A program made the translations under genes and the position numbers. The notes under the pieces were generated by a model. That model searched no databases. It was not told the origin of the DNA and was given only the letters and a program-made list of their open reading frames with translations. Below, in pieces: positions 1-64,000 of a DNA stretch of 64,000 bases (within the stretch, counting starts at the first letter, position 1; every line of letters starts with the position of its first letter). This DNA is from Candidatus Falkowbacteria bacterium RIFOXYC2_FULL_36_12 (GTDB lineage Bacteria; Patescibacteriota; Patescibacteriia; UBA11705): contig MFGJ01000006.1 of assembly GCA_001778235.1 (NCBI GenBank), positions 98,092 to 162,091 on the forward strand. The letters run 5' to 3'.

Positions 1-141
1 CTGTATAAAATATACGGTTTTTTTGTTTTTGAGTGAAAGTGATATAATATAGATACAAATATACAACTATACAAGAATTACAAAATCAATTAAATTGTTG
101 TTGTATTCGTATTATTTGTAATATTCGTAAATTTGTAATAC

Positions 142-1539
142 ATGAAAATAAAATTTTGCGGAGCAGACAAGAATGTTACTGGATCAAGACATTTGATTGA
201 GATTAATAATAAAAAAATTTTACTGGACTGTGGTTTGTTCCAAGGTGGTTTTAGTCGTCTGGAAAAGCATAAGATGAACAATAAGTTTCTTTTTGATCCA
301 AAGAAAATTGATGTTGTAATTTTGTCCCATGCGCACATTGATCATGCGGGGAATTTGCCAACATTGGTTAAACAGGGTTTTAAGGGTAAAATTTATTGCA
401 CGAAACCGACGATTGAGTTACTCGGAGTAATGCTTGAAGATTCAGCCAAGATTCAAGCTCAAGATGTTGATTATTTGAAAAAAAGATTTGAAGCTGTAAT
501 TGAACCACTATATTCAAAAGTTGATGTTGTGCACACTTTGAAAAAAATGGTTGGAGTTGATTATGGTCAATGTTTTGAAGTGGAAGAAGGTTGCAAAGCA
601 ACTTTTTATGATGCTGGTCATGTTCTTGGGTCAGCTCAAACATTATTAGAGATAAAAGAAGGGAATAAAAGCTATAAATTGGTATATACTGGTGATTTGG
701 GTCGGAAAAATATGCCAATTCTCAATGATCCATATCAAATCCTTGAAGCTGATTTTCTCATAACCGAGAGCACCTATGCTGAACACATTCATGATACCTT
801 TGATTATGTTTTTGATGAGATGAAATGGGCGATAAATGATGTTGTGGCAAGAGGTGGCAAAATCATTGTTCCGGGTTTTTCTCTTGAGAGAACGCAGGAG
901 CTAGTTTATGTTTTGCATAAACTGTATCTTGATAAGAAAATTCCAGCTGTACCAATTTTCGTTGATAGTCCGATGTCAACAAAAATTTCCAAGGTTTTTA
1001 TGAACAATGTTGATTATTATGATGATCAATCATTTAGAGATTTCCTTGGACGAGCCAGAAGTCCATTCGCATTTAAAAATTTGAAATATATAACTTCAGT
1101 TGAAGAGTCAAAAAAGTTGAATTATTATAAAGGTTCCTGCATAATAATTTCAGCTTCAGGTATGTGTAATGCTGGTAGAATAATCCATCATTTGAAACAT
1201 AATATTGAAAACCCAAAAAATTTAATTTTGATAATTGGTTATATGGCCGAGGGAACACTTGGCCGAAGAATAGTTGAGCAGAAACGAAAGGTGAAAATAT
1301 TTGGTCAATATTATAATTTAAAGGCTGATGTCCTAGCAATGAATGAGTTTTCAGCCCATGCGGACAAGCTTGATTTGCTGGCCAATGTACAGAATATGAA
1401 AAAATTAAAGAAAGTATTTATTGTTCATGGTGAAAAATTCGCAACTTCGTATTTGCGCGATTGTATAAAAAATGTGTTAAAATTTAAAGGTGAGGTAATT
1501 GTCCCCGAGCTCGGTGAAAAGATAATGATAGGAAGTTGA
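142..1539 (+). CDS. MBL-fold metallo-hydrolase of the beta-CASP RNA-processing nuclease family (CPSF73/RNase J-like)
   Basis: HxHxDH motif (SHAHIDHAGNLP), beta-CASP-like C-terminal region, 465 aa, TGA stop. Confidence 0.7.
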   Translation: MKIKFCGADKNVTGSRHLIEINNKKILLDCGLFQGGFSRLEKHKMNNKFLFDPKKIDVVILSHAHIDHAGNLPTLVKQGFKGKIYCTKPTIELLGVMLEDSAKIQAQDVDYLKKRFEAVIEPLYSKVDVVHTLKKMVGVDYGQCFEVEEGCKATFYDAGHVLGSAQTLLEIKEGNKSYKLVYTGDLGRKNMPILNDPYQILEADFLITESTYAEHIHDTFDYVFDEMKWAINDVVARGGKIIVPGFSLERTQELVYVLHKLYLDKKIPAVPIFVDSPMSTKISKVFMNNVDYYDDQSFRDFLGRARSPFAFKNLKYITSVEESKKLNYYKGSCIIISASGMCNAGRIIHHLKHNIENPKNLILIIGYMAEGTLGRRIVEQKRKVKIFGQYYNLKADVLAMNEFSAHADKLDLLANVQNMKKLKKVFIVHGEKFATSYLRDCIKNVLKFKGEVIVPELGEKIMIGS

Positions 1540-1597
1540 CAGATAGAATAGTGGGATCGGAGTAAGTGAAATAAATGTGAGATAAATTCGTATATAT

Positions 1598-2008
1598 ATG
1601 TATAAATGTATAATATTTGATTTTTTGGGTGTTTTACATCCGGATGTGAATAACAGAGCTAAAAATGTTGTGAAGGAAATAAAAGACCTGGGAATTGAGG
1701 TTGGAGGCATTACTAATTTGGGACAAAGTTCAGCAGATAAAATTGCCAAAGAGTTTAATATTGAAAAATATTATGTTGCGCCAGAAATGAATCTACCGAA
1801 GACTGATAGCACTATTTATGAGAAATTTATCAATGAATATGGGTTTTTGCCTGTGGAATGTTTGGTTATTGATGATTTGCCTGACAATTTGATCGCGCCC
1901 AGTTCATTGGGGATTAAAACAGTTTATTTAGGAAAAAAAGTTGGTGTTGAGGCAGATTATGTAATTAGTCAGATATCTGAATTGCTTGATGTTGTTAGGT
2001 CGGGATAA
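1598..2008 (+). CDS. HAD-superfamily hydrolase-like protein (short, degenerate motif I)
   Basis: N-terminal IIFDFLGVL and LVIDDLPDNL motif resembling HAD motifs I and IV. Confidence 0.35.
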   Translation: MYKCIIFDFLGVLHPDVNNRAKNVVKEIKDLGIEVGGITNLGQSSADKIAKEFNIEKYYVAPEMNLPKTDSTIYEKFINEYGFLPVECLVIDDLPDNLIAPSSLGIKTVYLGKKVGVEADYVISQISELLDVVRSG

Positions 2009-2096
2009 GTTTATTTGCACCTGATTTATTTATCTGCTAAGATTTAGTAACAATATAAATAATTAATAGTAAATTGAACAGGCAATAATCTGTTGA

Positions 2097-2852
2097 TTGT
2101 TGCAAATCAATAATTTTAATATGGAAAAACAAAAAAATGAATCAAAAGTTAATTTTTTCCTGGGATTTTTTGCTGGTTTAGCAGTGATTAGTATGATTGG
2201 GTTTTTTGTACTTCTTGCTATGGTAATTTCTGGTGGTGAGAGTACAACTGGGGTTGTTCAGGCTGGAAATGATGATTCAAACCTAGTGATAGATAATACT
2301 GATACTGCGGATCAACCACAAAATGTTGTGGCTGTTAAGCCTATTTCTGATGATGATTATGTCAAGGGTGACCCAAACGCTGATGTTCAGCTCATAATTT
2401 ATGATGATTTTGAGTGTCCATACTGTTTGAATCATGAAGCGACTGTAAATAAAATAGTTGATGAGTATGGTGATAAGGTAGCTATAGCCTTTCGTCATTT
2501 CCCATTATCTTTCCATCCAAATGCCCAGAAAGCAGCTGAAGCCTATGAGTGCGGAGCTGAACAGGGTAAATTCTGGGAGATGAAGAATAAATTATTTGAT
2601 CTAAATGAATCTGGTACAATGAGCGTGGCTAATTATAAAAAAGCCGCAGTTGAATTAAAACTTAATACCAGCCAATTTAATACTTGTTTGGATTCTGGTC
2701 AATATGCTTCTAAGATTGCCAGTCAACAGCAGGATGCAATTACTTTCGGAGTTGAAGGAACACCAGGTAACTTTTTAAATGGTCAGTTAGTTAGCGGAGC
2801 TTTACCTTTTGAGCAGTTTAAGCCGGTAATAGATCAGATTTTAGCGCAATAA
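2097..2852 (+). CDS. membrane-anchored thioredoxin-fold thiol:disulfide oxidoreductase (DsbA-like)
   Basis: N-terminal TM helix, CPYC active-site motif, DsbA-like length; alternative start ATG 2121. Confidence 0.7.
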   Translation: MLQINNFNMEKQKNESKVNFFLGFFAGLAVISMIGFFVLLAMVISGGESTTGVVQAGNDDSNLVIDNTDTADQPQNVVAVKPISDDDYVKGDPNADVQLIIYDDFECPYCLNHEATVNKIVDEYGDKVAIAFRHFPLSFHPNAQKAAEAYECGAEQGKFWEMKNKLFDLNESGTMSVANYKKAAVELKLNTSQFNTCLDSGQYASKIASQQQDAITFGVEGTPGNFLNGQLVSGALPFEQFKPVIDQILAQ

Positions 2853-2865
2853 AGTAAATAATATA

Positions 2866-2895
2866 GAAGAAACACAGATGAGTCTGTGTTTTTTT
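2866..2895 (+). terminator. rho-independent terminator after DsbA-like gene
   Basis: hairpin ACACAG-ATGAGT-CTGTGT followed by T7 run. Confidence 0.5.
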
Positions 2896-2944
2896 GTATT
2901 GGTTGTATTTTGTAACATTTTCGCTTTGCGAGCTACTTTTGACA

Positions 2945-2981
2945 CCCTGCCTACCTATATGCAGGCAAGCCCCGAGGTTGG
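2945..2981. repeat. variant copy of dispersed repeat family A (CCTGCC...GCAGGCAAGCCCCGAGG)
   Basis: shares GCAGGCAAGCCCCGAGGYTGG with copies at 10.56, 34.09, 37.25, 42.14, 52.59 kb. Confidence 0.5.
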
Positions 2982-3110
2982 TCGTGTTCGTAGGGTTGAA
3001 GGTGAGTGATTGTGATTGTGATTGGGAATATATGGATTATGTTAGAACTGAATTAATAATTAGACATATTGATAAATTTATGAATTTTTACTATAATTTG
3101 ATATAATTAT

Positions 3111-3198
3111 GGTGAGGTGGCCGAGTGGTTGAAGGCGCACGCTTGGAAAGCGTGTTGGGTGAAAGCTCACGCAGGTTCGAATCCTGTCCTCACCGCCA
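3111..3198 (+). tRNA. tRNA-Ser(GGA), long variable arm, encoded CCA
   Basis: acceptor GGTGAGG/CCTCACC, anticodon stem CACGC/GCGTG with loop TTGGAAA, T-loop TTCGAAT, discriminator G, 88 nt. Confidence 0.85.
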
Positions 3199-3310
3199 GT
3201 AGTTTTAGATTCGATACATGACACTATAGATATTTTGTTTAATTGAATTATCGGTTCTCCTCTAGAGGTGGAACCGCATCGGTTCGGCTTGAGCTCACGG
3301 CCGAAGGTTG

Positions 3311-3330
3311 GCGGAGAATCCTGTCCTCGT
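3311..3330 (+). other. degenerate partial copy of tRNA-Ser 3' end (pseudo-tRNA fragment / possible att scar)
   Basis: GAATCCTGTCCTC (3316-3328) identical to the T-arm/acceptor segment of tRNA-Ser 3176-3192; no complete cloverleaf can be drawn. Confidence 0.35.
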
Positions 3331-3353
3331 TGCTGGATTAACAACTTTGAACT

Positions 3354-4271
3354 ATGTATACATACAAGCATCCAAAACCAATAGTAATAAAGCTCACCGA
3401 TGAGCTTGGTTTTGATTTGCGACAAAAAGCGGCAGAGTATATTACTGCAAATCAAAATAGGACTGGCGCAGAACGAGGAAGTTCAGAGGAACAAGGGTTT
3501 GGTGCACTTGCAGAAATGGTTATACGGAACAAGCTGGGTATGTCAGAGATAAATTCAGAGGATCATCCTTTGGGATATGATCTTTTACTCCCATCTGGAA
3601 TTAAAGTTGATGTTAAATGTCGCGGTGGCGCACTACCATTTAAAGAGGAATATGAAAGTAGTGATGGTATTGCAAGAGAAGCAAAACATAATTTCTTTGC
3701 GCGACAGATGCATGACGAAAGACTGGACGCTGATATTTATGTCATGACCCACCTCGAAACTCCTAGCAAAAGAGAGCTTCCGGGCACGACTAGACAAAGA
3801 AAATGGGTACTTTATATCTGTGGTTGGGTCTCAAAGGAGCGAGTATCTAACGAGGGTGTTTACTTGCCACGCGGTTCTCTTACCGAACAAGGCAGAACGT
3901 GGTTCACTTATCGTGGGCAAGAAATAGAGTATTATAACCGCAACCTCAATGGATTAGAGTCAGTTCAGGATTTATTAAGTATTGAACAGATGGATGTCAC
4001 GAAAGACAGTGTCCACAAGGGCGACCTAAATCTTACTTCGGTTGATGCCATTAGAATTGCCTATGACCTTATTGGTCGTGGTGTGCTTTCGGAACAACAC
4101 CTGGCTTTTGTTCAAAATGAAACTGGCATAAATAAAATCGTGAAGCCAGTTTTACACTCAAATCAGTATTTTCATCTTTTACATTGGCTCAAAGAAAAAG
4201 GTGCGTTGACCGATAGCGAGATTGAAAAAGCGCGAAAAATTCTTCAAGAAGAGCCGTATAGTGGAATCTAA
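3354..4271 (+). CDS. putative Type II restriction endonuclease (PD-(D/E)XK-like)
   Basis: motif GYDLLLPSGIKVDVKCRG (D...D-V-K); convergent and 5 bp from a DNA methyltransferase; GC (~45%) above window background. Confidence 0.45.
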   Translation: MYTYKHPKPIVIKLTDELGFDLRQKAAEYITANQNRTGAERGSSEEQGFGALAEMVIRNKLGMSEINSEDHPLGYDLLLPSGIKVDVKCRGGALPFKEEYESSDGIAREAKHNFFARQMHDERLDADIYVMTHLETPSKRELPGTTRQRKWVLYICGWVSKERVSNEGVYLPRGSLTEQGRTWFTYRGQEIEYYNRNLNGLESVQDLLSIEQMDVTKDSVHKGDLNLTSVDAIRIAYDLIGRGVLSEQHLAFVQNETGINKIVKPVLHSNQYFHLLHWLKEKGALTDSEIEKARKILQEEPYSGI

Positions 4272-4276
4272 AATAG

Positions 4277-5365
4277 CTATAGTTTGTTACTAGCTGCTTT
4301 GTATTGAGTTTCAGCTTCTTTGATACGTTTTTTGGAAACTTCAATATAATCAATTTTGTGTTTCTTGAAGAGATAAACATCTTCGTTTTTTTCAATCCCA
4401 ATAAATTTTCTTCCCTCCAAAACCGCAGAGACTAGAAAGCTGCCGCTCCCGCAAGTATTATCTAGCACTACATCGCCTTCCTTCGTAAAAGTACGAATTA
4501 GATAACGACCAAGCTCCACTGGTTTTTGTGTCGGATGATAAACTTCACCTTCGCTCTCGGCGGTTTTGAAATAGACAACATCAGTTGGATATCTTTCGCC
4601 ATTACTTTTTACCTCAACGGTTTTGAAATCGCCATAACTTCCGGTAAATTGATCTTTTCTAAAACCCTTATTATAAGGCTCGCCATAAGTCATCTGAGGA
4701 TTATATGCGGGCTGACTCTTGTAAAAAATGCAAACATCCTCGTGTTTTCTCAACGGTTGTTTTTTGGCATTAAGAAAGTTTGTTGGTTTGGATTTTACCC
4801 AAGTGATTTTGTATTTAAATAATTTTGGATTAGATAACATCAGATTAGCAGTAAAAAGTCCTTGTCCAGTAAGAGCAATGACACCCTTATCTTTTATAAT
4901 ACGCTCGTAGTGGCTCCAAAGTTGGTCCATAGGGATAACGCTGTCCCAGTGATTTTGTGTGGTGCCATATGGCAAATCACACAAAATCATATCAACTGAT
5001 TTTGCAGGGATTTTTTTCATCACTTCCAAGCAATCTCCCTTAATGACATGATTCATGAAGTTGGAGATTGGTTTTTCGCTGTTTTTTATTGTTTTAGCTT
5101 TTACTTCCGCCACCCTGATATTTTTTCGTAAATACCAAAGACAGTAAGTGTTTACCTGCAACCCTTCTTGTTGAGCGCGTTGCTCTAACACTAGATAAGA
5201 GTCAGTTCCGAGTAAGTTGCGTAATTCATTACTTCCAAGATTAGCTATGATTTTATACAAATCTATATTTCTCTTGCCAAAAGCCAAAACAACGCCCTTC
5301 GTTTTCGGGTTTGTTTCTTTATGGTCTGAAAAATAGACTGCTTTGAAGATTTGGTTGCTTGCCAT
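4277..5365 (-). CDS. DNA methyltransferase, beta-class N6-adenine/N4-cytosine (motif IV before motif I)
   Basis: IKGDCLEVMKKIPAKSVDMILCDLPYG (motif IV region), HPTQKPVEL, DNTCGSGS (motif I); ~100 aa N-terminal extension of unknown function. Confidence 0.8.
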   Translation of the reverse strand: MASNQIFKAVYFSDHKETNPKTKGVVLAFGKRNIDLYKIIANLGSNELRNLLGTDSYLVLEQRAQQEGLQVNTYCLWYLRKNIRVAEVKAKTIKNSEKPISNFMNHVIKGDCLEVMKKIPAKSVDMILCDLPYGTTQNHWDSVIPMDQLWSHYERIIKDKGVIALTGQGLFTANLMLSNPKLFKYKITWVKSKPTNFLNAKKQPLRKHEDVCIFYKSQPAYNPQMTYGEPYNKGFRKDQFTGSYGDFKTVEVKSNGERYPTDVVYFKTAESEGEVYHPTQKPVELGRYLIRTFTKEGDVVLDNTCGSGSFLVSAVLEGRKFIGIEKNEDVYLFKKHKIDYIEVSKKRIKEAETQYKAASNKL

Positions 5366-5989
5366 ATGTGTATTATAGTATGATACCTATGCAAAAAGAA
5401 GTCCATTTATCCACATGAGTAATAAAAACAAGAGTAATTTCTTTATTTGATTATTTTATAAAGCTGGAAATAAGTTCCGCAATTTTGTATTTCGTAAGCG
5501 TTTAGGAAGAAAAGAATGGTCAGCAAAATTCATTTTTTCCATAATGAACATCTTTAGTGATTTTGAATCAACGGTCAGAATTACGAAGTCAATCAACGCC
5601 GTGAGGTAACTAGCCGTGAATCGGAGACATCAGTGCCATCAAGAAACTCACAGAGGAGTATTGCCGGGGACATTTTTTGTGAGAATTCTTCTCCAAGGTC
5701 AGTGGAGGTATTAAATAAGTATAAATTGAAAAATTAACTAATGTGAGTTATACTTAACTCAATAAAAAACTTGAAATTGTTAATGCTCGTGGTTTCGAAA
5801 TTCATTTTGCCCGCCCGATTCATCCGAGTCGCGCAAGGCGTAGCGAGGACAGAATTCCGTTCGAGCTATTTCAAGAATACACCGCCCGTAGTTTTGAAAA
5901 ACGAGTAGTAAAGGATTTTATTTTTCAATGGATTTTGAAAGTAAAAATTGGCAAAATAGGTAAATCCGCAAGGGATTTGAACCAAGGTT

Positions 5990-6385
5990 ATGAAAGTAGT
6001 AATAGCAGGAAGTGCGAAGCTTCAAAATGAAATACAAAAATGGATAGAATACTGGAATAGCAAAAACGACTATTTAGTTTTAGATTACCCAAAAGCTATT
6101 CCTGAAGATAATTTTGATGAACTTTATCCCGAGGTTCATAAAAACTTTTTCAAAAATATAACGGAAGCTGATGTACTTTTTATTGCTAACTATAAAAAGA
6201 ACGGAATTGGTGGATATATTGGAGCAGAAACTTTTGCCGAATTAGGATTTGGATTAGCCCAGAAATTGATTTACGGTAAAAAAATAAGATTGATACTTGC
6301 AAATATGCCAGTAAAAGAAGTTGCCTGTTATGATGAAATATTTTTATGGAAAAAACTCGGCTGGATAGATGAAATTATTGGATAA
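5990..6385 (+). CDS. nucleoside 2-deoxyribosyltransferase-like protein (weak)
   Basis: flavodoxin-like pattern VIAGS...GGYIGAETFAELGFGLA; adjacent to NUDIX gene. Confidence 0.3.
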   Translation: MKVVIAGSAKLQNEIQKWIEYWNSKNDYLVLDYPKAIPEDNFDELYPEVHKNFFKNITEADVLFIANYKKNGIGGYIGAETFAELGFGLAQKLIYGKKIRLILANMPVKEVACYDEIFLWKKLGWIDEIIG

Positions 6386-6507
6386 GAGATATATACATCA
6401 TTTTTATCAAAACAGTATGGAATGTTGCATATATCAATAAACTTTAATTGCTTCAAAACAAAATTTGTTAAAATGAGTACCCCGTAAGGGATTTGAACTA
6501 AAATAAT

Positions 6508-7014
6508 ATGGAATTAATGGAACAAAAAAAGAGTATGGTAAATACGACTTTAGTATTATTGATAAAACGGCAAGATAATAATATTTCAGAAATATGTTTA
6601 GCAATGAAAAAAAGAGGGTTTGGTCAAGGGCGATGGAATGGGGTTGGCGGTAAATTGGAAGCGGGAGAAACGATTGAACAAGGTGCGGTCAGAGAAACAA
6701 AAGAAGAAATAAATGTGGTTCCAATTGATTTAAAAAAAATAGCAGAATTGACTTTCAGATTTATTGATAATCCAGAATGGGATCAGATTGTTTATGTTTA
6801 TTTTTGTGAAAAATGGAAAAATAATCCGATCGAAACAGAAGAAATGAAACCTAAATGGTTCCGAATCACTGATTTGCCTTTTGAGCAGATGTGGCCAGAT
6901 GATAAATTTTGGTTAACAGAAGTACTGAAGGATAAATTGGTTAAGGCAGAATTTAACTATGAAAAGAATGATATTATTCTGGATAAAAATGTCTTAATTA
7001 CAGATAAATTATAA
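6508..7014 (+). CDS. NUDIX hydrolase (MutT-like)
   Basis: Nudix box GGKLEAGETIEQGAVRETKEEINV. Confidence 0.8.
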   Translation: MELMEQKKSMVNTTLVLLIKRQDNNISEICLAMKKRGFGQGRWNGVGGKLEAGETIEQGAVRETKEEINVVPIDLKKIAELTFRFIDNPEWDQIVYVYFCEKWKNNPIETEEMKPKWFRITDLPFEQMWPDDKFWLTEVLKDKLVKAEFNYEKNDIILDKNVLITDKL

Positions 7015-7018
7015 ATCT

Positions 7019-7591
7019 ATGAAAAAAGTCATTTTAGTTCATGGCTGGGATGGTAGTCCAGAAAATGCTTGGTTCCCTTGGCTTCGGGAAAATCTGATTA
7101 AGAATGAGTTTGAAGTTATTGTTCCTGCAATGCCAAACCCAAGCCAGCCAAATATTGCTATGTGGATAAAGCAAATTGGTGATTCAGTTAAAGAGATTGA
7201 TGAACAAACATATTTTGTGGGACACGGTATTGGTTGTCAGGCGGTTGCAAGATTCTTGGAAAAAGTATCAGACGGAAAAAAGGTTGGTGGAGTAGTTTTT
7301 GTCGCTGGTTTTTTTCAGAAATTAAACAATGAAGATGATGATGAGATAGATAAAGAAATAGCAAATGATTGGTTAAAGGCACCAATTAATTTTGCTAAAG
7401 TCGCATCGCATATTCATAAAAGTTTGGCGATTTTTTCTGATGATGATCCTGTTGTGCCTTTAGTTAATATTGATGACTTTAGAGATAAGCTTGGGTGCAA
7501 AATTATAATTGAAAAAAATAAAGGTCATTTTGATGATTATGCCAAAGTTTTAGAGTTGCAAAGTGTGTTAGATTTTTTACTAAAGAAATAA
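7019..7591 (+). CDS. alpha/beta-hydrolase fold protein (RBBP9/YdeN-like serine hydrolase family)
   Basis: VILVHGWDGSPENAWFPWL N-terminus, GHGIG nucleophile-elbow-like motif, ~190 aa. Confidence 0.45.
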   Translation: MKKVILVHGWDGSPENAWFPWLRENLIKNEFEVIVPAMPNPSQPNIAMWIKQIGDSVKEIDEQTYFVGHGIGCQAVARFLEKVSDGKKVGGVVFVAGFFQKLNNEDDDEIDKEIANDWLKAPINFAKVASHIHKSLAIFSDDDPVVPLVNIDDFRDKLGCKIIIEKNKGHFDDYAKVLELQSVLDFLLKK

Positions 7592-7598
7592 ATAATTT

Positions 7599-8072
7599 AT
7601 GAAAAAGTTAGTTATATTAATTGTTGCAGTATTGATTGTTGGTTTTGGTTGGTGGTATGTTTCAACAAATTATTCAAGTCCAGATGAAAATGAACCAAAA
7701 GCTGAAATTTTCAATCAGGAGAGATTAGCTGATTATGAGGGTCAGAAATCAATCCAATTGACTGATGTCTCTGGTGGTGGAGCAGTTGGAACTGCTTGGT
7801 TGGTTTTCAAGGATGGTCAAACATACAATAGAGTGATGGCAAGTGATTTGTTAGGTTTGGAAAATAATGATTTTTATGAAGGTTGGTTGGTAAATCCAAA
7901 AACTAAACAGTATTTTTCAACAGGAAAACTAAATAACCTCGGTGATGGGAATTATTATTTGGAATTTAACAATAATTCTATTAAGGAAGAATATAATTTT
8001 GTAGTAATTACCCTCGAGTCTGATGATGGAGATAGTTTTCCGGCAAAACATATTTTAGAAGGTGGGTTCTGA
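7599..8072 (+). CDS. hypothetical membrane-anchored protein
   Basis: ORF with N-terminal TM helix; no recognisable motif. Confidence 0.4.
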   Translation: MKKLVILIVAVLIVGFGWWYVSTNYSSPDENEPKAEIFNQERLADYEGQKSIQLTDVSGGGAVGTAWLVFKDGQTYNRVMASDLLGLENNDFYEGWLVNPKTKQYFSTGKLNNLGDGNYYLEFNNNSIKEEYNFVVITLESDDGDSFPAKHILEGGF

Positions 8073-8191
8073 ACCTAAAAAATCCGTGAAAACGGATTTT
8101 TCGTTTGCTTGAAATTGGAATAAATTATATAATCAAATTGCAATAAAAATTGGTGACAATAGGTGTTATTTATAGATTAATATAAAATTTT

Positions 8192-8800
8192 ATGGGAAAA
8201 AAGGTTTGGGTTGCAATCATGATCGCTGTATTGGTTTCATTGGTTGTGTCGCTCGCAGTAATTTGGTGGTTTTTTCATTACATGACAAGTTCAATGTTAT
8301 TACAACAAAGTGCAAATGATTCAATTCAAAGTGAGATGAGAGATGAAATCAAACAATTGAAAACTGGAACAGCGGTTACAGTCAGTGATAGTACGAAGAT
8401 AGAGGATAGTAATAATGGTGATCAGGCAGATTCTTCAAGCGATAATTCAAGTGAAATTTCGTCTGTTAAAGCTTGTCCAGCTGATAAACATTGTGTTAAT
8501 GGTATTTGTGTGCCGATTGCAACCCCTGATGAATATGGTTGTTCGGTCAATATGGTTTGCGACCAAGGTGAGGTTTGTAGAAATGGTTTATGTGTAAATG
8601 AAGAGACAGCAATAGATATTTTCGGTTGTCATCCTGCCATGACTTGTGATGCTGGTCAGGTGTGTAGACATGGTTTGTGTGTAAATGTGGGAACTGCTCT
8701 TGATGTTTATGGCTGTAGTTCATCGGTAAAGTGTGAAACTGGTCAGGTTTGTCGTAGTGGAAGTTGTGTTGCAGTCGGTAGTGCGTGTTTAGAAAAATAA
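8192..8800 (+). CDS. membrane-anchored Cys-rich repeat protein (4 x C-x4-C-x2-G-x-V-C-R-x-G-x-C-V units)
   Basis: N-terminal TM helix, Ser/Asp-rich linker, four ~35-aa cysteine repeats; followed by terminator at 8812-8842. Confidence 0.6.
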   Translation: MGKKVWVAIMIAVLVSLVVSLAVIWWFFHYMTSSMLLQQSANDSIQSEMRDEIKQLKTGTAVTVSDSTKIEDSNNGDQADSSSDNSSEISSVKACPADKHCVNGICVPIATPDEYGCSVNMVCDQGEVCRNGLCVNEETAIDIFGCHPAMTCDAGQVCRHGLCVNVGTALDVYGCSSSVKCETGQVCRSGSCVAVGSACLEK

Positions 8801-8844
8801 AATATTTTATAATAAAAAACCAGCAATGAAGCTGGTTTTTCGGT

Positions 8845-9264
8845 TTATTTTATTTTCTGGTTGATTTTTTGAATATAGTTTTTTATTGATCTCAATTCTT
8901 TGTTAACTAGCATTATTTCTCTTTCAGCTTTTCGGTTGATATGATAATCATATTCAAATCTTATTCTATCTCGTTCAGATGTACGATTTTGGCTCATCAA
9001 AATTATTGGTGCTTGGACCGCGGCTAAACTGGATAGACCAAAATTTAATAAAATATATGGATATGGGTCCCACGTCTGAAATATTAGCTGAACGGTATTT
9101 ATGGTCATCCAAAGGGCCATTACAATAAAAAGTGCGATAATGAATGTCCAACTACCGATTGAAGATGTTACCCAGTCAGCGGCTTTTTGACCGCGAGAAA
9201 GATTTTTTTTGTTTTCAGCTGGAATCGTGGGGCGTTGATTGGTATTGTTTATTCGACTGGGCAT
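8845..9264 (-). CDS. hypothetical membrane protein
   Basis: ORF with 2-3 predicted TM helices. Confidence 0.4.
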   Translation of the reverse strand: MPSRINNTNQRPTIPAENKKNLSRGQKAADWVTSSIGSWTFIIALFIVMALWMTINTVQLIFQTWDPYPYILLNFGLSSLAAVQAPIILMSQNRTSERDRIRFEYDYHINRKAEREIMLVNKELRSIKNYIQKINQKIK

Positions 9265-9267
9265 AGT

Positions 9268-10233
9268 TTAGAAATTTAGAGGGATATAATAAAATTCAAT
9301 GTCATTATAGTTGTTGGAATTGAATTGTTTGATGTAAAAAACTCGATTTTCTCCTTCTTTGAATAAGTCCATGGTATTTTTTTCTAGGTCAATGTGATAA
9401 ATGGCAGATTTCGCATTGTCAGCTGAAGACTCAACTGCGGCGAAAACTAAATTTTTACCATTTGGAGAAAAAGTTATGTCTCCATATTGATTGTACTTTT
9501 CTGGAACCAAATATTTGTGGACATCTTTGGATGCAAGGTTTAGAACAAAAATATTGTCTTCCCATCTGTAAGTAAGTAATTTTTCATCTACTGATAAATC
9601 TTCAAGAATACCTTTTGTGTCCATACCAAAAATCTGTTCAAATGATTTATCTCGAAGGTTGTATTTGTAGAGATTATGAGCGCCAACTCCGGAATAAAGT
9701 ATTAAACCACCAAAACCTAATGGTTCGGTGTAGAAGTAAACATTGTCTGCTGTTTGCTTGAAAATCCCCATGAACATACCATCATTATTAGTTTCAGCTG
9801 GGAATTCAAGTTGTTTGATAACAGTGTCACCATCTTTGAGGGTGAAGGATGTTGGAAATCCGCCTTTGGTTTCATCATAATTTCCTTGGATTGTTTCAAT
9901 TTTTATGTCTGCAATTGGAGGATTTTCTTGGAGTTTTTTTATCAATTCTGCGTTGGTGGTTGATTGTTCTTCAGTCAGAGCAAGGGCGTCTTTGGCTTGT
10001 TGCAGTTCAGATTGTAGCGTTGATTTTTCTTGTGAAAATTGATTGCCTTGCCAGAAGTAAACTCCGGCTCCAGCCCCACCGGCACCAATGATAAGAGCGA
10101 CTAGTCCGATAATAATAGTCAGCACTGTGCTGGTGCCACTAGAACTTGGTGATGTTTGAGGAATTTCTTCGTTTGGTAAAAGAGGTTTTTCTTCTCGACC
10201 AAGATTGTTTGGCATAGTGTTAATGTTATCCAT
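9268..10233 (-). CDS. membrane-anchored protein with coiled-coil and PD40/TolB-like beta-propeller repeats
   Basis: TM helix (GLVALIIGAGGAGAGVYFW), coiled-coil segment, SPNGKNLVF PD40-like repeat. Confidence 0.4.
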   Translation of the reverse strand: MDNINTMPNNLGREEKPLLPNEEIPQTSPSSSGTSTVLTIIIGLVALIIGAGGAGAGVYFWQGNQFSQEKSTLQSELQQAKDALALTEEQSTTNAELIKKLQENPPIADIKIETIQGNYDETKGGFPTSFTLKDGDTVIKQLEFPAETNNDGMFMGIFKQTADNVYFYTEPLGFGGLILYSGVGAHNLYKYNLRDKSFEQIFGMDTKGILEDLSVDEKLLTYRWEDNIFVLNLASKDVHKYLVPEKYNQYGDITFSPNGKNLVFAAVESSADNAKSAIYHIDLEKNTMDLFKEGENRVFYIKQFNSNNYNDIEFYYIPLNF

Positions 10234-10376
10234 AAAATAAATTTAATTACATGCCAATATTATAACATAATTTGATTTAATCATGAAAATATTGCTGTTG
10301 ATTAAATATAGAGAAATGGTAAGATTGAATTAAGTTTGAAGGTGATTGAGTTTTGAAGTTTACAAATAAAGATTTT

Positions 10377-10600
10377 TTGAATGCTTCGCAGAGTCCCCCC
10401 TGATCAAGTCCGGGGCATGCTTTTTGGCAGTCTGCCTGTTGCCTGCCTGCCGCCTGCCTGCCTGTAGGCAGGGTAGGCAGGCAAAAAGAATGTGGAGATT
10501 CAATGCGAATTGCTTGTTCATACTTAGTGCATTGATTACACGCAGAATCCTCCCAGACCTGCCTTCATCAAGATTACGGCAGGCAAGCCCCGATGTTGGT
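10377..10600. repeat. composite intergenic repeat: family C (GCTTCGCAGAGTCCCCCC..GATCAAGTCCGG) + CCTGCCTG tandem hairpin + family A hairpin
   Basis: 10377-10426 matches 41925-41975; 10436-10492 is (CCTGCCTG)n inverted repeat; 10552-10600 is family A copy. Confidence 0.6.
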
Positions 10601-10700
10601 AATGTTTGTGGTTTTATCACGAGAGAAATGAATATATTCTCAAAAAAAAAGATACGAGTAAAAAGTTAAAAGTTAAAAAAAATTAGTAAATTTATCTTTT

Positions 10701-12473
10701 ATGGATCCGGTAGAAGAAATAAAAAGAAAATTGGATATTGTTCAGATTATTGGAGAATATGTTGAGTTGAAACAAGCTGGTCAGAGTTTCAAGGGCAAAT
10801 GTCCATTCCATAATGAAAAAACCCCATCATTTGTTGTTAATCAAGATCGGCAGTTTTATTATTGTTTTGGCTGTAATGAAGGTGGAGATATGTTTTCTTT
10901 TTTGCAAAAATATGAGAATTTGGATTTTCCAGAAGCTCTGAAAATTTTAGCTGGTAAGGCAGGATTGACATTGGATCGTTTTAATCCCAGGGCAACCAGT
11001 AGAAAAACTAGATTATATGATTTATTAGCAGATGTTACAGAATTTTGGATAAAAAAATTAAATTCTGATCAAGGAAAGGTTGCTCTAGAATATTTGGGTA
11101 AAAGAGGTTTGAGTTCAGAAATTCAGGAAAAATTTAAATTGGGCTATGCCCCTGATAGTTGGGATCAGACGCTCAATTATTTGAAAGAAAAAGGTTATGC
11201 TGAACGAGAAATTTTTGATGCAGGATTGATTATTCGAAAAAATTTAGGTAGTAGCTATTATGATCGTTTTCGAAATAGGATAATTTTTCCAATCCGTGAT
11301 ATTCACGGCAGTATTGTTGGTTTTACTGCTAGAGCACTTGATCCAGAGGAAAAAGCTAAATATATTAATTCTCCTGAAACTGAAATTTATAAAAAAAGTG
11401 ATGTTTTGTATGGTTTTGATATAGCAAAAAAAGCGATTAAAGAAAAAGCATATATTATTTTGGTTGAAGGTAATATGGATGTAATCGCTTCGCATCGTGC
11501 AAAGGTTGAAAATGTGGTCGCGGTTTCAGGTACAGCCTTGACCGACAAGCAACTTGATTTAATAAAGAGGTACACAGAAAATGTTGTTATGTGTTTTGAC
11601 ATGGATGAGGCTGGACAAAAGGCTGCTGGTCGTTCAATTGATTTAGCGATTAAACATGGGATGAATATAAAAGTTGTTGTGCTCACAGGTGCCAAGGATC
11701 CAGATGAGATGGTGAATCAAGATCCGAATTTGTGGGTAAAAGCTTTGTCCAACTCAAAAATAATTATGCAGTATTATTTTGATAAATATTTTGACGGATA
11801 TGAACCGAGCGATGTTCAAAAGAAAAAAGAAATTGCCAGAAGTTTGCTCACAGAGATCAATAAATTAGTTGATAAAATTGAACAAGAACATTGGCTTCGA
11901 GAGTTAAGTTATCGTCTAAATGTTCCAATCCAACTTTTAAGCGATAGTTTACCAACAAGACAGAAAATGCAAGAAAAGACAAATTTGAAATCAGTAAATA
12001 ATTTATCAAGTAAAAAGAATTTTGAAAAAGATTATTTGATTAAGCTGATAATCAGTTTGGCGCTCAATCATTTTGAATTGGTACATCTGCTTATTGAAAG
12101 GCTGGAAATCGAGATGATTGATGGGGCATATGAGGTATTTTACAAAAATATTATTAACTGGTATAATAAAACTAGCTTAAAAAATCAGAGGAATCTCTTT
12201 GAATATTTAATTGAAAATGTTGAAGGATTGGATGAAGCAAATTTGAATTCACTTGTATTATTAAAGGATCAATACATTGAAGACTTGAAAGACGAAGAGC
12301 TGGAATCAGAATGTCTAAAAATCATCAATCTCTTGAAGAAAAAGTATTATTCAGCTAGGATTACGGAGATTGACTATCAGATTAGGCAGTTCGAAAGCAG
12401 TGGGCGCAAGGATTTAATAGCTGATTTGTACAAACAATTACAGGATATAAATTATAAAAAAAATAAACTATAA
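10701..12473 (+). CDS. dnaG: DNA primase
   Basis: CHC2 zinc finger CPFHNEKTPSF, TOPRIM motif EGNMDV, 590 aa, immediately upstream of rpoD. Confidence 0.9.
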   Translation: MDPVEEIKRKLDIVQIIGEYVELKQAGQSFKGKCPFHNEKTPSFVVNQDRQFYYCFGCNEGGDMFSFLQKYENLDFPEALKILAGKAGLTLDRFNPRATSRKTRLYDLLADVTEFWIKKLNSDQGKVALEYLGKRGLSSEIQEKFKLGYAPDSWDQTLNYLKEKGYAEREIFDAGLIIRKNLGSSYYDRFRNRIIFPIRDIHGSIVGFTARALDPEEKAKYINSPETEIYKKSDVLYGFDIAKKAIKEKAYIILVEGNMDVIASHRAKVENVVAVSGTALTDKQLDLIKRYTENVVMCFDMDEAGQKAAGRSIDLAIKHGMNIKVVVLTGAKDPDEMVNQDPNLWVKALSNSKIIMQYYFDKYFDGYEPSDVQKKKEIARSLLTEINKLVDKIEQEHWLRELSYRLNVPIQLLSDSLPTRQKMQEKTNLKSVNNLSSKKNFEKDYLIKLIISLALNHFELVHLLIERLEIEMIDGAYEVFYKNIINWYNKTSLKNQRNLFEYLIENVEGLDEANLNSLVLLKDQYIEDLKDEELESECLKIINLLKKKYYSARITEIDYQIRQFESSGRKDLIADLYKQLQDINYKKNKL

Positions 12474-12533
12474 TTATAATAAGCAAAATTTAGTTTATCA
12501 AAACTGAAAATTTTTCAGTACATTTTTCAATTT

Positions 12534-13805
12534 ATGGCAAGAATAAAAGCTGACAAAAGAAAAAATGCCAAAAAAACTGCCTCAAAAACAGTTGAAAAAA
12601 GTAAAAAAAGCAGAGCAAATACTAAGCCTGCTAAAAAATTACCCCGTAAATTTAATTGGGGATCAAAGCCTGCAAAGGCAATAAAAAGCAACAAAGTGCG
12701 GTATCAAAAAGAAATACCGCCAACAACTGAAGAAATACAAAAACTCATTGGCAAGGGCAAAATGAGAAATTTTTTAACTGAAGAAGAAGTTCTTCGGGTT
12801 TTTCGATCAGTTGAAGATTACATTGATTTATACGAAGAATTTCTAGACGATAGTGATACTGCTGGAATAAAGATTGTTGAATTAAAGGGTGGAGTTTTGA
12901 CCAAGAGAGAAGATAGAGATAAGGTATTGATTTCTGCTGGTTTGTCTGGTGTGGAATCTGGTCGAAACGAGGTTATGGAGTTGTCGGCTGATTCAATTCA
13001 AATGTATTTGAGGGAGATTGGAAAAGTCCCACTGCTTAAACATGAAGAGGAATTGAATTTGGCCAAGAGAAAAGAAAAAGGTGACAAAGAAGCGGAGAAA
13101 AAAATTATCGAGGCTAATTTGAGGTTGGTGGTTTCTATTGCCAAGCGTTTTGTTGGTAAGAGCTTGTCTTTGCTTGATTTAATCCAAGAAGGAAATATCG
13201 GGTTGTTTCGAGCAGTAGAGAAGTTTGAATATAGAAAGGGTTATAAATTCTCAACTTATGCTACTTGGTGGATTCGCCAAGCGATTACCAGAGCTTTGGC
13301 TGATCAATCTCGAACAATTCGTATTCCAGTCCACATGGTTGAAACTATTAATAAGTTTCAGCAGATTGAACGACGATTGATCCAAGATCTTGGTCGTGAG
13401 CCAATGCCTGAAGAAATTTCTGCTGAAATGGGCGAAGATTTGGTCAAGGTAAATTATATTATTAAAATTTCACAGGAAACAATTTCACTTGAGACTTCAG
13501 TCGGTGATGATGATGAAGATTCAACGCTTGAAGATTTCATCGAGGATGTAAAAAATGTTTCTCCTGACCGAAGTGCGGCTCTGCAATTACTGAAGGATTA
13601 TGTTCGTGAAACAATTAAGGAATTGTCTCCGCGTGAACAAAAGATACTTGAAATGCGTTTTGGTTTGATTGATGGTGTCGCTCATACCTTGGAAGAGGTC
13701 GGTGCAGAGTTTGATGTTACTCGTGAGCGTATTCGTCAAATTGAAGCTAAAGCTTTGGAAAAGATTCAACAATTCAAAGGTATTGAGAAGTTGCGGGATT
13801 ATTAG
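12534..13805 (+). CDS. rpoD: RNA polymerase sigma factor sigma-70
   Basis: regions 2-4: [25 protein letters not shown]-terminal HTH; TAG stop. Confidence 0.9.
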
Positions 13806-13990
13806 AGATGCAAATATACAAATACTACAAATATTACAAATGCTAGAGATGCTAGAGATACGAAATTACGAAAGATTACGAACATTACAAAAGTTAGAAC
13901 TATGAGTTACAAAACTATTTCGCAAAAGCCTGTTTGAGGCAGACTGGGCGGATGCGCCTATGGCGCGAAATACTAGAGATACGGATGTTA
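13806..13990. repeat. low-complexity microsatellite-like region (TACAAAT / GCTAGAGAT / ATTACGAA units)
   Basis: visible short tandem units downstream of rpoD. Confidence 0.4.
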
Positions 13991-14088
13991 TATCCAATAA
14001 GACAAGGGCTAGATGAATAAATGGGCAGGGCTCAATTCGGATTGAAGTTATAAAAAGATTTATATAGAGGTTTAGTCTTAATTATTTT

Positions 14089-14712
14089 ATGAATAAAATA
14101 TTAATGTGGATTCTAATTATTTTGGCAGTTCTCGGAGTATCCGTGGTTGCAATTGTTGAATATGAATCCAAGCAGACTTTTAAGAAACCCGCCATTTATC
14201 TTTACCCGACCGAAGACTCATTTATAAATGTAAAATTAGATGTAAATGGAAAAATAATCCAAGACATTCCAAAATATGAAAATGGCTGGAATGTTTTTGT
14301 TACAAAAGATGGTGTAATTGAGGATAAATATGATTATCTGTTTTACGAGGCAAAGCTAAAAAGTAAACAACTTCCAAATGAAGGCTGGATTGTAGAATAT
14401 TCAAATTTGGAAAATTGGTTTGATGTTAACTTAATAAAATTAGGTTTGAATCAGAAAGAAGCAAGCCAATTTAAAGAATATTGGCTAGTAGAACTGCCCA
14501 AATCTGATTATTATGAGATAAAACTATTTGACCAATCTTTCCTAAAGAGAAATATGAATCTCATAATTTCACCGCAACCAGATACATTAATAAGATTAAA
14601 TTTCCACTTCAAACCACTAAAAGAACAAATTGAAATTGCCGAACCTCAAATAGTTATCCCAGAACGAAATGGATTTGTTGTTGTAGAATGGGGTGGAGTA
14701 TTAGATAGTTGA
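14089..14712 (+). CDS. hypothetical protein with N-terminal TM helix
   Basis: ORF only. Confidence 0.4.
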   Translation: MNKILMWILIILAVLGVSVVAIVEYESKQTFKKPAIYLYPTEDSFINVKLDVNGKIIQDIPKYENGWNVFVTKDGVIEDKYDYLFYEAKLKSKQLPNEGWIVEYSNLENWFDVNLIKLGLNQKEASQFKEYWLVELPKSDYYEIKLFDQSFLKRNMNLIISPQPDTLIRLNFHFKPLKEQIEIAEPQIVIPERNGFVVVEWGGVLDS

Positions 14713-14767
14713 GCCCTACCGTAAACCATTTTTTTAAAATGATGTTGTGTGAAATTGTGCACATATA

Positions 14768-15373
14768 TTGAATAGCTTTAATAAAAATATGACAAAATTA
14801 ATTTGGTTAATTTTATTTGTAGTCATTGTTGGTGGTGGATATTGGTATTGGCAGAATAGATACATTGATGATAGTCAGATTGGATTGACGGAAATAAACT
14901 TTGAAACAGTAGAAGCAGGTGATAATAAAATTCAGCCAAATGTTAATAAAAATTCAGTTGACGACACTTCCAGTGAAAAAGAAAATGTTGAAAAGTCAGT
15001 TTTGAATGAAAATAATGAGCAGATTGAAACAGTGGAGGCTTTGCTTCAGTCCGTGATGGAGCAGTTTTATAAAGCAGTTGAAGCCAAGGATTTTAGTCAA
15101 TTTTATATCTGGTTAGATTCTGGTTTTGCCAAAACAACATCTGCGGAAGATTTGGAACAGTCATTTTCAGTTTATTTTGACAAATTATATTTACTTCAAC
15201 CGATAAGTGATGGTGAATTGGATTTTTCTGAAACAACCACTCCTGATGGAGGTAATTATAATGGAACATTTACTAATGATGAGAGAATAGTTAGTTTTGA
15301 AATCGGTTTGTCAAAGGCTGAAGTTCCAGATCGAAAAATCAGGAAAATTATTGTTGATGTTAGTAAAAAATAA
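14768..15373 (+). CDS. hypothetical protein with N-terminal TM helix
   Basis: ORF only. Confidence 0.4.
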   Translation: MNSFNKNMTKLIWLILFVVIVGGGYWYWQNRYIDDSQIGLTEINFETVEAGDNKIQPNVNKNSVDDTSSEKENVEKSVLNENNEQIETVEALLQSVMEQFYKAVEAKDFSQFYIWLDSGFAKTTSAEDLEQSFSVYFDKLYLLQPISDGELDFSETTTPDGGNYNGTFTNDERIVSFEIGLSKAEVPDRKIRKIIVDVSKK

Positions 15374-15593
15374 ATAAAATATCTTTGATTTTGGTGTTTT
15401 TTAAGTTAAATTCATCTATTGATTTAATTTTATTATTTTGTTAGTATAAGAAGGCAATATTTATTGTGTCTGTCTAAGTTCCTTTGGAGTTTTAGTCAGA
15501 CACGCGATAGCTCCCGCCTACGCTCCTATAGGAGCGTAGGCGGATAAACAGTCGGTTTTCGACTTCGCTATCGCGTATTCAAATGTAAATTAT

Positions 15594-15669
15594 TCCGCGA
15601 TAGCTCAGTCGGTAGAGCAACTGGCTGTTAACCAGTGGGTCGTCGGTTCGAGTCCGACTCGCGGAGCCA
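15594..15669 (+). tRNA. tRNA-Asn(GUU)
   Basis: acceptor TCCGCGA/TCGCGGA, D-arm TAGCTCAGTCGGTAGAGC, anticodon loop CTGTTAA, T-loop TTCGAGT, discriminator G + CCA. Confidence 0.85.
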
Positions 15670-15674
15670 AAGAA

Positions 15675-15706
15675 AAAAGACAAGCATCGCTTGTCTTTTT
15701 TCTGTT
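15675..15706 (+). terminator. rho-independent terminator after tRNA-Asn
   Basis: AGACAAGC-ATCG-CTTGTCT hairpin followed by T-run. Confidence 0.5.
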
Positions 15707-15779
15707 TTAAATATGCAATTTTTATTAAGAGTCAAAGCCTATTGCAAACTATTCGCATTTATGATAGTATGAAAATGAT

Positions 15780-16157
15780 ATGGAAAAAATAAAGCAACAA
15801 TTAATAAAATCTGGATATAAATTAACCAAAGCGCGATTAGTTGTTTTGGAGTATTTATATTTGAATCACCTGACAGTTTCAGCCAGAAAATTGCACCAGG
15901 AAGTCAAAGTATGTGATCAGGCTTCGGTTTATAGAACTCTAAATCTATTTGAAAAATTAAATCTGGTTAATGTTGAAATAGTTAATAAAGAAAAAATTTA
16001 TTGTTTATCTGAAAAACCGCATCATCATATTATTTGCAAGAAATGTGGTTATAGTGAACTTGTGGTGTGTAATCATGACTTTACTAGATTTAAAAAATTT
16101 GAAAATGTTTCCCATCAATTAACCTTGATAGGAGTATGTAAAAAATGTAATAAATAA
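15780..16157 (+). CDS. zur: Fur-family transcriptional regulator (probable Zur)
   Basis: HHHIICKKCG and C-terminal CKKC metal-site motifs; directly upstream of znuABC. Confidence 0.75.
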   Translation: MEKIKQQLIKSGYKLTKARLVVLEYLYLNHLTVSARKLHQEVKVCDQASVYRTLNLFEKLNLVNVEIVNKEKIYCLSEKPHHHIICKKCGYSELVVCNHDFTRFKKFENVSHQLTLIGVCKKCNK

Positions 16158-16178
16158 AATAATATTCAATTTCAAAAT

Positions 16179-17105
16179 ATGAAAAAACTGATTTTTGGTG
16201 CAATATTTTTGATGGTTTCATTGTTGATTTTATCCGGGTGTATTAACAAGTCTGTCCAAGATAATGTTAATAAATCTGATAAATTAACAGTAGCTGTTTC
16301 AATCTTTCCGATTTTTGACATAGTGAAACAGGTAGCTGGCGATAAAATTGATACTACTTTGATTTTATCACCCGGTTCCAGTCCCCACACTTATGAAATA
16401 ACACCGACTGAAGTAAAGAAGTTGCAGGGAGCTGAATTATTGATTGTTACTGGCCTTGGGATTGATGATTGGATTTTGAATGTGGCAAATTCAATTCCCG
16501 GAAGTACAGTGTTTGATTTGAGCAAATTTGTGAAGTTGCAAGAATATAATTTACAAGGAGCCAATCATATTCCCGACCCAGATGAACAGGGTAATCAGAT
16601 TTATGATCCACATTATTGGCTTGAACCAAATAATGCTATAATTATTGCGGAAACAATTGAGAAAAAATTCTCTGAATTGGATCCTGAAAATGCTGGTTAT
16701 TATGAGGAATCTGCACAAACATTTATTGATAAAATAAATTTCCAGGACAAGGTTTGGACAAGTAAATTAAACAAAATACAACAAAAAGACATCTTGGTGT
16801 TTCATGACGCTTGGGGATATTTTGCTGATCATTTTGGATTATTTATTGCGGCATCGTTTGAACCATTCCCAGTCCAAGAGCCAACACCGAAATATTTAAA
16901 AGAATTACAAGATATTGTTAATGAAAAGAAGATAAAAACTATTTTTGTCGAGCCACAACTGTCAACGCAATCAATATCTGCTTTGGCGAAAGATCTTGGT
17001 GTTTCAATAAATGTATTGGACCCATTGGGTGGCGTGAACGGTCGTAATTCTTACATTGAGTTGATAGATTTCAATGTTAATAATATTTACGATTTGTTGA
17101 AATAG
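16179..17105 (+). CDS. znuA: metal ABC transporter substrate-binding lipoprotein (ZnuA/TroA family)
   Basis: lipobox-like LSGC, DPHYWL motif, operon context. Confidence 0.75.
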   Translation: MKKLIFGAIFLMVSLLILSGCINKSVQDNVNKSDKLTVAVSIFPIFDIVKQVAGDKIDTTLILSPGSSPHTYEITPTEVKKLQGAELLIVTGLGIDDWILNVANSIPGSTVFDLSKFVKLQEYNLQGANHIPDPDEQGNQIYDPHYWLEPNNAIIIAETIEKKFSELDPENAGYYEESAQTFIDKINFQDKVWTSKLNKIQQKDILVFHDAWGYFADHFGLFIAASFEPFPVQEPTPKYLKELQDIVNEKKIKTIFVEPQLSTQSISALAKDLGVSINVLDPLGGVNGRNSYIELIDFNVNNIYDLLK

Positions 17106-17149
17106 GGCCAGTAAATGAAGTGCTGAATTTATAATACAAACTATTTTAT

Positions 17150-17866
17150 ATGGATAAAAAGGTGATTGAGGTAAAAAATTTAACATACAAATTTGATGAT
17201 TTTGTTGCATTAGACAAAATAAATTTTGATGTTGGAAAAGGTGATATTGTTGCAATAATTGGTCCAAATGGTTCGGGTAAAAGTACTTTGTTAAAATGTA
17301 TCATCGGGATGAATAAACCAACTGATGGAAGTGTTAAAATTTTTGGCAAGAATCCAAGACAGGTTGTGAAAAATATTGGCTATGTGCCACAGAATTTTGA
17401 ATTTGATCGGAATATCCCGATTACTGTTTATGAATTTATGGGGTTAGAAAAGTGTGGTGAATTAAAACACAGTCATTCCAATATAAAAAATGTATTAAAA
17501 GATGTAGGTCTTAGTAATGTGGAGCAGAAAAAATTGGGGGAATTGTCTGGAGGGCAATTCCAAAGAGTGATGATTGCGAGGGCCTTGTTGCATGAAAAGA
17601 AACTATTGATATTTGATGAACCATCATCTGGTATTGACATTGTTGGTGAGCAAACAATTTACGATTTGATTGAAGAAATAAATTTGGATAGAGGCACTAC
17701 TTGTTTGATTGTGTCTCATGAATTGAATATTGTAAATAAATATGCCAATAAAGTAATTTGTTTAAATAAAAAAATGATTTGTTTCGGTTCTCCTGAATCA
17801 GTGATTACACCAGCGAACTTGAAAAAACTTTACGGAATTGGAGCAGGTCTTTATCACTCACATTAA
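17150..17866 (+). CDS. znuC: metal ABC transporter ATP-binding protein
   Basis: Walker A GPNGSGKST, signature LSGGQFQR, Walker B LIFDEP. Confidence 0.8.
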   Translation: MDKKVIEVKNLTYKFDDFVALDKINFDVGKGDIVAIIGPNGSGKSTLLKCIIGMNKPTDGSVKIFGKNPRQVVKNIGYVPQNFEFDRNIPITVYEFMGLEKCGELKHSHSNIKNVLKDVGLSNVEQKKLGELSGGQFQRVMIARALLHEKKLLIFDEPSSGIDIVGEQTIYDLIEEINLDRGTTCLIVSHELNIVNKYANKVICLNKKMICFGSPESVITPANLKKLYGIGAGLYHSH

Positions 17867-18683
17867 TATGTTAGAATTTTTACAATATCCATTTATGATA
17901 CGGGCGATAGTTTCTGGTGCTTTTATTGCTGTGCTTCTTGGTTGGCTTGGTACTTTTGTTGTGACTAGAAAGATGAGTTTAATCGGAGATGGTATTGCTC
18001 ACGCATCATTAGCCGGCATTGCTCTGGCATTACTTCTCGGCTGGATGCCAATACCAACAGCGGTTATTTTTGCTGTTTTTATTGCAGCCTTAATTTATTT
18101 ATTAGAAAAAAAGACAAGAATATCGAGTGATATGGCAATTGCGGTTATTTTTACAACCGGTATGGCTCTTGGTATTGTTTTGTTACATTTTTATCAGGGA
18201 TACCAACCAGAGTTGCTTAGTTATTTGTTTGGTAATATTTTGGCGATTAATTCTTATGATTTATTTAATATAATTGTTATTGGGGTGATAATTTTAATCT
18301 GTTTGTTTATTTTTTATCGTAAAATATTATTTAGTACATTTGATCCAGTAGGTGCCTATTTGTCAGGAATAAAACCGTGGGTTTATGATCTCGTGCTCTA
18401 TATCGCGACAGCAGTTTCTATTGTTTTAAGTATAAAACTTATTGGTATAATCTTGGTCAGTGCTTTGCTGGTTACTCCAAGCGCGATTGCCAGATTATTT
18501 GTAAAATCTTTTAAGGGATTTACTTTGTTAACAATTTTATTGTCAGTATTTATAGTTATTGCTGGATTGATATTATCTTATTATCTGGATTTACCATCTG
18601 GAGCTGTGATTGTGTTAACAGGTACAATCTCATTTATTGTAGGGTATTTAATTTCTCTAATATTAAAAAAAATTAAAAGTTGA
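17838..18683 (+). CDS. znuB: metal ABC transporter permease
   Basis: polytopic membrane protein overlapping znuC stop; ZnuB-like length. Confidence 0.75.
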   Translation: MEQVFITHINMLEFLQYPFMIRAIVSGAFIAVLLGWLGTFVVTRKMSLIGDGIAHASLAGIALALLLGWMPIPTAVIFAVFIAALIYLLEKKTRISSDMAIAVIFTTGMALGIVLLHFYQGYQPELLSYLFGNILAINSYDLFNIIVIGVIILICLFIFYRKILFSTFDPVGAYLSGIKPWVYDLVLYIATAVSIVLSIKLIGIILVSALLVTPSAIARLFVKSFKGFTLLTILLSVFIVIAGLILSYYLDLPSGAVIVLTGTISFIVGYLISLILKKIKS

Positions 18684-19049
18684 ATTATCAAAGTAAAAAT
18701 AGAGGTGTACTTTGTTTTTATCAGAAATTGGTAGAATCCGGACTAATTCTGAACTAAATTCAGGATAGGCTCCGAAGTGACAAGTTAGAAGGCGGGGTTT
18801 TTGTATGACTTGGTAAAACCACCAGTGTAAGCTGGTGGAGTTTCATTTAAATGGACGATATTAGTAGTATTCTGATTTAGAATTATGATTGATTGACAAA
18901 TATTAAAAAATATGTAATTATATTGGTTAGGAATTAAATAAATTAACGATATTACGATTTGTACTCTTAGACAGCTATTATTATCATAAAAATTGATCAA
19001 ATAGCTCTAAAATATAACAGTTTTAGGACTAGGGCAAATAAAACAATTT

Positions 19050-20510
19050 ATGGTAACATTTAAACAACTGGGCCTGAATTCTGAAATTATCAAAAGTCTT
19101 GACGATTTAGGATTTACACAGCCAACTCCGATACAAGAGAAGGCGATTTTATTTTTATTAAAATCAAAAAAGGATCTTATTGCTTTAGCACAAACTGGTA
19201 CAGGAAAAACTGCAGCTTTTAGTTTACCAATATTGAACCAAATAAAACCTCGAGCCAATGTGTTAGAAGCGATTATAATTTGTCCGACCAGAGAACTTTG
19301 TTTGCAAATTTCAAAGGATATTAGAAATCTAGGAAAATATGTTGATGGATTAAAAGTAACTTCTGTTTATGGCGGTGAGAGAATGGATGTGCAGATAAAA
19401 GCATTAAAAAGTGGAACAAATATTGTGGTTGGTACTCCTGGCCGTGTTCATGACATGATTAGAAGAAATGTTTTGAAATTGGTGAATATCAAATGGGTGG
19501 TACTTGATGAAGCTGATGAAATGCTTGATATGGGGTTTAAGCAAGATTTGGAAGCAATTCTTGGCGAAACATCAAAGTCCAGACAAACCATGCTTTTTTC
19601 AGCGACTATGCAAAAGAATATTTATTCAATTGCTAAAAAGTACATGAATGAGTCAGAAGAAATCAGTATTGGTGAAAAGAACAAAGGTGCGGATAATGTT
19701 TCTCATGAATATTATGTTGTGCAGTCAAGAGATCGTTTTGAAGCTTTGAAAAGAATTTTAGAATCTTTACCCGGAGTTTATGGAATTTTATTTTGTCGTA
19801 CTCGAAGAGAAACTCAAGAATTGGCTGAAAAATTAAAACATGAAGGATATAGTACTGAAGCTTTGAATGGCGATATTAACCAGAGATTACGAACAAGAAT
19901 AATGGATCGGTTTAAAAACAAACAAGTCAGTTTACTTGTGGCTACAGATGTGGCTGCCAGAGGAATTGATGTTAGTAATTTATCACATGTGATTAATTAT
20001 AATTTGCCTGATCAAAATGATGCCTATACTCATAGAAGCGGTAGAACCGGCAGAGCTCAAAATAGCGGAGTTTCTATCACGATTGTAACTTCACGAGATA
20101 TCAGAAAAATAAAAATGTTAGAAGCAATGGTCGGTAAAAAGTTTGAATTCAAGAAAGTGCCAAATAAAGCTGATATCTATGTTAAACAAATTGATCAGTT
20201 TATTGAAGAGATCAAGCAAGCTGATATTTCAAGCATTAAAACAGAAAAATCTTTATCCGAGATAAAAGATAAAATGAAAAAGTTAACAAAAGATGAATTG
20301 GTTGATTATTTTATTGCTACAAAATTTAATAAGCTGTTAAATGGCGCGGAAGATAGTAGGGATTTGAATACAGACGCCTTTGTTGCTCCAGTTGGCAGAA
20401 GTTCTGGACAGAGAAGACGGTTTATTGGGACTAATAGAAAAAGAGGAAATTATAGTAATCAACGATCAGGATATAGAGCACGAAGACCAGAATATAAAAA
20501 ATCAAGATAA
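19050..20510 (+). CDS. DEAD-box ATP-dependent RNA helicase with basic C-terminal tail
   Basis: AQTGTGKT, DEAD (VLDEADEML), SAT, HRSGRTGRAG motifs. Confidence 0.85.
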   Translation: MVTFKQLGLNSEIIKSLDDLGFTQPTPIQEKAILFLLKSKKDLIALAQTGTGKTAAFSLPILNQIKPRANVLEAIIICPTRELCLQISKDIRNLGKYVDGLKVTSVYGGERMDVQIKALKSGTNIVVGTPGRVHDMIRRNVLKLVNIKWVVLDEADEMLDMGFKQDLEAILGETSKSRQTMLFSATMQKNIYSIAKKYMNESEEISIGEKNKGADNVSHEYYVVQSRDRFEALKRILESLPGVYGILFCRTRRETQELAEKLKHEGYSTEALNGDINQRLRTRIMDRFKNKQVSLLVATDVAARGIDVSNLSHVINYNLPDQNDAYTHRSGRTGRAQNSGVSITIVTSRDIRKIKMLEAMVGKKFEFKKVPNKADIYVKQIDQFIEEIKQADISSIKTEKSLSEIKDKMKKLTKDELVDYFIATKFNKLLNGAEDSRDLNTDAFVAPVGRSSGQRRRFIGTNRKRGNYSNQRSGYRARRPEYKKSR

Positions 20511-20512
20511 AT

Positions 20513-20542
20513 AAAAAAAAACAGCTGTGCGCTGTTTTTTTG
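20513..20542 (+). terminator. rho-independent terminator
   Basis: ACAGCTGTGCGCTGT hairpin + T-run. Confidence 0.5.
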
Positions 20543-20805
20543 TTTAATTATTTACAAGGTTTTATATTTATTTTCTAGTTCTTCAACCAAATGTCTTAAA
20601 TCCGTTATGGTGTAATTGAGCCAACCATCATTTTTGAAGTCTTTAGATGTTAGTGTTATGGACCTACCGGTAAGATCGTGAAATTTACTATTTTCTAACA
20701 AGTGGTCTTTCTGCGCGCTTCGCAGTAGAAATTATGCTTGGTTTTGAAGTTGTAAAATCCTACCAATATGGTAGGATATAGAGGTGAAATTAAATTCAAA
20801 TTATT

Positions 20806-23646
20806 ATGAAAAAATTTATATATATAATATTAATCGTATTGATAGTTGTACCAGTGATTGGCAGTGGAATTTCATTTGCAGCTGATTGTCCGCTTCAGCT
20901 CGAATCTGCCTACAAGATAAGTGGCAATAAATCAGTTTATTTCATTACTGATAAATGTCAGAAGCGTCCGTTTAATAATGAGGCAAAATTTTTTTCTTAT
21001 TTCACCAGCTGGGGACAGGTTAAAACAATTGATCAAAGCATTTTACAATCAATTGAAAATGATCAGCTTGGTTTTATGCCTTGGGGGCCTCTGTATAATC
21101 CTAAATACGGTGCAGTAGTCAAGAGCGTGAATGATCCGAAAGTTTATCTTTTGCTAAATGAAAAAAAATATTGGTTTGCGTCAGAAAATGTTTTCACCAG
21201 TCTTGGTTACAAGTGGAATTGGATTGAAGATGGGTCAGACAGTTTTATCGCTAAATATGATGAAGGCGGAACAATAAATTATACTGATCACCATCCGAAT
21301 TATACTATTGTTAAATACCCTGATTCAATCAGGGTCTATCAAATTGTGCCTGATCCGTTAAATGATGGGGTACAATTGAAAAAGCATATTGTAAATGAAC
21401 AGGCTTTTAATGAGGCTGGTTATCGCTGGGATAGAATTGTAATAATACCAAATTCGGAAATTTATTCTGATTATAATATTCCCAGCGGAGAAATTTCAGC
21501 TGTCAGTGCTTCAATTCTGGAAGTTGAAATTAGTGGCAATGTTAATGTTCTTGATTTAATGAATAAAGATAAGTGGCAAATAGCTTCAGTGGACGATAAT
21601 AATTATTTTGGCGCGAAAAAACCAATAAAAATTGAAAGATTTACTGTGACGCTGGACGCGGAGGACAGAAATAAAAACGGTCAGAATATAAATGACAGAG
21701 TTTTGAGACATTATGTTTATCTGTATTTGCCACAAAATATGAAGTTGGATTATAACTATACTATTACGGGCAATTTTAACTTGACTCCGTATTTTTATAA
21801 TGGGGCGGAAGGTTATTTTCAGTCGCAGTCAAGTCAGGTTGGGCCTTTTACTCTGAATTTTGGCAATGAAGATGGCTTTAGCAAAGCAATTAAAGTGAAC
21901 CAGTTCGCTTATAGCAATAAATCAAACAAGCGATATGCTTACGCTGGTTTTTGGCTCGGCAGTGGCGGAACTTTGAATATTAATTCCAAGGAATATACTA
22001 TTTACAATTGGCAAAATAAACAGATTGTGAAGTCTGCTGTAATGATTGAACGAGGTTATGATGATCTAAGCGGAGAAAATGTGTATGAGATAAATTTAAC
22101 AGGTTTAACACAAGGAAAATATTATATTGAAAATAGCGAACTTGGTAGATCGGCAATTTTTTCGGTGCAAGATAATGTTTTTGACGGATTTTACACTGTA
22201 GCTAGAGGATTGTACCAACAGCGTGCTGGAACCAGTTTGCCAGCGGAAAATACTGATTGGAATCATGATTTGTGTCATTCAATTGTATATAAAGTTGATA
22301 TTCTTGAAAATTGGGGACTGGATTTCCCTGCGGGAACCAGCAAACAAAATCCGATTATACTTGAAGGCGGTTGGTATGATGCAGGAGATTTTGATCGGAG
22401 GCCTGTGCATCTAAATACAGTTGAACAATTGTTAGCGACACAAGAGGCTTTTAATAACAGATTGTCGGATAATATTTTGAATATTCCAGAGAGTGGTAAT
22501 GGCTTGCCTGATCTGTTTGACGAGGCTTTGTTCGGTTTGAAGCTGTTTGAAAAATTGCAGGAGTCTGATGGTGGAGTGCGGGGCGGTGTGCAAACTACAG
22601 GACATCCAAGTGTTGGTAGTTGTCTAGACGACCAATTAATTTATTACACCTATAGCAAGAATGTTTATACTTCATACAAATTTGCGGCTTCAGCTGCGCA
22701 TGCAGGTAGGTTGCTTCGTGACCTTTATGGTCAACCAGCTCGAGGTACAGAATTGATTGAGAAAGCTAAAAAAGCTTTTACTTGGGCTGAAGGACAGTCT
22801 AATCTGGGGACTACAAGTCCGGTAGAGAGAAATGAAGCACAGAAACAATCGGAAATAAATCGGGCTAAAATGTCAGCGACTGGGTCGTTGTTTAGCGCTA
22901 CCAATGATCTAATCTACCAAAATATTTTTTCTGGATTATGGGATGAATTAAGGGGACCGACACATTATGACACGATTTACAGCGCCTGGAATTTTGCTCA
23001 AGCTGGAGGTAACAATTTTGATGTTGAACTGCGTCAGGATGTTAGAAACAGGATTGTTGAATCAGCAAATCAATTTGTTGCGAATATTGATAATAATAAA
23101 TACAGAAATTCCAGAGGACAAGGTTATAATATCGCCTGGGGGACAGGGACAACGGTTACGCAGTATGCTTTTCCAATTGTTCTCGCTTATTCATTTAATC
23201 CTGCACAGGAATATATTGATGCGGTTAATTTGAATATAGATTACCAGCTTGGAGCCAATCCGAACGACATGTCTTGGATTACTGGCATTGGTTATGATTC
23301 GCCAGAATATCCTTTGCACTTAAATTCAATGTATGATGGCATAGAGCAGTCAGTCCCTGGCTTGCCAATCAATGGTCCACACTCAAGAAATTTTGACAGT
23401 GGAGTTTGCGAGCCACAGGATTATTGGCAGTGCATGGTTTACAATGGATTTTCCCCAAGCACAAATTCTGTCCCAAAATTAAAACAATATTCTCCATGGG
23501 CCAGGATGGCGCCGATGAATGAATTTACAGTCTGGACTGATATGGGCTATACAATTGCTTCGTTCGCTTTTCAGTTTGCGGTCAGCGGGCAGAGCGCACC
23601 GGTAAATTTGCAGTTACATGTTGATGATTATCCGCTACATCCTTGA
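20806..23646 (+). CDS. large secreted protein with glycoside hydrolase family 9-like catalytic region
   Basis: signal peptide; GGWYDAGDF (GH9 signature-like), PMNEFTVW region resembling GH9 catalytic Glu motif; 946 aa. Confidence 0.45.
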   Translation: MKKFIYIILIVLIVVPVIGSGISFAADCPLQLESAYKISGNKSVYFITDKCQKRPFNNEAKFFSYFTSWGQVKTIDQSILQSIENDQLGFMPWGPLYNPKYGAVVKSVNDPKVYLLLNEKKYWFASENVFTSLGYKWNWIEDGSDSFIAKYDEGGTINYTDHHPNYTIVKYPDSIRVYQIVPDPLNDGVQLKKHIVNEQAFNEAGYRWDRIVIIPNSEIYSDYNIPSGEISAVSASILEVEISGNVNVLDLMNKDKWQIASVDDNNYFGAKKPIKIERFTVTLDAEDRNKNGQNINDRVLRHYVYLYLPQNMKLDYNYTITGNFNLTPYFYNGAEGYFQSQSSQVGPFTLNFGNEDGFSKAIKVNQFAYSNKSNKRYAYAGFWLGSGGTLNINSKEYTIYNWQNKQIVKSAVMIERGYDDLSGENVYEINLTGLTQGKYYIENSELGRSAIFSVQDNVFDGFYTVARGLYQQRAGTSLPAENTDWNHDLCHSIVYKVDILENWGLDFPAGTSKQNPIILEGGWYDAGDFDRRPVHLNTVEQLLATQEAFNNRLSDNILNIPESGNGLPDLFDEALFGLKLFEKLQESDGGVRGGVQTTGHPSVGSCLDDQLIYYTYSKNVYTSYKFAASAAHAGRLLRDLYGQPARGTELIEKAKKAFTWAEGQSNLGTTSPVERNEAQKQSEINRAKMSATGSLFSATNDLIYQNIFSGLWDELRGPTHYDTIYSAWNFAQAGGNNFDVELRQDVRNRIVESANQFVANIDNNKYRNSRGQGYNIAWGTGTTVTQYAFPIVLAYSFNPAQEYIDAVNLNIDYQLGANPNDMSWITGIGYDSPEYPLHLNSMYDGIEQSVPGLPINGPHSRNFDSGVCEPQDYWQCMVYNGFSPSTNSVPKLKQYSPWARMAPMNEFTVWTDMGYTIASFAFQFAVSGQSAPVNLQLHVDDYPLHP

Positions 23647-23665
23647 AATAAATTTAATAAATTAT

Positions 23666-24574
23666 ATGAATGCAATTGAAATAAAAGATTTAATAAAAAC
23701 TTACCCACCAGGCATCAAGGCTTTGGAAGGGATTAGTTTTATTGTTGAGAAAGGTGACTTTTTTGCTTTGCTAGGACCAAATGGAGCAGGTAAATCAACT
23801 ACGATTAATATTATTTGCAGTTTAGTTAATAAAAGTGCTGGTCAGGTCAAGGTAATGGATTTTGATCTGGACAAAGATGATTTGAAGATAAAGTCTTTAA
23901 TTGGTTTGGTACCGCAAGAATTCAATTTTAATATTTTTGAAAAAGTAATTGATATTGTAGTAACGCAGGCAGGTTATTATGGTATTGGTCGTAGGCAGGC
24001 AGAAGAAAAAGCTGAAAAACTGTTAAGAAAATTAGGTCTTTGGGAGAAAAAAGATTCTGTGGCGCAAAAGCTTTCAGGTGGAATGAAACGAAAATTGATG
24101 ATTGCCAGAGGGTTGGTTCATGAGCCGGAAATCTTGATTTTGGATGAGCCAACGGCCGGTGTCGATGTTGAAACCAGACGAGAAATGTGGGATTTTATAA
24201 AAGAGTTGAATGAACAAGGTAAGACGATTATTCTGACAACACATTATTTGGAAGAAGCAGAGCAACTTTGCCGTCGGATTGCAATTATAAATAACGGTAG
24301 ATTAATTGAAAATACTAGCATTAAAGATTTTTTGAATAAGTCGGATGAAGAAACTTTTGTTTTGGATATTGCTGATCAGGTTGGGAGTTTACCTAAAGTT
24401 GATTTTCCATTAAAAAGAATAAATAGCACCACTTTGGAAATAAAAATAGCGAAAAAAGATTCAGTTAATTATCCGATAAAAATTCTTGACCAGGCGGGGA
24501 TAAAAATATTGAGTTTAAGAAACAAAACCAATAGATTGGAAGAATTGTTTATTAAATTAACCAAGAAAGAATAA
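23666..24574 (+). CDS. ABC transporter ATP-binding protein (ABC-2 exporter type)
   Basis: Walker [18 protein letters not shown] signature, ILILDEPT Walker B; ORF-track start 23618 is probably too far upstream. Confidence 0.8.
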
Positions 24575-24580
24575 TTATAT

Positions 24581-25342
24581 ATGTTATTAAATATGTTTTT
24601 GACAATTGTGCGCAAAGAAATAACCAGATTTATGAGAATCTGGACACAGACTTTGTTGCCCTCCGTCATCACTACGATTTTATATTTTATTGTTTTTGGG
24701 GCTTTTATTGGTTCCCAGGTAAGTGATGTTGACGGTTATAGTTATATGGCTTTCATCGTACCAGGATTGATCATGATGAGTGTGATAAACAATTCATATT
24801 CAAATGTGGTTTCAAGTTTTTTTTCACAAAAATTTATGAGAGCGGTTGATGAATTATTGATTTCGCCCACCCCCAACTTTATTATTTTAACCGGTTATGT
24901 GCTGGGAGGTGTTTTGCGTGGTTTGATAGTCGGCGGATTGATAACGGCCACATCATTATTTTTTGTTGATTTTCATATTTACAATTTGACTTGGGTAATA
25001 TTGTTATTTGTTCTGACATCATTATTTTTCAGTTTAGCTGGATTTACCAATGCTGTATTTGCCAGGAAGTTTGATGATGTCTCCATTGTTCCTGTTTTTA
25101 TATTGACGCCGTTGACTTTTTTGGGTGGAGTATTTTATTCAATCAATGCTCTGCCTCCTTTTTGGCAAGTTGTTTCCAGATTTAATCCGATTTTATACAT
25201 GATCAATGGATTTCGTTATGGTTTTCTTGGTATCAGTGATGTTAATGTATTTTTCAGTTTGGGGATATTGGTAGTATTTACAGTTGTAATGTATGTTTTC
25301 AATCTAGTTTTGTTGAAAAAAGGTGTTGGCTTGAAGAATTAA
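24581..25342 (+). CDS. ABC-2 type transporter permease
   Basis: 6 TM polytopic protein immediately after ABC ATPase. Confidence 0.65.
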   Translation: MLLNMFLTIVRKEITRFMRIWTQTLLPSVITTILYFIVFGAFIGSQVSDVDGYSYMAFIVPGLIMMSVINNSYSNVVSSFFSQKFMRAVDELLISPTPNFIILTGYVLGGVLRGLIVGGLITATSLFFVDFHIYNLTWVILLFVLTSLFFSLAGFTNAVFARKFDDVSIVPVFILTPLTFLGGVFYSINALPPFWQVVSRFNPILYMINGFRYGFLGISDVNVFFSLGILVVFTVVMYVFNLVLLKKGVGLKN

Positions 25343-25360
25343 TATTTGTTAATTGAATCT

Positions 25361-25395
25361 AAAAACCATGAATGTGCATGGTTTTTTATTTTTGA
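25361..25395. terminator. bidirectional rho-independent terminator between convergent genes
   Basis: AAAAACCATG-AATGTG-CATGGTTTTT with flanking T-runs. Confidence 0.45.
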
Positions 25396-25398
25396 AAA

Positions 25399-25902
25399 TT
25401 ATTTGATTGAAATTATTTTGAAGTTTGTGGTTTTGTCCCTTAGGATGATTTCAACTTGATCGCATATTTTTTTTCCTAATAAAGCCGAACCTAGGGGTGA
25501 ATTTCTTGAAATAATACCAGTATCTGGATTTGTTTCGGCTGAACCAAGTATTTGATAGGTAGATTGTTTGCCTGCTGATTCAACTGTGACAAAATTGCCA
25601 AGCTCAACTACTTGATTGTTGTTGTTGGTTTTTATAATCTCACAATGTTTGAGTTGTTCTTCAAATTCTAAAATGCGATTATTGAGTCCTCGTAATTTAC
25701 CTTTGGCGATTTGGTATTCAGCGTTTTCCGAAAAATCACCGAGTTCAGCCAATCTTTTGACTTCTGATGCTAGCTTTGGTCTGATGGTGTTTTTCATTTT
25801 ATCAACTTCGGCTTTAATCTGATCATATTTTGTTTGGGTTATAAACGGATCAAAAGTTTTTCTCTTGATATTTTGTTCGGATTTTCTTTTTGGAATTTGC
25901 AT
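25399..25902 (-). CDS. greA: transcription elongation factor GreA
   Basis: LGDFSENAEYQIAKGK coiled-coil motif and C-terminal FKBP-like domain. Confidence 0.8.
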   Translation of the reverse strand: MQIPKRKSEQNIKRKTFDPFITQTKYDQIKAEVDKMKNTIRPKLASEVKRLAELGDFSENAEYQIAKGKLRGLNNRILEFEEQLKHCEIIKTNNNNQVVELGNFVTVESAGKQSTYQILGSAETNPDTGIISRNSPLGSALLGKKICDQVEIILRDKTTNFKIISIK

Positions 25903-26112
25903 AAATTAATCGTCAATCATTAGTCCAGAGTTATGGGTTATATATATGTATAATAAAGTAAATTGAATGAAATATCAAATAAAAAATTGCAATAAAATTA
26001 CTGTAATTATTTTTAATTATTTTTTTAAAACATAACGAATTAATATTTTTGTCAAATTTTAAATCTGGTAAGAATAATTGCCAGAATTATGATTTAATGT
26101 TATTTTTGATGT

Positions 26113-27363
26113 ATGCGTAATATTCTCAAATCAAAAATTTTGGTGATTGGCGGTGGTCCGGCTGGTATGATGTCAGCGCTACAGGCATCTGAAAAAAGTT
26201 CAGGCGTTGTTTTGGTTGAGAAAAATGATAGATTAGGGTTGAAATTGTTGATTACAGGCAAGGGTAGATGCAATATTACCAATGCCGAAACTGAAGTCAG
26301 AAGTTTGGTTCAGAAGTTTGGTAAAAATGGAAAATTTTTATATTCTAGCTTGAACAAATTTAGTGTTGATGATGTGGTGAGTTTTTTCCAACAAAATGGT
26401 TTGAAAACAAAGACAGAAAGAGGTGGAAGAATATTTCCTGTGAGTAATAATTCAGCTGATGTTTTGGCTGTATTAGTAAATAAGATGAAGAAAAATAATG
26501 TGAAGATAGTGAATAATGACCCGGTTGTTAATGTTATAAAAAATGGCAAGATGATTGAAAAAGTTGTACTAAAAAGTGGTAGAGAAGTGGTAGCTGAAAA
26601 ATTTATAATTTGCACTGGAGGAAAATCATATCCAGCTACGGGTTCAACCGGTGATGGTTATCGTTGGTTGAAAAATTTAGGTCATAATTTAGTTAAACCA
26701 GAGCCAGTATTAGTCCCAATTATGGTAAAAGAGAATTTTGTCAAAGAATTGGAAGGTTTGAGTCTGAAAAATGTTGCAATAAAGGTTTTTCAAAAAAATA
26801 AAAAACAAGATGAAAGATTTGGTGAAGCGATTTTTACAAACAATGGCATGAGTGGTCCAATTATTTTGGATTTGAGTAAAAGCATTGGGTCTTTACTCCA
26901 GGCTGGAAAGGTAGAACTCCGAATTGATTTCAAGCCAGGCTTGTCAGTAGCTGAATTGGATGCTAGGATTCAAAGGGATTTCAAGGGGCTAATAAATAAA
27001 GATTTTAAGAATAGTTTGGATGATTTATTACCACAAAAATTAATTCCAGTTGTGGTGAAGTTATCAAACATTGATAAAAACACAAAAGTAAATTCAATTA
27101 CTAGAGAAGAAAGAAAAGTTTTAGTAAAACTGTTGAAAGAGTTTGTGCTTGAAGTTGACAGACTTGATGGTTTTGAAAAAGCGATTGTAACAAAAGGTGG
27201 GGTTGATTTGCGAGAAATTGATCCACAAACCATGAAATCAAAAATTATTGAAAATTTATATTTTGCTGGAGAAATACTTGACCTTGATGGGCCGACCGGT
27301 GGATATAATCTGCAGGTTTGTTGGAGTACTGGTTTTGTGGCGGGGAATAGTGTTTTGGATTGA
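26113..27363 (+). CDS. FAD-dependent flavoprotein of the HI0933/BaiN family
   Basis: VIGGGPAGMMSA dinucleotide-binding motif, HI0933-like length and conserved C-terminal GGxDxxExDxxT-like region. Confidence 0.75.
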   Translation: MRNILKSKILVIGGGPAGMMSALQASEKSSGVVLVEKNDRLGLKLLITGKGRCNITNAETEVRSLVQKFGKNGKFLYSSLNKFSVDDVVSFFQQNGLKTKTERGGRIFPVSNNSADVLAVLVNKMKKNNVKIVNNDPVVNVIKNGKMIEKVVLKSGREVVAEKFIICTGGKSYPATGSTGDGYRWLKNLGHNLVKPEPVLVPIMVKENFVKELEGLSLKNVAIKVFQKNKKQDERFGEAIFTNNGMSGPIILDLSKSIGSLLQAGKVELRIDFKPGLSVAELDARIQRDFKGLINKDFKNSLDDLLPQKLIPVVVKLSNIDKNTKVNSITREERKVLVKLLKEFVLEVDRLDGFEKAIVTKGGVDLREIDPQTMKSKIIENLYFAGEILDLDGPTGGYNLQVCWSTGFVAGNSVLD

Positions 27364-27393
27364 ATATAAAGGATTAGCAGAAGCTTTCGGTCT

Positions 27394-27770
27394 TTATACC
27401 CTGAAATCCATCTTCGTTAAAACTTCGATGGACAAGCAAATTCAGAGCCTGCCCTGAATTTAGTTCAGGGGTGACAAGTGAGATGTGGTGACAAATTGGG
27501 AGATGCTGAAAACAGTACCCGGAGATCCTGAAACAAGTTCAGGATGACGAGTGTAGGGTTCAGGGTGACGAGTGTAGGGTTCAGGATGATGAGTGGTGTG
27601 TGGTCCCGTCACTCTGAACTTGTTTCAGAGTCTCCTGAATTGACATTAAAGTAAGGAATGAAAAATTGATTTGATTACAGAATTTAATTTGAATTTTGAA
27701 GAATTATACCCTGAAACCATGCACTATAAACAAGTTTAAGTGCGTGGCAAGCAAACTCACCGCAGGCAAA
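27394..27770. repeat. intergenic cluster of family B repeats (TATACCCTGAAA...TTCAGGGGTGACAAGTGAG; CCTGAA-N5-TTCAGG hairpins; 22-bp tandem GTTCAGGGTGACGAGTGTAGG x ~2.5)
   Basis: 27595-27720 ~85-90% identical to 52392-52510; 27702-27750 is reverse complement of 37352-37380. Confidence 0.6.
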
Positions 27771-27780
27771 GGAGGTAGAA

Positions 27781-28134
27781 ATGTTCTTTATTCCAATGAT
27801 GCTAACAATGATGTTGACGGCTATATTTGGTTTTATTTTTAATCATGTGGTAAAGAGGTTCAAAATATTTCAACTTTTATTGGGGAATCTAGTTGGAATG
27901 ATTTTGGGGATAATGCTTTGTCAGACTTTAGAGTTGATTGACTTCTGGGACATTTCGTTTAATTCAAAGTTATTTGGATTAAAGACTTTGTTGCAAGTGT
28001 TTGTAGATATTCTATGCGGAGGAGGAATTGGATTTTTTGTTGGTGGGTTAATTTATTTCTGGATTATCCAGCCAATACTTGAATACATGTCTGATGCATG
28101 GTTTATGAGAAACATAAAGAAAACTTCAAAATAA
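27781..28134 (+). CDS. hypothetical small membrane protein
   Basis: ORF, 3 predicted TM helices, terminator at 28141-28170. Confidence 0.35.
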   Translation: MFFIPMMLTMMLTAIFGFIFNHVVKRFKIFQLLLGNLVGMILGIMLCQTLELIDFWDISFNSKLFGLKTLLQVFVDILCGGGIGFFVGGLIYFWIIQPILEYMSDAWFMRNIKKTSK

Positions 28135-28383
28135 ATAGATCAGCCAAATCGCTGATTTTTTTAATTCTGTTTTTGTCTTGCATCGGTTTTTGGGGTCAGA
28201 ATCCAAACTGTAGAAAATAAAGTTGGAAAAATGTTGAAATATTGTGATATTGTAATATTGAAATAGTGAAATATTGAAATAATGGTAAGCCAGACATGTT
28301 TACCTTTGTAATATTAATTGTATAGATAAAATGAAAAGTTGGCAAAATCATGTTATAATTATATTATAAAATTAAGAAAATAT

Positions 28384-28851
28384 ATGATGTGGAAAAAATT
28401 TATCATTTCAATTTCAGTTCCTCTGCTGGCTGGTTTTATAGGGTCATTTTTTACTTTTGGCTCGATTGACTCATGGTATTCTGGCTTGAACAAACCGGTT
28501 TTTTCTCCTCCGAATTGGTTGTTCGGACCGGTATGGACAATACTGTATGTTCTTATGGGTATAAGTGTTTATTTAATTTGGAGAAAATTGGAAAAAAATG
28601 AAAAAGTTAGATCAGCATTTATATTCTTTTGGGTGCATTTGTTTTTCAATGCTATTTGGTCAATTATATTCTTTGGTTTACAAAGTCCAGTTTTGGCTTT
28701 GGTAGATATTGTGATTATTTGGCTGATGATTTTGATGATGATTATTTGGTATTGGAAAATTGAAAAGTGGTCAAGTATATTGCTCTGGCCGTATATTATC
28801 TGGGTGAGTTTTGCTAGTGTGTTGAATTTGAGTATTGTAATGTTGAATTAA
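28384..28851 (+). CDS. tspO: TspO/MBR family tryptophan-rich sensory protein
   Basis: WYSGLNKPVFSPPNWLFGPVWTILYVLMGISVYLIW signature; ORF-track start 28339, likely start MMWKKF at 28384. Confidence 0.75.
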   Translation: MMWKKFIISISVPLLAGFIGSFFTFGSIDSWYSGLNKPVFSPPNWLFGPVWTILYVLMGISVYLIWRKLEKNEKVRSAFIFFWVHLFFNAIWSIIFFGLQSPVLALVDIVIIWLMILMMIIWYWKIEKWSSILLWPYIIWVSFASVLNLSIVMLN

Positions 28852-28958
28852 TGAAATAGTGAAATAGTGGAAATAAAGTTGGATATAGATTGAAAAAATT
28901 TATTGTAAATAAAAAAAGTCCTTCGTTGAAGGTCTTTTGTTTTATCAATATTTAAGGA

Positions 28959-29477
28959 TCAAATATCTTTCATAATAATATCTTTTCTGGGAACTAGCAA
29001 TCCAGCTGATTCAATTGCGATAATGTCTGTTCTTTTTACATCTTCTTCAAATATCATTCTGGTTACATCTTTCCAGTCAGATTGAGACAGGAACATAAAA
29101 ACATGATTGTCCGAATGAATCTCAATATTCTCGGGATCGTCATGGTCAGGATTGGTTTGGGATCGTTCATCGCCTGGAATATTCGTTGAAGTAGTGCCAA
29201 AGATGATGATTAGGAAAATTGTTTGAGGTGGGAGTCTCGTGATTTGATCTAGAGATTTAATTTCATGTTTCTGTAGAAGATTTTGTAGTTCATTGCTCTT
29301 GATTCTCATCTTCCCCTCCTGTCTAGAGGTGCTCAATGTATTTAGTAAGCTGATCACGCAAAATTTGCTGAATTTGAGTTGGGTCCTTGAATCGCCGACG
29401 AATTTGTGTGCCATTGGTGAATGACAAGACTCCGCTCCAACAGGAGATTTCAAGTGTAAAAAAGATGTTTTGAGCAT
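28959..29477 (-). CDS. hypothetical protein (overlaps next ORF in another frame)
   Basis: ORF only. Confidence 0.25.
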   Translation of the reverse strand: MLKTSFLHLKSPVGAESCHSPMAHKFVGDSRTQLKFSKFCVISLLNTLSTSRQEGKMRIKSNELQNLLQKHEIKSLDQITRLPPQTIFLIIIFGTTSTNIPGDERSQTNPDHDDPENIEIHSDNHVFMFLSQSDWKDVTRMIFEEDVKRTDIIAIESAGLLVPRKDIIMKDI

Positions 29478-30006
29478 CTACCAGTGAAATAACAAAGTAT
29501 GGTGTAGTTTCATTGGGATAGAATTGATGATGAATGTCAATACCCCAATCAAGGAATTCTGCCAAAAATTCATTAGTCAGCCATGAATTTATAAAGGCAT
29601 GGCATTCAGCTTTTTGTTTATCTGCATTACGGGTGACAATTTTTTGCAAAGCATGAGATTCGAGGAGGTCCATTGCCTCAAGTGCATCTGAAATATCATT
29701 TACAAAAAAATGAATATATTCTGTGTTAGTAATTCTGACTCTGATTGTTCGGTTGCAATCTTTTTCCCAATTATTAGTTTCTTTTACTGCATAACAGGCG
29801 ATAAGATCAGCGCTGTGGATTTCAATATAGCCAATGAGTTCAAGGTTTAGAAGTTTTTGCACTGAAGCAATGGCAGAATCACGAAATCTTAGTTTTAGCC
29901 AAGTGTTAATCGTGATTGATGCAAGTCGGTGTTCTATTGTGTTTTTGTTCATTTTTTGTCCTGTTTTTTGTTGTGAAGGTGCGTTTTTGATTTTAAATAT
30001 TATCAT
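29323..30006 (-). CDS. hypothetical protein
   Basis: ORF only; probable start MNKNTIEHRL near 29950. Confidence 0.3.
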   Translation of the reverse strand: MIIFKIKNAPSQQKTGQKMNKNTIEHRLASITINTWLKLRFRDSAIASVQKLLNLELIGYIEIHSADLIACYAVKETNNWEKDCNRTIRVRITNTEYIHFFVNDISDALEAMDLLESHALQKIVTRNADKQKAECHAFINSWLTNEFLAEFLDWGIDIHHQFYPNETTPYFVISLVDAQNIFFTLEISCWSGVLSFTNGTQIRRRFKDPTQIQQILRDQLTKYIEHL

Positions 30007-30162
30007 TATGTATAAAATTTGTCAAGTTTATGGAAAATTTAGATTGTTGTTATAATTTTTTTCTCTTTTTATATGGAGAAAACTTTGAGATACAATTCGG
30101 GAAAATGATAGTAATAATAACTATTTTTTATTCCTAGAATTACATTAAAATACCTCAATTCA

Positions 30163-30191
30163 TTGACATTTTGTGTAAAATATGATATAAT
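30163..30191 (+). promoter_or_regulatory. sigma70 consensus promoter TTGACA-17-TATAAT upstream of high-GC gene
   Basis: TTGACA 30163-30168, 17-bp spacer, TATAAT 30186-30191; followed by GGAGGG SD at 30241-30247. Confidence 0.55.
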
Positions 30192-30250
30192 TAATATTGT
30201 AACTGTTCTTTAACTTGGCGCGTTTCGCGCCATTGCCCAGGAGGGAAATC

Positions 30251-30829
30251 GTGAAGAGCTTCCGAATGGTGTCGCTGATCGTGTTGGTTCTGGTCGTGAC
30301 CGCGGGTGGGGGGCAGAAATGCTCCCCGCCGGTGCCGATGGAGGATACCTGCAACGAGATCGCGTCCGAGTGCAACTCGGACGACGACTGCTGTTCCGGC
30401 TTCTGCTGGACCAGCAGTGAGTTCTTCGGCTCGCAGAAGTCCTGCCAGCCGAACGACAATCTCCACTGCAGTCAGGACACTGACTGCAGGATTGGAGACT
30501 TCTGCGCCGAAGACGGCTTCTGCGTCCAGAACGCAGGACCGTGCGTTAGCGAATGGACGCAGTCGTGCAACATCGGCGGACCCGTCGATTTCACCGAGTG
30601 CGTTCGCGCTCGGAGCGGAGAACTTCACCAGCGGGTCTTCACCTGCAACAGTGGGTTGACCTGCGTGTTCATCTCGCAGGAGCAGGTACAGTGCCAGCCA
30701 GTCGTAGATCACGAGTACACGCAGTGTAGCGATGGCGCTGACTGCGCGGACGGTTCGTTCTTGTGCGAAAATGGTCGGTGCGAACTGGAATGTCGGGACG
30801 ACAGTGACTGTCGGACCGAGGAAGGCTAG
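30251..30829 (+). CDS. secreted Cys-rich repeat protein, N-terminal part up to in-frame TAG (high-GC island)
   Basis: GTG 30251 / ATG 30266 after SD; signal-peptide-like MVSLIVLVLVVTAGG; C-x4-C-x2-G-x-C-x2-G-x-C repeats; ~65% GC. Confidence 0.5.
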   Translation: MKSFRMVSLIVLVLVVTAGGGQKCSPPVPMEDTCNEIASECNSDDDCCSGFCWTSSEFFGSQKSCQPNDNLHCSQDTDCRIGDFCAEDGFCVQNAGPCVSEWTQSCNIGGPVDFTECVRARSGELHQRVFTCNSGLTCVFISQEQVQCQPVVDHEYTQCSDGADCADGSFLCENGRCELECRDDSDCRTEEG

Positions 30830-30952
30830 TTCTGCTACCGCTTCAGCGGGACCTGTCGGTACTCGGAGAACGGCCACTACTGCAACAGCTCGGACCAGTG
30901 TCCGGGCTACATCACCGAGGCCAACCAGTTCCCGATCAACAACCAGCTCTGT

Positions 30953-31675
30953 GTGCAGGGGGACTGTAGCACGAGCTACGGTCCCTGCGGTAACTCCAGC
31001 TACCAGATGTGCGATGACGAGAATAATGTCAACATCTGGAGCTGCGTCCAGACCAGCGAAGACGACTGGGTCTGGACGCATAGCATGTGTCCGGATGACA
31101 TGCGCTGTGTGGAATACGCACTCGGTCTTGGCATCTGTCAGTTCCAGGCCCTGCCGGAAAGCAAGATCATGGTTCAGCGCTTGAGTAGCAGTACGATGTT
31201 GATCTACGGCGCGGAGAACACCATGATCAGCTTCAACCTGATCAACTACCCGGTGGACCAGGAGAACAACGGCGAGACCGCTCTCGTGACATCGGTCACT
31301 ATTTCGGTGCTGATGTCGAGCGAAGAGTACAATCGCCTGTTGAATTGCAGCTTGAGGTCCTTGTCGTCGTGGCAGATGCTCGACTTCACGGATATCATCG
31401 AGTTGCGGAACAGAGATGACGGAAGTTCGTTCGCCGTCATCAACTTCTCGCTGACCAACGGCTACATGGTCCCGGCTGGAGTGAGTTCTCCTTTGACTGT
31501 TCAGTGCTTCATCGCGCCGAGCAGCCAGATCTACGAGCCCGAGGCAGTGCAATCCGGGTTCATTCCCAGCCTGGGGACCAGTCCTGGGACCGCGATCGTG
31601 GTCTACGGACGAGAGAGTGGTGAGCGCCTCCTGGTCGAGCCTGACCAGGATGTGTTCAACACCCTGACCAACTGA
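30953..31675 (+). CDS. C-terminal continuation of the same high-GC gene (same frame as 30251..30829; Cys repeats then ~200 aa Cys-poor domain)
   Basis: same reading frame as upstream ORF, only one TAG (30827-30829) between them; repeat register continues across the TAG. Confidence 0.5.
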   Translation: MQGDCSTSYGPCGNSSYQMCDDENNVNIWSCVQTSEDDWVWTHSMCPDDMRCVEYALGLGICQFQALPESKIMVQRLSSSTMLIYGAENTMISFNLINYPVDQENNGETALVTSVTISVLMSSEEYNRLLNCSLRSLSSWQMLDFTDIIELRNRDDGSSFAVINFSLTNGYMVPAGVSSPLTVQCFIAPSSQIYEPEAVQSGFIPSLGTSPGTAIVVYGRESGERLLVEPDQDVFNTLTN

Positions 31676-31870
31676 TCCTTCCTAAGAAGTTCTTTCATCC
31701 CAATTCAGGGACAACAAACCTTAAAACAGGAAAGCTTCCACTCAATGAGTCGGGAGTTTTTCTTTTTGAAATAGTAATATTGAAATATTGTGATAATGAA
31801 ATATTGGGTGATTGTATTGGAATGTTGACAAAACATCTGAACACGACAATAATATAATGAAAGAAAATAT

Positions 31871-32479
31871 TTGGAATTGCGTAATATATTTATAACTATG
31901 TCTACTAAAATAGTAGAAAAAACTGATGCTGAATTAGTTGAGTTAGCGCTTGAAAACCAAGCGTATTTTTCGGATATTGTTTATAGGTATCAAACAAAAC
32001 TGACTTATTATATCAGGCGATTATCAAATTTTCCTGATGAAGAAATAGAGGATATTTTACAGGATGTTTTTATCAAAGTTTATAAAAATCTGAACGATTT
32101 TGATCAAAGTTTAAAATTTTCTTCATGGATTTATCGTATTACCCATAATGAGGTTATCAGCAAATATAGAAAAATAAAACAACAAAATATTATTTCGATT
32201 GAAATTCTTACTGATGATATTTTGAATAAATTGGAACATGAAGTAAGTATTGTAGAAACATTAGAAAATAATGAAAAAAAGGAAATTATAAAGCAGGTTT
32301 TAGCTCTGATGGATTTAAAATATCGCGAAGTTTTGGTACTAAAATATTTTGAAGAATTGGACTATAAAGAAATTTCCGATGTTTTGAAGAAACCAACTGG
32401 TACGATTGCCACTTTACTTAACAGAGCTAAGAAACAATTTAATAAAACATGCATTGATCTAAACCTAAAATATGAATGA
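31871..32479 (+). CDS. ECF-type RNA polymerase sigma-70 family sigma factor
   Basis: region 2 (DVFIKVYKNLNDFD...FSSWIYRITHNEVI) and region 4 HTH (YKEISDVLKKPTGTIATLLNRAKKQF); probable start MSTKIV at 31898. Confidence 0.75.
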   Translation: MELRNIFITMSTKIVEKTDAELVELALENQAYFSDIVYRYQTKLTYYIRRLSNFPDEEIEDILQDVFIKVYKNLNDFDQSLKFSSWIYRITHNEVISKYRKIKQQNIISIEILTDDILNKLEHEVSIVETLENNEKKEIIKQVLALMDLKYREVLVLKYFEELDYKEISDVLKKPTGTIATLLNRAKKQFNKTCIDLNLKYE

Positions 32480-33200
32480 GAACAATTTAGTAGATAAAAT
32501 TTCAGAACAAATCAAGAAAGAAAACATAGAGCCTAAATCAAAGTGGGGTTTTGTTTTCAAGTCTTATTTTTTCTGGGTAATGTTTGCTACGGCCCTATTT
32601 TTCGGAAGCTTGGCTTGTGGAATAATTTTTTTCTTGAGTCAAAATAGTATTGTTCTTGGCGAAGAAAAGATAAAGGTATTGTCACTGGTGATCGGATTTT
32701 GGTTTGTTGCTTTGACTGTTTTGATATATTTATCTTATCTTAATTTTCAGCATACCAAGCATGGATACAAATATAATCAATTGTTAGTTGTTGTTATTTG
32801 TGTTTTTGCAAGTGTAGCGATTGGCTTTGGTCTTTATAGTTATGCTGACATGAGGATTGTTGAGAATTCAATGTATAATAAATTTCCAATGTATCGTCAG
32901 GTTTTTAAACAAGGCTTCAAAAATTCCTTTAAGCCTGATGAAGGAAATTTATTGGGTGTTGTGATGGAAATAGGTGACCAGCAGTTTTTGCTTGATGACA
33001 TTCGTGGACAGGATTGGCAGATATTATTTAAAAATGTCCAGCAATTGAAAAGAGGGGAAAGAGTTCATGTAATTGGACGAGTTTTGGTTAAACCAGCGGA
33101 TAGAATGGGATTTATTATGTTTGAAGCTGATGATGTTTTGCCAATGCTACGAGGACCGATGTTTTGTGTGTCTGAAATGCCATGTTTTGAAAGAAAATAA
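32472..33200 (+). CDS. membrane protein, candidate anti-sigma factor (by position only)
   Basis: start overlaps sigma-factor stop (ATGA), 3-4 TM helices. Confidence 0.35.
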   Translation: MNENNLVDKISEQIKKENIEPKSKWGFVFKSYFFWVMFATALFFGSLACGIIFFLSQNSIVLGEEKIKVLSLVIGFWFVALTVLIYLSYLNFQHTKHGYKYNQLLVVVICVFASVAIGFGLYSYADMRIVENSMYNKFPMYRQVFKQGFKNSFKPDEGNLLGVVMEIGDQQFLLDDIRGQDWQILFKNVQQLKRGERVHVIGRVLVKPADRMGFIMFEADDVLPMLRGPMFCVSEMPCFERK

Positions 33201-33325
33201 ATCTAGTGGCGTATTACTTGATGAGAATTAAATGGCCATTAAATTTGTTAATAAATAAATAGAGTCTATTTGAGAATCAAGTCAAGTCATTGATTTTTCT
33301 TGTTTGCAAGTAGAGTCAAACTAAT

Positions 33326-33997
33326 ATGAAGGAAAATGAAGAAAACAAAAATAAAGAAAAATTAAAAAAAGAGGAAAAGGAATTTAAGACTTATAATTAC
33401 TACTTGGCGGTTGTGATTATTGCTATACTAGTAACTACAATTGGTGTAACTTCATACGCATCAGCTGACGATGGGGAAAGCAATGAAAATAATTATGAAG
33501 GTCCGCGATATAGAATGGAACAAGGGCAGGAAATGAAGTCTGCTCTTGAAAATAATGATTATGACGCTTGGAAGCAAGCGCTTGGTGACAGATTTCCTGC
33601 AGATAAAATCAATGAACAAACATTTAGTAAATTGGTTGAATCATTCAAACTTCGTCAAGCAGGTGATTTTGAGCAGTCAAGAGTAATAATGGAGGAGTTG
33701 GGTATTTCTGGTCCAAAGGGAATGCATGGAGAAAAAAAGTTTAATCTAGAGAACCATCAGGCGATGATGGAGGCACTTGATAAGGCTGATTATGATACTT
33801 GGAAACAATTGATTGTTGACAGTCCAATGGCAGAAAAGATTACAGAGGAAAACTTTGCTAAGTTTGCAGATGCTCATAATCTAATGAAACAAGGAAAATT
33901 TGAAGAAGCTAGACAAATTAGAGAAGATTTGGGTTTACAAAGATCAGGGAATAAGATGATGGAGCGAGTTGGCGGGAAACACCAATTTGTAAAATAA
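33326..33997 (+). CDS. hypothetical secreted protein with an internal ~70-aa duplication
   Basis: repeat EMKSALENNDYDAWKQALGDRFPADKINEQTFSKLVESFKLRQAGDFEQSR vs HQAMMEALDKADYDTWKQLIVDSPMAEKITEENFAKFADAHNLMKQGKFEEAR. Confidence 0.4.
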   Translation: MKENEENKNKEKLKKEEKEFKTYNYYLAVVIIAILVTTIGVTSYASADDGESNENNYEGPRYRMEQGQEMKSALENNDYDAWKQALGDRFPADKINEQTFSKLVESFKLRQAGDFEQSRVIMEELGISGPKGMHGEKKFNLENHQAMMEALDKADYDTWKQLIVDSPMAEKITEENFAKFADAHNLMKQGKFEEARQIREDLGLQRSGNKMMERVGGKHQFVK

Positions 33998-34064
33998 TTC
34001 TTAAGTCAGACATTATAAAACTATTAGCTTTTGGCTAGTAGTTTTTTGATTACAGCAAAGCAAA

Positions 34065-34115
34065 CCCCAGACCTGCCTTCATCAAGATTACGGCAGGCAA
34101 GCCCCGAGGCTTGGC
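34065..34115. repeat. family A dispersed hairpin repeat copy
   Basis: CCCCAGACCTGCCTTCATCAAGATTACGGCAGGCAAGCCCCGAGGCTTGGC. Confidence 0.6.
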
Positions 34116-34237
34116 ATGTTTTGTGATTTGAAGTTTAAAATAGCAGAAATTATGAATACGACTGTTTGCTTGTTTTGTCAAGTTTGAGGGTTTAAATTAA
34201 TGAAGTATAATTAATAGATGAAAAATAATCTAAATTT

Positions 34238-34810
34238 ATGAAAAAAATTGTATTTGACATAGAAACAAAAAATTCATTTGCTGAAGTTGGTAATAATATA
34301 TCAGGTTTTGAAATTTCGGTTGTTGGTTTATATGATTCTGAAAGAGATGTTTATGAGAGTTATTTTGAACAGGATTTTGTTAATCTTTGGCCAATCTTGG
34401 AGCAAGCTGACATGCTAATTGGATTTAATTCCAATAGTTTTGATATTCCGATTTTGAATAAGTACTATTCTGGTGATCTGACCAAAATAAAAAGCTTGGA
34501 TATTTTGCAGGAAATTTATCAAGTAATGGACAAAAGAACCTCACTAGATTCAATTGCCGAGGCAACTTTGGGTGTAAATAAGTCTGGACATGGTCTTCAG
34601 GCGATTGAGTGGTGGAAAAGTCAGGAGTTGGAAAAATTAAAAAATTATTGTCTTGATGATGTAAAAATTACCAAGCAAATTTATGATTTTACGCGAGAGA
34701 ATAACTTTTTGCTTTATACAAAACAAGGAGAAATTAGGAAAGTCCAAATTGATGCAACAAATTGGGAAAAAAAATTAGAGACAAAAATAAACCTCACATT
34801 ACCAATTTAA
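34238..34810 (+). CDS. DEDDy-type 3'-5' exonuclease (RNase H-like superfamily)
   Basis: Exo I FDIET, Exo II GFNSNSFDIPIL, Exo III YCLDDVKIT. Confidence 0.55.
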   Translation: MKKIVFDIETKNSFAEVGNNISGFEISVVGLYDSERDVYESYFEQDFVNLWPILEQADMLIGFNSNSFDIPILNKYYSGDLTKIKSLDILQEIYQVMDKRTSLDSIAEATLGVNKSGHGLQAIEWWKSQELEKLKNYCLDDVKITKQIYDFTRENNFLLYTKQGEIRKVQIDATNWEKKLETKINLTLPI

Positions 34811-34885
34811 ATCTGGTTTATAGATTATAGTTGTTGAATATGATAAAATTAAAATACAAAAAAATGTTTCCAGAATTAGGAAACA

Positions 34886-35440
34886 TTAGATAATACCAAG
34901 TTGAGTCAAGATAAATTCCCAGCCGAAGTAGTTTGGAAGTAAAAATAAGACAAGTAAAAAAATCACTGATAGTTCTGTACCTGGTGGTGCATTATCTGCG
35001 GTCAGAAGTGCAGTAATAAGAAAAACATCAACCATAGTAAGAACCATTCCAAGATAAATTGCTGACGAATTGAGCAAGGCATCAATCAGAGTTGAAGTGA
35101 ATGAGATTTGAAAATTAAAAATGAATGTAAAACAAATGGTAAAGATCAAAATTATTAGTAAGCTGATGAGTAGTTTTGTTGAGAAATAAACATTCAAATA
35201 TTTTGGCTGAAGTTGCCAGGGATCTGTTCTGAAAATTTCATCTGTATGGATGTCTTTAATTTCAGTTGAGTAGGATCCTTGTCCTTTGAGATTTTCAGCT
35301 GTAATTATGAAATATTTTTCTACAAGATTTAGATTGGTGCTGGTAGAAATATAAACCTTTTTGAAGCCAATAATTTTCAATAGAGAGTCTAGAATTTTAA
35401 TAGCAAAATTGAGCACCTTTGACCAACGGGTTGGTTCCAT
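34886..35440 (-). CDS. hypothetical membrane protein
   Basis: ORF with TM helices. Confidence 0.35.
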   Translation of the reverse strand: MEPTRWSKVLNFAIKILDSLLKIIGFKKVYISTSTNLNLVEKYFIITAENLKGQGSYSTEIKDIHTDEIFRTDPWQLQPKYLNVYFSTKLLISLLIILIFTICFTFIFNFQISFTSTLIDALLNSSAIYLGMVLTMVDVFLITALLTADNAPPGTELSVIFLLVLFLLPNYFGWEFILTQLGII

Positions 35441-35506
35441 GTGTTCTCCTCTCGGTTACGCGGTGAAAAGAACTTTAATTAATAAAAATAACATATAATA
35501 AAGTTT

Positions 35507-36400
35507 ATGTCAATTAAGAATTATCAACCATTACTAATTTTACCATTTGATCATCGATCAACATTTGCCAAGAACATACTAGGGTTAGAGGGTAAAATAT
35601 CAGCTTCTGATAAGAAAAAGATTAAAATTTTCAAAGCTATTATATATGAAGCATTTGAATCAGTGGTTGAAAATTATGAAAATGAATTGGATCAATTTGG
35701 TATCTTGGTTGATGAGGAATATGGTCAGCCATTGATTCGCCCAGCAAAAAGACTTGGGGTTAAGCTAATAATTCCAGTAGAAAAAAGTGGGCAAGAAGAA
35801 TTTCAGTTCGAGTTCGGGACAGCTTTTGGTACTCATCTAAAAGTTTATCGACCTGATTTTGTAAAAGTCTTAGTCCGTTATAATCCAGCTAATAAACGAA
35901 TAAATCAAAATCAATTAAAAAGATTGAAAAAACTTAGTGATTTTTGTGTTAAAAATGATTTCAAGTTGTTGTTTGAAATGTTGGTAATACCGACTGAAAA
36001 CGATTTGGAAAAAGCTGGTTCAGTTAAGCTATTTGAAACAAAGCTTCGAGCTGATTTGACGGTACAAGCAATCAAAGAAATCAGAAAGCAAGTAACAGTA
36101 GATATTTGGAAGCTTGAAGGATTTACAAAATCTGGCTGGACAAAAGTATTAAAGGCGATTGATAAAAATTCACGAGTAATAGTGCTGGGACGCGGTGAAA
36201 ATGATCAAAATGTCAAAGATTGGCTTCGGTCAGCAAGTTCTTTTCCGCAAATTGTTGGTTTTGCTGTTGGTAGAACAATTTTTTTAAAGGCATTGCAGGA
36301 TTTCAATAAACTAAAAATAAATCGAGAACAAACAATTGATCGGATTGCCAGAAAATTTAGATTTTATGTGAAGTTTTGGAGACGATATAAGGAATTGTAG
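35507..36400 (+). CDS. hypothetical protein (possibly TIM-barrel aldolase-like; weak)
   Basis: ORF; LLILPFDHRSTF N-terminal motif. Confidence 0.3.
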   Translation: MSIKNYQPLLILPFDHRSTFAKNILGLEGKISASDKKKIKIFKAIIYEAFESVVENYENELDQFGILVDEEYGQPLIRPAKRLGVKLIIPVEKSGQEEFQFEFGTAFGTHLKVYRPDFVKVLVRYNPANKRINQNQLKRLKKLSDFCVKNDFKLLFEMLVIPTENDLEKAGSVKLFETKLRADLTVQAIKEIRKQVTVDIWKLEGFTKSGWTKVLKAIDKNSRVIVLGRGENDQNVKDWLRSASSFPQIVGFAVGRTIFLKALQDFNKLKINREQTIDRIARKFRFYVKFWRRYKEL

Positions 36401-36472
36401 AGAGAAATTCAGTGTATTGACAAAACTGTGAAAATTTGTTAAAGTATGTTTTGTTGTATTGTTTTTTGATTC

Positions 36473-36706
36473 ATGCGCAACCAAGACGGAGGCAAGAAAG
36501 TGAAGCCAACAGAAAAATGGGATAATGATTGGAGTCTTGGAAATAATGATGAAGAAATGCCGGATTGGGGTGAGAAATGGCCACCTGAAACTGATACTGG
36601 TTGGTTTCTAAAGGTTCTGTTTGGCTTGAGTCTTTTGATAGTTTTGTTCCTTATTTATGGAATAATTGAGTATCAGTGGTTGAAACACATTTTTTCTACA
36701 CCGTAG
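36473..36706 (+). CDS. hypothetical small protein with C-terminal TM helix
   Basis: ORF only. Confidence 0.25.
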   Translation: MRNQDGGKKVKPTEKWDNDWSLGNNDEEMPDWGEKWPPETDTGWFLKVLFGLSLLIVLFLIYGIIEYQWLKHIFSTP

Positions 36707-36715
36707 TAGGCAGAG

Positions 36716-36988
36716 ATGGCTGTCAGGAAAATTAGACTTTATGTCAAGATTGAAAGTATGAATTTCAGATTTAAGCTGTTTTTATTTCCATATTTGTTTA
36801 TGCGTTACATTGTCATAGAGGGACAATTCAAAAATTGTATTATTGAAATGCCATTAGTTGGGAATACAATTGAAAGTTGTGAAAGATTCAAAGAACATGT
36901 GATAGAAGTTTGGTATTCGGATAAATCAAAATATTTTTATCTGACTGAAGGTGAAGCCATGACTTTTGAAAGAGATATGTGTCAATAA
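36716..36988 (+). CDS. hypothetical small protein
   Basis: ORF only. Confidence 0.25.
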   Translation: MAVRKIRLYVKIESMNFRFKLFLFPYLFMRYIVIEGQFKNCIIEMPLVGNTIESCERFKEHVIEVWYSDKSKYFYLTEGEAMTFERDMCQ

Positions 36989-37223
36989 AAAAAATGATTC
37001 ATAATGTGGACCATTTTTTTAATTTAAAAAATAATCAGCGATAGCTGGGATATATGTTTTTAGATGAGTAAATGAAAGTAGTGGTCAACAGTTTAATCTA
37101 AATGTAAGTGATTGATAAAGCTTCGCTTGCTACTTTTTGATGGCAAAAAGTAGCCAAAAACCATTGGGGGCTTTAATTGCTACTTATGAAAACCATTTTA
37201 TATTTTGAACACGGCAAGAAAGC

Positions 37224-37400
37224 CCCCAAACCTGCCTTCATCAAGATTACGGCAGGCAAGCCCGAGGCTAAACATGTTAGGGGGGGGAATGTATGCGTTA
37301 GATGTTATTGTTGTTTATATGTTTAAATTTGTCACTCTGAACTTGCTCGTCATGCACTTAAACTTGTTTATAGTGCATGGTTTCAGAGTATAAAGGGATA
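37224..37400. repeat. intergenic composite repeat: family A hairpin + family B element in reverse orientation
   Basis: 37224-37280 family A; 37327-37395 shares termini AAATTTGTCACTCTGAACTTGCT...TTTCAGAGTATAAAGGGAT with 52272-52345. Confidence 0.6.
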
Positions 37401-37406
37401 GTTTGA

Positions 37407-39416
37407 TTATTTTTTATAGAGAAAAATATGATTTTTTCCATTATCGATTGACCAATTTTTATCTGCTTGTGATTTTGCTTGTTCAACTAAAGTCGGAAAA
37501 TTTGTCCAGTAATTATTTAGGACCAGATAAAGCTGATCTGTACCAGCATAATTCATGGCTTCAATGGCAGTTTGTTTGCTCGGAAAATCAAAGACCATTT
37601 GGTTAAAAAATTTATCTAGCTGGTTATCTCGGCCATTTGGCAAAGAATAATAAAATTCATTGTTGTAATAATGACTAAAACCAAATTGTTTGATTGCAGC
37701 AGCACCGACCATTTGATTGGCGAGAACAATATAATTGTCGGAAGAATTATTATTAATGAAATTTACGGTTGAAATATCAGTTTGGGAGAGATTAAAAGCT
37801 TTGTCATTACGATAATTGTCATCAAGCGGATAGCTGAAGTATAGTGAAAGTAAACAGATTAGTGGTATAAGTAAAATGACAAAAGATTGTTCAAATGTGG
37901 ATTTGAAGTTTGAAACTAGATGGTTAAAAAAATAAAATACAAAGGGAAACAGGAAATATAAAGACAGCTCAAGAATTCTTAACTGGAAATCTTTGATGTT
38001 GCTGGTGGTACCGAAATTTAAATCAAAAAATGTGGCTATAATGATAAAGCTTAGTAGAAAGCTGATTGACCAGAAAAGATATTTTTTGTATTGTGAAAAT
38101 TGTTTTGTTTTGATAATAAGTATAAATCCGAGTATTGCCAGTAATAAGAAAATTGTTTTATTAAATGAACCAAAGTAATGAGCAAAATCAAGAGGAAAAT
38201 TGTATTGTTGGATAAATGAATGAAAATCAAACTTTGGCAGATGGAATGTCAGTTTAGCTGGAAGATTGTTGAAAAAAGAATTTAATAAAAATAAAATAGG
38301 ATAGGTTAATATACCGAAAAAAATCATTAAAATTTTTAGGCTTTTTTGTGGTAAAAGTAAGTATAAAGACCAGAGGATGGCTGGCAAACCATAGAAAGGG
38401 TGAATTAATATCATTAGAATTGATAATCCGAGCAAGAAATATTTATTGATTGAAGTATTTAATGATAAAAAGATTATTGTCAGAAACAAAATGTTTGTCA
38501 GTCCTTGAGGTGTGCTAGTAATAAAGAAAGTTATGGGTAATAATAATGTGAGTAGAGTAATTTGACTAATTTTTTTTATGTCTAGTTTTTTACTAAGGCC
38601 AATGAAAATGCAAGCTGGGGTTAAGATCGCAAAAAGAATAGGATTTAGAAACTTGAAAATTTGGTCAATTGAAAGATGAGTAAATTGATTGAGGAAAATT
38701 ACAAAATTGTATTGACCAATATAATAAAAAGGTTTTGGTAAAAGTGTACTGGTTTGAAGAATGTTTTTTATCCCAGCAATATGTAGAAACGGATCAAAAC
38801 CATAGCCAAGTTGATAAACAATAGCAGCTATTGAACTGGTGAGAAACAAATGTAATGAAATGATTAAAAGAGATATTATGGAATTATTGTTTTGTCTAAT
38901 GAATATTGTTAAAATAAAAGTACAAATGAAATATAGTATAAAAAAGAAGGTTGGCAGAACATGCCAAGGGCTGGCGATAGCTTCATTAGTTGAAGCCTGA
39001 AATAAATAGATAAAACTAATAAAAGTCAGAATTAAATATAAGCAAAGGTAATAATTAAATCTTAATTTTGGTAATTTGAAATTTAGGTTTAGGTTGAATT
39101 TTAGTTTTATTTCAAGAACAATTGTCACTAGAAGAAAAATAACTAAATATAAGATGGTTGGTGTTTGCCATAAATAAAATATTGTAGTCAGAATAATAAC
39201 ATTTAATCCTATAATTACTAGACTACCCAAAATTAGTTGAATATATTTAGAGCTATTAGAAAATAGGTATGAGCCAAGCGGTATTGAATAAATCAGGAAA
39301 TATAAAGTAAATAGGGCAATTGCGAGTACGGGATTTTTGATCCACAAAAAATCTGCTACAATGGTTAACAGTAGTAATAGTCGTAAATAAAAATAGGTTT
39401 TGGATTTTAGGCTCAT
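37407..39416 (-). CDS. large polytopic membrane protein, possibly GT-C-fold glycosyltransferase-like
   Basis: 669 aa, >12 TM helices N-terminal, soluble C-terminal domain; no diagnostic motif seen. Confidence 0.4.
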   Translation of the reverse strand: MSLKSKTYFYLRLLLLLTIVADFLWIKNPVLAIALFTLYFLIYSIPLGSYLFSNSSKYIQLILGSLVIIGLNVIILTTIFYLWQTPTILYLVIFLLVTIVLEIKLKFNLNLNFKLPKLRFNYYLCLYLILTFISFIYLFQASTNEAIASPWHVLPTFFFILYFICTFILTIFIRQNNNSIISLLIISLHLFLTSSIAAIVYQLGYGFDPFLHIAGIKNILQTSTLLPKPFYYIGQYNFVIFLNQFTHLSIDQIFKFLNPILFAILTPACIFIGLSKKLDIKKISQITLLTLLLPITFFITSTPQGLTNILFLTIIFLSLNTSINKYFLLGLSILMILIHPFYGLPAILWSLYLLLPQKSLKILMIFFGILTYPILFLLNSFFNNLPAKLTFHLPKFDFHSFIQQYNFPLDFAHYFGSFNKTIFLLLAILGFILIIKTKQFSQYKKYLFWSISFLLSFIIIATFFDLNFGTTSNIKDFQLRILELSLYFLFPFVFYFFNHLVSNFKSTFEQSFVILLIPLICLLSLYFSYPLDDNYRNDKAFNLSQTDISTVNFINNNSSDNYIVLANQMVGAAAIKQFGFSHYYNNEFYYSLPNGRDNQLDKFFNQMVFDFPSKQTAIEAMNYAGTDQLYLVLNNYWTNFPTLVEQAKSQADKNWSIDNGKNHIFLYKK

Positions 39417-39438
39417 AGTAATATTTTAGCATTTTCTC

Positions 39439-39993
39439 ATGAAATTGACATTATCATCTGAAAAAATTATTCTGATAATCAAAATTATAACAATGGCAAC
39501 AATGGTGTTGATTTTGTTATTTTTAGTAATTCAGAAAATATCTTTTGCTCATAGTTTGGTCTATGATTTAGATTTTAGGGCCAAAAATAAATTTATTCAA
39601 GGACCATATCCTGTTGGTAGGGTTGAGCTACGGAGCGAATCAGAAAATATTTTCGTTGATCTGTTGCATGAGCCGATTTATCTCGAAGTTTATTCTCCAA
39701 GAAAGTTTGACAAGGTAAGGGTAGATATCAGGTTCAAACAATCGAATGATTTACAGGCTCAAATTGGCTTGAAGCTAGATTATCATGATTGGGCATTTTT
39801 CATGGAAGAACTGAAACCAATTGAAGATATTGAATGGCAAAATCAGCAGATAGAGTTTGAATTGAAGGATGCAGAATATGTAAATAACAAAATAAAATTG
39901 ATTATTTCTGCGCCTGGGGTTGGCGATGATGATAAATATCTAATGATTGATAAAATCAGTTTTACACTTTTCGACAATGAAAGAAATGATTAA
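39439..39993 (+). CDS. hypothetical protein with N-terminal TM helix
   Basis: ORF only. Confidence 0.35.
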   Translation: MKLTLSSEKIILIIKIITMATMVLILLFLVIQKISFAHSLVYDLDFRAKNKFIQGPYPVGRVELRSESENIFVDLLHEPIYLEVYSPRKFDKVRVDIRFKQSNDLQAQIGLKLDYHDWAFFMEELKPIEDIEWQNQQIEFELKDAEYVNNKIKLIISAPGVGDDDKYLMIDKISFTLFDNERND

Positions 39994-40151
39994 AAATTTG
40001 ATTACTTTTTTATTTATTGCGTTTTTTGTATTCGCTTTAGTTTTGGTTGTGTGTGAATTGTTCAGCCCTGGCTTTGTGATTTATTATTTAAATCTGAATT
40101 TAGTGATTTTATTGATGTTTTTACTCGCAGTTTTGAAAATTTTTGTAAATT

Positions 40152-40703
40152 ATGAAAAAGATATTTAAGGCAATGGCTGGATTTAAATCCGCTTTTGAGG
40201 ATAAAAAAAGCTATGTTAATTTCGTGGTTATTTTTGTGTTTTTCTTGTTTTTTATTCTGACTTTGCAACTGAAGTCATATATTGTATTTGTCTTTTCTTC
40301 AGGTTTGTTTTCTTTTGGTTATTCAATGTTTTTGGTTGCCAAAGCTTATTTGTTTTTTTATAAAGGATTTACAGCAATTACATTGTTTAATCTAATTTTA
40401 GTCGCAGTATTAGTTGCGATTGATTTAGCGTTATTATTGTTTTATTTACGAAAAAGAATAAAATCTGAAAAAGTTTTTGGTAGAAGTGTTTTTTCAGTTT
40501 TAATTGGCGTGATTGGTGTTGGTTGTTCATCTTGTGGCTCAATAATCTTATCTTCTTTTATTGGTATAAGTGTTACTTCAACAATTTTTGGCTTTCTGCC
40601 ATGGCATGGGGTGGAAATAAATATTTTGAGTGTTGTTATTTTGTTGGTATCAATTTATTTGATTGCTTTGAAAATAAATAATCCGAATGTCTGTAAAAGA
40701 TAG
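40152..40703 (+). CDS. hypothetical polytopic membrane protein
   Basis: ORF with TM helices. Confidence 0.35.
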   Translation: MKKIFKAMAGFKSAFEDKKSYVNFVVIFVFFLFFILTLQLKSYIVFVFSSGLFSFGYSMFLVAKAYLFFYKGFTAITLFNLILVAVLVAIDLALLLFYLRKRIKSEKVFGRSVFSVLIGVIGVGCSSCGSIILSSFIGISVTSTIFGFLPWHGVEINILSVVILLVSIYLIALKINNPNVCKR

Positions 40704-40880
40704 AAATTGAAGAATATTTGAAAGTTTTGCAAGGAAAACCTGTAGAATTTGCAAAATTAATAAAAAAGTGGTATAATGAAGTATAATTGATTAAATGACC
40801 AGAATAAGCATAAATTACTAAGAAAATGTAATGTTTTGAGTCTTTAGTCGTCATATAAGAGTTAATAACTAAATAAATTT

Positions 40881-41843
40881 ATGTCTGAAAAAATTATCTA
40901 TTTAATCGGTGGGATTATTATCGGATTGATTTTGATTGTCGGTGCATTCTTTCTATTCACCAATCAAGATTTTTTTACAGCTGATAATGACCAACAGATT
41001 GAAGATGAGCAAGATTCAACACAAGATTCAACATCGGATCAAGATGTTGAGACAACTGATCAACCAAGTGATGTTGATACAGATACACCTGTAAACAGCG
41101 ATCAACCAAACAATACCAATGATCAAATTGTTGTATTGACTCCGATTGTAGGCGCTACTGTAAGCAACCCAATAAATTTTTCCGGAAGAGCTAGAGGAAC
41201 ATTTTTCTTTGAAGGTAGTTTTCCTGTTAGTTTAAGAAAACCAAATGGAGAAGTTGTGGCATCAAGTTTTGCAACTGCGCAGGGCGAATGGATGACAACC
41301 GAGTTTGTAAATTTTACTGGTCAGCTTGAATTTAATTATGCTGACATTGATGATGGTAGAATGAATTTAGTTTTTACCAAGGATGATCCATCAGGCAGAG
41401 CATTAACCAGTGAAGATAGTAAAGCTGTTGGAATCTATATTCAAGATGCACCTGATACTTCAAAATTTAGTATTTATTTCCAAAATGATAGTATTGATGA
41501 AGCTTTAAATTCATGTATTGATGTTTATCCAGTTGTTCGAACTCGGCCATTTACCCAAGCGATTGCCAAATTAGCGATTGAGACTCTTTTGGAAGGTCCT
41601 GATGGTTTGGAATCTGAATCAGGTTATACCTCTCTACTTCCAACTGCAACACTGAATACTATAACTTTAACCAATGGCACACTTTATATTGATTTAAGGG
41701 GAAATATTAATGATTTTAATGGCGGAAGTTGCCGAACACAAGCAATGAAATCGCAAATTATTAATACTGCTAAGCAATTCCCATCTGTTAATACTGTTAT
41801 TATTTCTGTAAATGGAGATACTGAAAATATTTTTCAACCATAA
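40881..41843 (+). CDS. secreted/membrane-anchored protein with acidic linker and C-terminal GerMN/Gmad2-like region (weak)
   Basis: TM helix, Asp/Gln-rich low-complexity linker, C-terminal pattern resembling spore-germination-type domains. Confidence 0.3.
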   Translation: MSEKIIYLIGGIIIGLILIVGAFFLFTNQDFFTADNDQQIEDEQDSTQDSTSDQDVETTDQPSDVDTDTPVNSDQPNNTNDQIVVLTPIVGATVSNPINFSGRARGTFFFEGSFPVSLRKPNGEVVASSFATAQGEWMTTEFVNFTGQLEFNYADIDDGRMNLVFTKDDPSGRALTSEDSKAVGIYIQDAPDTSKFSIYFQNDSIDEALNSCIDVYPVVRTRPFTQAIAKLAIETLLEGPDGLESESGYTSLLPTATLNTITLTNGTLYIDLRGNINDFNGGSCRTQAMKSQIINTAKQFPSVNTVIISVNGDTENIFQP

Positions 41844-41924
41844 GAAAATTATAGGATTAGATAAAAAGCAGCTTTTTTGAAGCTGTTTTTTTGTTTTTTT
41901 CAATATATTGTTGAGTGTTTGAAT

Positions 41925-42520
41925 TTGCTTCGCAGAGTACCCCCAGATCAAATCCGGTGCATACTTTTTGATGCCCGCCTACGGCTCGACTGAGCTCGCC
42001 GAATGTCCGGCAGGCAGGCAAAGAAGAATTATACCCTGAAATCCATCTTCGTTAAAACTTCGATGGACAAGTAAGTTCAGGGTGACAAGTGAGTATGTTG
42101 GTGGCGCGCATTACCGCCCCAGACCTGCCTTCATCAAGATTACGGCAGGCAAGCCCCCGTGATGTTCATAGTCGATGCTCTAAATATGCATGGCGAGTAA
42201 GCTCACTGCAGGCGAAGTTCAGAGTGCTGGAAGCACACACCACTCGTCATGCTGAACTTGTTTCAGCATCTCTGGGAACTATTTCAGCATCTCTGGGTAC
42301 TATTTTATAGGACTCAATCAACTTCAGAGTGAAATGAATTGTTCGTGTTTCGGAGACCCTGAAATCCATCTTCGTTAAAACTTCGATGGACAAGCAAGTT
42401 CAGGGTGACGGTTTGGTTGGCATTATTTCAGCATTTCTGGGAACTACTCCAGTATTTCTGGGTTTAATTTCAGTATCTTTCTCCTTATAGCCGACCCGCT
42501 GCCTGGCAGTGGGTCGGCTA
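41925..42520. repeat. large intergenic repeat cluster (families C, A, B; 19-bp tandem TCTCTGGGAACTATTTCAGCA-like units)
   Basis: 41925-41975 matches 10377-10426; 42031-42175 ~95% identical to 52489-52625; 42355-42415 second family B copy; tandem units at 42270-42310 and 42416-42480. Confidence 0.65.
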
Positions 42521-42619
42521 TTCTGCCAAGGCCAAACCATTAACAACCTCCTAGTCTTTCAGTACTTATTTTTAGTTGACAAATTTTAATATATGTGATA
42601 ATCTTAGCTATTGTGAACC

Positions 42620-43780
42620 TTGACAAAAAGGCAGGCAACCCACATGGAGGGCGCAAAAATGAATGCAAAGAAAAGATTCAAATCATATTATCTTCCCAGA
42701 ATTTTTTTGATTTTGCTTGCTGTAATCGTTGCGGGTGGCTTTTGGCTGGCAGCTAATACATCAGCAAATGATGCTTATGAAAAATGTGTAGAAGAATGGG
42801 AAAATGCTTTGTTTCTTGATAAATATTCATGTCTGGATAGAAATGAATATCCATGTCTCAATGATTGTGAAACCTATAATAATAGACTGAAGTATGAAGC
42901 TCCGGTTTTGATTGCCCGAGGTCAAAATATGGTTGACTATAGTTATATGGTTCACTATAGTTGCGTGGCAGTTCTTGATTTCAGTCAGTTTTATGGTTCT
43001 GCTGCCCTGTTAGCAATTGACAATAGATATTTTAATGATGAATTTATTTCACTATTGATGAGTAAAGATCAAAAAGAATTGGCAGAAACTCTGCTTCAAC
43101 ATAAATTTAAGCAATTGATAGAGAATGAAAATTGGATTCCTGCTTGGCAAATGTTGGAGCAAGCTCCGTGGTTGAAGTCTGTGCTAACAATGACTACCAA
43201 TGATTTGTTTAGTGGATTGCTGTCAATGAATTTTGGTCATAGTTGGGGATTTAACTGGACCTGCACTGAAGCGATTAATCTGGTTGAGAAATATGACTTG
43301 CAGAGTCATCCTGCTTTCATCCAAAGTACTTTGCCGAGATGTTTTGACTCCCAGAAAGGAAGAAATTTACCTTGCATGGTTCTGGATTTGCAATTCCGAT
43401 ATCATTTTCATGGGATCACTCTGGTTAATGAATTTAGTCAGTGTTTTACTCAAATGTTTGAAGATAACATTGTTACGGTAGATGAAGCGCGAATTTATTA
43501 TGAAAATGCACAGAGATTTGATTTTCAACCTGAACAAAAAAAATATTTTGCTTGGGTTTATCTTCTCTCCCTGATGAAATCCGCTAGTTCTGAAACTGAA
43601 ATGATGACTGCCATTAATTTAATGGATGATTACGGAATTAGTCAACAAGAATTAAAGGATATGTTGGAAATCCCTGAAAGAATGAATTTGTTGCGTTTGC
43701 AATATCGTATGTCAATATTGCCAAGAAATGTAGTGGAAGATTGTTTGCCTGAAAAGGTAGAGGAGTATGGAAATGAATAA
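42620..43780 (+). CDS. hypothetical protein with N-terminal TM helix
   Basis: ORF only. Confidence 0.35.
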   Translation: MTKRQATHMEGAKMNAKKRFKSYYLPRIFLILLAVIVAGGFWLAANTSANDAYEKCVEEWENALFLDKYSCLDRNEYPCLNDCETYNNRLKYEAPVLIARGQNMVDYSYMVHYSCVAVLDFSQFYGSAALLAIDNRYFNDEFISLLMSKDQKELAETLLQHKFKQLIENENWIPAWQMLEQAPWLKSVLTMTTNDLFSGLLSMNFGHSWGFNWTCTEAINLVEKYDLQSHPAFIQSTLPRCFDSQKGRNLPCMVLDLQFRYHFHGITLVNEFSQCFTQMFEDNIVTVDEARIYYENAQRFDFQPEQKKYFAWVYLLSLMKSASSETEMMTAINLMDDYGISQQELKDMLEIPERMNLLRLQYRMSILPRNVVEDCLPEKVEEYGNE

Positions 43781-44177
43781 TAGTCTAAAAAGAGTTAAGT
43801 ACTGGTGGACAAAGAATGATTTTAATTTTGATCTGATTATTATTCTCGCGATATTTTTCGCAATAATTGTAAGTTCAGCTTGTAAGAGAAAACCACAGAC
43901 CAATGGTGTAGAGGTAGAGGACACTTATGAGGTAATGACTGGAATTGTGGTAGAGGTTAAATTCCCTGATAATAATACGATGGTAAGATTTGATGATGGA
44001 AGAGTTAAATTGTTTTCAAATATTGAATATGATGTTATCTGGGAATTGGGCAAGAAACATAAAATCAGAATTACAGAAGGTCATTTTATTTCAGCGGTGA
44101 TGGTGGATGATGGAGTGGTTGACGGCTCGTCACTAGGAAATCAATCGCCTGAAGCTGATAAGAAACCGAGCCTGTAA
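43767..44177 (+). CDS. hypothetical protein
   Basis: ORF overlapping previous stop. Confidence 0.3.
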   Translation: MEMNNSLKRVKYWWTKNDFNFDLIIILAIFFAIIVSSACKRKPQTNGVEVEDTYEVMTGIVVEVKFPDNNTMVRFDDGRVKLFSNIEYDVIWELGKKHKIRITEGHFISAVMVDDGVVDGSSLGNQSPEADKKPSL

Positions 44178-44184
44178 AAATTAT

Positions 44185-44225
44185 AAAAAATAAAAGCAAC
44201 TGATAATATTCAGTGCTTTTTTGGT
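44185..44225. terminator. bidirectional terminator between convergent genes
   Basis: AAAAGCAACTGATAATATTCAGTGCTTTTTT hairpin with A/T runs on both sides. Confidence 0.45.
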
Positions 44226-44240
44226 TTAAAATTTTGATAA

Positions 44241-45701
44241 TTATTTTAGATAGGTCCAGGTGGTCTTGTCCCCTTCATCTTTTATTTCTACCCCTAGCTC
44301 AAGAAGTTCAGACCGGACTTTATCAGCTTCCTGATAATTTTTTTCTTGGCGAAAAATATTTCTCTTGAGTATTAATTGTTCAATTTGTTCAGCTATATTT
44401 ACTTCTAGTTGTTTATCAAAGAAAATAAAACCCCAAACACTGTCAAGATAAGTTAAAAATTTCAAAAGCTGTTTCTTGGAATATTTACCTACTCTTTTTT
44501 CATCAATAAATCTATTTATCATGGTGATAAATTCAAAAAGTCCAGCGATGGCTTTGGGTGTATTCAGATCATCATCCATAGATTCAGAGAAAGTTTGGTA
44601 TGCTTTGTCAGTTTGTTCTTGGATTAAATTCAGATTTTCATCATTATCAATTTGATCTTCAGATAAATTTTTCAGTCGATTGATAAAGTTATGAATTTTG
44701 TTCAGAGAGGAATTGGCAGATTCAAGAGACTCAATAGTAAAATTTAATGGTTGTTTGTAATGATTGGTTATTATTAAAAATCTAAAAGCTAATGGATTTG
44801 GAACTTTTTGTAGAATATCTTGGAGTGTATAGAAATTGCCAATGCTTTTGGACATTTTTTTGCCATCAACTTTTAGGAAAGCTCGATGTAACCAAAATTG
44901 GACGAATTGTTTGCCTGTGACTGCTTCGGTTTGAGCAATTTCATTTTGATGATGTGGAAAAATAAGATCTTCTCCACCAGTATGAATATCAATCTGTTCG
45001 CCGAGTAATTTCATAATCATGGCAGAACATTCAATATGCCAGCCTGGGCGACCTGGGCCCCAAGGTGAGTCCCACTTTATGTTGCCATCTGCTTTATCCC
45101 AAGCTTTCCATAGAGCAAAGTCTTGGGCATTTTCTTTGTCATATTCATCTGAATTTGTTCTGCCATCAGCATCTGTTTTCAATTGTTGTTTCTCCAGATT
45201 TGCCAGTTGGCCATAATTTTCAAATTTGGAAATGCGAAAATAAACTGATTTGTCAGATGTTTGATAAGCGTAACCAAGTTTTTCCAGTTTTTTGATTAAA
45301 CTAATCATTTCTTGAATATAGTTGGTAGCTCGAACAACTTTTTTGGGTTTTTCAATGTTTAGAGCATTAAAATCTTCATAAAGCGCCAGTTCGAATTTTT
45401 TGGTGAAATCACGAAGTTCTTCTCCGGCTATTTGTGTTGCTTTTATAGTTTTGTCATCAACATCAGTTAGATTCATTACATCTTTGACTTTATAACCACA
45501 GAATCGTAGATAGCGTTTCAAAACATCTGCAAATAAATAAGAACTCATATTCCCAATGTGGGCAAAATCATAGATGGTTGGTCCACAAGTGTACATTTTG
45601 ACTTTATTGTTTTTCAGAGGAATGAATTTTTGTTTTTCCTTGGTGAGGGTATTAAATAATTTAAGCATATTTATAAGTAATTTATAATTATAATTTAGCA
45701 A
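44241..45701 (-). CDS. cysS: cysteine--tRNA ligase
   Basis: HIGN (HIGH) motif, KMSKS motif, 486 aa. Confidence 0.9.
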   Translation of the reverse strand: MLNYNYKLLINMLKLFNTLTKEKQKFIPLKNNKVKMYTCGPTIYDFAHIGNMSSYLFADVLKRYLRFCGYKVKDVMNLTDVDDKTIKATQIAGEELRDFTKKFELALYEDFNALNIEKPKKVVRATNYIQEMISLIKKLEKLGYAYQTSDKSVYFRISKFENYGQLANLEKQQLKTDADGRTNSDEYDKENAQDFALWKAWDKADGNIKWDSPWGPGRPGWHIECSAMIMKLLGEQIDIHTGGEDLIFPHHQNEIAQTEAVTGKQFVQFWLHRAFLKVDGKKMSKSIGNFYTLQDILQKVPNPLAFRFLIITNHYKQPLNFTIESLESANSSLNKIHNFINRLKNLSEDQIDNDENLNLIQEQTDKAYQTFSESMDDDLNTPKAIAGLFEFITMINRFIDEKRVGKYSKKQLLKFLTYLDSVWGFIFFDKQLEVNIAEQIEQLILKRNIFRQEKNYQEADKVRSELLELGVEIKDEGDKTTWTYLK

Positions 45702-45788
45702 AAATTTACTTATATGTAAAGAATCTGACTATTGTTAAATTGTATTACACGGCTTATAATTGGAAAAGTAATTAATAATAGAAAAAAT

Positions 45789-46940
45789 ATGGACATCTAT
45801 GAGCAATCTTTACTTTTTCATGAAAAAGTAAAAGGTAAGTTATCAGTAAAATCAAAAGTAAAATTGGAGACTAGAGAGGATTTGTCACTGGCATATACTC
45901 CAGGTGTGGCTGAACCTTGTCGTCGAATTCAGCAAGATAATGATTTGGCTTATAAATATACCATTAAAGGCAATTCGGTGGCGGTGATAACAGATGGCAG
46001 TGCGGTTCTTGGACTGGGAAATATCGGCTCCCTAGCTGGTTTGCCGGTGATGGAAGGAAAAGCAATATTGTTCAAGGAATTTGCTGGAATTGATGCTTAT
46101 CCAATATGTTTGGCCGAGCAAAGTGTAGAAAAAACCATTGAAACCGTGAAAAATATTGCACCAAGCTTTGGTGGAATAAATTTGGAGGATATAAAAGCAC
46201 CTGAATGTTTTGAAATTGAAAATGCATTGCAGGATTTGGGGATTCCGGTTTTTCATGATGATCAGCATGGTACAGCTATTGTGGTTTTGGCTGGGCTCAT
46301 CAATGCTTTGAGAGTTGTAGGTAAAAGTAAAGAAAAGGTAAAGGTGGTAGTCAATGGTGCCGGTGCTGCTGGAATAGCCATTACAAAGTTGTTAATTGAA
46401 TATGGTTTTGATTCAGCTAATTTTTTGATGCTAGATAGTAAAGGGATTATTTTCAAAGGTAGAGATGATTTGGTGGAAAATAAATATAAAATGAAAATGG
46501 CTGAAATCACCAATAAAAATATTTTAAAAGGTGATTTGGCTCAAGCAATGGATAAAGCTGATATTTTTATTGGTGTTTCAGTAAAAAATATTGTAAATCA
46601 GGACATGATCAGATCAATGAATGGAAAATCAATTATTTTTGCCATGGCTAATCCTGAACCAGAAATTATGCCTGATTTGGCTTTGGAAGCAGGTGCAATG
46701 GTGGTGGCAACTGGTAGAAGTGACTTTCCAAATCAAGTAAATAATGTTTTGGTTTTTCCTGGTATTTTTCGTGGAGCTTTGGATATGCGTGCGAAAACAA
46801 TTAGTTTAAAAATGAAGCTAGTTGCGGCTGAAGCTTTGGCAGGTGTAGTCACTAACCCAACGGTTGAGCATATTTTACCTTCACCTCTTGAAAAAGATGT
46901 ATCAAAAGTTATTGCTGAAGCTGTAATGAAAGTCGGATAA
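45789..46940 (+). CDS. NAD(P)-dependent malic enzyme (malate dehydrogenase, decarboxylating; no PTA domain)
   Basis: [33 protein letters not shown](P)-binding motif; ORF-track start 45732. Confidence 0.8.
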
Positions 46941-46994
46941 TAAATTGTTTTGTCTTTATAAAAATGGTATAATTTGTTTGAATTAATATAAACT

Positions 46995-48569
46995 ATGCCA
47001 AGCAAGTCATTAGAACGGTTATTTTCAGTTTTTGGTCAAACAGAACCTCAATTTTCTGAAGAAGAAGTTTTGAGAGTGAATCAGGTAATCAGTAAATTTT
47101 CTTTGGTTTATGAAAAAGTCCGTAATGCCATGGATTACAAGGAAGATCATTTACTTCGAAAAAATGCTTTGTTCCGATTGTTAAAGCGCAAGCTTTTTAT
47201 TGAAAAAATATTGATAAATCAAACTGAAGAAAAGTTAGCCGAGCAGATCGTATATGAAATGATCAGGGCAGGATATTTGAAAAATAATCAAGTGCCAAAA
47301 ACAAAAATTGATGATTTGTTAAAGGTAATTCAAAAATATAATAAATTAATTCAACTATCAGATCTCAATCAATCGCAATTCATGCAGATGTTGGAACTCC
47401 AAGCTTGCGAAATTGAGGAGGTTTTGGTGCCATCTACCAAGACAAAGGCTTTGATTAGATTTGCCTTTGAAGTAATGAATCCGAGGATTTTGAGTAATCG
47501 TGGTGAAATAGATGACAAAGAAAAAGAATTGCAGACATATTTGGCGGTTTATCGCGTTTTGCGAAAGCCTGATGAAGCTCTAATGTCATTTGTCCTATGG
47601 AATTTATATTATCCAAATTGGCATAATGCTGATGACAATTTGATTCATGCAATTGCCAAAGATTTTGATTTGGTGAATGATGAAATTAGGCAACAGCTAA
47701 ACCATCCATGGAAAAAAAGTCTTGATAAATTATTCAAGAAGTTTGCGATTGTTTTCTGGATTTTGGAAGATTTGATTGAAAAGGATCCGGAAGCGGCGTA
47801 TGAAATTTTTGATGATGAAGAACTGTTAGAAAGAGAAGTTCGTAAAGCTTGCGATGAGAGATATAAAGTTGTGAGAAAAAAATTGACTCGTGGTGTTGTG
47901 CGAAGTATAGTTTATGTTTTTTTTACAAAGATGTTGTTGGCATTATTCCTAGAGCTTCCGCTTGATATGCTCCTGAAAGGTTTTATAAATTATACTGCTC
48001 TGACAATAAATATTTTATTTCCACCGGTTTTGATGTTTTTTGTGGCGATTACCATTCGCACACCAGGCAAGAAAAATACAGAAATGATAATAAAGGAATT
48101 AAAGGTTATTGTTTTTGGTGAGGATGCAAAAAAATTCAAACTAAAAGCGCCAAAGAATCGAAGCATAGTAACATCTGTTGTTCTAAATATTTTATATTTA
48201 ATGGTTTTTGCTGCGTCGGTTTATTTGATTGTTATTGGACTAGATAGAATTGATTTTATCTGGACTAGTGCTTTAATATTTGTGTTTTTTCTTAGTGTTG
48301 TCAGTTTTTTTGGGATTAGAATCAGGAAGCCAATTAAGGAAATAAGCATTGAAGAAAAGAGAGATAATATTTTTATTATGTTAATAGATTTTATTTCTTT
48401 GCCATTTGCCACTGTTGGACAGTGGACAAGCAATAAGTTTAGTAAGATTAATTTTATAGCTTTTATTTTTGATTTTATAATTGAAGCGCCATTTAAAATA
48501 TTTGTTGAAGTACTTGAAGATTTGTTTGGATTCTGGAGAGAAAAGAAGGAAGAGGCGTATGATATTTGA
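46995..48569 (+). CDS. hypothetical membrane protein
   Basis: ORF, soluble N-terminal half then TM helices. Confidence 0.4.
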   Translation: MPSKSLERLFSVFGQTEPQFSEEEVLRVNQVISKFSLVYEKVRNAMDYKEDHLLRKNALFRLLKRKLFIEKILINQTEEKLAEQIVYEMIRAGYLKNNQVPKTKIDDLLKVIQKYNKLIQLSDLNQSQFMQMLELQACEIEEVLVPSTKTKALIRFAFEVMNPRILSNRGEIDDKEKELQTYLAVYRVLRKPDEALMSFVLWNLYYPNWHNADDNLIHAIAKDFDLVNDEIRQQLNHPWKKSLDKLFKKFAIVFWILEDLIEKDPEAAYEIFDDEELLEREVRKACDERYKVVRKKLTRGVVRSIVYVFFTKMLLALFLELPLDMLLKGFINYTALTINILFPPVLMFFVAITIRTPGKKNTEMIIKELKVIVFGEDAKKFKLKAPKNRSIVTSVVLNILYLMVFAASVYLIVIGLDRIDFIWTSALIFVFFLSVVSFFGIRIRKPIKEISIEEKRDNIFIMLIDFISLPFATVGQWTSNKFSKINFIAFIFDFIIEAPFKIFVEVLEDLFGFWREKKEEAYDI

Positions 48570-48703
48570 GATATTAGCTACAGGTAATTAGGAACTGGAT
48601 ACCAGGGAATAGAGACTAGAGATTAAAGACTAGGGAATGGTCTAAAATTTTAGGAGTTGATAATTAATTTGATTGTTTGTTTGAAATAATGTAAATTTGA
48701 ATT

Positions 48704-49105
48704 ATGAACAATGAACCAACAACAAAAGATATTTTAGAGGCAATAAACACTTTCTCAACTCATGTTGATAAACGATTTGATGGTGTGGATGAACGGCTTG
48801 ATAAGGTAGAAGGCAGGCTTGATAAAGTAGAAGGCAGGCTTGATAAAGTAGACGGCAGGCTTGATAAAGTAGACGGCAGGCTTGATAAAGTAGACGGTAG
48901 ACTCGATAAAGTAGAATCAACCATGGTAACTAAAGAATACCTTGATGAAAAATTGAGCGATCTTCGTGGTGATTTGGTTGTTCTAACTAGAAAAGAAGAT
49001 AATAAATTAAAAAAATTAGTTGAAATTTTGAATGATAAAAATATTTTAACGGCTGAAGATAAGACAAAAATATTTCAGATGGAGCCGTTTGCAGAGCAAC
49101 GATAG
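48704..49105 (+). CDS. coiled-coil protein with ~7 tandem heptad repeats RLDKV[ED]G
   Basis: translation of 21-bp DNA tandem repeat. Confidence 0.5.
   Translation: MNNEPTTKDILEAINTFSTHVDKRFDGVDERLDKVEGRLDKVEGRLDKVDGRLDKVDGRLDKVDGRLDKVESTMVTKEYLDEKLSDLRGDLVVLTRKEDNKLKKLVEILNDKNILTAEDKTKIFQMEPFAEQR
48793..48920 (+). repeat. 21-bp tandem repeat GGCAGGCTTGATAAAGTAGAA x ~6 inside CDS
   Basis: directly visible; variant units use GAA/GAC at the last codon. Confidence 0.7.
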
Positions 49106-49361
49106 AATAGGGGGTGGGGATGGCACTCAAAGTTCCTATGGATGTTATTCGCGCGATGGTGAATAATTCAGTTGATGAATGTAAAGCGAAGAGGTGTTTG
49201 TCAGCCGATGAATCGTGGAGGCTAAGAATAACTTCTGCTGAACAAGCGAGATTTGAAGGGCCAAAATTAAATTTAAAATTATTGATGTTGTGCGATTTTA
49301 GCAAATGATATTATCATTTGTTTTTTTGTATATTTTTACAAAACATAATATAATCCGATGT

Positions 49362-50054
49362 ATGGATGAAGCAATGAAACAATCAGGCTTTTTACTCATA
49401 GACAAGCCAAAGGGTTGGACATCTTTTGATATAGTGGCAAAATTGCGAAGTATTTGTAAAATAAAAAAGATTGGTCATGCTGGAACTCTTGATCCCATGG
49501 CAACTGGATTATTGATTGTAGCAATTGGACGAGAAGCAACAAAGCGGATTGATGAATTCAAGGCACAAGAAAAAGTTTATGAAGCAGAGATTGAATTTGG
49601 CATGGTGAGTGATACCTATGATACTGAAGGAAAAGTTGAGAGATTAGAGTTGTCAGTTGATAGATTAGAGAGAGGAGTGATTGAGAAAGGTTTGAAAAGT
49701 TTTATTGGGGAAATTGAGCAGATGCCCCCGGCTTTTTCCGCGAAAAAGATAAAAGGAGTTCCGGCATACAAACTGGCGAGACAAGGAAAAGAAGTTGATT
49801 TGAAACCGAGTATTGTTGAAATTAAAACTATTGAAATATTGAATTTTGATTGGCCTAAATTAGAATTGGAAATAACTTGTGGTCCAGGTACATATATCCG
49901 TAGTTTAGCACATGATTTAGGTCAGGATTTACAGGTAGGTGCAATATTAACAGTATTGAAAAGAACACGAATCGGAAATTTTGATTTATCACAGGCTGTG
50001 AAGCTGGAGCAGTTGACAATTGACAATTGGCAGAGTTTTGTGTTAAAAATATAA
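49362..50054 (+). CDS. truB: tRNA pseudouridine(55) synthase
   Basis: GHAGTLDPMATGLL catalytic Asp motif, C-terminal PUA-like; ORF-track start 49305. Confidence 0.85.
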   Translation: MDEAMKQSGFLLIDKPKGWTSFDIVAKLRSICKIKKIGHAGTLDPMATGLLIVAIGREATKRIDEFKAQEKVYEAEIEFGMVSDTYDTEGKVERLELSVDRLERGVIEKGLKSFIGEIEQMPPAFSAKKIKGVPAYKLARQGKEVDLKPSIVEIKTIEILNFDWPKLELEITCGPGTYIRSLAHDLGQDLQVGAILTVLKRTRIGNFDLSQAVKLEQLTIDNWQSFVLKI

Positions 50055-50091
50055 GCTAGGTGTTACACCAGCCAAAGGAGAGGAGACGACA

Positions 50092-50376
50092 ATGCCAATA
50101 CAAAAGCTTTCAGACATTGAATTTGAATGTCGTGTGTGTGGATGTAAGAATTTTTCGCCCAGAAGTTTATCTGTTGTAGTTGGAGATAATGGAAAAAGAA
50201 TTTTTTGTTTAAGCGATGGGTCACGGGTAAATGTGGAAAGATTCTCATGTACAAAATGTTCTGTTGTTTTCCTGGATCCGATTGCATTTTCAGTCCAGTC
50301 AAATGTCAATTTGAAGGATGAAGCTTTACTTCAGGTAGTTAAAACAAAATATCTGGCTGAATTACGAAACATATAA
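50092..50376 (+). CDS. hypothetical small Cys protein (zinc-ribbon-like CxxC...CxxC)
   Basis: CRVCGC ... CTKCS pairs. Confidence 0.3.
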   Translation: MPIQKLSDIEFECRVCGCKNFSPRSLSVVVGDNGKRIFCLSDGSRVNVERFSCTKCSVVFLDPIAFSVQSNVNLKDEALLQVVKTKYLAELRNI

Positions 50377-50517
50377 TTCTGACTTAACATGGTCAGTTTT
50401 TTATTTTGACAAAATTGGTAATTAATGTTTATTTTTGGGTAAATATTTGACATGTTAATTTCTGAAGTTGTATATTTATATAATAAGTTTGTTCTTTGAC
50501 CACCACCACGGAAAGGA

Positions 50518-52158
50518 GTGGTTATGACTTTGAAAAATGTAGTAGTTGATGGTCGACATTTGAGCATAAAGGATGTGATTGCTGTTGCTCGAGGTATTGA
50601 TGGTGAATATGCAAAAGTTGAAATTCTCCCAGCAACTAGAAAAATGATAAAGAAAATGCGTGATGGGATTGAAGCTCTATTGGACTCGAAAGTAATATAT
50701 GGAGTAAATACAGGTTGTGGTGCTCGTAAGCAAGAAATATTGAAAACAGAAGAGATTGAAGCCTATAATGAAAAATATGTCAAAGCGCATGCATGTGGTT
50801 ATGGCGATACCATGGACACCGAACTTGTTCGAGCTATGATGCTTATTCGTCTTAATTCATTTGCTGTTGGCAATTCTGGTATTCGTCTTGAATTGTGTGA
50901 TCAGATTCTTGCGTTATTGAATCATGAGATTACACCGGTAATTCCGCTTCATGGATCTGTTGGCGCGAGTGGTGACTTGATTCCTCTAGCATATCTAGGC
51001 AATGTTTTGCGCGCTACCAGAGGAGCTATGGTTTTGTATCAGGGAGAGATTGTAGATGCTTACAGTCTGTTTGTTAAACTGGGATTGAAACCTTTGGTAC
51101 TCCAAGCAAAAGAAGCAATGGGCCTGACTAATGGTGCAAATCTTGTATTGGCTTATGGTGTTTTTGCAGTGTACGACTCTGAAAATCTATTGACCGTTGC
51201 CAATGCAGCAGCAGCTCTTGGTCTTGAAGCCATTCGTGGTGAAACTGATGCTTTTAATAATCGTATACATCAAGCTCGGGGATTGAATGGTCATCCAGGA
51301 CAGATTAGTGTCGCTGAACAGATTATGAATATGTTACGAGGTAGTAAGAGATGTCAGCATGCAGCACAAGAATTTAAAATGCATCGTCAGTATGAATATG
51401 GTGATGAAAAGGGAAAGAAAAATGGTCCGCGAGTTCAAGACGCATATTCATATCGTTGTGTGCCACAAGTCCATGGTAGTGTAGATATTGTTTTGGGTAG
51501 AGTGCGTGAAACGATTGAAAGAGAACTTAATGCAGCAACTGACAACCCGCTAATTTTCGAAACTAGAGATGGTGATTTTGATGTTTTATCTGGTGGTAAT
51601 TTCCATGGGGAACCGCTTGCCTATGACCTCGATTACCTTGCAATTGCTATGTGTGGTTTGGCCAATATGTCAGATCGACGGTTTTATCAGTTGCTTGATA
51701 GTCATTCGAGTTATGGTTTGCCAAACGATCTTTGTGGAAATGCTGATCATGGCAATACCGGATTTATGATTTTGCAATATATGGTTGCTTCGGCTGTTAA
51801 TCGGTGTAAGATTTTGGCTAACCCTGCTAGCACTGACAGTATTCCGACTTCTCGTGGTCAAGAGGATTATGTAAGTATGGGAACAAATGCAGGTTGGAAG
51901 CTTCGTGAACAACTTTCTCATGTGCAAGCAGTGCTTGCAGCCGAGGTTATTGCTTCATGTCAGGCAATTGATCTTGGAAATGATGAATTGCCAGAACAAT
52001 TTCAGGAACTTGGTGCTGGTACACAAGTTGTTTATGATCTTGTACGGAAAAAAATTGATCGGATGAAGGGTGATAGATGGTTGCACCCAGATTTGGCAGA
52101 AATCATTGAATTGGTTGCTGGTAGAGATATTCGTCATGAGCTCAAAAGAGTAGTTTAA
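50518..52158 (+). CDS. hutH: histidine ammonia-lyase (MIO-dependent aromatic amino-acid ammonia-lyase family)
   Basis: MIO-forming GSVGASGDLIPLAYLG motif, 546 aa. Confidence 0.75.
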   Translation: MVMTLKNVVVDGRHLSIKDVIAVARGIDGEYAKVEILPATRKMIKKMRDGIEALLDSKVIYGVNTGCGARKQEILKTEEIEAYNEKYVKAHACGYGDTMDTELVRAMMLIRLNSFAVGNSGIRLELCDQILALLNHEITPVIPLHGSVGASGDLIPLAYLGNVLRATRGAMVLYQGEIVDAYSLFVKLGLKPLVLQAKEAMGLTNGANLVLAYGVFAVYDSENLLTVANAAAALGLEAIRGETDAFNNRIHQARGLNGHPGQISVAEQIMNMLRGSKRCQHAAQEFKMHRQYEYGDEKGKKNGPRVQDAYSYRCVPQVHGSVDIVLGRVRETIERELNAATDNPLIFETRDGDFDVLSGGNFHGEPLAYDLDYLAIAMCGLANMSDRRFYQLLDSHSSYGLPNDLCGNADHGNTGFMILQYMVASAVNRCKILANPASTDSIPTSRGQEDYVSMGTNAGWKLREQLSHVQAVLAAEVIASCQAIDLGNDELPEQFQELGAGTQVVYDLVRKKIDRMKGDRWLHPDLAEIIELVAGRDIRHELKRVV

Positions 52159-52261
52159 GTATCATTAAAATATGATACTTTTTTTGACAGCATGTCTGAA
52201 AGCATAGTCTGTCTCGACTGTACGATGAATTCGGTTAAGGTGAGTTAGCTGTTATTATTAG

Positions 52262-52640
52262 TTTCTATATGTAAATTTGTCACTCTGAACTTGCTTGTCC
52301 AGCGAAGTTTTAACGAAGATGGATTTCAGAGTATAAAGGGATGGCTTGATTATACCCTGAAATAAATTCAGGGTGACAAGTGGAGTGTGGTCCCGTCACT
52401 CTGAACTTGTTTCAGAGTCTCCTGAATTGACACTAGAGGATGGAATAGAAAATTAATTTGATTAAATAATTTAATCCGAATTTTGAAGAATTATACCCTG
52501 AAACAACCTGCCTTTCGGCAGACAGGATTCAGGGTGACAAGTGAGTATGTTGGTGGCGCGTATTACCACCCCAGAACTACCTTCATCAAGATTACGGCAG
52601 GCAAGCCCCCGTGATGTTTATGTTCGATGCTTTAAATATT
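52262..52640. repeat. large intergenic repeat cluster (family B in both orientations + family A)
   Basis: 52272-52345 reverse-orientation family B; 52358-52395 CCTGAA-N5-TTCAGG unit; 52392-52510 ~ 27595-27720; 52489-52625 ~ 42031-42175. Confidence 0.65.
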
Positions 52641-52768
52641 TAGTTTTGGTGGTGTACCTCCAAATCCGAGGCTATTAAACTTGATACGGTGGAAATAGAA
52701 ACCACCAGTTTGAGCTTATGGTTGTTTATTGACAGCGATTGATAATATTGTTAAATTGAAATAATAAT

Positions 52769-54208
52769 TTGCCCCTTGACAAACAAGCTGAAAGTATCAC
52801 CACCCGTCAAAGAGGAAAGGGAATGCAGATGAGTGAAAAAGTAAGTCCAATATTGGTTTCTGGTTTTAGAGATACAGATCCAGCTGACATGATTGCTAAG
52901 CAGAGACTTATTGATGAAATTATGGCTGTTTATAGATCTTTTGGTTTTGAACCCTTGGATACTGCTGTTGTTCAGTTGCAAACTGTATTATTTGAGGAGT
53001 TTGAATATACTGATATGGATTTTTTCCAAGTTGAAAATTCTAGAAAATTTTCCCATTCAGAAGCTCCACGAATGGCTCTTAGATTTGATTTGACTGTGCC
53101 TTTGGCTAGATATGTGGCAGCGAATATTGCGACCTTGCCCAGACCTTTTAAGCGAGCACAAATTGGCAAAGTTTATCGTGGAGAAAAAGCTCAAGCTGGT
53201 AGATATTGTGAGTTCTTGCAAGCTGATATTGATAGTTTGTTTACTGGTAGTGTTTATTCTGATGCTGAAATCGTGGCTGTGATGTTTACTTTGTTTAAAA
53301 AGTTGGGGATTGATAAATTCAAAATTGTTATTAATAATAGAATGATTTGCAATTTATTCCCTCAATATGCTGGATTTAACCCTGATGATTTGACTGCTGT
53401 GTTGAGAGTTCTTGACAAAATCAGAAAAGTGTCGAGAGAAGAAACAGTCAAGGGATTGTCACATAAGCAGGATGAAGAAAGTAAAAATCCAGTTAGATTT
53501 TTATCAAATAGTTCGATTAGGAAATTGATGTATTTGATTGAAAAACAAGGTAGTAATGAAGATTTGTTGATTTACCTGAAGGTAAAATATCAGCGAGCAG
53601 GTTTAGATACGACTGGAATTGTAGAGCTTGAAAAGATGTATGAATATTGCCGTATGATGGGAGTTGATGATAAAAATCTACAAGTTGATTTTGCCATGGT
53701 TCGAGGCTTGGCGTATTATACTGGGCCGATTTTCGAGACTTATCTAACGGAGTTGCCTGAATTTGGTAGTGTATTTTCAGGTGGAAGATATGATAATTTG
53801 GTTAGTAAATTTACAGAAGCTAATGTCCCAGCTACTGGAGCTTCAGTCGGAGTTGATCGTTTGTTTGAAGCTTTGAAACAATTGAGTTATCTTAAACCAT
53901 TAGGGAGCGTGGTTGATGTAATGATCATGGTTTTGGATAGATCTTACATGCCAGAATATTTGTTGATGGCTAAAGAAATAAGGGATAATGGATATAATGT
54001 AATGATTTATGATGGAGTTGATATGAGTTTTAAAACTCAACTAATGAGAGCAGTGACCAATGATATTCACTTCGTTGTAATTGTTGGTAAAGATGAAATG
54101 GATAAACAGGTAGTGACTGTGAAGGATTTGAAAACCAGAAAGCAATCAGTATTGTCTAGAAATGAATTTACTACCTACCATTTTCTCAATATAATTACTG
54201 GTACTTGA
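52769..54208 (+). CDS. histidyl-tRNA synthetase paralogue (full-length class II HisRS-like)
   Basis: motif 2 FKRAQIGKVYRGEKAQAGRYCEFLQADID, GLAYYTGPIFE, SGGRYDNLV; probable start MQMSEKV ~52823. Confidence 0.65.
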   Translation: MPLDKQAESITTRQRGKGMQMSEKVSPILVSGFRDTDPADMIAKQRLIDEIMAVYRSFGFEPLDTAVVQLQTVLFEEFEYTDMDFFQVENSRKFSHSEAPRMALRFDLTVPLARYVAANIATLPRPFKRAQIGKVYRGEKAQAGRYCEFLQADIDSLFTGSVYSDAEIVAVMFTLFKKLGIDKFKIVINNRMICNLFPQYAGFNPDDLTAVLRVLDKIRKVSREETVKGLSHKQDEESKNPVRFLSNSSIRKLMYLIEKQGSNEDLLIYLKVKYQRAGLDTTGIVELEKMYEYCRMMGVDDKNLQVDFAMVRGLAYYTGPIFETYLTELPEFGSVFSGGRYDNLVSKFTEANVPATGASVGVDRLFEALKQLSYLKPLGSVVDVMIMVLDRSYMPEYLLMAKEIRDNGYNVMIYDGVDMSFKTQLMRAVTNDIHFVVIVGKDEMDKQVVTVKDLKTRKQSVLSRNEFTTYHFLNIITGT

Positions 54209-54255
54209 CAGAATTAAAAAAGCTGTTAAGATGAATTTGCTAGGCAGTTTCTGTC

Positions 54256-54329
54256 GGGCCGTTAGCTCCAATTGGTAGAGCGGCGGATTGTGGTTCCGTT
54301 TGTTACGGGTTCGAATCCCGTACGGCCCA
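54256..54329 (+). tRNA. tRNA-His(GUG), non-canonical: no encoded G-1, A73, no encoded CCA
   Basis: acceptor GGGCCGT/ACGGCCC, anticodon stem GCGGA/TCCGT with loop TTGTGGT, T-loop TTCGAAT; nucleotide -1 is C, discriminator is A. Confidence 0.7.
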
Positions 54330-54333
54330 CTCC

Positions 54334-54368
54334 AGGCGAAATGAAAGATTTCATTTCGCCTGTTTTTT
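54334..54368 (+). terminator. rho-independent terminator after tRNA-His
   Basis: AGGCGAAATGAAA-GATTT-CATTTCGCCT followed by T7. Confidence 0.5.
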
Positions 54369-54479
54369 TACACTGAAATATGTTAATATTTTGCTATTGA
54401 CATTTTATCGAGTGTTTGATATTATAAATATGTTGAAAATATATTAAATGCAATTGAACAAGGAAGATGTCTAAAAACC

Positions 54480-54668
54480 TTCAATTTTAGCGAATCAGGG
54501 CCAGTGAAAGCCTGATATTGAATTTTTGGACTACACACCCTTGGAGCAGCTTGAGCAAAACTCAAGACGAGATTGTACTCGTAAAAATACACCCTGATGA
54601 TTGTCAGGCGCTTAATTAAAAGACTCTCTTTTCTTTAATTGCAAAACAATCAGGGAAAAGAGAGTTTT
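54480..54668 (+). ncRNA. candidate structured small RNA ending in a strong terminator
   Basis: consecutive hairpins (TCAGGGCC..GCCTGA; CTTGAG-CAAAA-CTCAAG; ACGAG-ATTGT-ACTCGT; CCTGA-TGATTG-TCAGG) then ACTCTCTTTTC...GAAAAGAGAGT + T6; no ORF. Confidence 0.25.
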
Positions 54669-54715
54669 TTGTATTAAAAAATATAAGCTTTTTAATAATA
54701 TTTATCAATAATTAT

Positions 54716-54792
54716 GGCGGCTGTAGCTCAGTTGGTAGAGCGCTGGTTTGTGGTACCAGTGGTCGCGGGTTCAAATCCCGTCGGTCGCCCCA
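54716..54792 (+). tRNA. tRNA-His(GUG), canonical bacterial type with encoded G-1, C73 and CCA
   Basis: G-1 (54716) opposite C73 (54789); acceptor GCGGCTG/CGGTCGC (two G-U), anticodon stem CTGGT/ACCAG with loop TTGTGGT, T-loop TTCAAAT. Confidence 0.8.
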
Positions 54793-54813
54793 GACTACGC
54801 ACTGTAAAGTGCT

Positions 54814-56136
54814 TTGTCTGGCAAGCCATTAAATTTTATGTCAGAATCATTATTACAACGAGCCAAGGGAGTCCGCGACTTTGGTCCTGAAGAAAAAATT
54901 GAGCGTGATCGTATTGTCGAGTCTTTGAAACAAGTATTCGAATCTTTTGGGTTTTCTCCAATTGAAACGCCGATTATTGAGCGCTATGAATTATTTGCCT
55001 CAAAGTTTGGACAAGGTGATCAATCTGACAGCATGAAAGAGAGTTTCAAATTGAAGGATCAAGGGTTGCGAGATTTAGTTTTAAGAAATGAATTCACAAT
55101 TCCATTTGCAAGGTATGTTGGAATGAATCCAAACCTTAGAATGCCTTTTAAACGATACCAAATAGGGCAGGTATTTCGAGATGGACCAATTAAACTGGGT
55201 AGATATAGAGAATTTTGGCAATGTGATGTGGATGTTGTTGGTAACCCTGATGTTTCAGCTGATACAGAAATATTGATGATTGCCCAAAAAGTTTTTGCTA
55301 AACTTGGTTTTGAGGTGGAGATTTATTTGAACAATAGAAAATTGTTGAATGCTGTACTTGATAAATATGAAATTAATAAAGAAATTGCGACTGATGTAAT
55401 TATTTCAATTGATAAACTTGATAAAATAGGTGTGGATGGGGTTGTTGAAGAGTTAAAAAATAAAAATATTGAAGAAGCAAAAGCACGAGAATTTCTACAA
55501 ATTTTGAATGTTACGGGAACAAATGAAGAAAAAATTGGAAAATTGCAGACTAGTTTGGGAAAGATTGATGCTTTACAGGAGATTGAGCAGACAATAAATC
55601 TGATGCCTAATCAAGAAAATATTGTGTTTTTACCGTCATTGGCGCGAGGTTTGGCATATTATACTGGCAATGTGTTTGAGATATTTTTAAAAGATAAAAA
55701 TGTTATGAGTTCTGCGGTTGGTGGTGGTGGTAGATATGACAAAATGATTGGTGGATTTTTGGGAAAAGATGGAGATATTCCGGCAGTTGGAATAAGTTTT
55801 GGACTTGAGACTATTTTGGATGTGATTAATAAAACAGGAATTTCTGAAATGAAAAAAACTGTAACTCAAGTTTATGTTTTGGCAATGGGGGAAGAAAATA
55901 TGAAATCAGCCATTGAGACCGCTGACCAAATTCGGAATTTAGGGATTAATGTTGATATTGATTTGCAAAACAGAAAGTTGAAGAAAAATTTGGAATATGC
56001 CAATGCTCTTGAAATCCCATATGTAGTAATAATTGGTTCAGATGAAATTGAAAAAAAGCAAATTACACTTAGAAATATGAAAGATGGGTCACAAAAATCA
56101 ATAAAACCTGAAGAAATAAAAAATTATTTAAATTAA
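54814..56136 (+). CDS. hisS: histidine--tRNA ligase
   Basis: motif 2 FKRYQIGQVFRDGPIKLGRYREFWQCDVD, GLAYYTGNVFE, GGGGRYD; anticodon-binding C-terminal domain; likely start MSESLL ~54838. Confidence 0.85.
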   Translation: MSGKPLNFMSESLLQRAKGVRDFGPEEKIERDRIVESLKQVFESFGFSPIETPIIERYELFASKFGQGDQSDSMKESFKLKDQGLRDLVLRNEFTIPFARYVGMNPNLRMPFKRYQIGQVFRDGPIKLGRYREFWQCDVDVVGNPDVSADTEILMIAQKVFAKLGFEVEIYLNNRKLLNAVLDKYEINKEIATDVIISIDKLDKIGVDGVVEELKNKNIEEAKAREFLQILNVTGTNEEKIGKLQTSLGKIDALQEIEQTINLMPNQENIVFLPSLARGLAYYTGNVFEIFLKDKNVMSSAVGGGGRYDKMIGGFLGKDGDIPAVGISFGLETILDVINKTGISEMKKTVTQVYVLAMGEENMKSAIETADQIRNLGINVDIDLQNRKLKKNLEYANALEIPYVVIIGSDEIEKKQITLRNMKDGSQKSIKPEEIKNYLN

Positions 56137-56250
56137 TATGAATTCAGCAAATTTACAGAACCATCATGGTCATCATGCTCGCGTTTTTATGAGGCTAGTT
56201 TATATTTTTGTGTAAGATATAATAGAGATAGCCTCGCAGAAGGCTATTTT

Positions 56251-56868
56251 TTGTACATTAAAATCAAACCGCTAAACCCACAGGCCAGCAATGACTGGCG
56301 GGAGGTGAAAATGGAGTTTTTGAGAGATTATCGGTTGCCAAAAGGATTAAGATTGGAAGAACTGGATTTAAGTAAATCAGATGATTTAGAGGCTTTAGCT
56401 CGCTTTTATTGTGAAGTTTGGAAAGAACCACCGTGGCTTGAATTTCACTGGACTTACGACGCTGTGATTAAATACATTCTTGAAACAAGTCAAAAAATTG
56501 CTTCAATTTGGTTGTTGATAAAAAATCAAGCAAATGAAATTGTGGCTTTTGCCCTAGGTTATGGAATAGATTTCAAAGATTTGGAACAAATCGCCAATAG
56601 AAAAGACGCTGCATTTTATTTCGGAGAAAAACCCATGTTTTATGATGCTGAAGTAGCTGTAATGCCAACCTATCGTAAACAAGGGCTTGCAACAGTTCTG
56701 ATTAGGGCAAGAATTGATTTTGCCAGATTTCATGATTTAAAAGTTGTGATTGCGCGAACTAAAGCTCCAAATGCAATTAGAGCTATGACTAAAATTGGTT
56801 TCTTCCCAACTACATTTACTGATGGATCTGATCCTGAAAGGGTTTATTGGCGGTTTGATATTTCGTAG
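56251..56868 (+). CDS. GNAT-family N-acetyltransferase-like protein
   Basis: acetyl-CoA-binding-like motif VMPTYRKQGLATVLI; possible start at 56312. Confidence 0.5.
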   Translation: MYIKIKPLNPQASNDWREVKMEFLRDYRLPKGLRLEELDLSKSDDLEALARFYCEVWKEPPWLEFHWTYDAVIKYILETSQKIASIWLLIKNQANEIVAFALGYGIDFKDLEQIANRKDAAFYFGEKPMFYDAEVAVMPTYRKQGLATVLIRARIDFARFHDLKVVIARTKAPNAIRAMTKIGFFPTTFTDGSDPERVYWRFDIS

Positions 56869-56915
56869 GAAAAATATTTATTTTTCCTTTCTTTAAAAAA
56901 TTAAAATTTATCTAT

Positions 56916-58031
56916 ATGAAAAGTGAAGAATTAATAAGAAAATTAGTTTCATTTGATACTCAATGTATCAAAAGCAACAAGGAAATTGTAAAATATATTT
57001 CAAGTCTTTTTCCACCTGAAATTGTTGAAATTATTCCGATTAAAAAGAATAAGATTATTGTTTATAATTTGATATTAAGTTTTAAGGGTAAATCAAATAA
57101 TTCGCCAATAATTTTCAGTGGTCATACCGATACTATCCCATTATCAGGTGAATGGACCAAAGATCCTTTTAAAGGTGAAGTAATTAATGGCAATATTTTC
57201 GGCTTGGGAGCTGTTGATATGAAAGGTGGTTTGGTCGCAATGATTTTGACTGCTTTGAAATTGGTTGGAACAACTCCAGAAAATGATGTTTATTTTTTGT
57301 TTGATGCAGATGAAGAATGTAATTGTGTTGGCGGGAAATATTTTGCAGATAATTTTAATCCTGAAAATAATAAGTGTAGGATAGTCATTGGTGAACCAAC
57401 TGATGGTAAACTTGAAATTGGACAAAAAGGTGTTATTGAATTTAGAGTAACTTATAGAGGTAAATCAATTCATGCAAGTAAAGCAACTCGAGAAAAAAAC
57501 AAAAATTTTAATGCTATCAGCAAGGTTTATTCAGCTTTGCAGTTAATTGATATAGAAGAGCAACGACTGGCTAAAATGATTGATAAAAATTTTGGGTCGC
57601 CAACAATAGCAATTTGTCAAATAAATGGCGGGAGTGCTGCGAATGTTATTCCTGATTCTTGTAGTTTTGTTTTCAGTAGAAGATTGTTACCGAGTGAAGA
57701 TATTGAAAAAGTAAAGGAAAAATTGAGAAATATGTTTGTCTCGGTAGATAGTCGTGTACAAATTGAAGAGTTGTTGATTGGGGATTCAAATCTGTTGTCA
57801 GAAAATGATAATTTATATATGCAAGCATCAGAAATTTGTAACAATTTATTAGGTAAATGTGAAAAAGATATTTCAGCCGGTTGGACACAGGCTGGCTATT
57901 ACAAAAAATGGGGTGAATGTTTGATTTGGGGTCCTGGAAACAAAGGACAAGCTCATAGTGTTGATGAATTTATTGAATTAGCACAAATTGATAAAATGGC
58001 TGGATGTTATTTTGCTCTGACAAAAATTTAG
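56916..58031 (+). CDS. M20-family metallopeptidase/deacylase (ArgE/DapE-like)
   Basis: FSGHTDTIP, GAVDMKGG, DADEE metal-binding motifs. Confidence 0.75.
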   Translation: MKSEELIRKLVSFDTQCIKSNKEIVKYISSLFPPEIVEIIPIKKNKIIVYNLILSFKGKSNNSPIIFSGHTDTIPLSGEWTKDPFKGEVINGNIFGLGAVDMKGGLVAMILTALKLVGTTPENDVYFLFDADEECNCVGGKYFADNFNPENNKCRIVIGEPTDGKLEIGQKGVIEFRVTYRGKSIHASKATREKNKNFNAISKVYSALQLIDIEEQRLAKMIDKNFGSPTIAICQINGGSAANVIPDSCSFVFSRRLLPSEDIEKVKEKLRNMFVSVDSRVQIEELLIGDSNLLSENDNLYMQASEICNNLLGKCEKDISAGWTQAGYYKKWGECLIWGPGNKGQAHSVDEFIELAQIDKMAGCYFALTKI

Positions 58032-58164
58032 AAATTTTGCCTTAAATAAGCTGTGTACAAATTTGTTTTTCAGCCTTGCATAAATGAAAAGTCTGTGATA
58101 TACTAATCACAGTTTCGTTAAGAATTAGATAAATTACATTAGATTAGAATGAAGAAGGTTTTTT

Positions 58165-58240
58165 GCCAGCATAGCTCAGTTGGTAGAGCAACGGTTTTGT
58201 AAACCGTGGGTCGCGGGTTCGAATCCCCCTGCTGGCTCCA
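58165..58240 (+). tRNA. tRNA-Thr(UGU)
   Basis: acceptor GCCAGCA/TGCTGGC, anticodon stem ACGGT/ACCGT with loop TTTGTAA, T-loop TTCGAAT (one C:C mismatch in T-stem), CCA encoded. Confidence 0.75.
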
Positions 58241-58306
58241 GTTTTTGCTCCAGTTAGAGCAAAGACAACTAGGCCAATTATTTATATTTAAAATTTAATC
58301 ATATAT

Positions 58307-58462
58307 ATGTCACAGGATAATTTGGTAAAATTTCAGTGTAAAGAATGCCGTAGCATAAATTACTTTTCTAAAAAGAATAAAAAAGTTATTAAAGTAAAAT
58401 TGGAAATGAAAAAACATTGCCGAAAATGCGGAAAGCATACAATGCACAAGGAAGTTAAATAA
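58307..58462 (+). CDS. rpmG: 50S ribosomal protein L33 (51 aa; below ORF-track length cutoff)
   Basis: translation MSQDNLVKFQCKECRSINYFSKKNKKVIKVKLEMKKHCRKCGKHTMHKEVK with L33 Cys pairs; classic tRNA-Thr–rpmG arrangement; terminator follows (~58467-58526). Confidence 0.8.
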   Translation: MSQDNLVKFQCKECRSINYFSKKNKKVIKVKLEMKKHCRKCGKHTMHKEVK

Positions 58463-58575
58463 ACAAAAAGTCCCCATACTAATATAAGTAAACAAATTAT
58501 TTTAAGTAGCGTGGGGATTTTTTTTGAAACTGTAAATAGTTTTGAGTAAAAGGCAATATAAAAATATTATGTTCG

Positions 58576-59247
58576 TTGACACAGGGAGGAACAATGGAAT
58601 TCAGCTTGATGTTCCCAGTTTGGAGAAAATATGTAGCCTGTTATTTAGTGATCCTGTATGGTGGTGCTGGTTATTTGTTAACAAACAACATCTCAATTTC
58701 TGAACCAACACTTTTTCCACTTTGGGATATTGACAACTTGATGCCTTTTTTACCTTGGACCCTGATTGTTTATTCTTCAATTTTTGGATTAATTTTCATT
58801 ATGCCATTCCTGATCAATAGTGAGTTGATGTTGAAGCGAACTTTACTAACTGGCGTAAGCTTAATTACAGTGAACCTAGCATTTTTTATTATTATGCCAA
58901 TTGAATATCCAGCTAGACCAGCAATTGATAGTGTTTTGGAAATAGGGTCGTTTTGGCATAATGTTTATTCTATATTGTATAATACTGATAATGCTAAAAA
59001 TTGTTTTCCCAGCATGCATGTGAGTATGGTAACATTTTTTGTGTTGATATTTTATAAAACTCGACCAACAATGTTTAAAATCTTCTCAATTTACGGTGTG
59101 TTTGTTGCTTTGTCCACAATGACAACCAAACAGCATTATTTTATTGATGTGGTAGCTGGGCTTTTACTGGCAGGACTGGTCTATGTGATTGTTGGTGAAG
59201 AAATGGTGCCCCAAACAAGGGAAGAGAGGAATAGTGGACACGATTGA
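58576..59247 (+). CDS. PAP2-superfamily membrane phosphatase-like protein
   Basis: PSMHVS (PSGH-like) and QHYFIDVVAG (SRx5Hx3D-like) motifs in a polytopic membrane protein. Confidence 0.5.
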   Translation: MTQGGTMEFSLMFPVWRKYVACYLVILYGGAGYLLTNNISISEPTLFPLWDIDNLMPFLPWTLIVYSSIFGLIFIMPFLINSELMLKRTLLTGVSLITVNLAFFIIMPIEYPARPAIDSVLEIGSFWHNVYSILYNTDNAKNCFPSMHVSMVTFFVLIFYKTRPTMFKIFSIYGVFVALSTMTTKQHYFIDVVAGLLLAGLVYVIVGEEMVPQTREERNSGHD

Positions 59248-59830
59248 TAATGGTCAAGAGTTAAATGTTGTTGTAAAAGATTTTGTAGTGTTTACATTTT
59301 TAGATTCAAATACTTATAATTTGAATTTACGACTGTTTGATTCAATAATGTCAGCTGAAAGAGTTATGCCTGAAACAAAGCAATTAGTTTTGTCAGAATG
59401 TATGCATAGACTGGATGATTGGAAGTGTGTTGTGCTGGTTCTACGATATGAGAAAAAAACTGAAATCGTTCGATATGTGATAGATAAAGTTTTTCTTCAC
59501 TGTGCTTCAGTAAATAGTAACAATGGTTATGGACCTTATCGATTATTTGAAGCATCATTACTTTATGAAATTTTGTTAAACGGGTGTGGAGAAAATTTGT
59601 TTTTAGCACTTGAAGCTTGGAATTTTATAAAGGAATTGAAACTGTTACACAAATTTAGCTTAGATGAATTCAGGCGAATGCATAATGCTATTGAAAAAAT
59701 TTCTACCCTCAAAGATTGGTGTCGTACAAAAACTGTGGTTGATGAATTGGCGACAAGAATAGATTGTTTGGAACAAGAAAAAATATTGGAACAGTATTTT
59801 CACCTTGAAAGTACGACTGAAGAAATCTGA
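59189..59830 (+). CDS. hypothetical protein (overlaps previous ORF 3' end in another frame)
   Basis: ORF only. Confidence 0.3.
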   Translation: MLVKKWCPKQGKRGIVDTIDNGQELNVVVKDFVVFTFLDSNTYNLNLRLFDSIMSAERVMPETKQLVLSECMHRLDDWKCVVLVLRYEKKTEIVRYVIDKVFLHCASVNSNNGYGPYRLFEASLLYEILLNGCGENLFLALEAWNFIKELKLLHKFSLDEFRRMHNAIEKISTLKDWCRTKTVVDELATRIDCLEQEKILEQYFHLESTTEEI

Positions 59831-59899
59831 ATCTACTTGAAACTAAGTAGGTTTTTTTGTTGAAAAATGTATTTAATTGAGTTAAACTATAGTTAAATT

Positions 59900-61597
59900 A
59901 TGATTGATACTAACAACAATAACTATAAACTGATTTTAGTTGTTTTGGCTGTTATTTTCTTTTTTATTTATTCATTTTTTGCTATCACTATTTGGATTCC
60001 AGGCTTTCAGCAGACTGAACAGGTGATTTTCAGTTGGCCTGATGCTATGGCTAACCAAGCTTTTGTCAAGCAGTTTATTGAGCACTCAAATTTCAAGATA
60101 AGTTTCCCTGATAATACTTTGGTAAGTCAGATTGTTCATCCCAGAAGTACCAATGTATTTAATGATAATATTGTGCCAATGAGTTTCCTTGGTTTGGTAT
60201 TAATTTATGGAATATTGGGAAAAGTTGTTACTATATATGGAACACTTTTGCTTACGCCGTTATTTTCTGTTTTTGGTGTATTATTTTTTTATGGATTGAT
60301 AAAAAAAGTAATTAATGAAAGGGCTGGATTTATTTCAGCGCTACTTTTATTTAGTCTGTCAGCATATTGGTATTATTCTTCTTTGGTAATGCTACATACT
60401 GTTTTATTTATCAGTTTATTGCTGGCTGGGATGTATTTCTTGTTAAAAAGTGAAGATTTTATAGTTGACGATGAATATAAAACCCAAAATTATATTTTTG
60501 TGGCTGTCGGGGCTATTTTTATTGGTTTGAGTTTGATTGTCAGGACGGTTGAAGCTCCATGGATACTGCTTATTATTTTGCTAGTTTCATTGTTTGCTAG
60601 AAAGCGTTGGTGGCTGAAGGCAATTATATTTTTGGTAATTTTAGGTATAACTTTTCTGCCGGTTTTGTATCAGAATAAACAATTGTACGGTGATTATTTT
60701 AGTGTTGGGTATTTAAATTTGGAAAAGTCAGGTACTTTACTTGATAAATTGCCAAATGAATTTGAAGTTGAAAAAACCAATGATTATTTTCAATGGGTAA
60801 AAGCTGTGGCCTTGCCATTTGGTTGGAATTGGAAAAATTTATTAAAAACCGGTTTTGAATATTTTGTCATGTTTTATGGTCCATATTTATTTTTGTCCAT
60901 AATAGGCTTAATTTGGTTTTTGGTTGAAAAGGAAAAAAGAAAACAGATTTGGGTTTATCTTCTAGCTGTGATGCTGGCAATGATCTGGCTGGTGTTTTAT
61001 TATGGTAATTGGCAATTCGCTGACAGTGAAATATTGAAATACAATACTATTGGTAGTTCGTATATGAGATATTGGTTGCCAGTATTTATAATGCTGATAC
61101 CTGGAATTGGTTTTCTTTTTGATAGATTGTTGGCAGTAAAAAAATGGCAATTTTTTCTAAAATCTATTGTTGTAGTGACAGTGATTTTATTGACTGGATA
61201 TTCTTTTTTCTGGGCTTATCTGACGCCTAAAGATGGGTTATTAGCACAAAAACAAGTTTTAGAACAAAATTATAAACGACATAAACAGGTGGCAGGTTAT
61301 ATTGAAGATAATAGCATATTGATAGTTGACAAAACAGATAAATTATTTTGGCCAAAATATAATGTTGTAGTTTTCTTGTATGATTATTCAATTTTTCCTG
61401 AAATTAACCAAATTATTGATAAATATCCTGTATATTACATGAGTGTAATGCCAGATAAAGACATTGATTTTATTAATCGGACAAAGATAAATCAATTTAA
61501 TTTAGAATTAAAGGCTCCACTGATAGTTGACAATGAATATCGTTTGTTTAAAATTGAGCCAAAAGGGATTTCACAAAATCAAAATGATGAGTTATAA
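59900..61597 (+). CDS. polytopic membrane protein, possible GT-C-fold glycosyltransferase (ArnT/PMT-like architecture)
   Basis: ~11 TM helices plus C-terminal soluble domain; sits upstream of sugar-nucleotide and GT2 genes. Confidence 0.4.
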   Translation: MIDTNNNNYKLILVVLAVIFFFIYSFFAITIWIPGFQQTEQVIFSWPDAMANQAFVKQFIEHSNFKISFPDNTLVSQIVHPRSTNVFNDNIVPMSFLGLVLIYGILGKVVTIYGTLLLTPLFSVFGVLFFYGLIKKVINERAGFISALLLFSLSAYWYYSSLVMLHTVLFISLLLAGMYFLLKSEDFIVDDEYKTQNYIFVAVGAIFIGLSLIVRTVEAPWILLIILLVSLFARKRWWLKAIIFLVILGITFLPVLYQNKQLYGDYFSVGYLNLEKSGTLLDKLPNEFEVEKTNDYFQWVKAVALPFGWNWKNLLKTGFEYFVMFYGPYLFLSIIGLIWFLVEKEKRKQIWVYLLAVMLAMIWLVFYYGNWQFADSEILKYNTIGSSYMRYWLPVFIMLIPGIGFLFDRLLAVKKWQFFLKSIVVVTVILLTGYSFFWAYLTPKDGLLAQKQVLEQNYKRHKQVAGYIEDNSILIVDKTDKLFWPKYNVVVFLYDYSIFPEINQIIDKYPVYYMSVMPDKDIDFINRTKINQFNLELKAPLIVDNEYRLFKIEPKGISQNQNDEL

Positions 61598-61623
61598 TAA
61601 AAATACTTAAATTAAGTAAAATT

Positions 61624-62658
61624 ATGCTAAATACAAATACAAATGAAAAGAAAAAAGTAAAAAATGCTGTGGTTTTTGGAGGGGCTGGTTTTATTGGCTC
61701 TCATCTATGTGAAAGACTCTTGGAAAAAAGTTATAATGTTATCTGTATTGATAATTTTATTTCAAGTGGTCAAAATAATATTACACATTTACTGCGATTA
61801 CCAAAGTTTGAGTTTATCAGGCATGACATTTCCGAACCAATTGACCTTGAAGCGAAAAAGGATTTAACAAAATTTCAGATCAATGTGTTTGGTGTGCAAG
61901 AGGTATATAATTTATCTTGTCCAACTTCTATTAAAAATTTTGAAAAAGTAAAAATTGAAACTTGCTTAGCCAATGCTTATGGCACAAAAAATTCTCTTGA
62001 TGTAGCCATGAAATACAGAGCCAAATTTATGCATTTTTCTTCTCAAGTTGTTTATGGCAATTTTGAAAAAGGGGAATTTGTAAAAGAGGATTTTTTTCAA
62101 GGAGTAACCAATCAGCTTGACCCTCGTGCTTGCTATGATGAAGGCAAGAGATATGCGGAAACTTTGGTTGATGTTTATCGTGAAGTTCATAAATTGGACA
62201 CAAAAATATTGAGAATTTTCAGAACATACGGTCCAAGAATGTTGCTTGATGATGGTCAGATGATCCCTGATTTTATTGTTAATGCACTTGAGGGAAAAGA
62301 TTTGACGATGAATGGCGGAGATGATTTTCAGACAAGTTTGATTTATGTTTCAGATATTGTTGAGGGAGCAATGAAGCTGATGAGGACTAAAAATAATGGG
62401 CCATTTAATTTGGGAAGTCCGGAGATTTACAAAATAACTGATGTCGCAAATAAAATTATTGAATTAACAGAATCAAAATCAAAATTGAAATTCGGTGAAA
62501 AATTATTGTTCCTGCGTGAAGGCGCTTTCCCTGATATAACCAAAGTAAAAGATGAAATTGGCTGGTTTCCACTTGTTACCCTTGAAGATGGACTGCGAAA
62601 GACGATTGAATATACAGAAGCTCATAAAAACTTGCTGGTATTTCGTACAGATGTTTAG
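61624..62658 (+). CDS. NAD-dependent epimerase/dehydratase (UDP-glucuronate decarboxylase/UXS-like SDR)
   Basis: GGAGFIGSHL Rossmann motif, YDEGKRYAE catalytic YxxxK. Confidence 0.8.
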   Translation: MLNTNTNEKKKVKNAVVFGGAGFIGSHLCERLLEKSYNVICIDNFISSGQNNITHLLRLPKFEFIRHDISEPIDLEAKKDLTKFQINVFGVQEVYNLSCPTSIKNFEKVKIETCLANAYGTKNSLDVAMKYRAKFMHFSSQVVYGNFEKGEFVKEDFFQGVTNQLDPRACYDEGKRYAETLVDVYREVHKLDTKILRIFRTYGPRMLLDDGQMIPDFIVNALEGKDLTMNGGDDFQTSLIYVSDIVEGAMKLMRTKNNGPFNLGSPEIYKITDVANKIIELTESKSKLKFGEKLLFLREGAFPDITKVKDEIGWFPLVTLEDGLRKTIEYTEAHKNLLVFRTDV

Positions 62659-62661
62659 ATT

Positions 62662-63327
62662 ATGGAAAAAGTTTTTATAATTACACCAGTTTTTAACGGA
62701 TCTAAGACAATTGAAAAAGTCTTGGATTCTTTGTTATTGCATAATTATAGAAATATTGTTGTGGTTAATGATGGTAGTATTGATGATACGATTGAAAGAT
62801 TGAAAAATTATGATGTATACACTATTAGTCACATTGTAAATTTGGGGCAGGGCGCGGCCTTGAGGACTGGGACGGAATTTGCGTTGAAGCTTGGGGCGGA
62901 AACGATAGTGCATTTTGATGCTGATGACCAGCATCCAGCTGATGAAATTGTAAAGTTATTAGGTAAGTTGGCAGAAGGCTATGATATTGCTCTCGGGTCA
63001 CGGTTTATTGACAACAGGACCCAAATGCCTTGGACCAAGAAATATTTAATTTTGAAACCGGCGATTATGGTTAATTACTTGTTTTCAGGATTAAAGTTAA
63101 CTGATGCTCACAATGGTTTTCGAGCAATGAGTAGATTTGCGGCTGAAAAAATACAAATAAACCAGAACCGAATGGCGCATGCTTCTGAAATTACTTCGGA
63201 AATAAAAAGACATGGTTTGAAGTATGCTGAAGTGTCAGTAAAGATTCGTTATCATCAATATGGTCAAAACTGGAAAGGTGGATTAAAAGTGATTGCTGAT
63301 TTAATTAAACAAAGAATTATTAACTGA
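62662..63327 (+). CDS. glycosyltransferase family 2 (polyprenyl-phosphate sugar synthase-like)
   Basis: VVNDGSIDDT and FDADDQH motifs (DxD). Confidence 0.8.
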   Translation: MEKVFIITPVFNGSKTIEKVLDSLLLHNYRNIVVVNDGSIDDTIERLKNYDVYTISHIVNLGQGAALRTGTEFALKLGAETIVHFDADDQHPADEIVKLLGKLAEGYDIALGSRFIDNRTQMPWTKKYLILKPAIMVNYLFSGLKLTDAHNGFRAMSRFAAEKIQINQNRMAHASEITSEIKRHGLKYAEVSVKIRYHQYGQNWKGGLKVIADLIKQRIIN

Positions 63328-63328
63328 T

Positions 63329-63673
63329 ATGAACATTTTTCAAATTTTAATCGCAATATTTATTGTTTATGTTGTGGTTAAGCTCATAATTAAATTAAAA
63401 AAGAAAGAAATCAACTCACAATTGTTTATTTTGTGGATTTGTATCTGGTTATTTGTCAGTGTTTTTGTTTTTGTTCCAAAGTTGACAAGCTTGATTGCCT
63501 CTAATGTCGGCATCGGCAGAGGAGTTGATCTGGCGATATATTCTGCAATTGTGTTAATTTTTTACGCTTTGTTTAAAATTTTAGTTAGAATGGAAAAAAT
63601 TGAGAAAAATCAAACTGAACTTATCCGGAAAATTTCTTTAACCAATGTTAAAAAACATGATGGAGAAAGATAA
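63329..63673 (+). CDS. small membrane protein, DUF2304/GtrA-like partner of GT2
   Basis: two TM helices, conserved position after GT2. Confidence 0.5.
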   Translation: MNIFQILIAIFIVYVVVKLIIKLKKKEINSQLFILWICIWLFVSVFVFVPKLTSLIASNVGIGRGVDLAIYSAIVLIFYALFKILVRMEKIEKNQTELIRKISLTNVKKHDGER

Positions 63674-64000
63674 AAATTTGAATGTAGCTGTGATTATGAT
63701 AAATTATCATGATTATGCTGATCGATTTTTAGCTGATTGTATTGCTTCACTTCGGCAAGTTAATTTTAGTTATGGAAAATTTGATATTGTGGTGGTTGAT
63801 AATGATTCAAGCTATCAAACTAGAAAATTGATTCAAGAAATAGCTCCTGAAGTTAGGATAGTTGTCAACAAGGAAAATATAGGTTTTGGTGCTGGGAATA
63901 ATAGTGCGGTTGAGGCAATCAAAGAACTTGGATATGATTACTATCTTTTTCTAAATATGGATGTTGAAGTTGAATCTGATTTTATTAATTATTTAGTAGA
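63660..64000 (+). CDS. glycosyltransferase family 2 (partial, continues beyond window)
   Basis: VAVIMINYHDYADRFLADCIASL ... DIVVVDNDSSYQT GT2 N-terminal signature; start ATG 63657/63660 overlapping previous stop. Confidence 0.65.
   Translation, partial: MEKDKNLNVAVIMINYHDYADRFLADCIASLRQVNFSYGKFDIVVVDNDSSYQTRKLIQEIAPEVRIVVNKENIGFGAGNNSAVEAIKELGYDYYLFLNMDVEVESDFINYLV

What the first reader, a model, noticed from the sequence alone, without database searches (positions are those of the whole stretch)
54256..54792. Two structurally different tRNA-His(GUG) genes sandwiched between two HisRS paralogues
- tRNA-His copy 2 (54716-54792) is the canonical bacterial form: encoded G-1 pairing with C73, and encoded CCA.
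- Copy 1 (54256-54329) has the same anticodon loop TTGTGGT, but C at -1, A73, and no encoded CCA (followed by CTCCA and a terminator).
- G-1:C73 is the major HisRS identity element. A73 with no encoded G-1 is the atypical type, known from some alpha-proteobacteria and from eukaryotes, where G-1 is added by Thg1.
- The pair is flanked by a 479-aa HisRS-like paralogue (52769..54208) and the canonical hisS (54814..56136). Both carry HisRS motif 2/3 signatures and are near full length, so the first is not a truncated HisZ.
- This raises the possibility of two co-existing HisRS/tRNA-His recognition systems, or of a recently acquired tRNA/aaRS pair.
- A structured ~190-nt ORF-free segment with its own terminator (54480-54668) lies between the two tRNAs.
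Basis: partly seen in the sequence, partly recalled or inferred. Interest (0 to 1): 0.7.

Follow-up and report, generated by a model that had tools for sequence, protein, structure and literature searches.

The report
Two histidine tRNA/synthetase systems together
A groundwater Falkowbacteria (CPR) genome carries, side by side, two histidine tRNA/synthetase pairs that appear to follow different recognition rules, one with and one without the extra 5' guanine (G-1) that almost all life uses to mark histidine tRNA; the G-1 pair sits behind a divergent T-box-like histidine-sensing leader.

Summary
ARAGORN and Rfam find two tRNA-His(GUG) genes. Copy 1 (54256-54329) has C at -1, G1:C72, A73 and no encoded CCA. 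Copy 2 (54716-54792) has G-1:C73 and CCA. Each is linked to its own full-length HisRS, and the linkage is conserved. In 10 CPR lineages a HisRS1-type gene is followed by a tRNA-His that never has G at -1. In 9 lineages a HisRS2-type gene is preceded by a G-1:C73-CCA tRNA-His. Six lineages carry both pairs, and the two enzymes co-diverge, so coexistence is old. HisRS1 is bacterial-type and keeps all catalytic residues, but lacks the G-1 pocket glycine and has Cys at E. coli Arg123. HisRS2 belongs to a CPR/DPANN-archaeal family. It keeps the pocket glycine but lacks the motif-3 arginine. The "structured segment" is a divergent T-box-like leader with a His (CAC) specifier and a terminator; relatives use His-run leader peptides there instead. 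Best reading: two coexisting, probably orthogonal, HisRS/tRNA-His pairs under different regulation, embedded in a histidine-themed gene cluster. Orthogonality and the reason for keeping both are inferred, not shown.

The parts
50518..52158 (+). Histidine ammonia-lyase-like MIO enzyme, a neighbour that travels with the HisRS genes.
   Evidence: Pfam Lyase_aromatic 518 bits. NCBIfam hutH 474 bits and NF006871 488 bits, both just below their cut-offs. Best solved relatives are HALs (7tqr and 1gkm, E 1e-86 to 1e-83), and the GASGD MIO motif is present. It lies next to HisRS2 or HisRS1 in L006, L008, L170-L174 and in 14 more distant metagenome loci.
52729..52757 (+). Promoter-like site for hisS1 (TTGACA-17-TAAATT).
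   Evidence: Consensus scan, 10 of 12 matches with TG. Consensus match only.
52823..54208 (+). hisS1: bacterial-type HisRS (461 aa), inferred to be independent of G-1.
   Evidence: TIGR00442 330.4 bits against 286.75; HGTP_anticodon domain. Catalytic residues R113, R121, Q127, R259, Y264, R287 and R311 (E. coli numbering) are conserved. Motif-2 loop is YRGEKAQAGRYCEF, with Arg123 replaced by Cys. The G-1 pocket Gly is replaced and an insertion is present (..NSRKFSHSEAPR-MALRFDLT). The 461-aa form is named histidine--tRNA ligase in NCBI.
54205..54232 (+). Possible second promoter-like site directly upstream of tRNA-His copy 1; it overlaps the hisS1 stop codon.
   Evidence: TTGACA-16-TAAGAT, 10 of 12 with TG. 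Consensus match only; co-transcription with hisS1 is equally possible.
54256..54329 (+). tRNA-His(GUG) lacking G-1: C at -1, G1:C72, A73, 9-nt D-loop, no encoded CCA.
   Evidence: In a family of 10 orthologous genes downstream of HisRS1-type genes, -1 is never G (2 C, 8 T). N73 is A six times, C twice, G once and U once. 13 of 21 cloverleaf pairs show compensatory changes.
54333..54369 (+). Intrinsic terminator ending the hisS1/tRNA-His1 unit.
   Evidence: 13-bp stem, 6 GC pairs, T7 tail. Equivalent hairpins with T runs follow the orthologous tRNAs in L006, L008, L009 and L170-L173.
54397..54425 (+). Sigma-70-type promoter of the leader/tRNA-His2/hisS2 unit (TTGACA-17-TATTAT, TG).
   Evidence: 11 of 12 matches, the best in the region. 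A TTGACA...TATAAT pair lies at the same place in L090, L176, L177 and L178.
54452..54550 (+). Stem I of a divergent T-box-like leader. Base helix CAAGG/CCUUG, specifier-type loop with CAC (54534-54536) followed by A, AGCGA bulge, apical loop ..AGUGAAAG.
   Evidence: Conserved in 5 lineages (window, L090, L176, L177, L178). Own covariance model scores 92-116 bits. 98.3% of cells paired, 15 of 24 pairs compensatory, 0 of 500 shuffles as good. Rfam T-box RF00230 aligns Stem I of the L176 and L177 copies (32.8 bits, E 7.7e-6; 26.1 bits, E 3.7e-4), below the gathering score of 93. The window copy itself gets no T-box hit.
54551..54611 (+). Three conserved hairpins of the leader, in the positions of Stem II, IIA/B and III, including the invariant CCCUGAUGAUnGUCAGG (54592-54608).
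   Evidence: Alignment A3 and RNAalifold, with compensatory changes in the first hairpin. No conserved UGGN T-box bulge was found by inspection of the A3 alignment.
54617..54671 (+). Intrinsic terminator of the leader (expression platform).
   Evidence: Long hairpin AAAAGACUCUCUUUUC...GGAAAAGAGAG followed by U6, conserved in all copies.
54716..54792 (+). Canonical tRNA-His(GUG) with encoded G-1 (54716) opposite C73, and encoded CCA.
   Evidence: All 9 orthologues upstream of HisRS2-type genes have G-1, C73 and CCA.
54838..56136 (+). hisS2: HisRS (432 aa) of a CPR/DPANN-archaeal family, inferred to depend on G-1.
   Evidence: TIGR00442 370 bits; NF009085 455 bits, below its cut-off of 540. 53-63% identical in Falkowbacteria, Kuenenbacteria and Parcubacteria, about 50% in Woesearchaeota. 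Pocket Gly conserved in 119 of 120 and Arg123 in 120 of 120 family members. Motif-2 loop FRDGPIKLGRYREF. The motif-3 Arg is Thr (GLET); it is absent in 115 of 120 family members.
56311..56868 (+). GNAT acetyltransferase, a conserved neighbour.
   Evidence: Pfam Acetyltransf_1. Gene call on L001. GNAT and M20 genes accompany the HisRS genes in L006, L170, L174, L176, L177 and L178.
56916..58031 (+). M20 (ArgE/DapE-family) deacylase or peptidase, a conserved neighbour.
   Evidence: Pfam Peptidase_M20 plus M20_dimer; TIGR01910 208 bits, below its cut-off of 217.6. Conserved next to the HisRS genes in L006, L008, L170, L173, L174 and L176-L178.

Best explanation
The locus holds two complete, separately transcribed histidine-charging units that follow different tRNA identity rules. 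Their coexistence is evolutionarily stable.

Unit A (52729-54369) consists of a promoter, hisS1, a tRNA-His without G-1, and a terminator. No G-1:C73 pair extends the acceptor stem, so RNase P should cut at +1. The 3' trailer must be trimmed and CCA added. HisRS1 has a full catalytic set, but its G-1 pocket is filled in and part of the 'arginine cluster' is lost. It is inferred to charge this tRNA without G-1 and without reading N73, most likely through the GUG anticodon.

Unit B (54397-56136) consists of a promoter, a T-box-like leader with a His codon (CAC) specifier and an intrinsic terminator, a tRNA-His with encoded G-1:C73-CCA, and hisS2. When uncharged tRNA-His accumulates, read-through of the leader terminator is inferred to raise the levels of tRNA-His2 and HisRS2. 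HisRS2 keeps the G-1 pocket and is inferred to need G-1.

By analogy with the Caulobacter and E. coli pairs, the two pairs are probably largely orthogonal. The result would be one apparently unattenuated system and one starvation-inducible system for the same codons. Both sit among histidine-handling genes (HAL-like lyase, M20 peptidase, GNAT).

Shown here: the gene anatomy, the conservation of both pairings, the co-divergence of the enzymes, the enzyme residues, and the leader structure. Inferred: G-1 independence or dependence, orthogonality, the T-box response, and the benefit of keeping both pairs.
For: Conserved linkage.
- HisRS1-type gene followed by a dG-1 tRNA-His in 10 of 10 lineages that have an adjacent tRNA (window, L006, L008, L009, L010, L170-L174).
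- G-1:C73-CCA tRNA-His followed by a HisRS2-type gene in 9 of 9 lineages.

The tRNA-His1 family is under structural selection. 13 of 21 pairs show compensatory changes, while N73 is free to vary.

Six genomes hold both pairs. HisRS1 and HisRS2 pairwise identities correlate at r = 0.68.

HisRS1 features.
- All catalytic residues are kept.
- The glycine loop that forms the G-1 pocket in T. thermophilus HisRS, which is Asp-Asp in Caulobacter (PMC4357726), is replaced and carries an insertion. The same holds for every other enzyme linked to a dG-1 tRNA. The Gly is present in HisRS2 (119 of 120) and in ordinary bacterial relatives.
- E. coli Arg123 is Cys.

Published precedent. dG-1 and G-1 pairs are mutually orthogonal in vitro, and the dG-1 tRNA has a 9-nt D-loop (PMC3064791). 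The window's copy 1 has a 9-nt D-loop and copy 2 an 8-nt one.

The leader. Stem I shows covariation and a His specifier, and two homologous copies give sub-threshold Rfam T-box hits. In four relatives the same position holds His-run leader peptides followed by terminators. This independently indicates that unit B is controlled by His-tRNA charging.
Against: No biochemical or expression data exist. G-1 independence, orthogonality and expression of both units are inferences.

HisRS1 keeps Gln118. In alpha-proteobacteria that residue covaries with loss of C73.

HisRS2 lacks the class II motif-3 Arg, so its catalytic competence is assumed from family-wide conservation rather than shown.

The leader has no recognisable T-box/UGGN antiterminator. 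The window copy gives no Rfam T-box hit even at E<=10, so how, or whether, it senses charging is unknown.

Three close syntenic relatives (L176, L177, L178) have no HAL-hisS1-tRNA block at this locus, so the second pair is dispensable in some Falkowbacteria, or lies elsewhere in their genomes.

Only 64 kb of the genome was inspected for a Thg1-like gene.
Confidence: 0.62

Rival explanations
1. The hisS1/tRNA-His1 pair does not serve the ribosome. It supplies His-tRNA to a tRNA-dependent, non-ribosomal reaction encoded by the conserved neighbours (GNAT, M20 deacylase, HAL-like lyase, HAD, LOG-like, PRT-like). The altered identity keeps this pool separate from translation.
For: Lyase, M20 and GNAT genes accompany HisRS1-type genes in distant CPR lineages (window, L006, L008, L170-L174). 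HisRS1 evolves about 1.5 times faster than HisRS2. The discriminator base is unconstrained. Close relatives manage without the block at this locus.
Against: tRNA-His1 has an ordinary elongator cloverleaf and T-arm. The GNAT matches the classical acetyl-CoA family Acetyltransf_1, not a Fem, L/F-transferase or MprF-type aminoacyl-tRNA transferase. The neighbours are equally well explained as histidine supply and catabolism, as in the Lactobacillus HDC island. In L174 and L010 the HisRS1-type gene is the only HisRS seen within the stretch of contig fetched (at most 10 kb on each side), so it may be the housekeeping enzyme there.
Confidence: 0.12
2. This is a displacement caught midway. Parcubacteria-type CPR ancestrally used the dG-1 pair. 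A G-1-type tRNA-His/HisRS unit came from, or was exchanged with, DPANN archaea. The old pair is now being lost lineage by lineage, so the coexistence has no function of its own.
For: The HisRS2 family is shared with Woesearchaeota at about 50% identity, and archaeal-style tRNA-His genes lacking CCA precede its archaeal members. There is a published precedent for DPANN-derived TyrRS and TrpRS, with archaeal identity rules, in CPR (PMC5370408). L176, L177, L178 and L090 show only unit B. HisRS1 evolves faster.
Against: Both pairs are retained with intact catalytic residues and compensated tRNA stems. This holds across six lineages whose HisRS2 proteins are only 54-81% identical, which indicates long purifying selection on both. 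Absence from a 20-kb locus does not show absence from the genome.
Confidence: 0.18
3. One member is inactive. Either tRNA-His1 is a pseudogene or HisRS1 is a HisZ-like regulator, or conversely HisRS2 (without the motif-3 Arg) is a non-catalytic sensor. The locus would then have only one working system.
For: tRNA-His1 is the only one of five tRNAs in the window without encoded CCA. HisRS2 lacks the class II invariant motif-3 Arg. HisRS paralogues without catalytic activity are known (HisZ, GCN2).
Against: The tRNA-His1 cloverleaf is maintained by compensatory changes in 10 lineages. HisRS1 keeps every catalytic residue and the anticodon-binding domain, and fails the HisZ model. Loss of the motif-3 Arg is family-wide, including the Woesearchaeota enzymes. 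All other active-site residues are invariant in 120 of 120 family members. HisRS2 is always paired with a canonical tRNA-His and a His-responsive leader.
Confidence: 0.06
4. The arrangement is an assembly or binning chimera that joins two organisms.
For: The data are metagenomic, and the two HisRS have different phylogenetic affinities.
Against: The arrangement is identical in at least five independent assemblies and in several MAGs. GC content and GC skew are uniform across the region. The same double set occurs in five other lineages.
Confidence: 0.02

Closest known systems
[quoted passage not shown] 2011, PMC3064791)
   Same: A bacterial tRNA-His gene without G at -1, with A73 in the window copy and a 9-nt D-loop. 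The partner HisRS has lost the glycine pocket that accommodates G-1. The pair is expected to be orthogonal to G-1-type pairs.
   Different: The tRNA has G1:C72 rather than G1:U72. The discriminator is not conserved in the family (A, C, G, U). HisRS1 keeps Gln118, where Caulobacter and the Rhodobacterales loci have Gly (WRNEKPGPGR). Here Arg123 is Cys. The alpha-proteobacterial pair is the cell's only system, whereas here it coexists with a G-1 pair.
Acanthamoeba castellanii: noncanonical cytosolic plus canonical mitochondrial HisRS (Rao and Jackman 2015, PMC4338351)
   Same: One organism encodes a G-1-independent and a G-1-dependent HisRS, each with its own tRNA-His.
   Different: In Acanthamoeba the two systems are separated by a membrane (cytosol versus mitochondrion). 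Here both would work in a single bacterial cytoplasm and are encoded 500 bp apart.
Second hisS in the histidine decarboxylase (HDC) island of lactobacilli (PMC5313534)
   Same: An additional hisS lies next to a histidine-catabolic enzyme, with a His (CAC) T-box leader, a tRNA gene and an M20 peptidase nearby. The proposed role is to secure charging when histidine is drained.
   Different: The catabolic enzyme here is a HAL-like lyase, not a decarboxylase. The two lactobacillus hisS genes are 57% identical at the nucleotide level, and the paper does not report a difference in tRNA identity rule between them. Here the enzymes are 29% identical, each has a dedicated tRNA, and the identity features are opposite.
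T-box riboswitch (Rfam RF00230)
   Same: Stem I architecture: base helix, specifier loop with the cognate codon followed by A, AG-type bulge, distal loop. An intrinsic terminator lies downstream, and the element sits upstream of an aaRS gene.
   Different: No recognisable T-box sequence or UGGN bulge. Scores are far below the gathering score (at most 32.8 against 93, and none for the window copy). The first downstream gene is the tRNA itself. The phylum is CPR, where the held literature reports no T-boxes.
CPR bacteria with DPANN-derived TyrRS/TrpRS and archaeal tRNA identity (Mukai et al. 2017, PMC5370408)
   Same: An aaRS family shared between CPR bacteria and DPANN archaea, together with matching tRNA identity features.
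   Different: In those cases the archaeal-type system was described as the cell's system. Here the archaeal-affiliated pair is kept alongside a bacterial-type pair that uses a different rule.

Membership tests
dG-1-type tRNA-His/HisRS pair (alpha-proteobacterial type) | tRNA-His gene has no G at position -1 | tested here: met
   C at 54255. In 10 orthologues -1 is C or T and never G.
dG-1-type tRNA-His/HisRS pair (alpha-proteobacterial type) | Conserved A73 and G1:U72 | tested here: not met
   The window copy has A73 but G1:C72. Across the family N73 is A six times, C twice, G once and U once. G1:U72 occurs only in L170. Definition from PMC3064791.
dG-1-type tRNA-His/HisRS pair (alpha-proteobacterial type) | Nine-nucleotide D-loop (extra U20a) | tested here: inconclusive
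   The window copy has a 9-nt D-loop (CAAUUGGUA), against 8 nt in copy 2. 7 of 10 family members have 9-10 nt and 3 have 8. Whether the extra base corresponds to U20a was not resolved.
dG-1-type tRNA-His/HisRS pair (alpha-proteobacterial type) | HisRS motif-2 loop has Gln118 replaced by Gly | tested here: not met
   HisRS1 has YRGEKAQAGRYCEF, with Gln kept. Rhodobacterales loci have WRNEKPGPGR. Definition from PMC4338351.
dG-1-type tRNA-His/HisRS pair (alpha-proteobacterial type) | Loss of the Gly-Gly G-1 pocket (Asp-Asp in Caulobacter) | tested here: met
   HisRS1 has ..FSHSEAPR before MALRFDLT, with no Gly and with an insertion. The Gly is likewise absent in all dG-1-linked enzymes. It is present in HisRS2-type enzymes (119 of 120) and in ordinary bacterial relatives. 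Definition from PMC4357726.
dG-1-type tRNA-His/HisRS pair (alpha-proteobacterial type) | Aminoacylation independent of G-1 and dependent on the anticodon | not testable with these tools
   Needs in vitro charging assays.
Canonical G-1:C73 tRNA-His system (unit B) | Encoded G-1 opposite C73, giving an 8-bp acceptor stem | tested here: met
   G 54716 and C 54789, with CCA encoded. All 9 orthologues show the same.
Canonical G-1:C73 tRNA-His system (unit B) | HisRS keeps the G-1 pocket glycine and Arg123 | tested here: met
   KDQG-LRDLVLRNEFT and GRYREF. Gly in 119 of 120 and Arg in 120 of 120 family members.
Canonical G-1:C73 tRNA-His system (unit B) | Complete class II motifs, including the motif-3 Arg | tested here: not met
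   Motif 3 reads GISFGLET. Across the family the Arg position is T in 63, V in 23, P in 19, A in 10 and R in 5.
T-box riboswitch (RF00230) | Stem I with specifier loop (cognate codon plus purine), AG bulge and distal loop | tested here: met
   CAC-A is invariant at 54534-54537, together with the AGCGA bulge and the AGUGAAAG loop. 15 of 24 pairs are compensatory and 98.3% of cells are paired. The Rfam alignment of the L176 and L177 copies covers Stem I.
T-box riboswitch (RF00230) | T-box sequence: an antiterminator with a UGGN bulge that pairs with the tRNA 3' NCCA end | tested here: not met
   No UGGN is conserved in the five copies (AUCAGGG in some, AUCUGGG in others). The Rfam alignment skips the T-box core.
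T-box riboswitch (RF00230) | Score at or above the Rfam gathering threshold | tested here: not met
   Window copy: no hit at E<=10. L176 copy 32.8 bits and L177 copy 26.1 bits, against 93.
T-box riboswitch (RF00230) | Intrinsic terminator downstream, and an aaRS or amino-acid gene regulated | tested here: met
   Terminator at 54617-54671, followed by tRNA-His and hisS2.
HisZ (ATP-phosphoribosyltransferase regulatory subunit) | HisRS-like core without aminoacylation residues and without an anticodon-binding domain; passes the hisZ model | tested here: not met
   HisRS1 scores 156.9 on TIGR00443 against 271.65, and 330.4 on hisS TIGR00442 against 286.75. The HGTP_anticodon domain is present and the catalytic residues are intact.
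Thg1/TLP-dependent G-1 addition | A Thg1-like gene, and a tRNA with a fixed template or target base at position 73 | tested here: inconclusive
   No Thg1 Pfam domain among 55 window ORFs scanned, nearly all those of at least 120 aa. N73 is variable. The rest of the genome could not be searched.

The most novel reading that the evidence does not exclude
A free-living-style bacterial cytoplasm naturally and stably maintains two mutually orthogonal HisRS/tRNA-His pairs for the same codons: one G-1-dependent and one G-1-independent. Yuan et al. (2011) proposed exactly this configuration only as an engineering goal. The dG-1 rule would be widespread in Parcubacteria-type CPR, making it a third independent loss of the 'universal' G-1 after alpha-proteobacteria and some protists. 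The two His-tRNA pools would be used differently, for example constitutive versus starvation-induced translation, or translation versus a tRNA-dependent side reaction of the histidine gene cluster. The inducible pair would be governed by a new T-box variant that lacks the canonical NCCA-sensing bulge.
Probability: 0.35. Interest if true: 0.85.

Novelty: new variant of a known kind. Interest (0 to 1): 0.74.

Why it matters
G-1 on tRNA-His is one of the most conserved tRNA identity marks. Only a few lineages are known to have abandoned it, and in each case the whole cell or compartment switched.

A lineage that keeps both rules in one cytoplasm would show three things. First, how an identity switch can pass through a viable intermediate. 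Second, a natural pair of orthogonal HisRS/tRNA-His systems of direct use for genetic-code engineering. Third, that tRNA-His without G-1 may be common in CPR bacteria, and in Acidobacteriota such as Thermoanaerobaculia.

The leader adds a second point of interest. The same operon is controlled in sister lineages either by a T-box-like RNA lacking the canonical discriminator or by a His-run leader peptide. This is a rare natural swap between RNA-based and ribosome-based attenuation.

Tried and rejected
- Rfam at gathering threshold over the whole window, and at E<=10 over 52.1-54.9 kb and over 54.42-54.72 kb. Only tRNAs were found, with no T-box hit for the window copy. The T-box link came only from homologous copies.
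- A His leader peptide in the window leader. None exists; the only small ORFs (MSKNLQF*, MLKIY*) have no His.
- A search for a UGGN antiterminator and for an alternative pairing of the terminator 5' arm, by truncated RNAalifold and by eye. No convincing conserved antiterminator was found. The 5' element AUUAAAU-hairpin that resembles the terminator loop remains unexplained.
- Genome-contig scan with HisRS1 alone found nothing. These loci were still useful as controls.
It gave only one close relative (L090), but did reveal archaeal members and the HisRS-lyase adjacency.
- HisZ-like regulator, pseudo-tRNA and assembly chimera were all considered and rejected (see the rival explanations).
- The upstream intergenic region 52160-52820 was tested as a riboswitch or attenuator for hisS1. 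Its repeats belong to a dispersed genome-wide repeat family and are not specific to this locus.
- The 453-aa minus-strand ORF in the GC-rich island has no homologue in 1.8 billion representatives and is judged spurious.
- Two older papers (PMC1363771, PMC1855720) are not held. Their content was taken second-hand from papers that cite them.
Full report
**1. Observation**

ARAGORN finds five tRNA genes in the window, two of them tRNA-His(GTG), at 54256-54330 and 54717-54792. The Rfam tRNA model scores them 61.9 and 67.6 bits against a gathering score of 29.

Copy 1, read from the sequence:
- C at -1.
- Acceptor stem GGGCCGT/ACGGCCC.
- A73, followed by CTCCA, so no CCA is encoded.
- A strong terminator follows at 54333-54362 with a T7 run.
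- It is the only one of the five tRNAs in the window without encoded CCA.

Copy 2 has G at -1 opposite C73 and an encoded CCA.

The flanking ORFs are complete HisRS:
- Both have the tRNA-synt_His core and an HGTP_anticodon domain, and both exceed the TIGR00442 hisS cut-off.
- With ATG starts they are 461 aa (52823-54208) and 432 aa (54838-56136), matching the NCBI protein records.
- They share 29% identity.

**2. Source and authenticity**

HisRS2 is identical to a protein of 'Candidatus Falkowbacteria bacterium RIFOXYD2_FULL_35_9', and HisRS1 to proteins of three such MAGs.

The window lies on groundwater-metagenome contigs of 320-520 kb. The same hisS1 / tRNA / leader / tRNA / hisS2 arrangement was assembled independently in at least five samples.

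Gene content is ordinary chromosomal: DnaG, RpoD, Fur, ZnuABC, GreA, CysRS, TruB. GC content and GC skew are uniform across the locus. A chimera is therefore excluded.

**3. The pairings are conserved**

In L006, L008, L170, L171 and L172 both HisRS types lie within about 8 kb of each other.

HisRS1-type genes:
- Wherever a HisRS1-type gene has a neighbouring tRNA, it is a tRNA-His 12-100 nt downstream, followed by a terminator.
- This tRNA never has G at -1. There are ten lineages: window, L006, L008, L009, L010, L170-L174. Base -1 is C twice and T eight times.
- The discriminator is A six times, C twice, G once and U once. CCA is encoded in four. The D-loop is 9-10 nt in seven.
- The cloverleaf is maintained by compensatory changes in 13 of 21 pairs, so this is a functional tRNA family, not a decaying copy.

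HisRS2-type genes:
- Wherever a CPR HisRS2-type gene has an upstream tRNA, it is a tRNA-His with G-1, C73 and CCA. There are nine lineages.
- Archaeal-looking members have G-1:C73 without encoded CCA.

Across the six genomes that hold both pairs, pairwise identities of HisRS1 and HisRS2 correlate (r = 0.68) and share the same nearest-neighbour pattern. Mean identities are 45% and 63%. Both pairs have therefore been co-inherited for a long time, with HisRS1 evolving faster. 'Recent acquisition' is not supported.

**4. The enzymes**

HisRS1-type proteins are the generic Patescibacteria HisRS, at 39-43% identity. They belong to the large bacterial family that also holds the Clostridia, Planctomycetota, Xanthomonadales and alpha-proteobacterial enzymes. 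All 120 top relatives keep R113, R121, Q127, R259, Y264, R287 and R311 in E. coli numbering.

Published work defines what reads G-1:
- A Gly-Gly loop forms the pocket. It is Gly72'Gly73' in T. thermophilus and is replaced by Asp-Asp in Caulobacter (PMC4357726).
- Motif-2 loop residues also contribute. Gln118 is replaced by Gly in Caulobacter (PMC4338351). From my own knowledge of Connolly et al. 2004, which I could not re-read here, Arg116, Gln118 and Arg123 form the 'arginine cluster' that contacts G-1:C73.

In my alignments:
- Ordinary relatives carry [K/H]-G-x-x-D just before LxLRFDLT. These include a Bacilli MAG (L061) with a canonical G-1 tRNA-His next door.
- Every enzyme linked to a dG-1 tRNA lacks that Gly. 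Thermoanaerobaculia have NPENEA, Rhodobacterales DEDADW, L010 ..ENLDE. HisRS1 has ..FSHSEAPR with an insertion of about 9 residues.
- HisRS1 keeps Gln118 but has Lys116 and Cys123. The Cys recurs in 13 of 120 relatives.

HisRS2:
- It belongs to a distinct family found in Falkowbacteria, Kuenenbacteria and Parcubacteria (53-63% identity) and in Woesearchaeota (about 50%).
- It keeps the pocket Gly (119 of 120) and Arg123 (120 of 120).
- Its motif-2 loop differs (FRDGPIKLGRYREF).
- Unexpectedly, it lacks the class II motif-3 Arg. The window has GLET, and 115 of 120 family members lack the Arg.
- All other active-site residues are invariant, so I assume it is active. This is not shown.

**5. The segment between the tRNAs is a divergent T-box-like leader**

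A near-consensus promoter (54397-54425, 11 of 12 matches) precedes about 250 nt of structured RNA (z = -7.0) that ends in a long terminator hairpin with a U-run.

The leader is conserved in four other lineages (L090, L176, L177, L178), always in front of tRNA-His(G-1) and hisS2.

Structure of the leader:
- RNAalifold predicts a long 5' hairpin: a base helix, then an internal loop whose 3' side is the invariant CUA-CAC-A.
- Further helices follow, then an AGCGA bulge and an apical ..AGUGAAAG loop.
- On five sequences, 98.3% of cells pair and 15 of 24 pairs show compensatory change. None of 500 shuffles reaches this.
- This is the architecture of T-box Stem I, with a histidine codon (CAC, 54534-54536) plus the usual following A as specifier.
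- The Rfam T-box model aligns Stem I of the L176 and L177 copies: 32.8 bits (E 7.7e-6) and 26.1 bits (E 3.7e-4), in searches of about 300 nt.

Membership in the T-box family is not established:
- All scores are far below the gathering score of 93.
- The window and L090 copies give no hit.
- No T-box/UGGN bulge is conserved.

Independent support that unit B responds to histidine charging comes from relatives. In L006, L008, L170 and L171 the same position holds His-run leader peptides, each followed by a terminator:
- MIIIHEIHHIHECPR
- MKKVNGQSHHHHHSLQ
- MKKVTAIHHHHHHQ
- MNKVIAHHHHHTNQ

**6. Neighbourhood**

Upstream of hisS1 lies a HAL-like MIO lyase. Its best solved relatives are histidine ammonia-lyases, the GASGD motif is present, and it falls just under the hutH cut-offs. 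Downstream of hisS2 lie a GNAT and an M20 deacylase.

Neighbours in relatives:
- Lyase, M20 and GNAT genes accompany the HisRS genes in L006, L008, L170-L172 and L174.
- HAD, LOG-like and PRT-like genes are present in some of these loci.
- L173 has the lyase and M20 genes and also HisG, HisE and HisI.
- A HisRS-lyase adjacency recurs in 14 more distant metagenome loci.

The three closest syntenic relatives (L176, L177, L178) have TruB ... leader-tRNA-hisS2-GNAT-M20, but no lyase-hisS1-tRNA block. In the window that block is therefore an insertion or rearrangement relative to them.

The closest described analogue of the neighbourhood is the Lactobacillus HDC island. It holds a tRNA, an extra hisS with a His (CAC) T-box, a histidine-catabolic enzyme and an M20 peptidase. 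The extra hisS is thought to secure charging while histidine is being consumed (PMC5313534).

**7. How it most likely works**

Shown: two transcription units, each with its own promoter-like site and terminator, and each with a HisRS and a tRNA-His.
- Unit A has no G-1 and no recognisable attenuator.
- Unit B is canonical at the acceptor end and sits behind a His-specific leader.

Inferred:
- tRNA-His1 is cut at +1 by RNase P, trimmed, and given CCA.
- HisRS1 charges it without G-1 and without reading N73, probably through the anticodon.
- HisRS2 requires G-1.
- The pairs cross-react poorly, as shown for Caulobacter versus E. coli (PMC3064791).
- Unit B is induced when uncharged tRNA-His accumulates.

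The cell would then have a constitutive and an inducible route to His-tRNA for the same codons. This would be useful for an auxotroph that also degrades or scavenges histidine.

Rivals (a dedicated non-ribosomal pool, a slow displacement in progress, one inactive member, a chimera) are set out separately with their evidence.

**8. Comparison with what is known, and novelty**

dG-1 tRNA-His with a co-adapted HisRS is known from alpha-proteobacteria and a few protists. Two HisRS types in one organism are known only across compartments, in Acanthamoeba.

The present system differs in three ways:
- It shares the outcome (no G-1, pocket lost) but not the alpha-proteobacterial signatures (G1:U72, fixed A73, Gly118).
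- It is in CPR.
- It coexists with a G-1 pair in one cytoplasm.

Searches of the held literature found no report of CPR tRNA-His lacking G-1, of a T-box in CPR, or of dual HisRS identity systems in bacteria. Absence from that library is not proof of novelty.

I rate it a new variant of a known kind.

**9. Limits**
- There is no biochemistry and no expression data.
- Only a 64-kb window and flanks of up to 10 kb on each side in relatives could be read, so 'absent' means absent from those stretches.
- The pocket-loop alignment lies in a variable region.
- The expression platform of the leader is not understood.

Noticed in passing
window 30200-31680: A sharply bounded GC-rich island (GC 0.53-0.62, in a genome of about 0.33). 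On the + strand, behind a good promoter, a 474-codon frame (30251-31676) encodes a signal peptide and a Cys-rich repeat protein. The frame is interrupted by one in-frame TAG at 30827-30829. No Pfam or Rfam match. The overlapping 453-aa minus-strand ORF has no homologue among 1.8 billion representatives. It may be a horizontally acquired gene, a pseudogene or a recoding site.
   Followed up: partly
window 27465-27595, 37326, 42076, 42241, 52274, 52367, 52528, 62570: Dispersed intergenic repeat TTCAGGGTGACAAGTG: 11 copies with at most 3 mismatches, against 0.34 expected. Four copies lie at 21-nt spacing at 27.5 kb and three lie in the 660-nt spacer upstream of hisS1. There it forms hairpins with ATTATACCCTGAAA. 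It looks REP/MITE-like.
   Followed up: partly
L006 2132-2179, L008 3634-3684, L170 3946-3990, L171 1852-1896: In relatives, the tRNA-His(G-1)/hisS2 operon is preceded by classic His-run leader peptides (for example MKKVTAIHHHHHHQ*) plus terminators, where the window has a T-box-like RNA. This is a natural swap of attenuation mechanism at one locus.
   Followed up: partly
window 55771-55821 (motif 3 of hisS2); proteins P0121-P0240: The whole CPR/DPANN HisRS2 family lacks the class II invariant motif-3 arginine (T 63, V 23, P 19, A 10, R 5 of 120). All other active-site residues are invariant.
   Followed up: partly
L022 9868-9944; L027 9567-9643 and 9817-9893; L026; L089; L014: Thermoanaerobaculia MAGs carry tRNA-His genes with T at -1, G1:U72, A73 and a 9-nt D-loop. 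This is the alpha-proteobacterial pattern. They lie next to a HisRS whose motif-2 loop has Asp at position 118 and whose pocket Gly is lost. Vicinamibacteria, Gloeobacterales and a Paceibacterota HisRS show similar enzyme changes. Loss of G-1 may be more widespread in bacteria than described.
   Followed up: partly
L111, L112, L114, L115, L121, L124, L131, L134, L140, L151, L159, L165, L167, L169: In 14 metagenome loci, some from human gut, a HisRS closer to HisRS2 than to HisRS1 (35-40% identical to HisRS2) lies directly next to a HAL-like lyase (32-39% identical to the window's). The HisRS-histidine ammonia-lyase gene pair is therefore conserved well beyond CPR.
   Followed up: no
window 54444-54460 versus 54633-54656 (and the same positions in L090, L176, L177, L178): The 5' end of the leader (AUUAAAU plus a small hairpin) is a near-direct repeat of the terminator loop (UUUAAU plus a small hairpin), and the two change together between lineages. 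AUUAAA is complementary to UUUAAU. This may be part of an unconventional antiterminator. It remains unexplained.
   Followed up: partly
L090 about 9820-9850, L176 about 5330-5360, L177 about 9900-9935, L178 9812-9840: In the relatives, a hairpin with a T-run lies between tRNA-His2 and hisS2. It contains CCUGACUAUC, the exact complement of the invariant GAUAGUCAGG of the leader's third hairpin. The window lacks this element. It could be a long-range RNA-RNA interaction or a second regulatory terminator.
   Followed up: no
L008 about 3900-3920; L172 1-160: Partial duplicates of the 3' end of tRNA-His2 (for example gaatcccgtcgtccgcccca) lie shortly downstream of the intact gene. They resemble the scars left by elements that integrate into tRNA genes.
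   Followed up: no
L173 1-14917: A CPR contig with two HisRS1-type genes, one followed by a dG-1 tRNA-His. They are interleaved with HisG, HisE, HisI, a HAL-like lyase, two M20 peptidases, two LOG-like genes and a HAD gene. This is a larger histidine-themed cluster around the same enzyme-tRNA unit.
   Followed up: no
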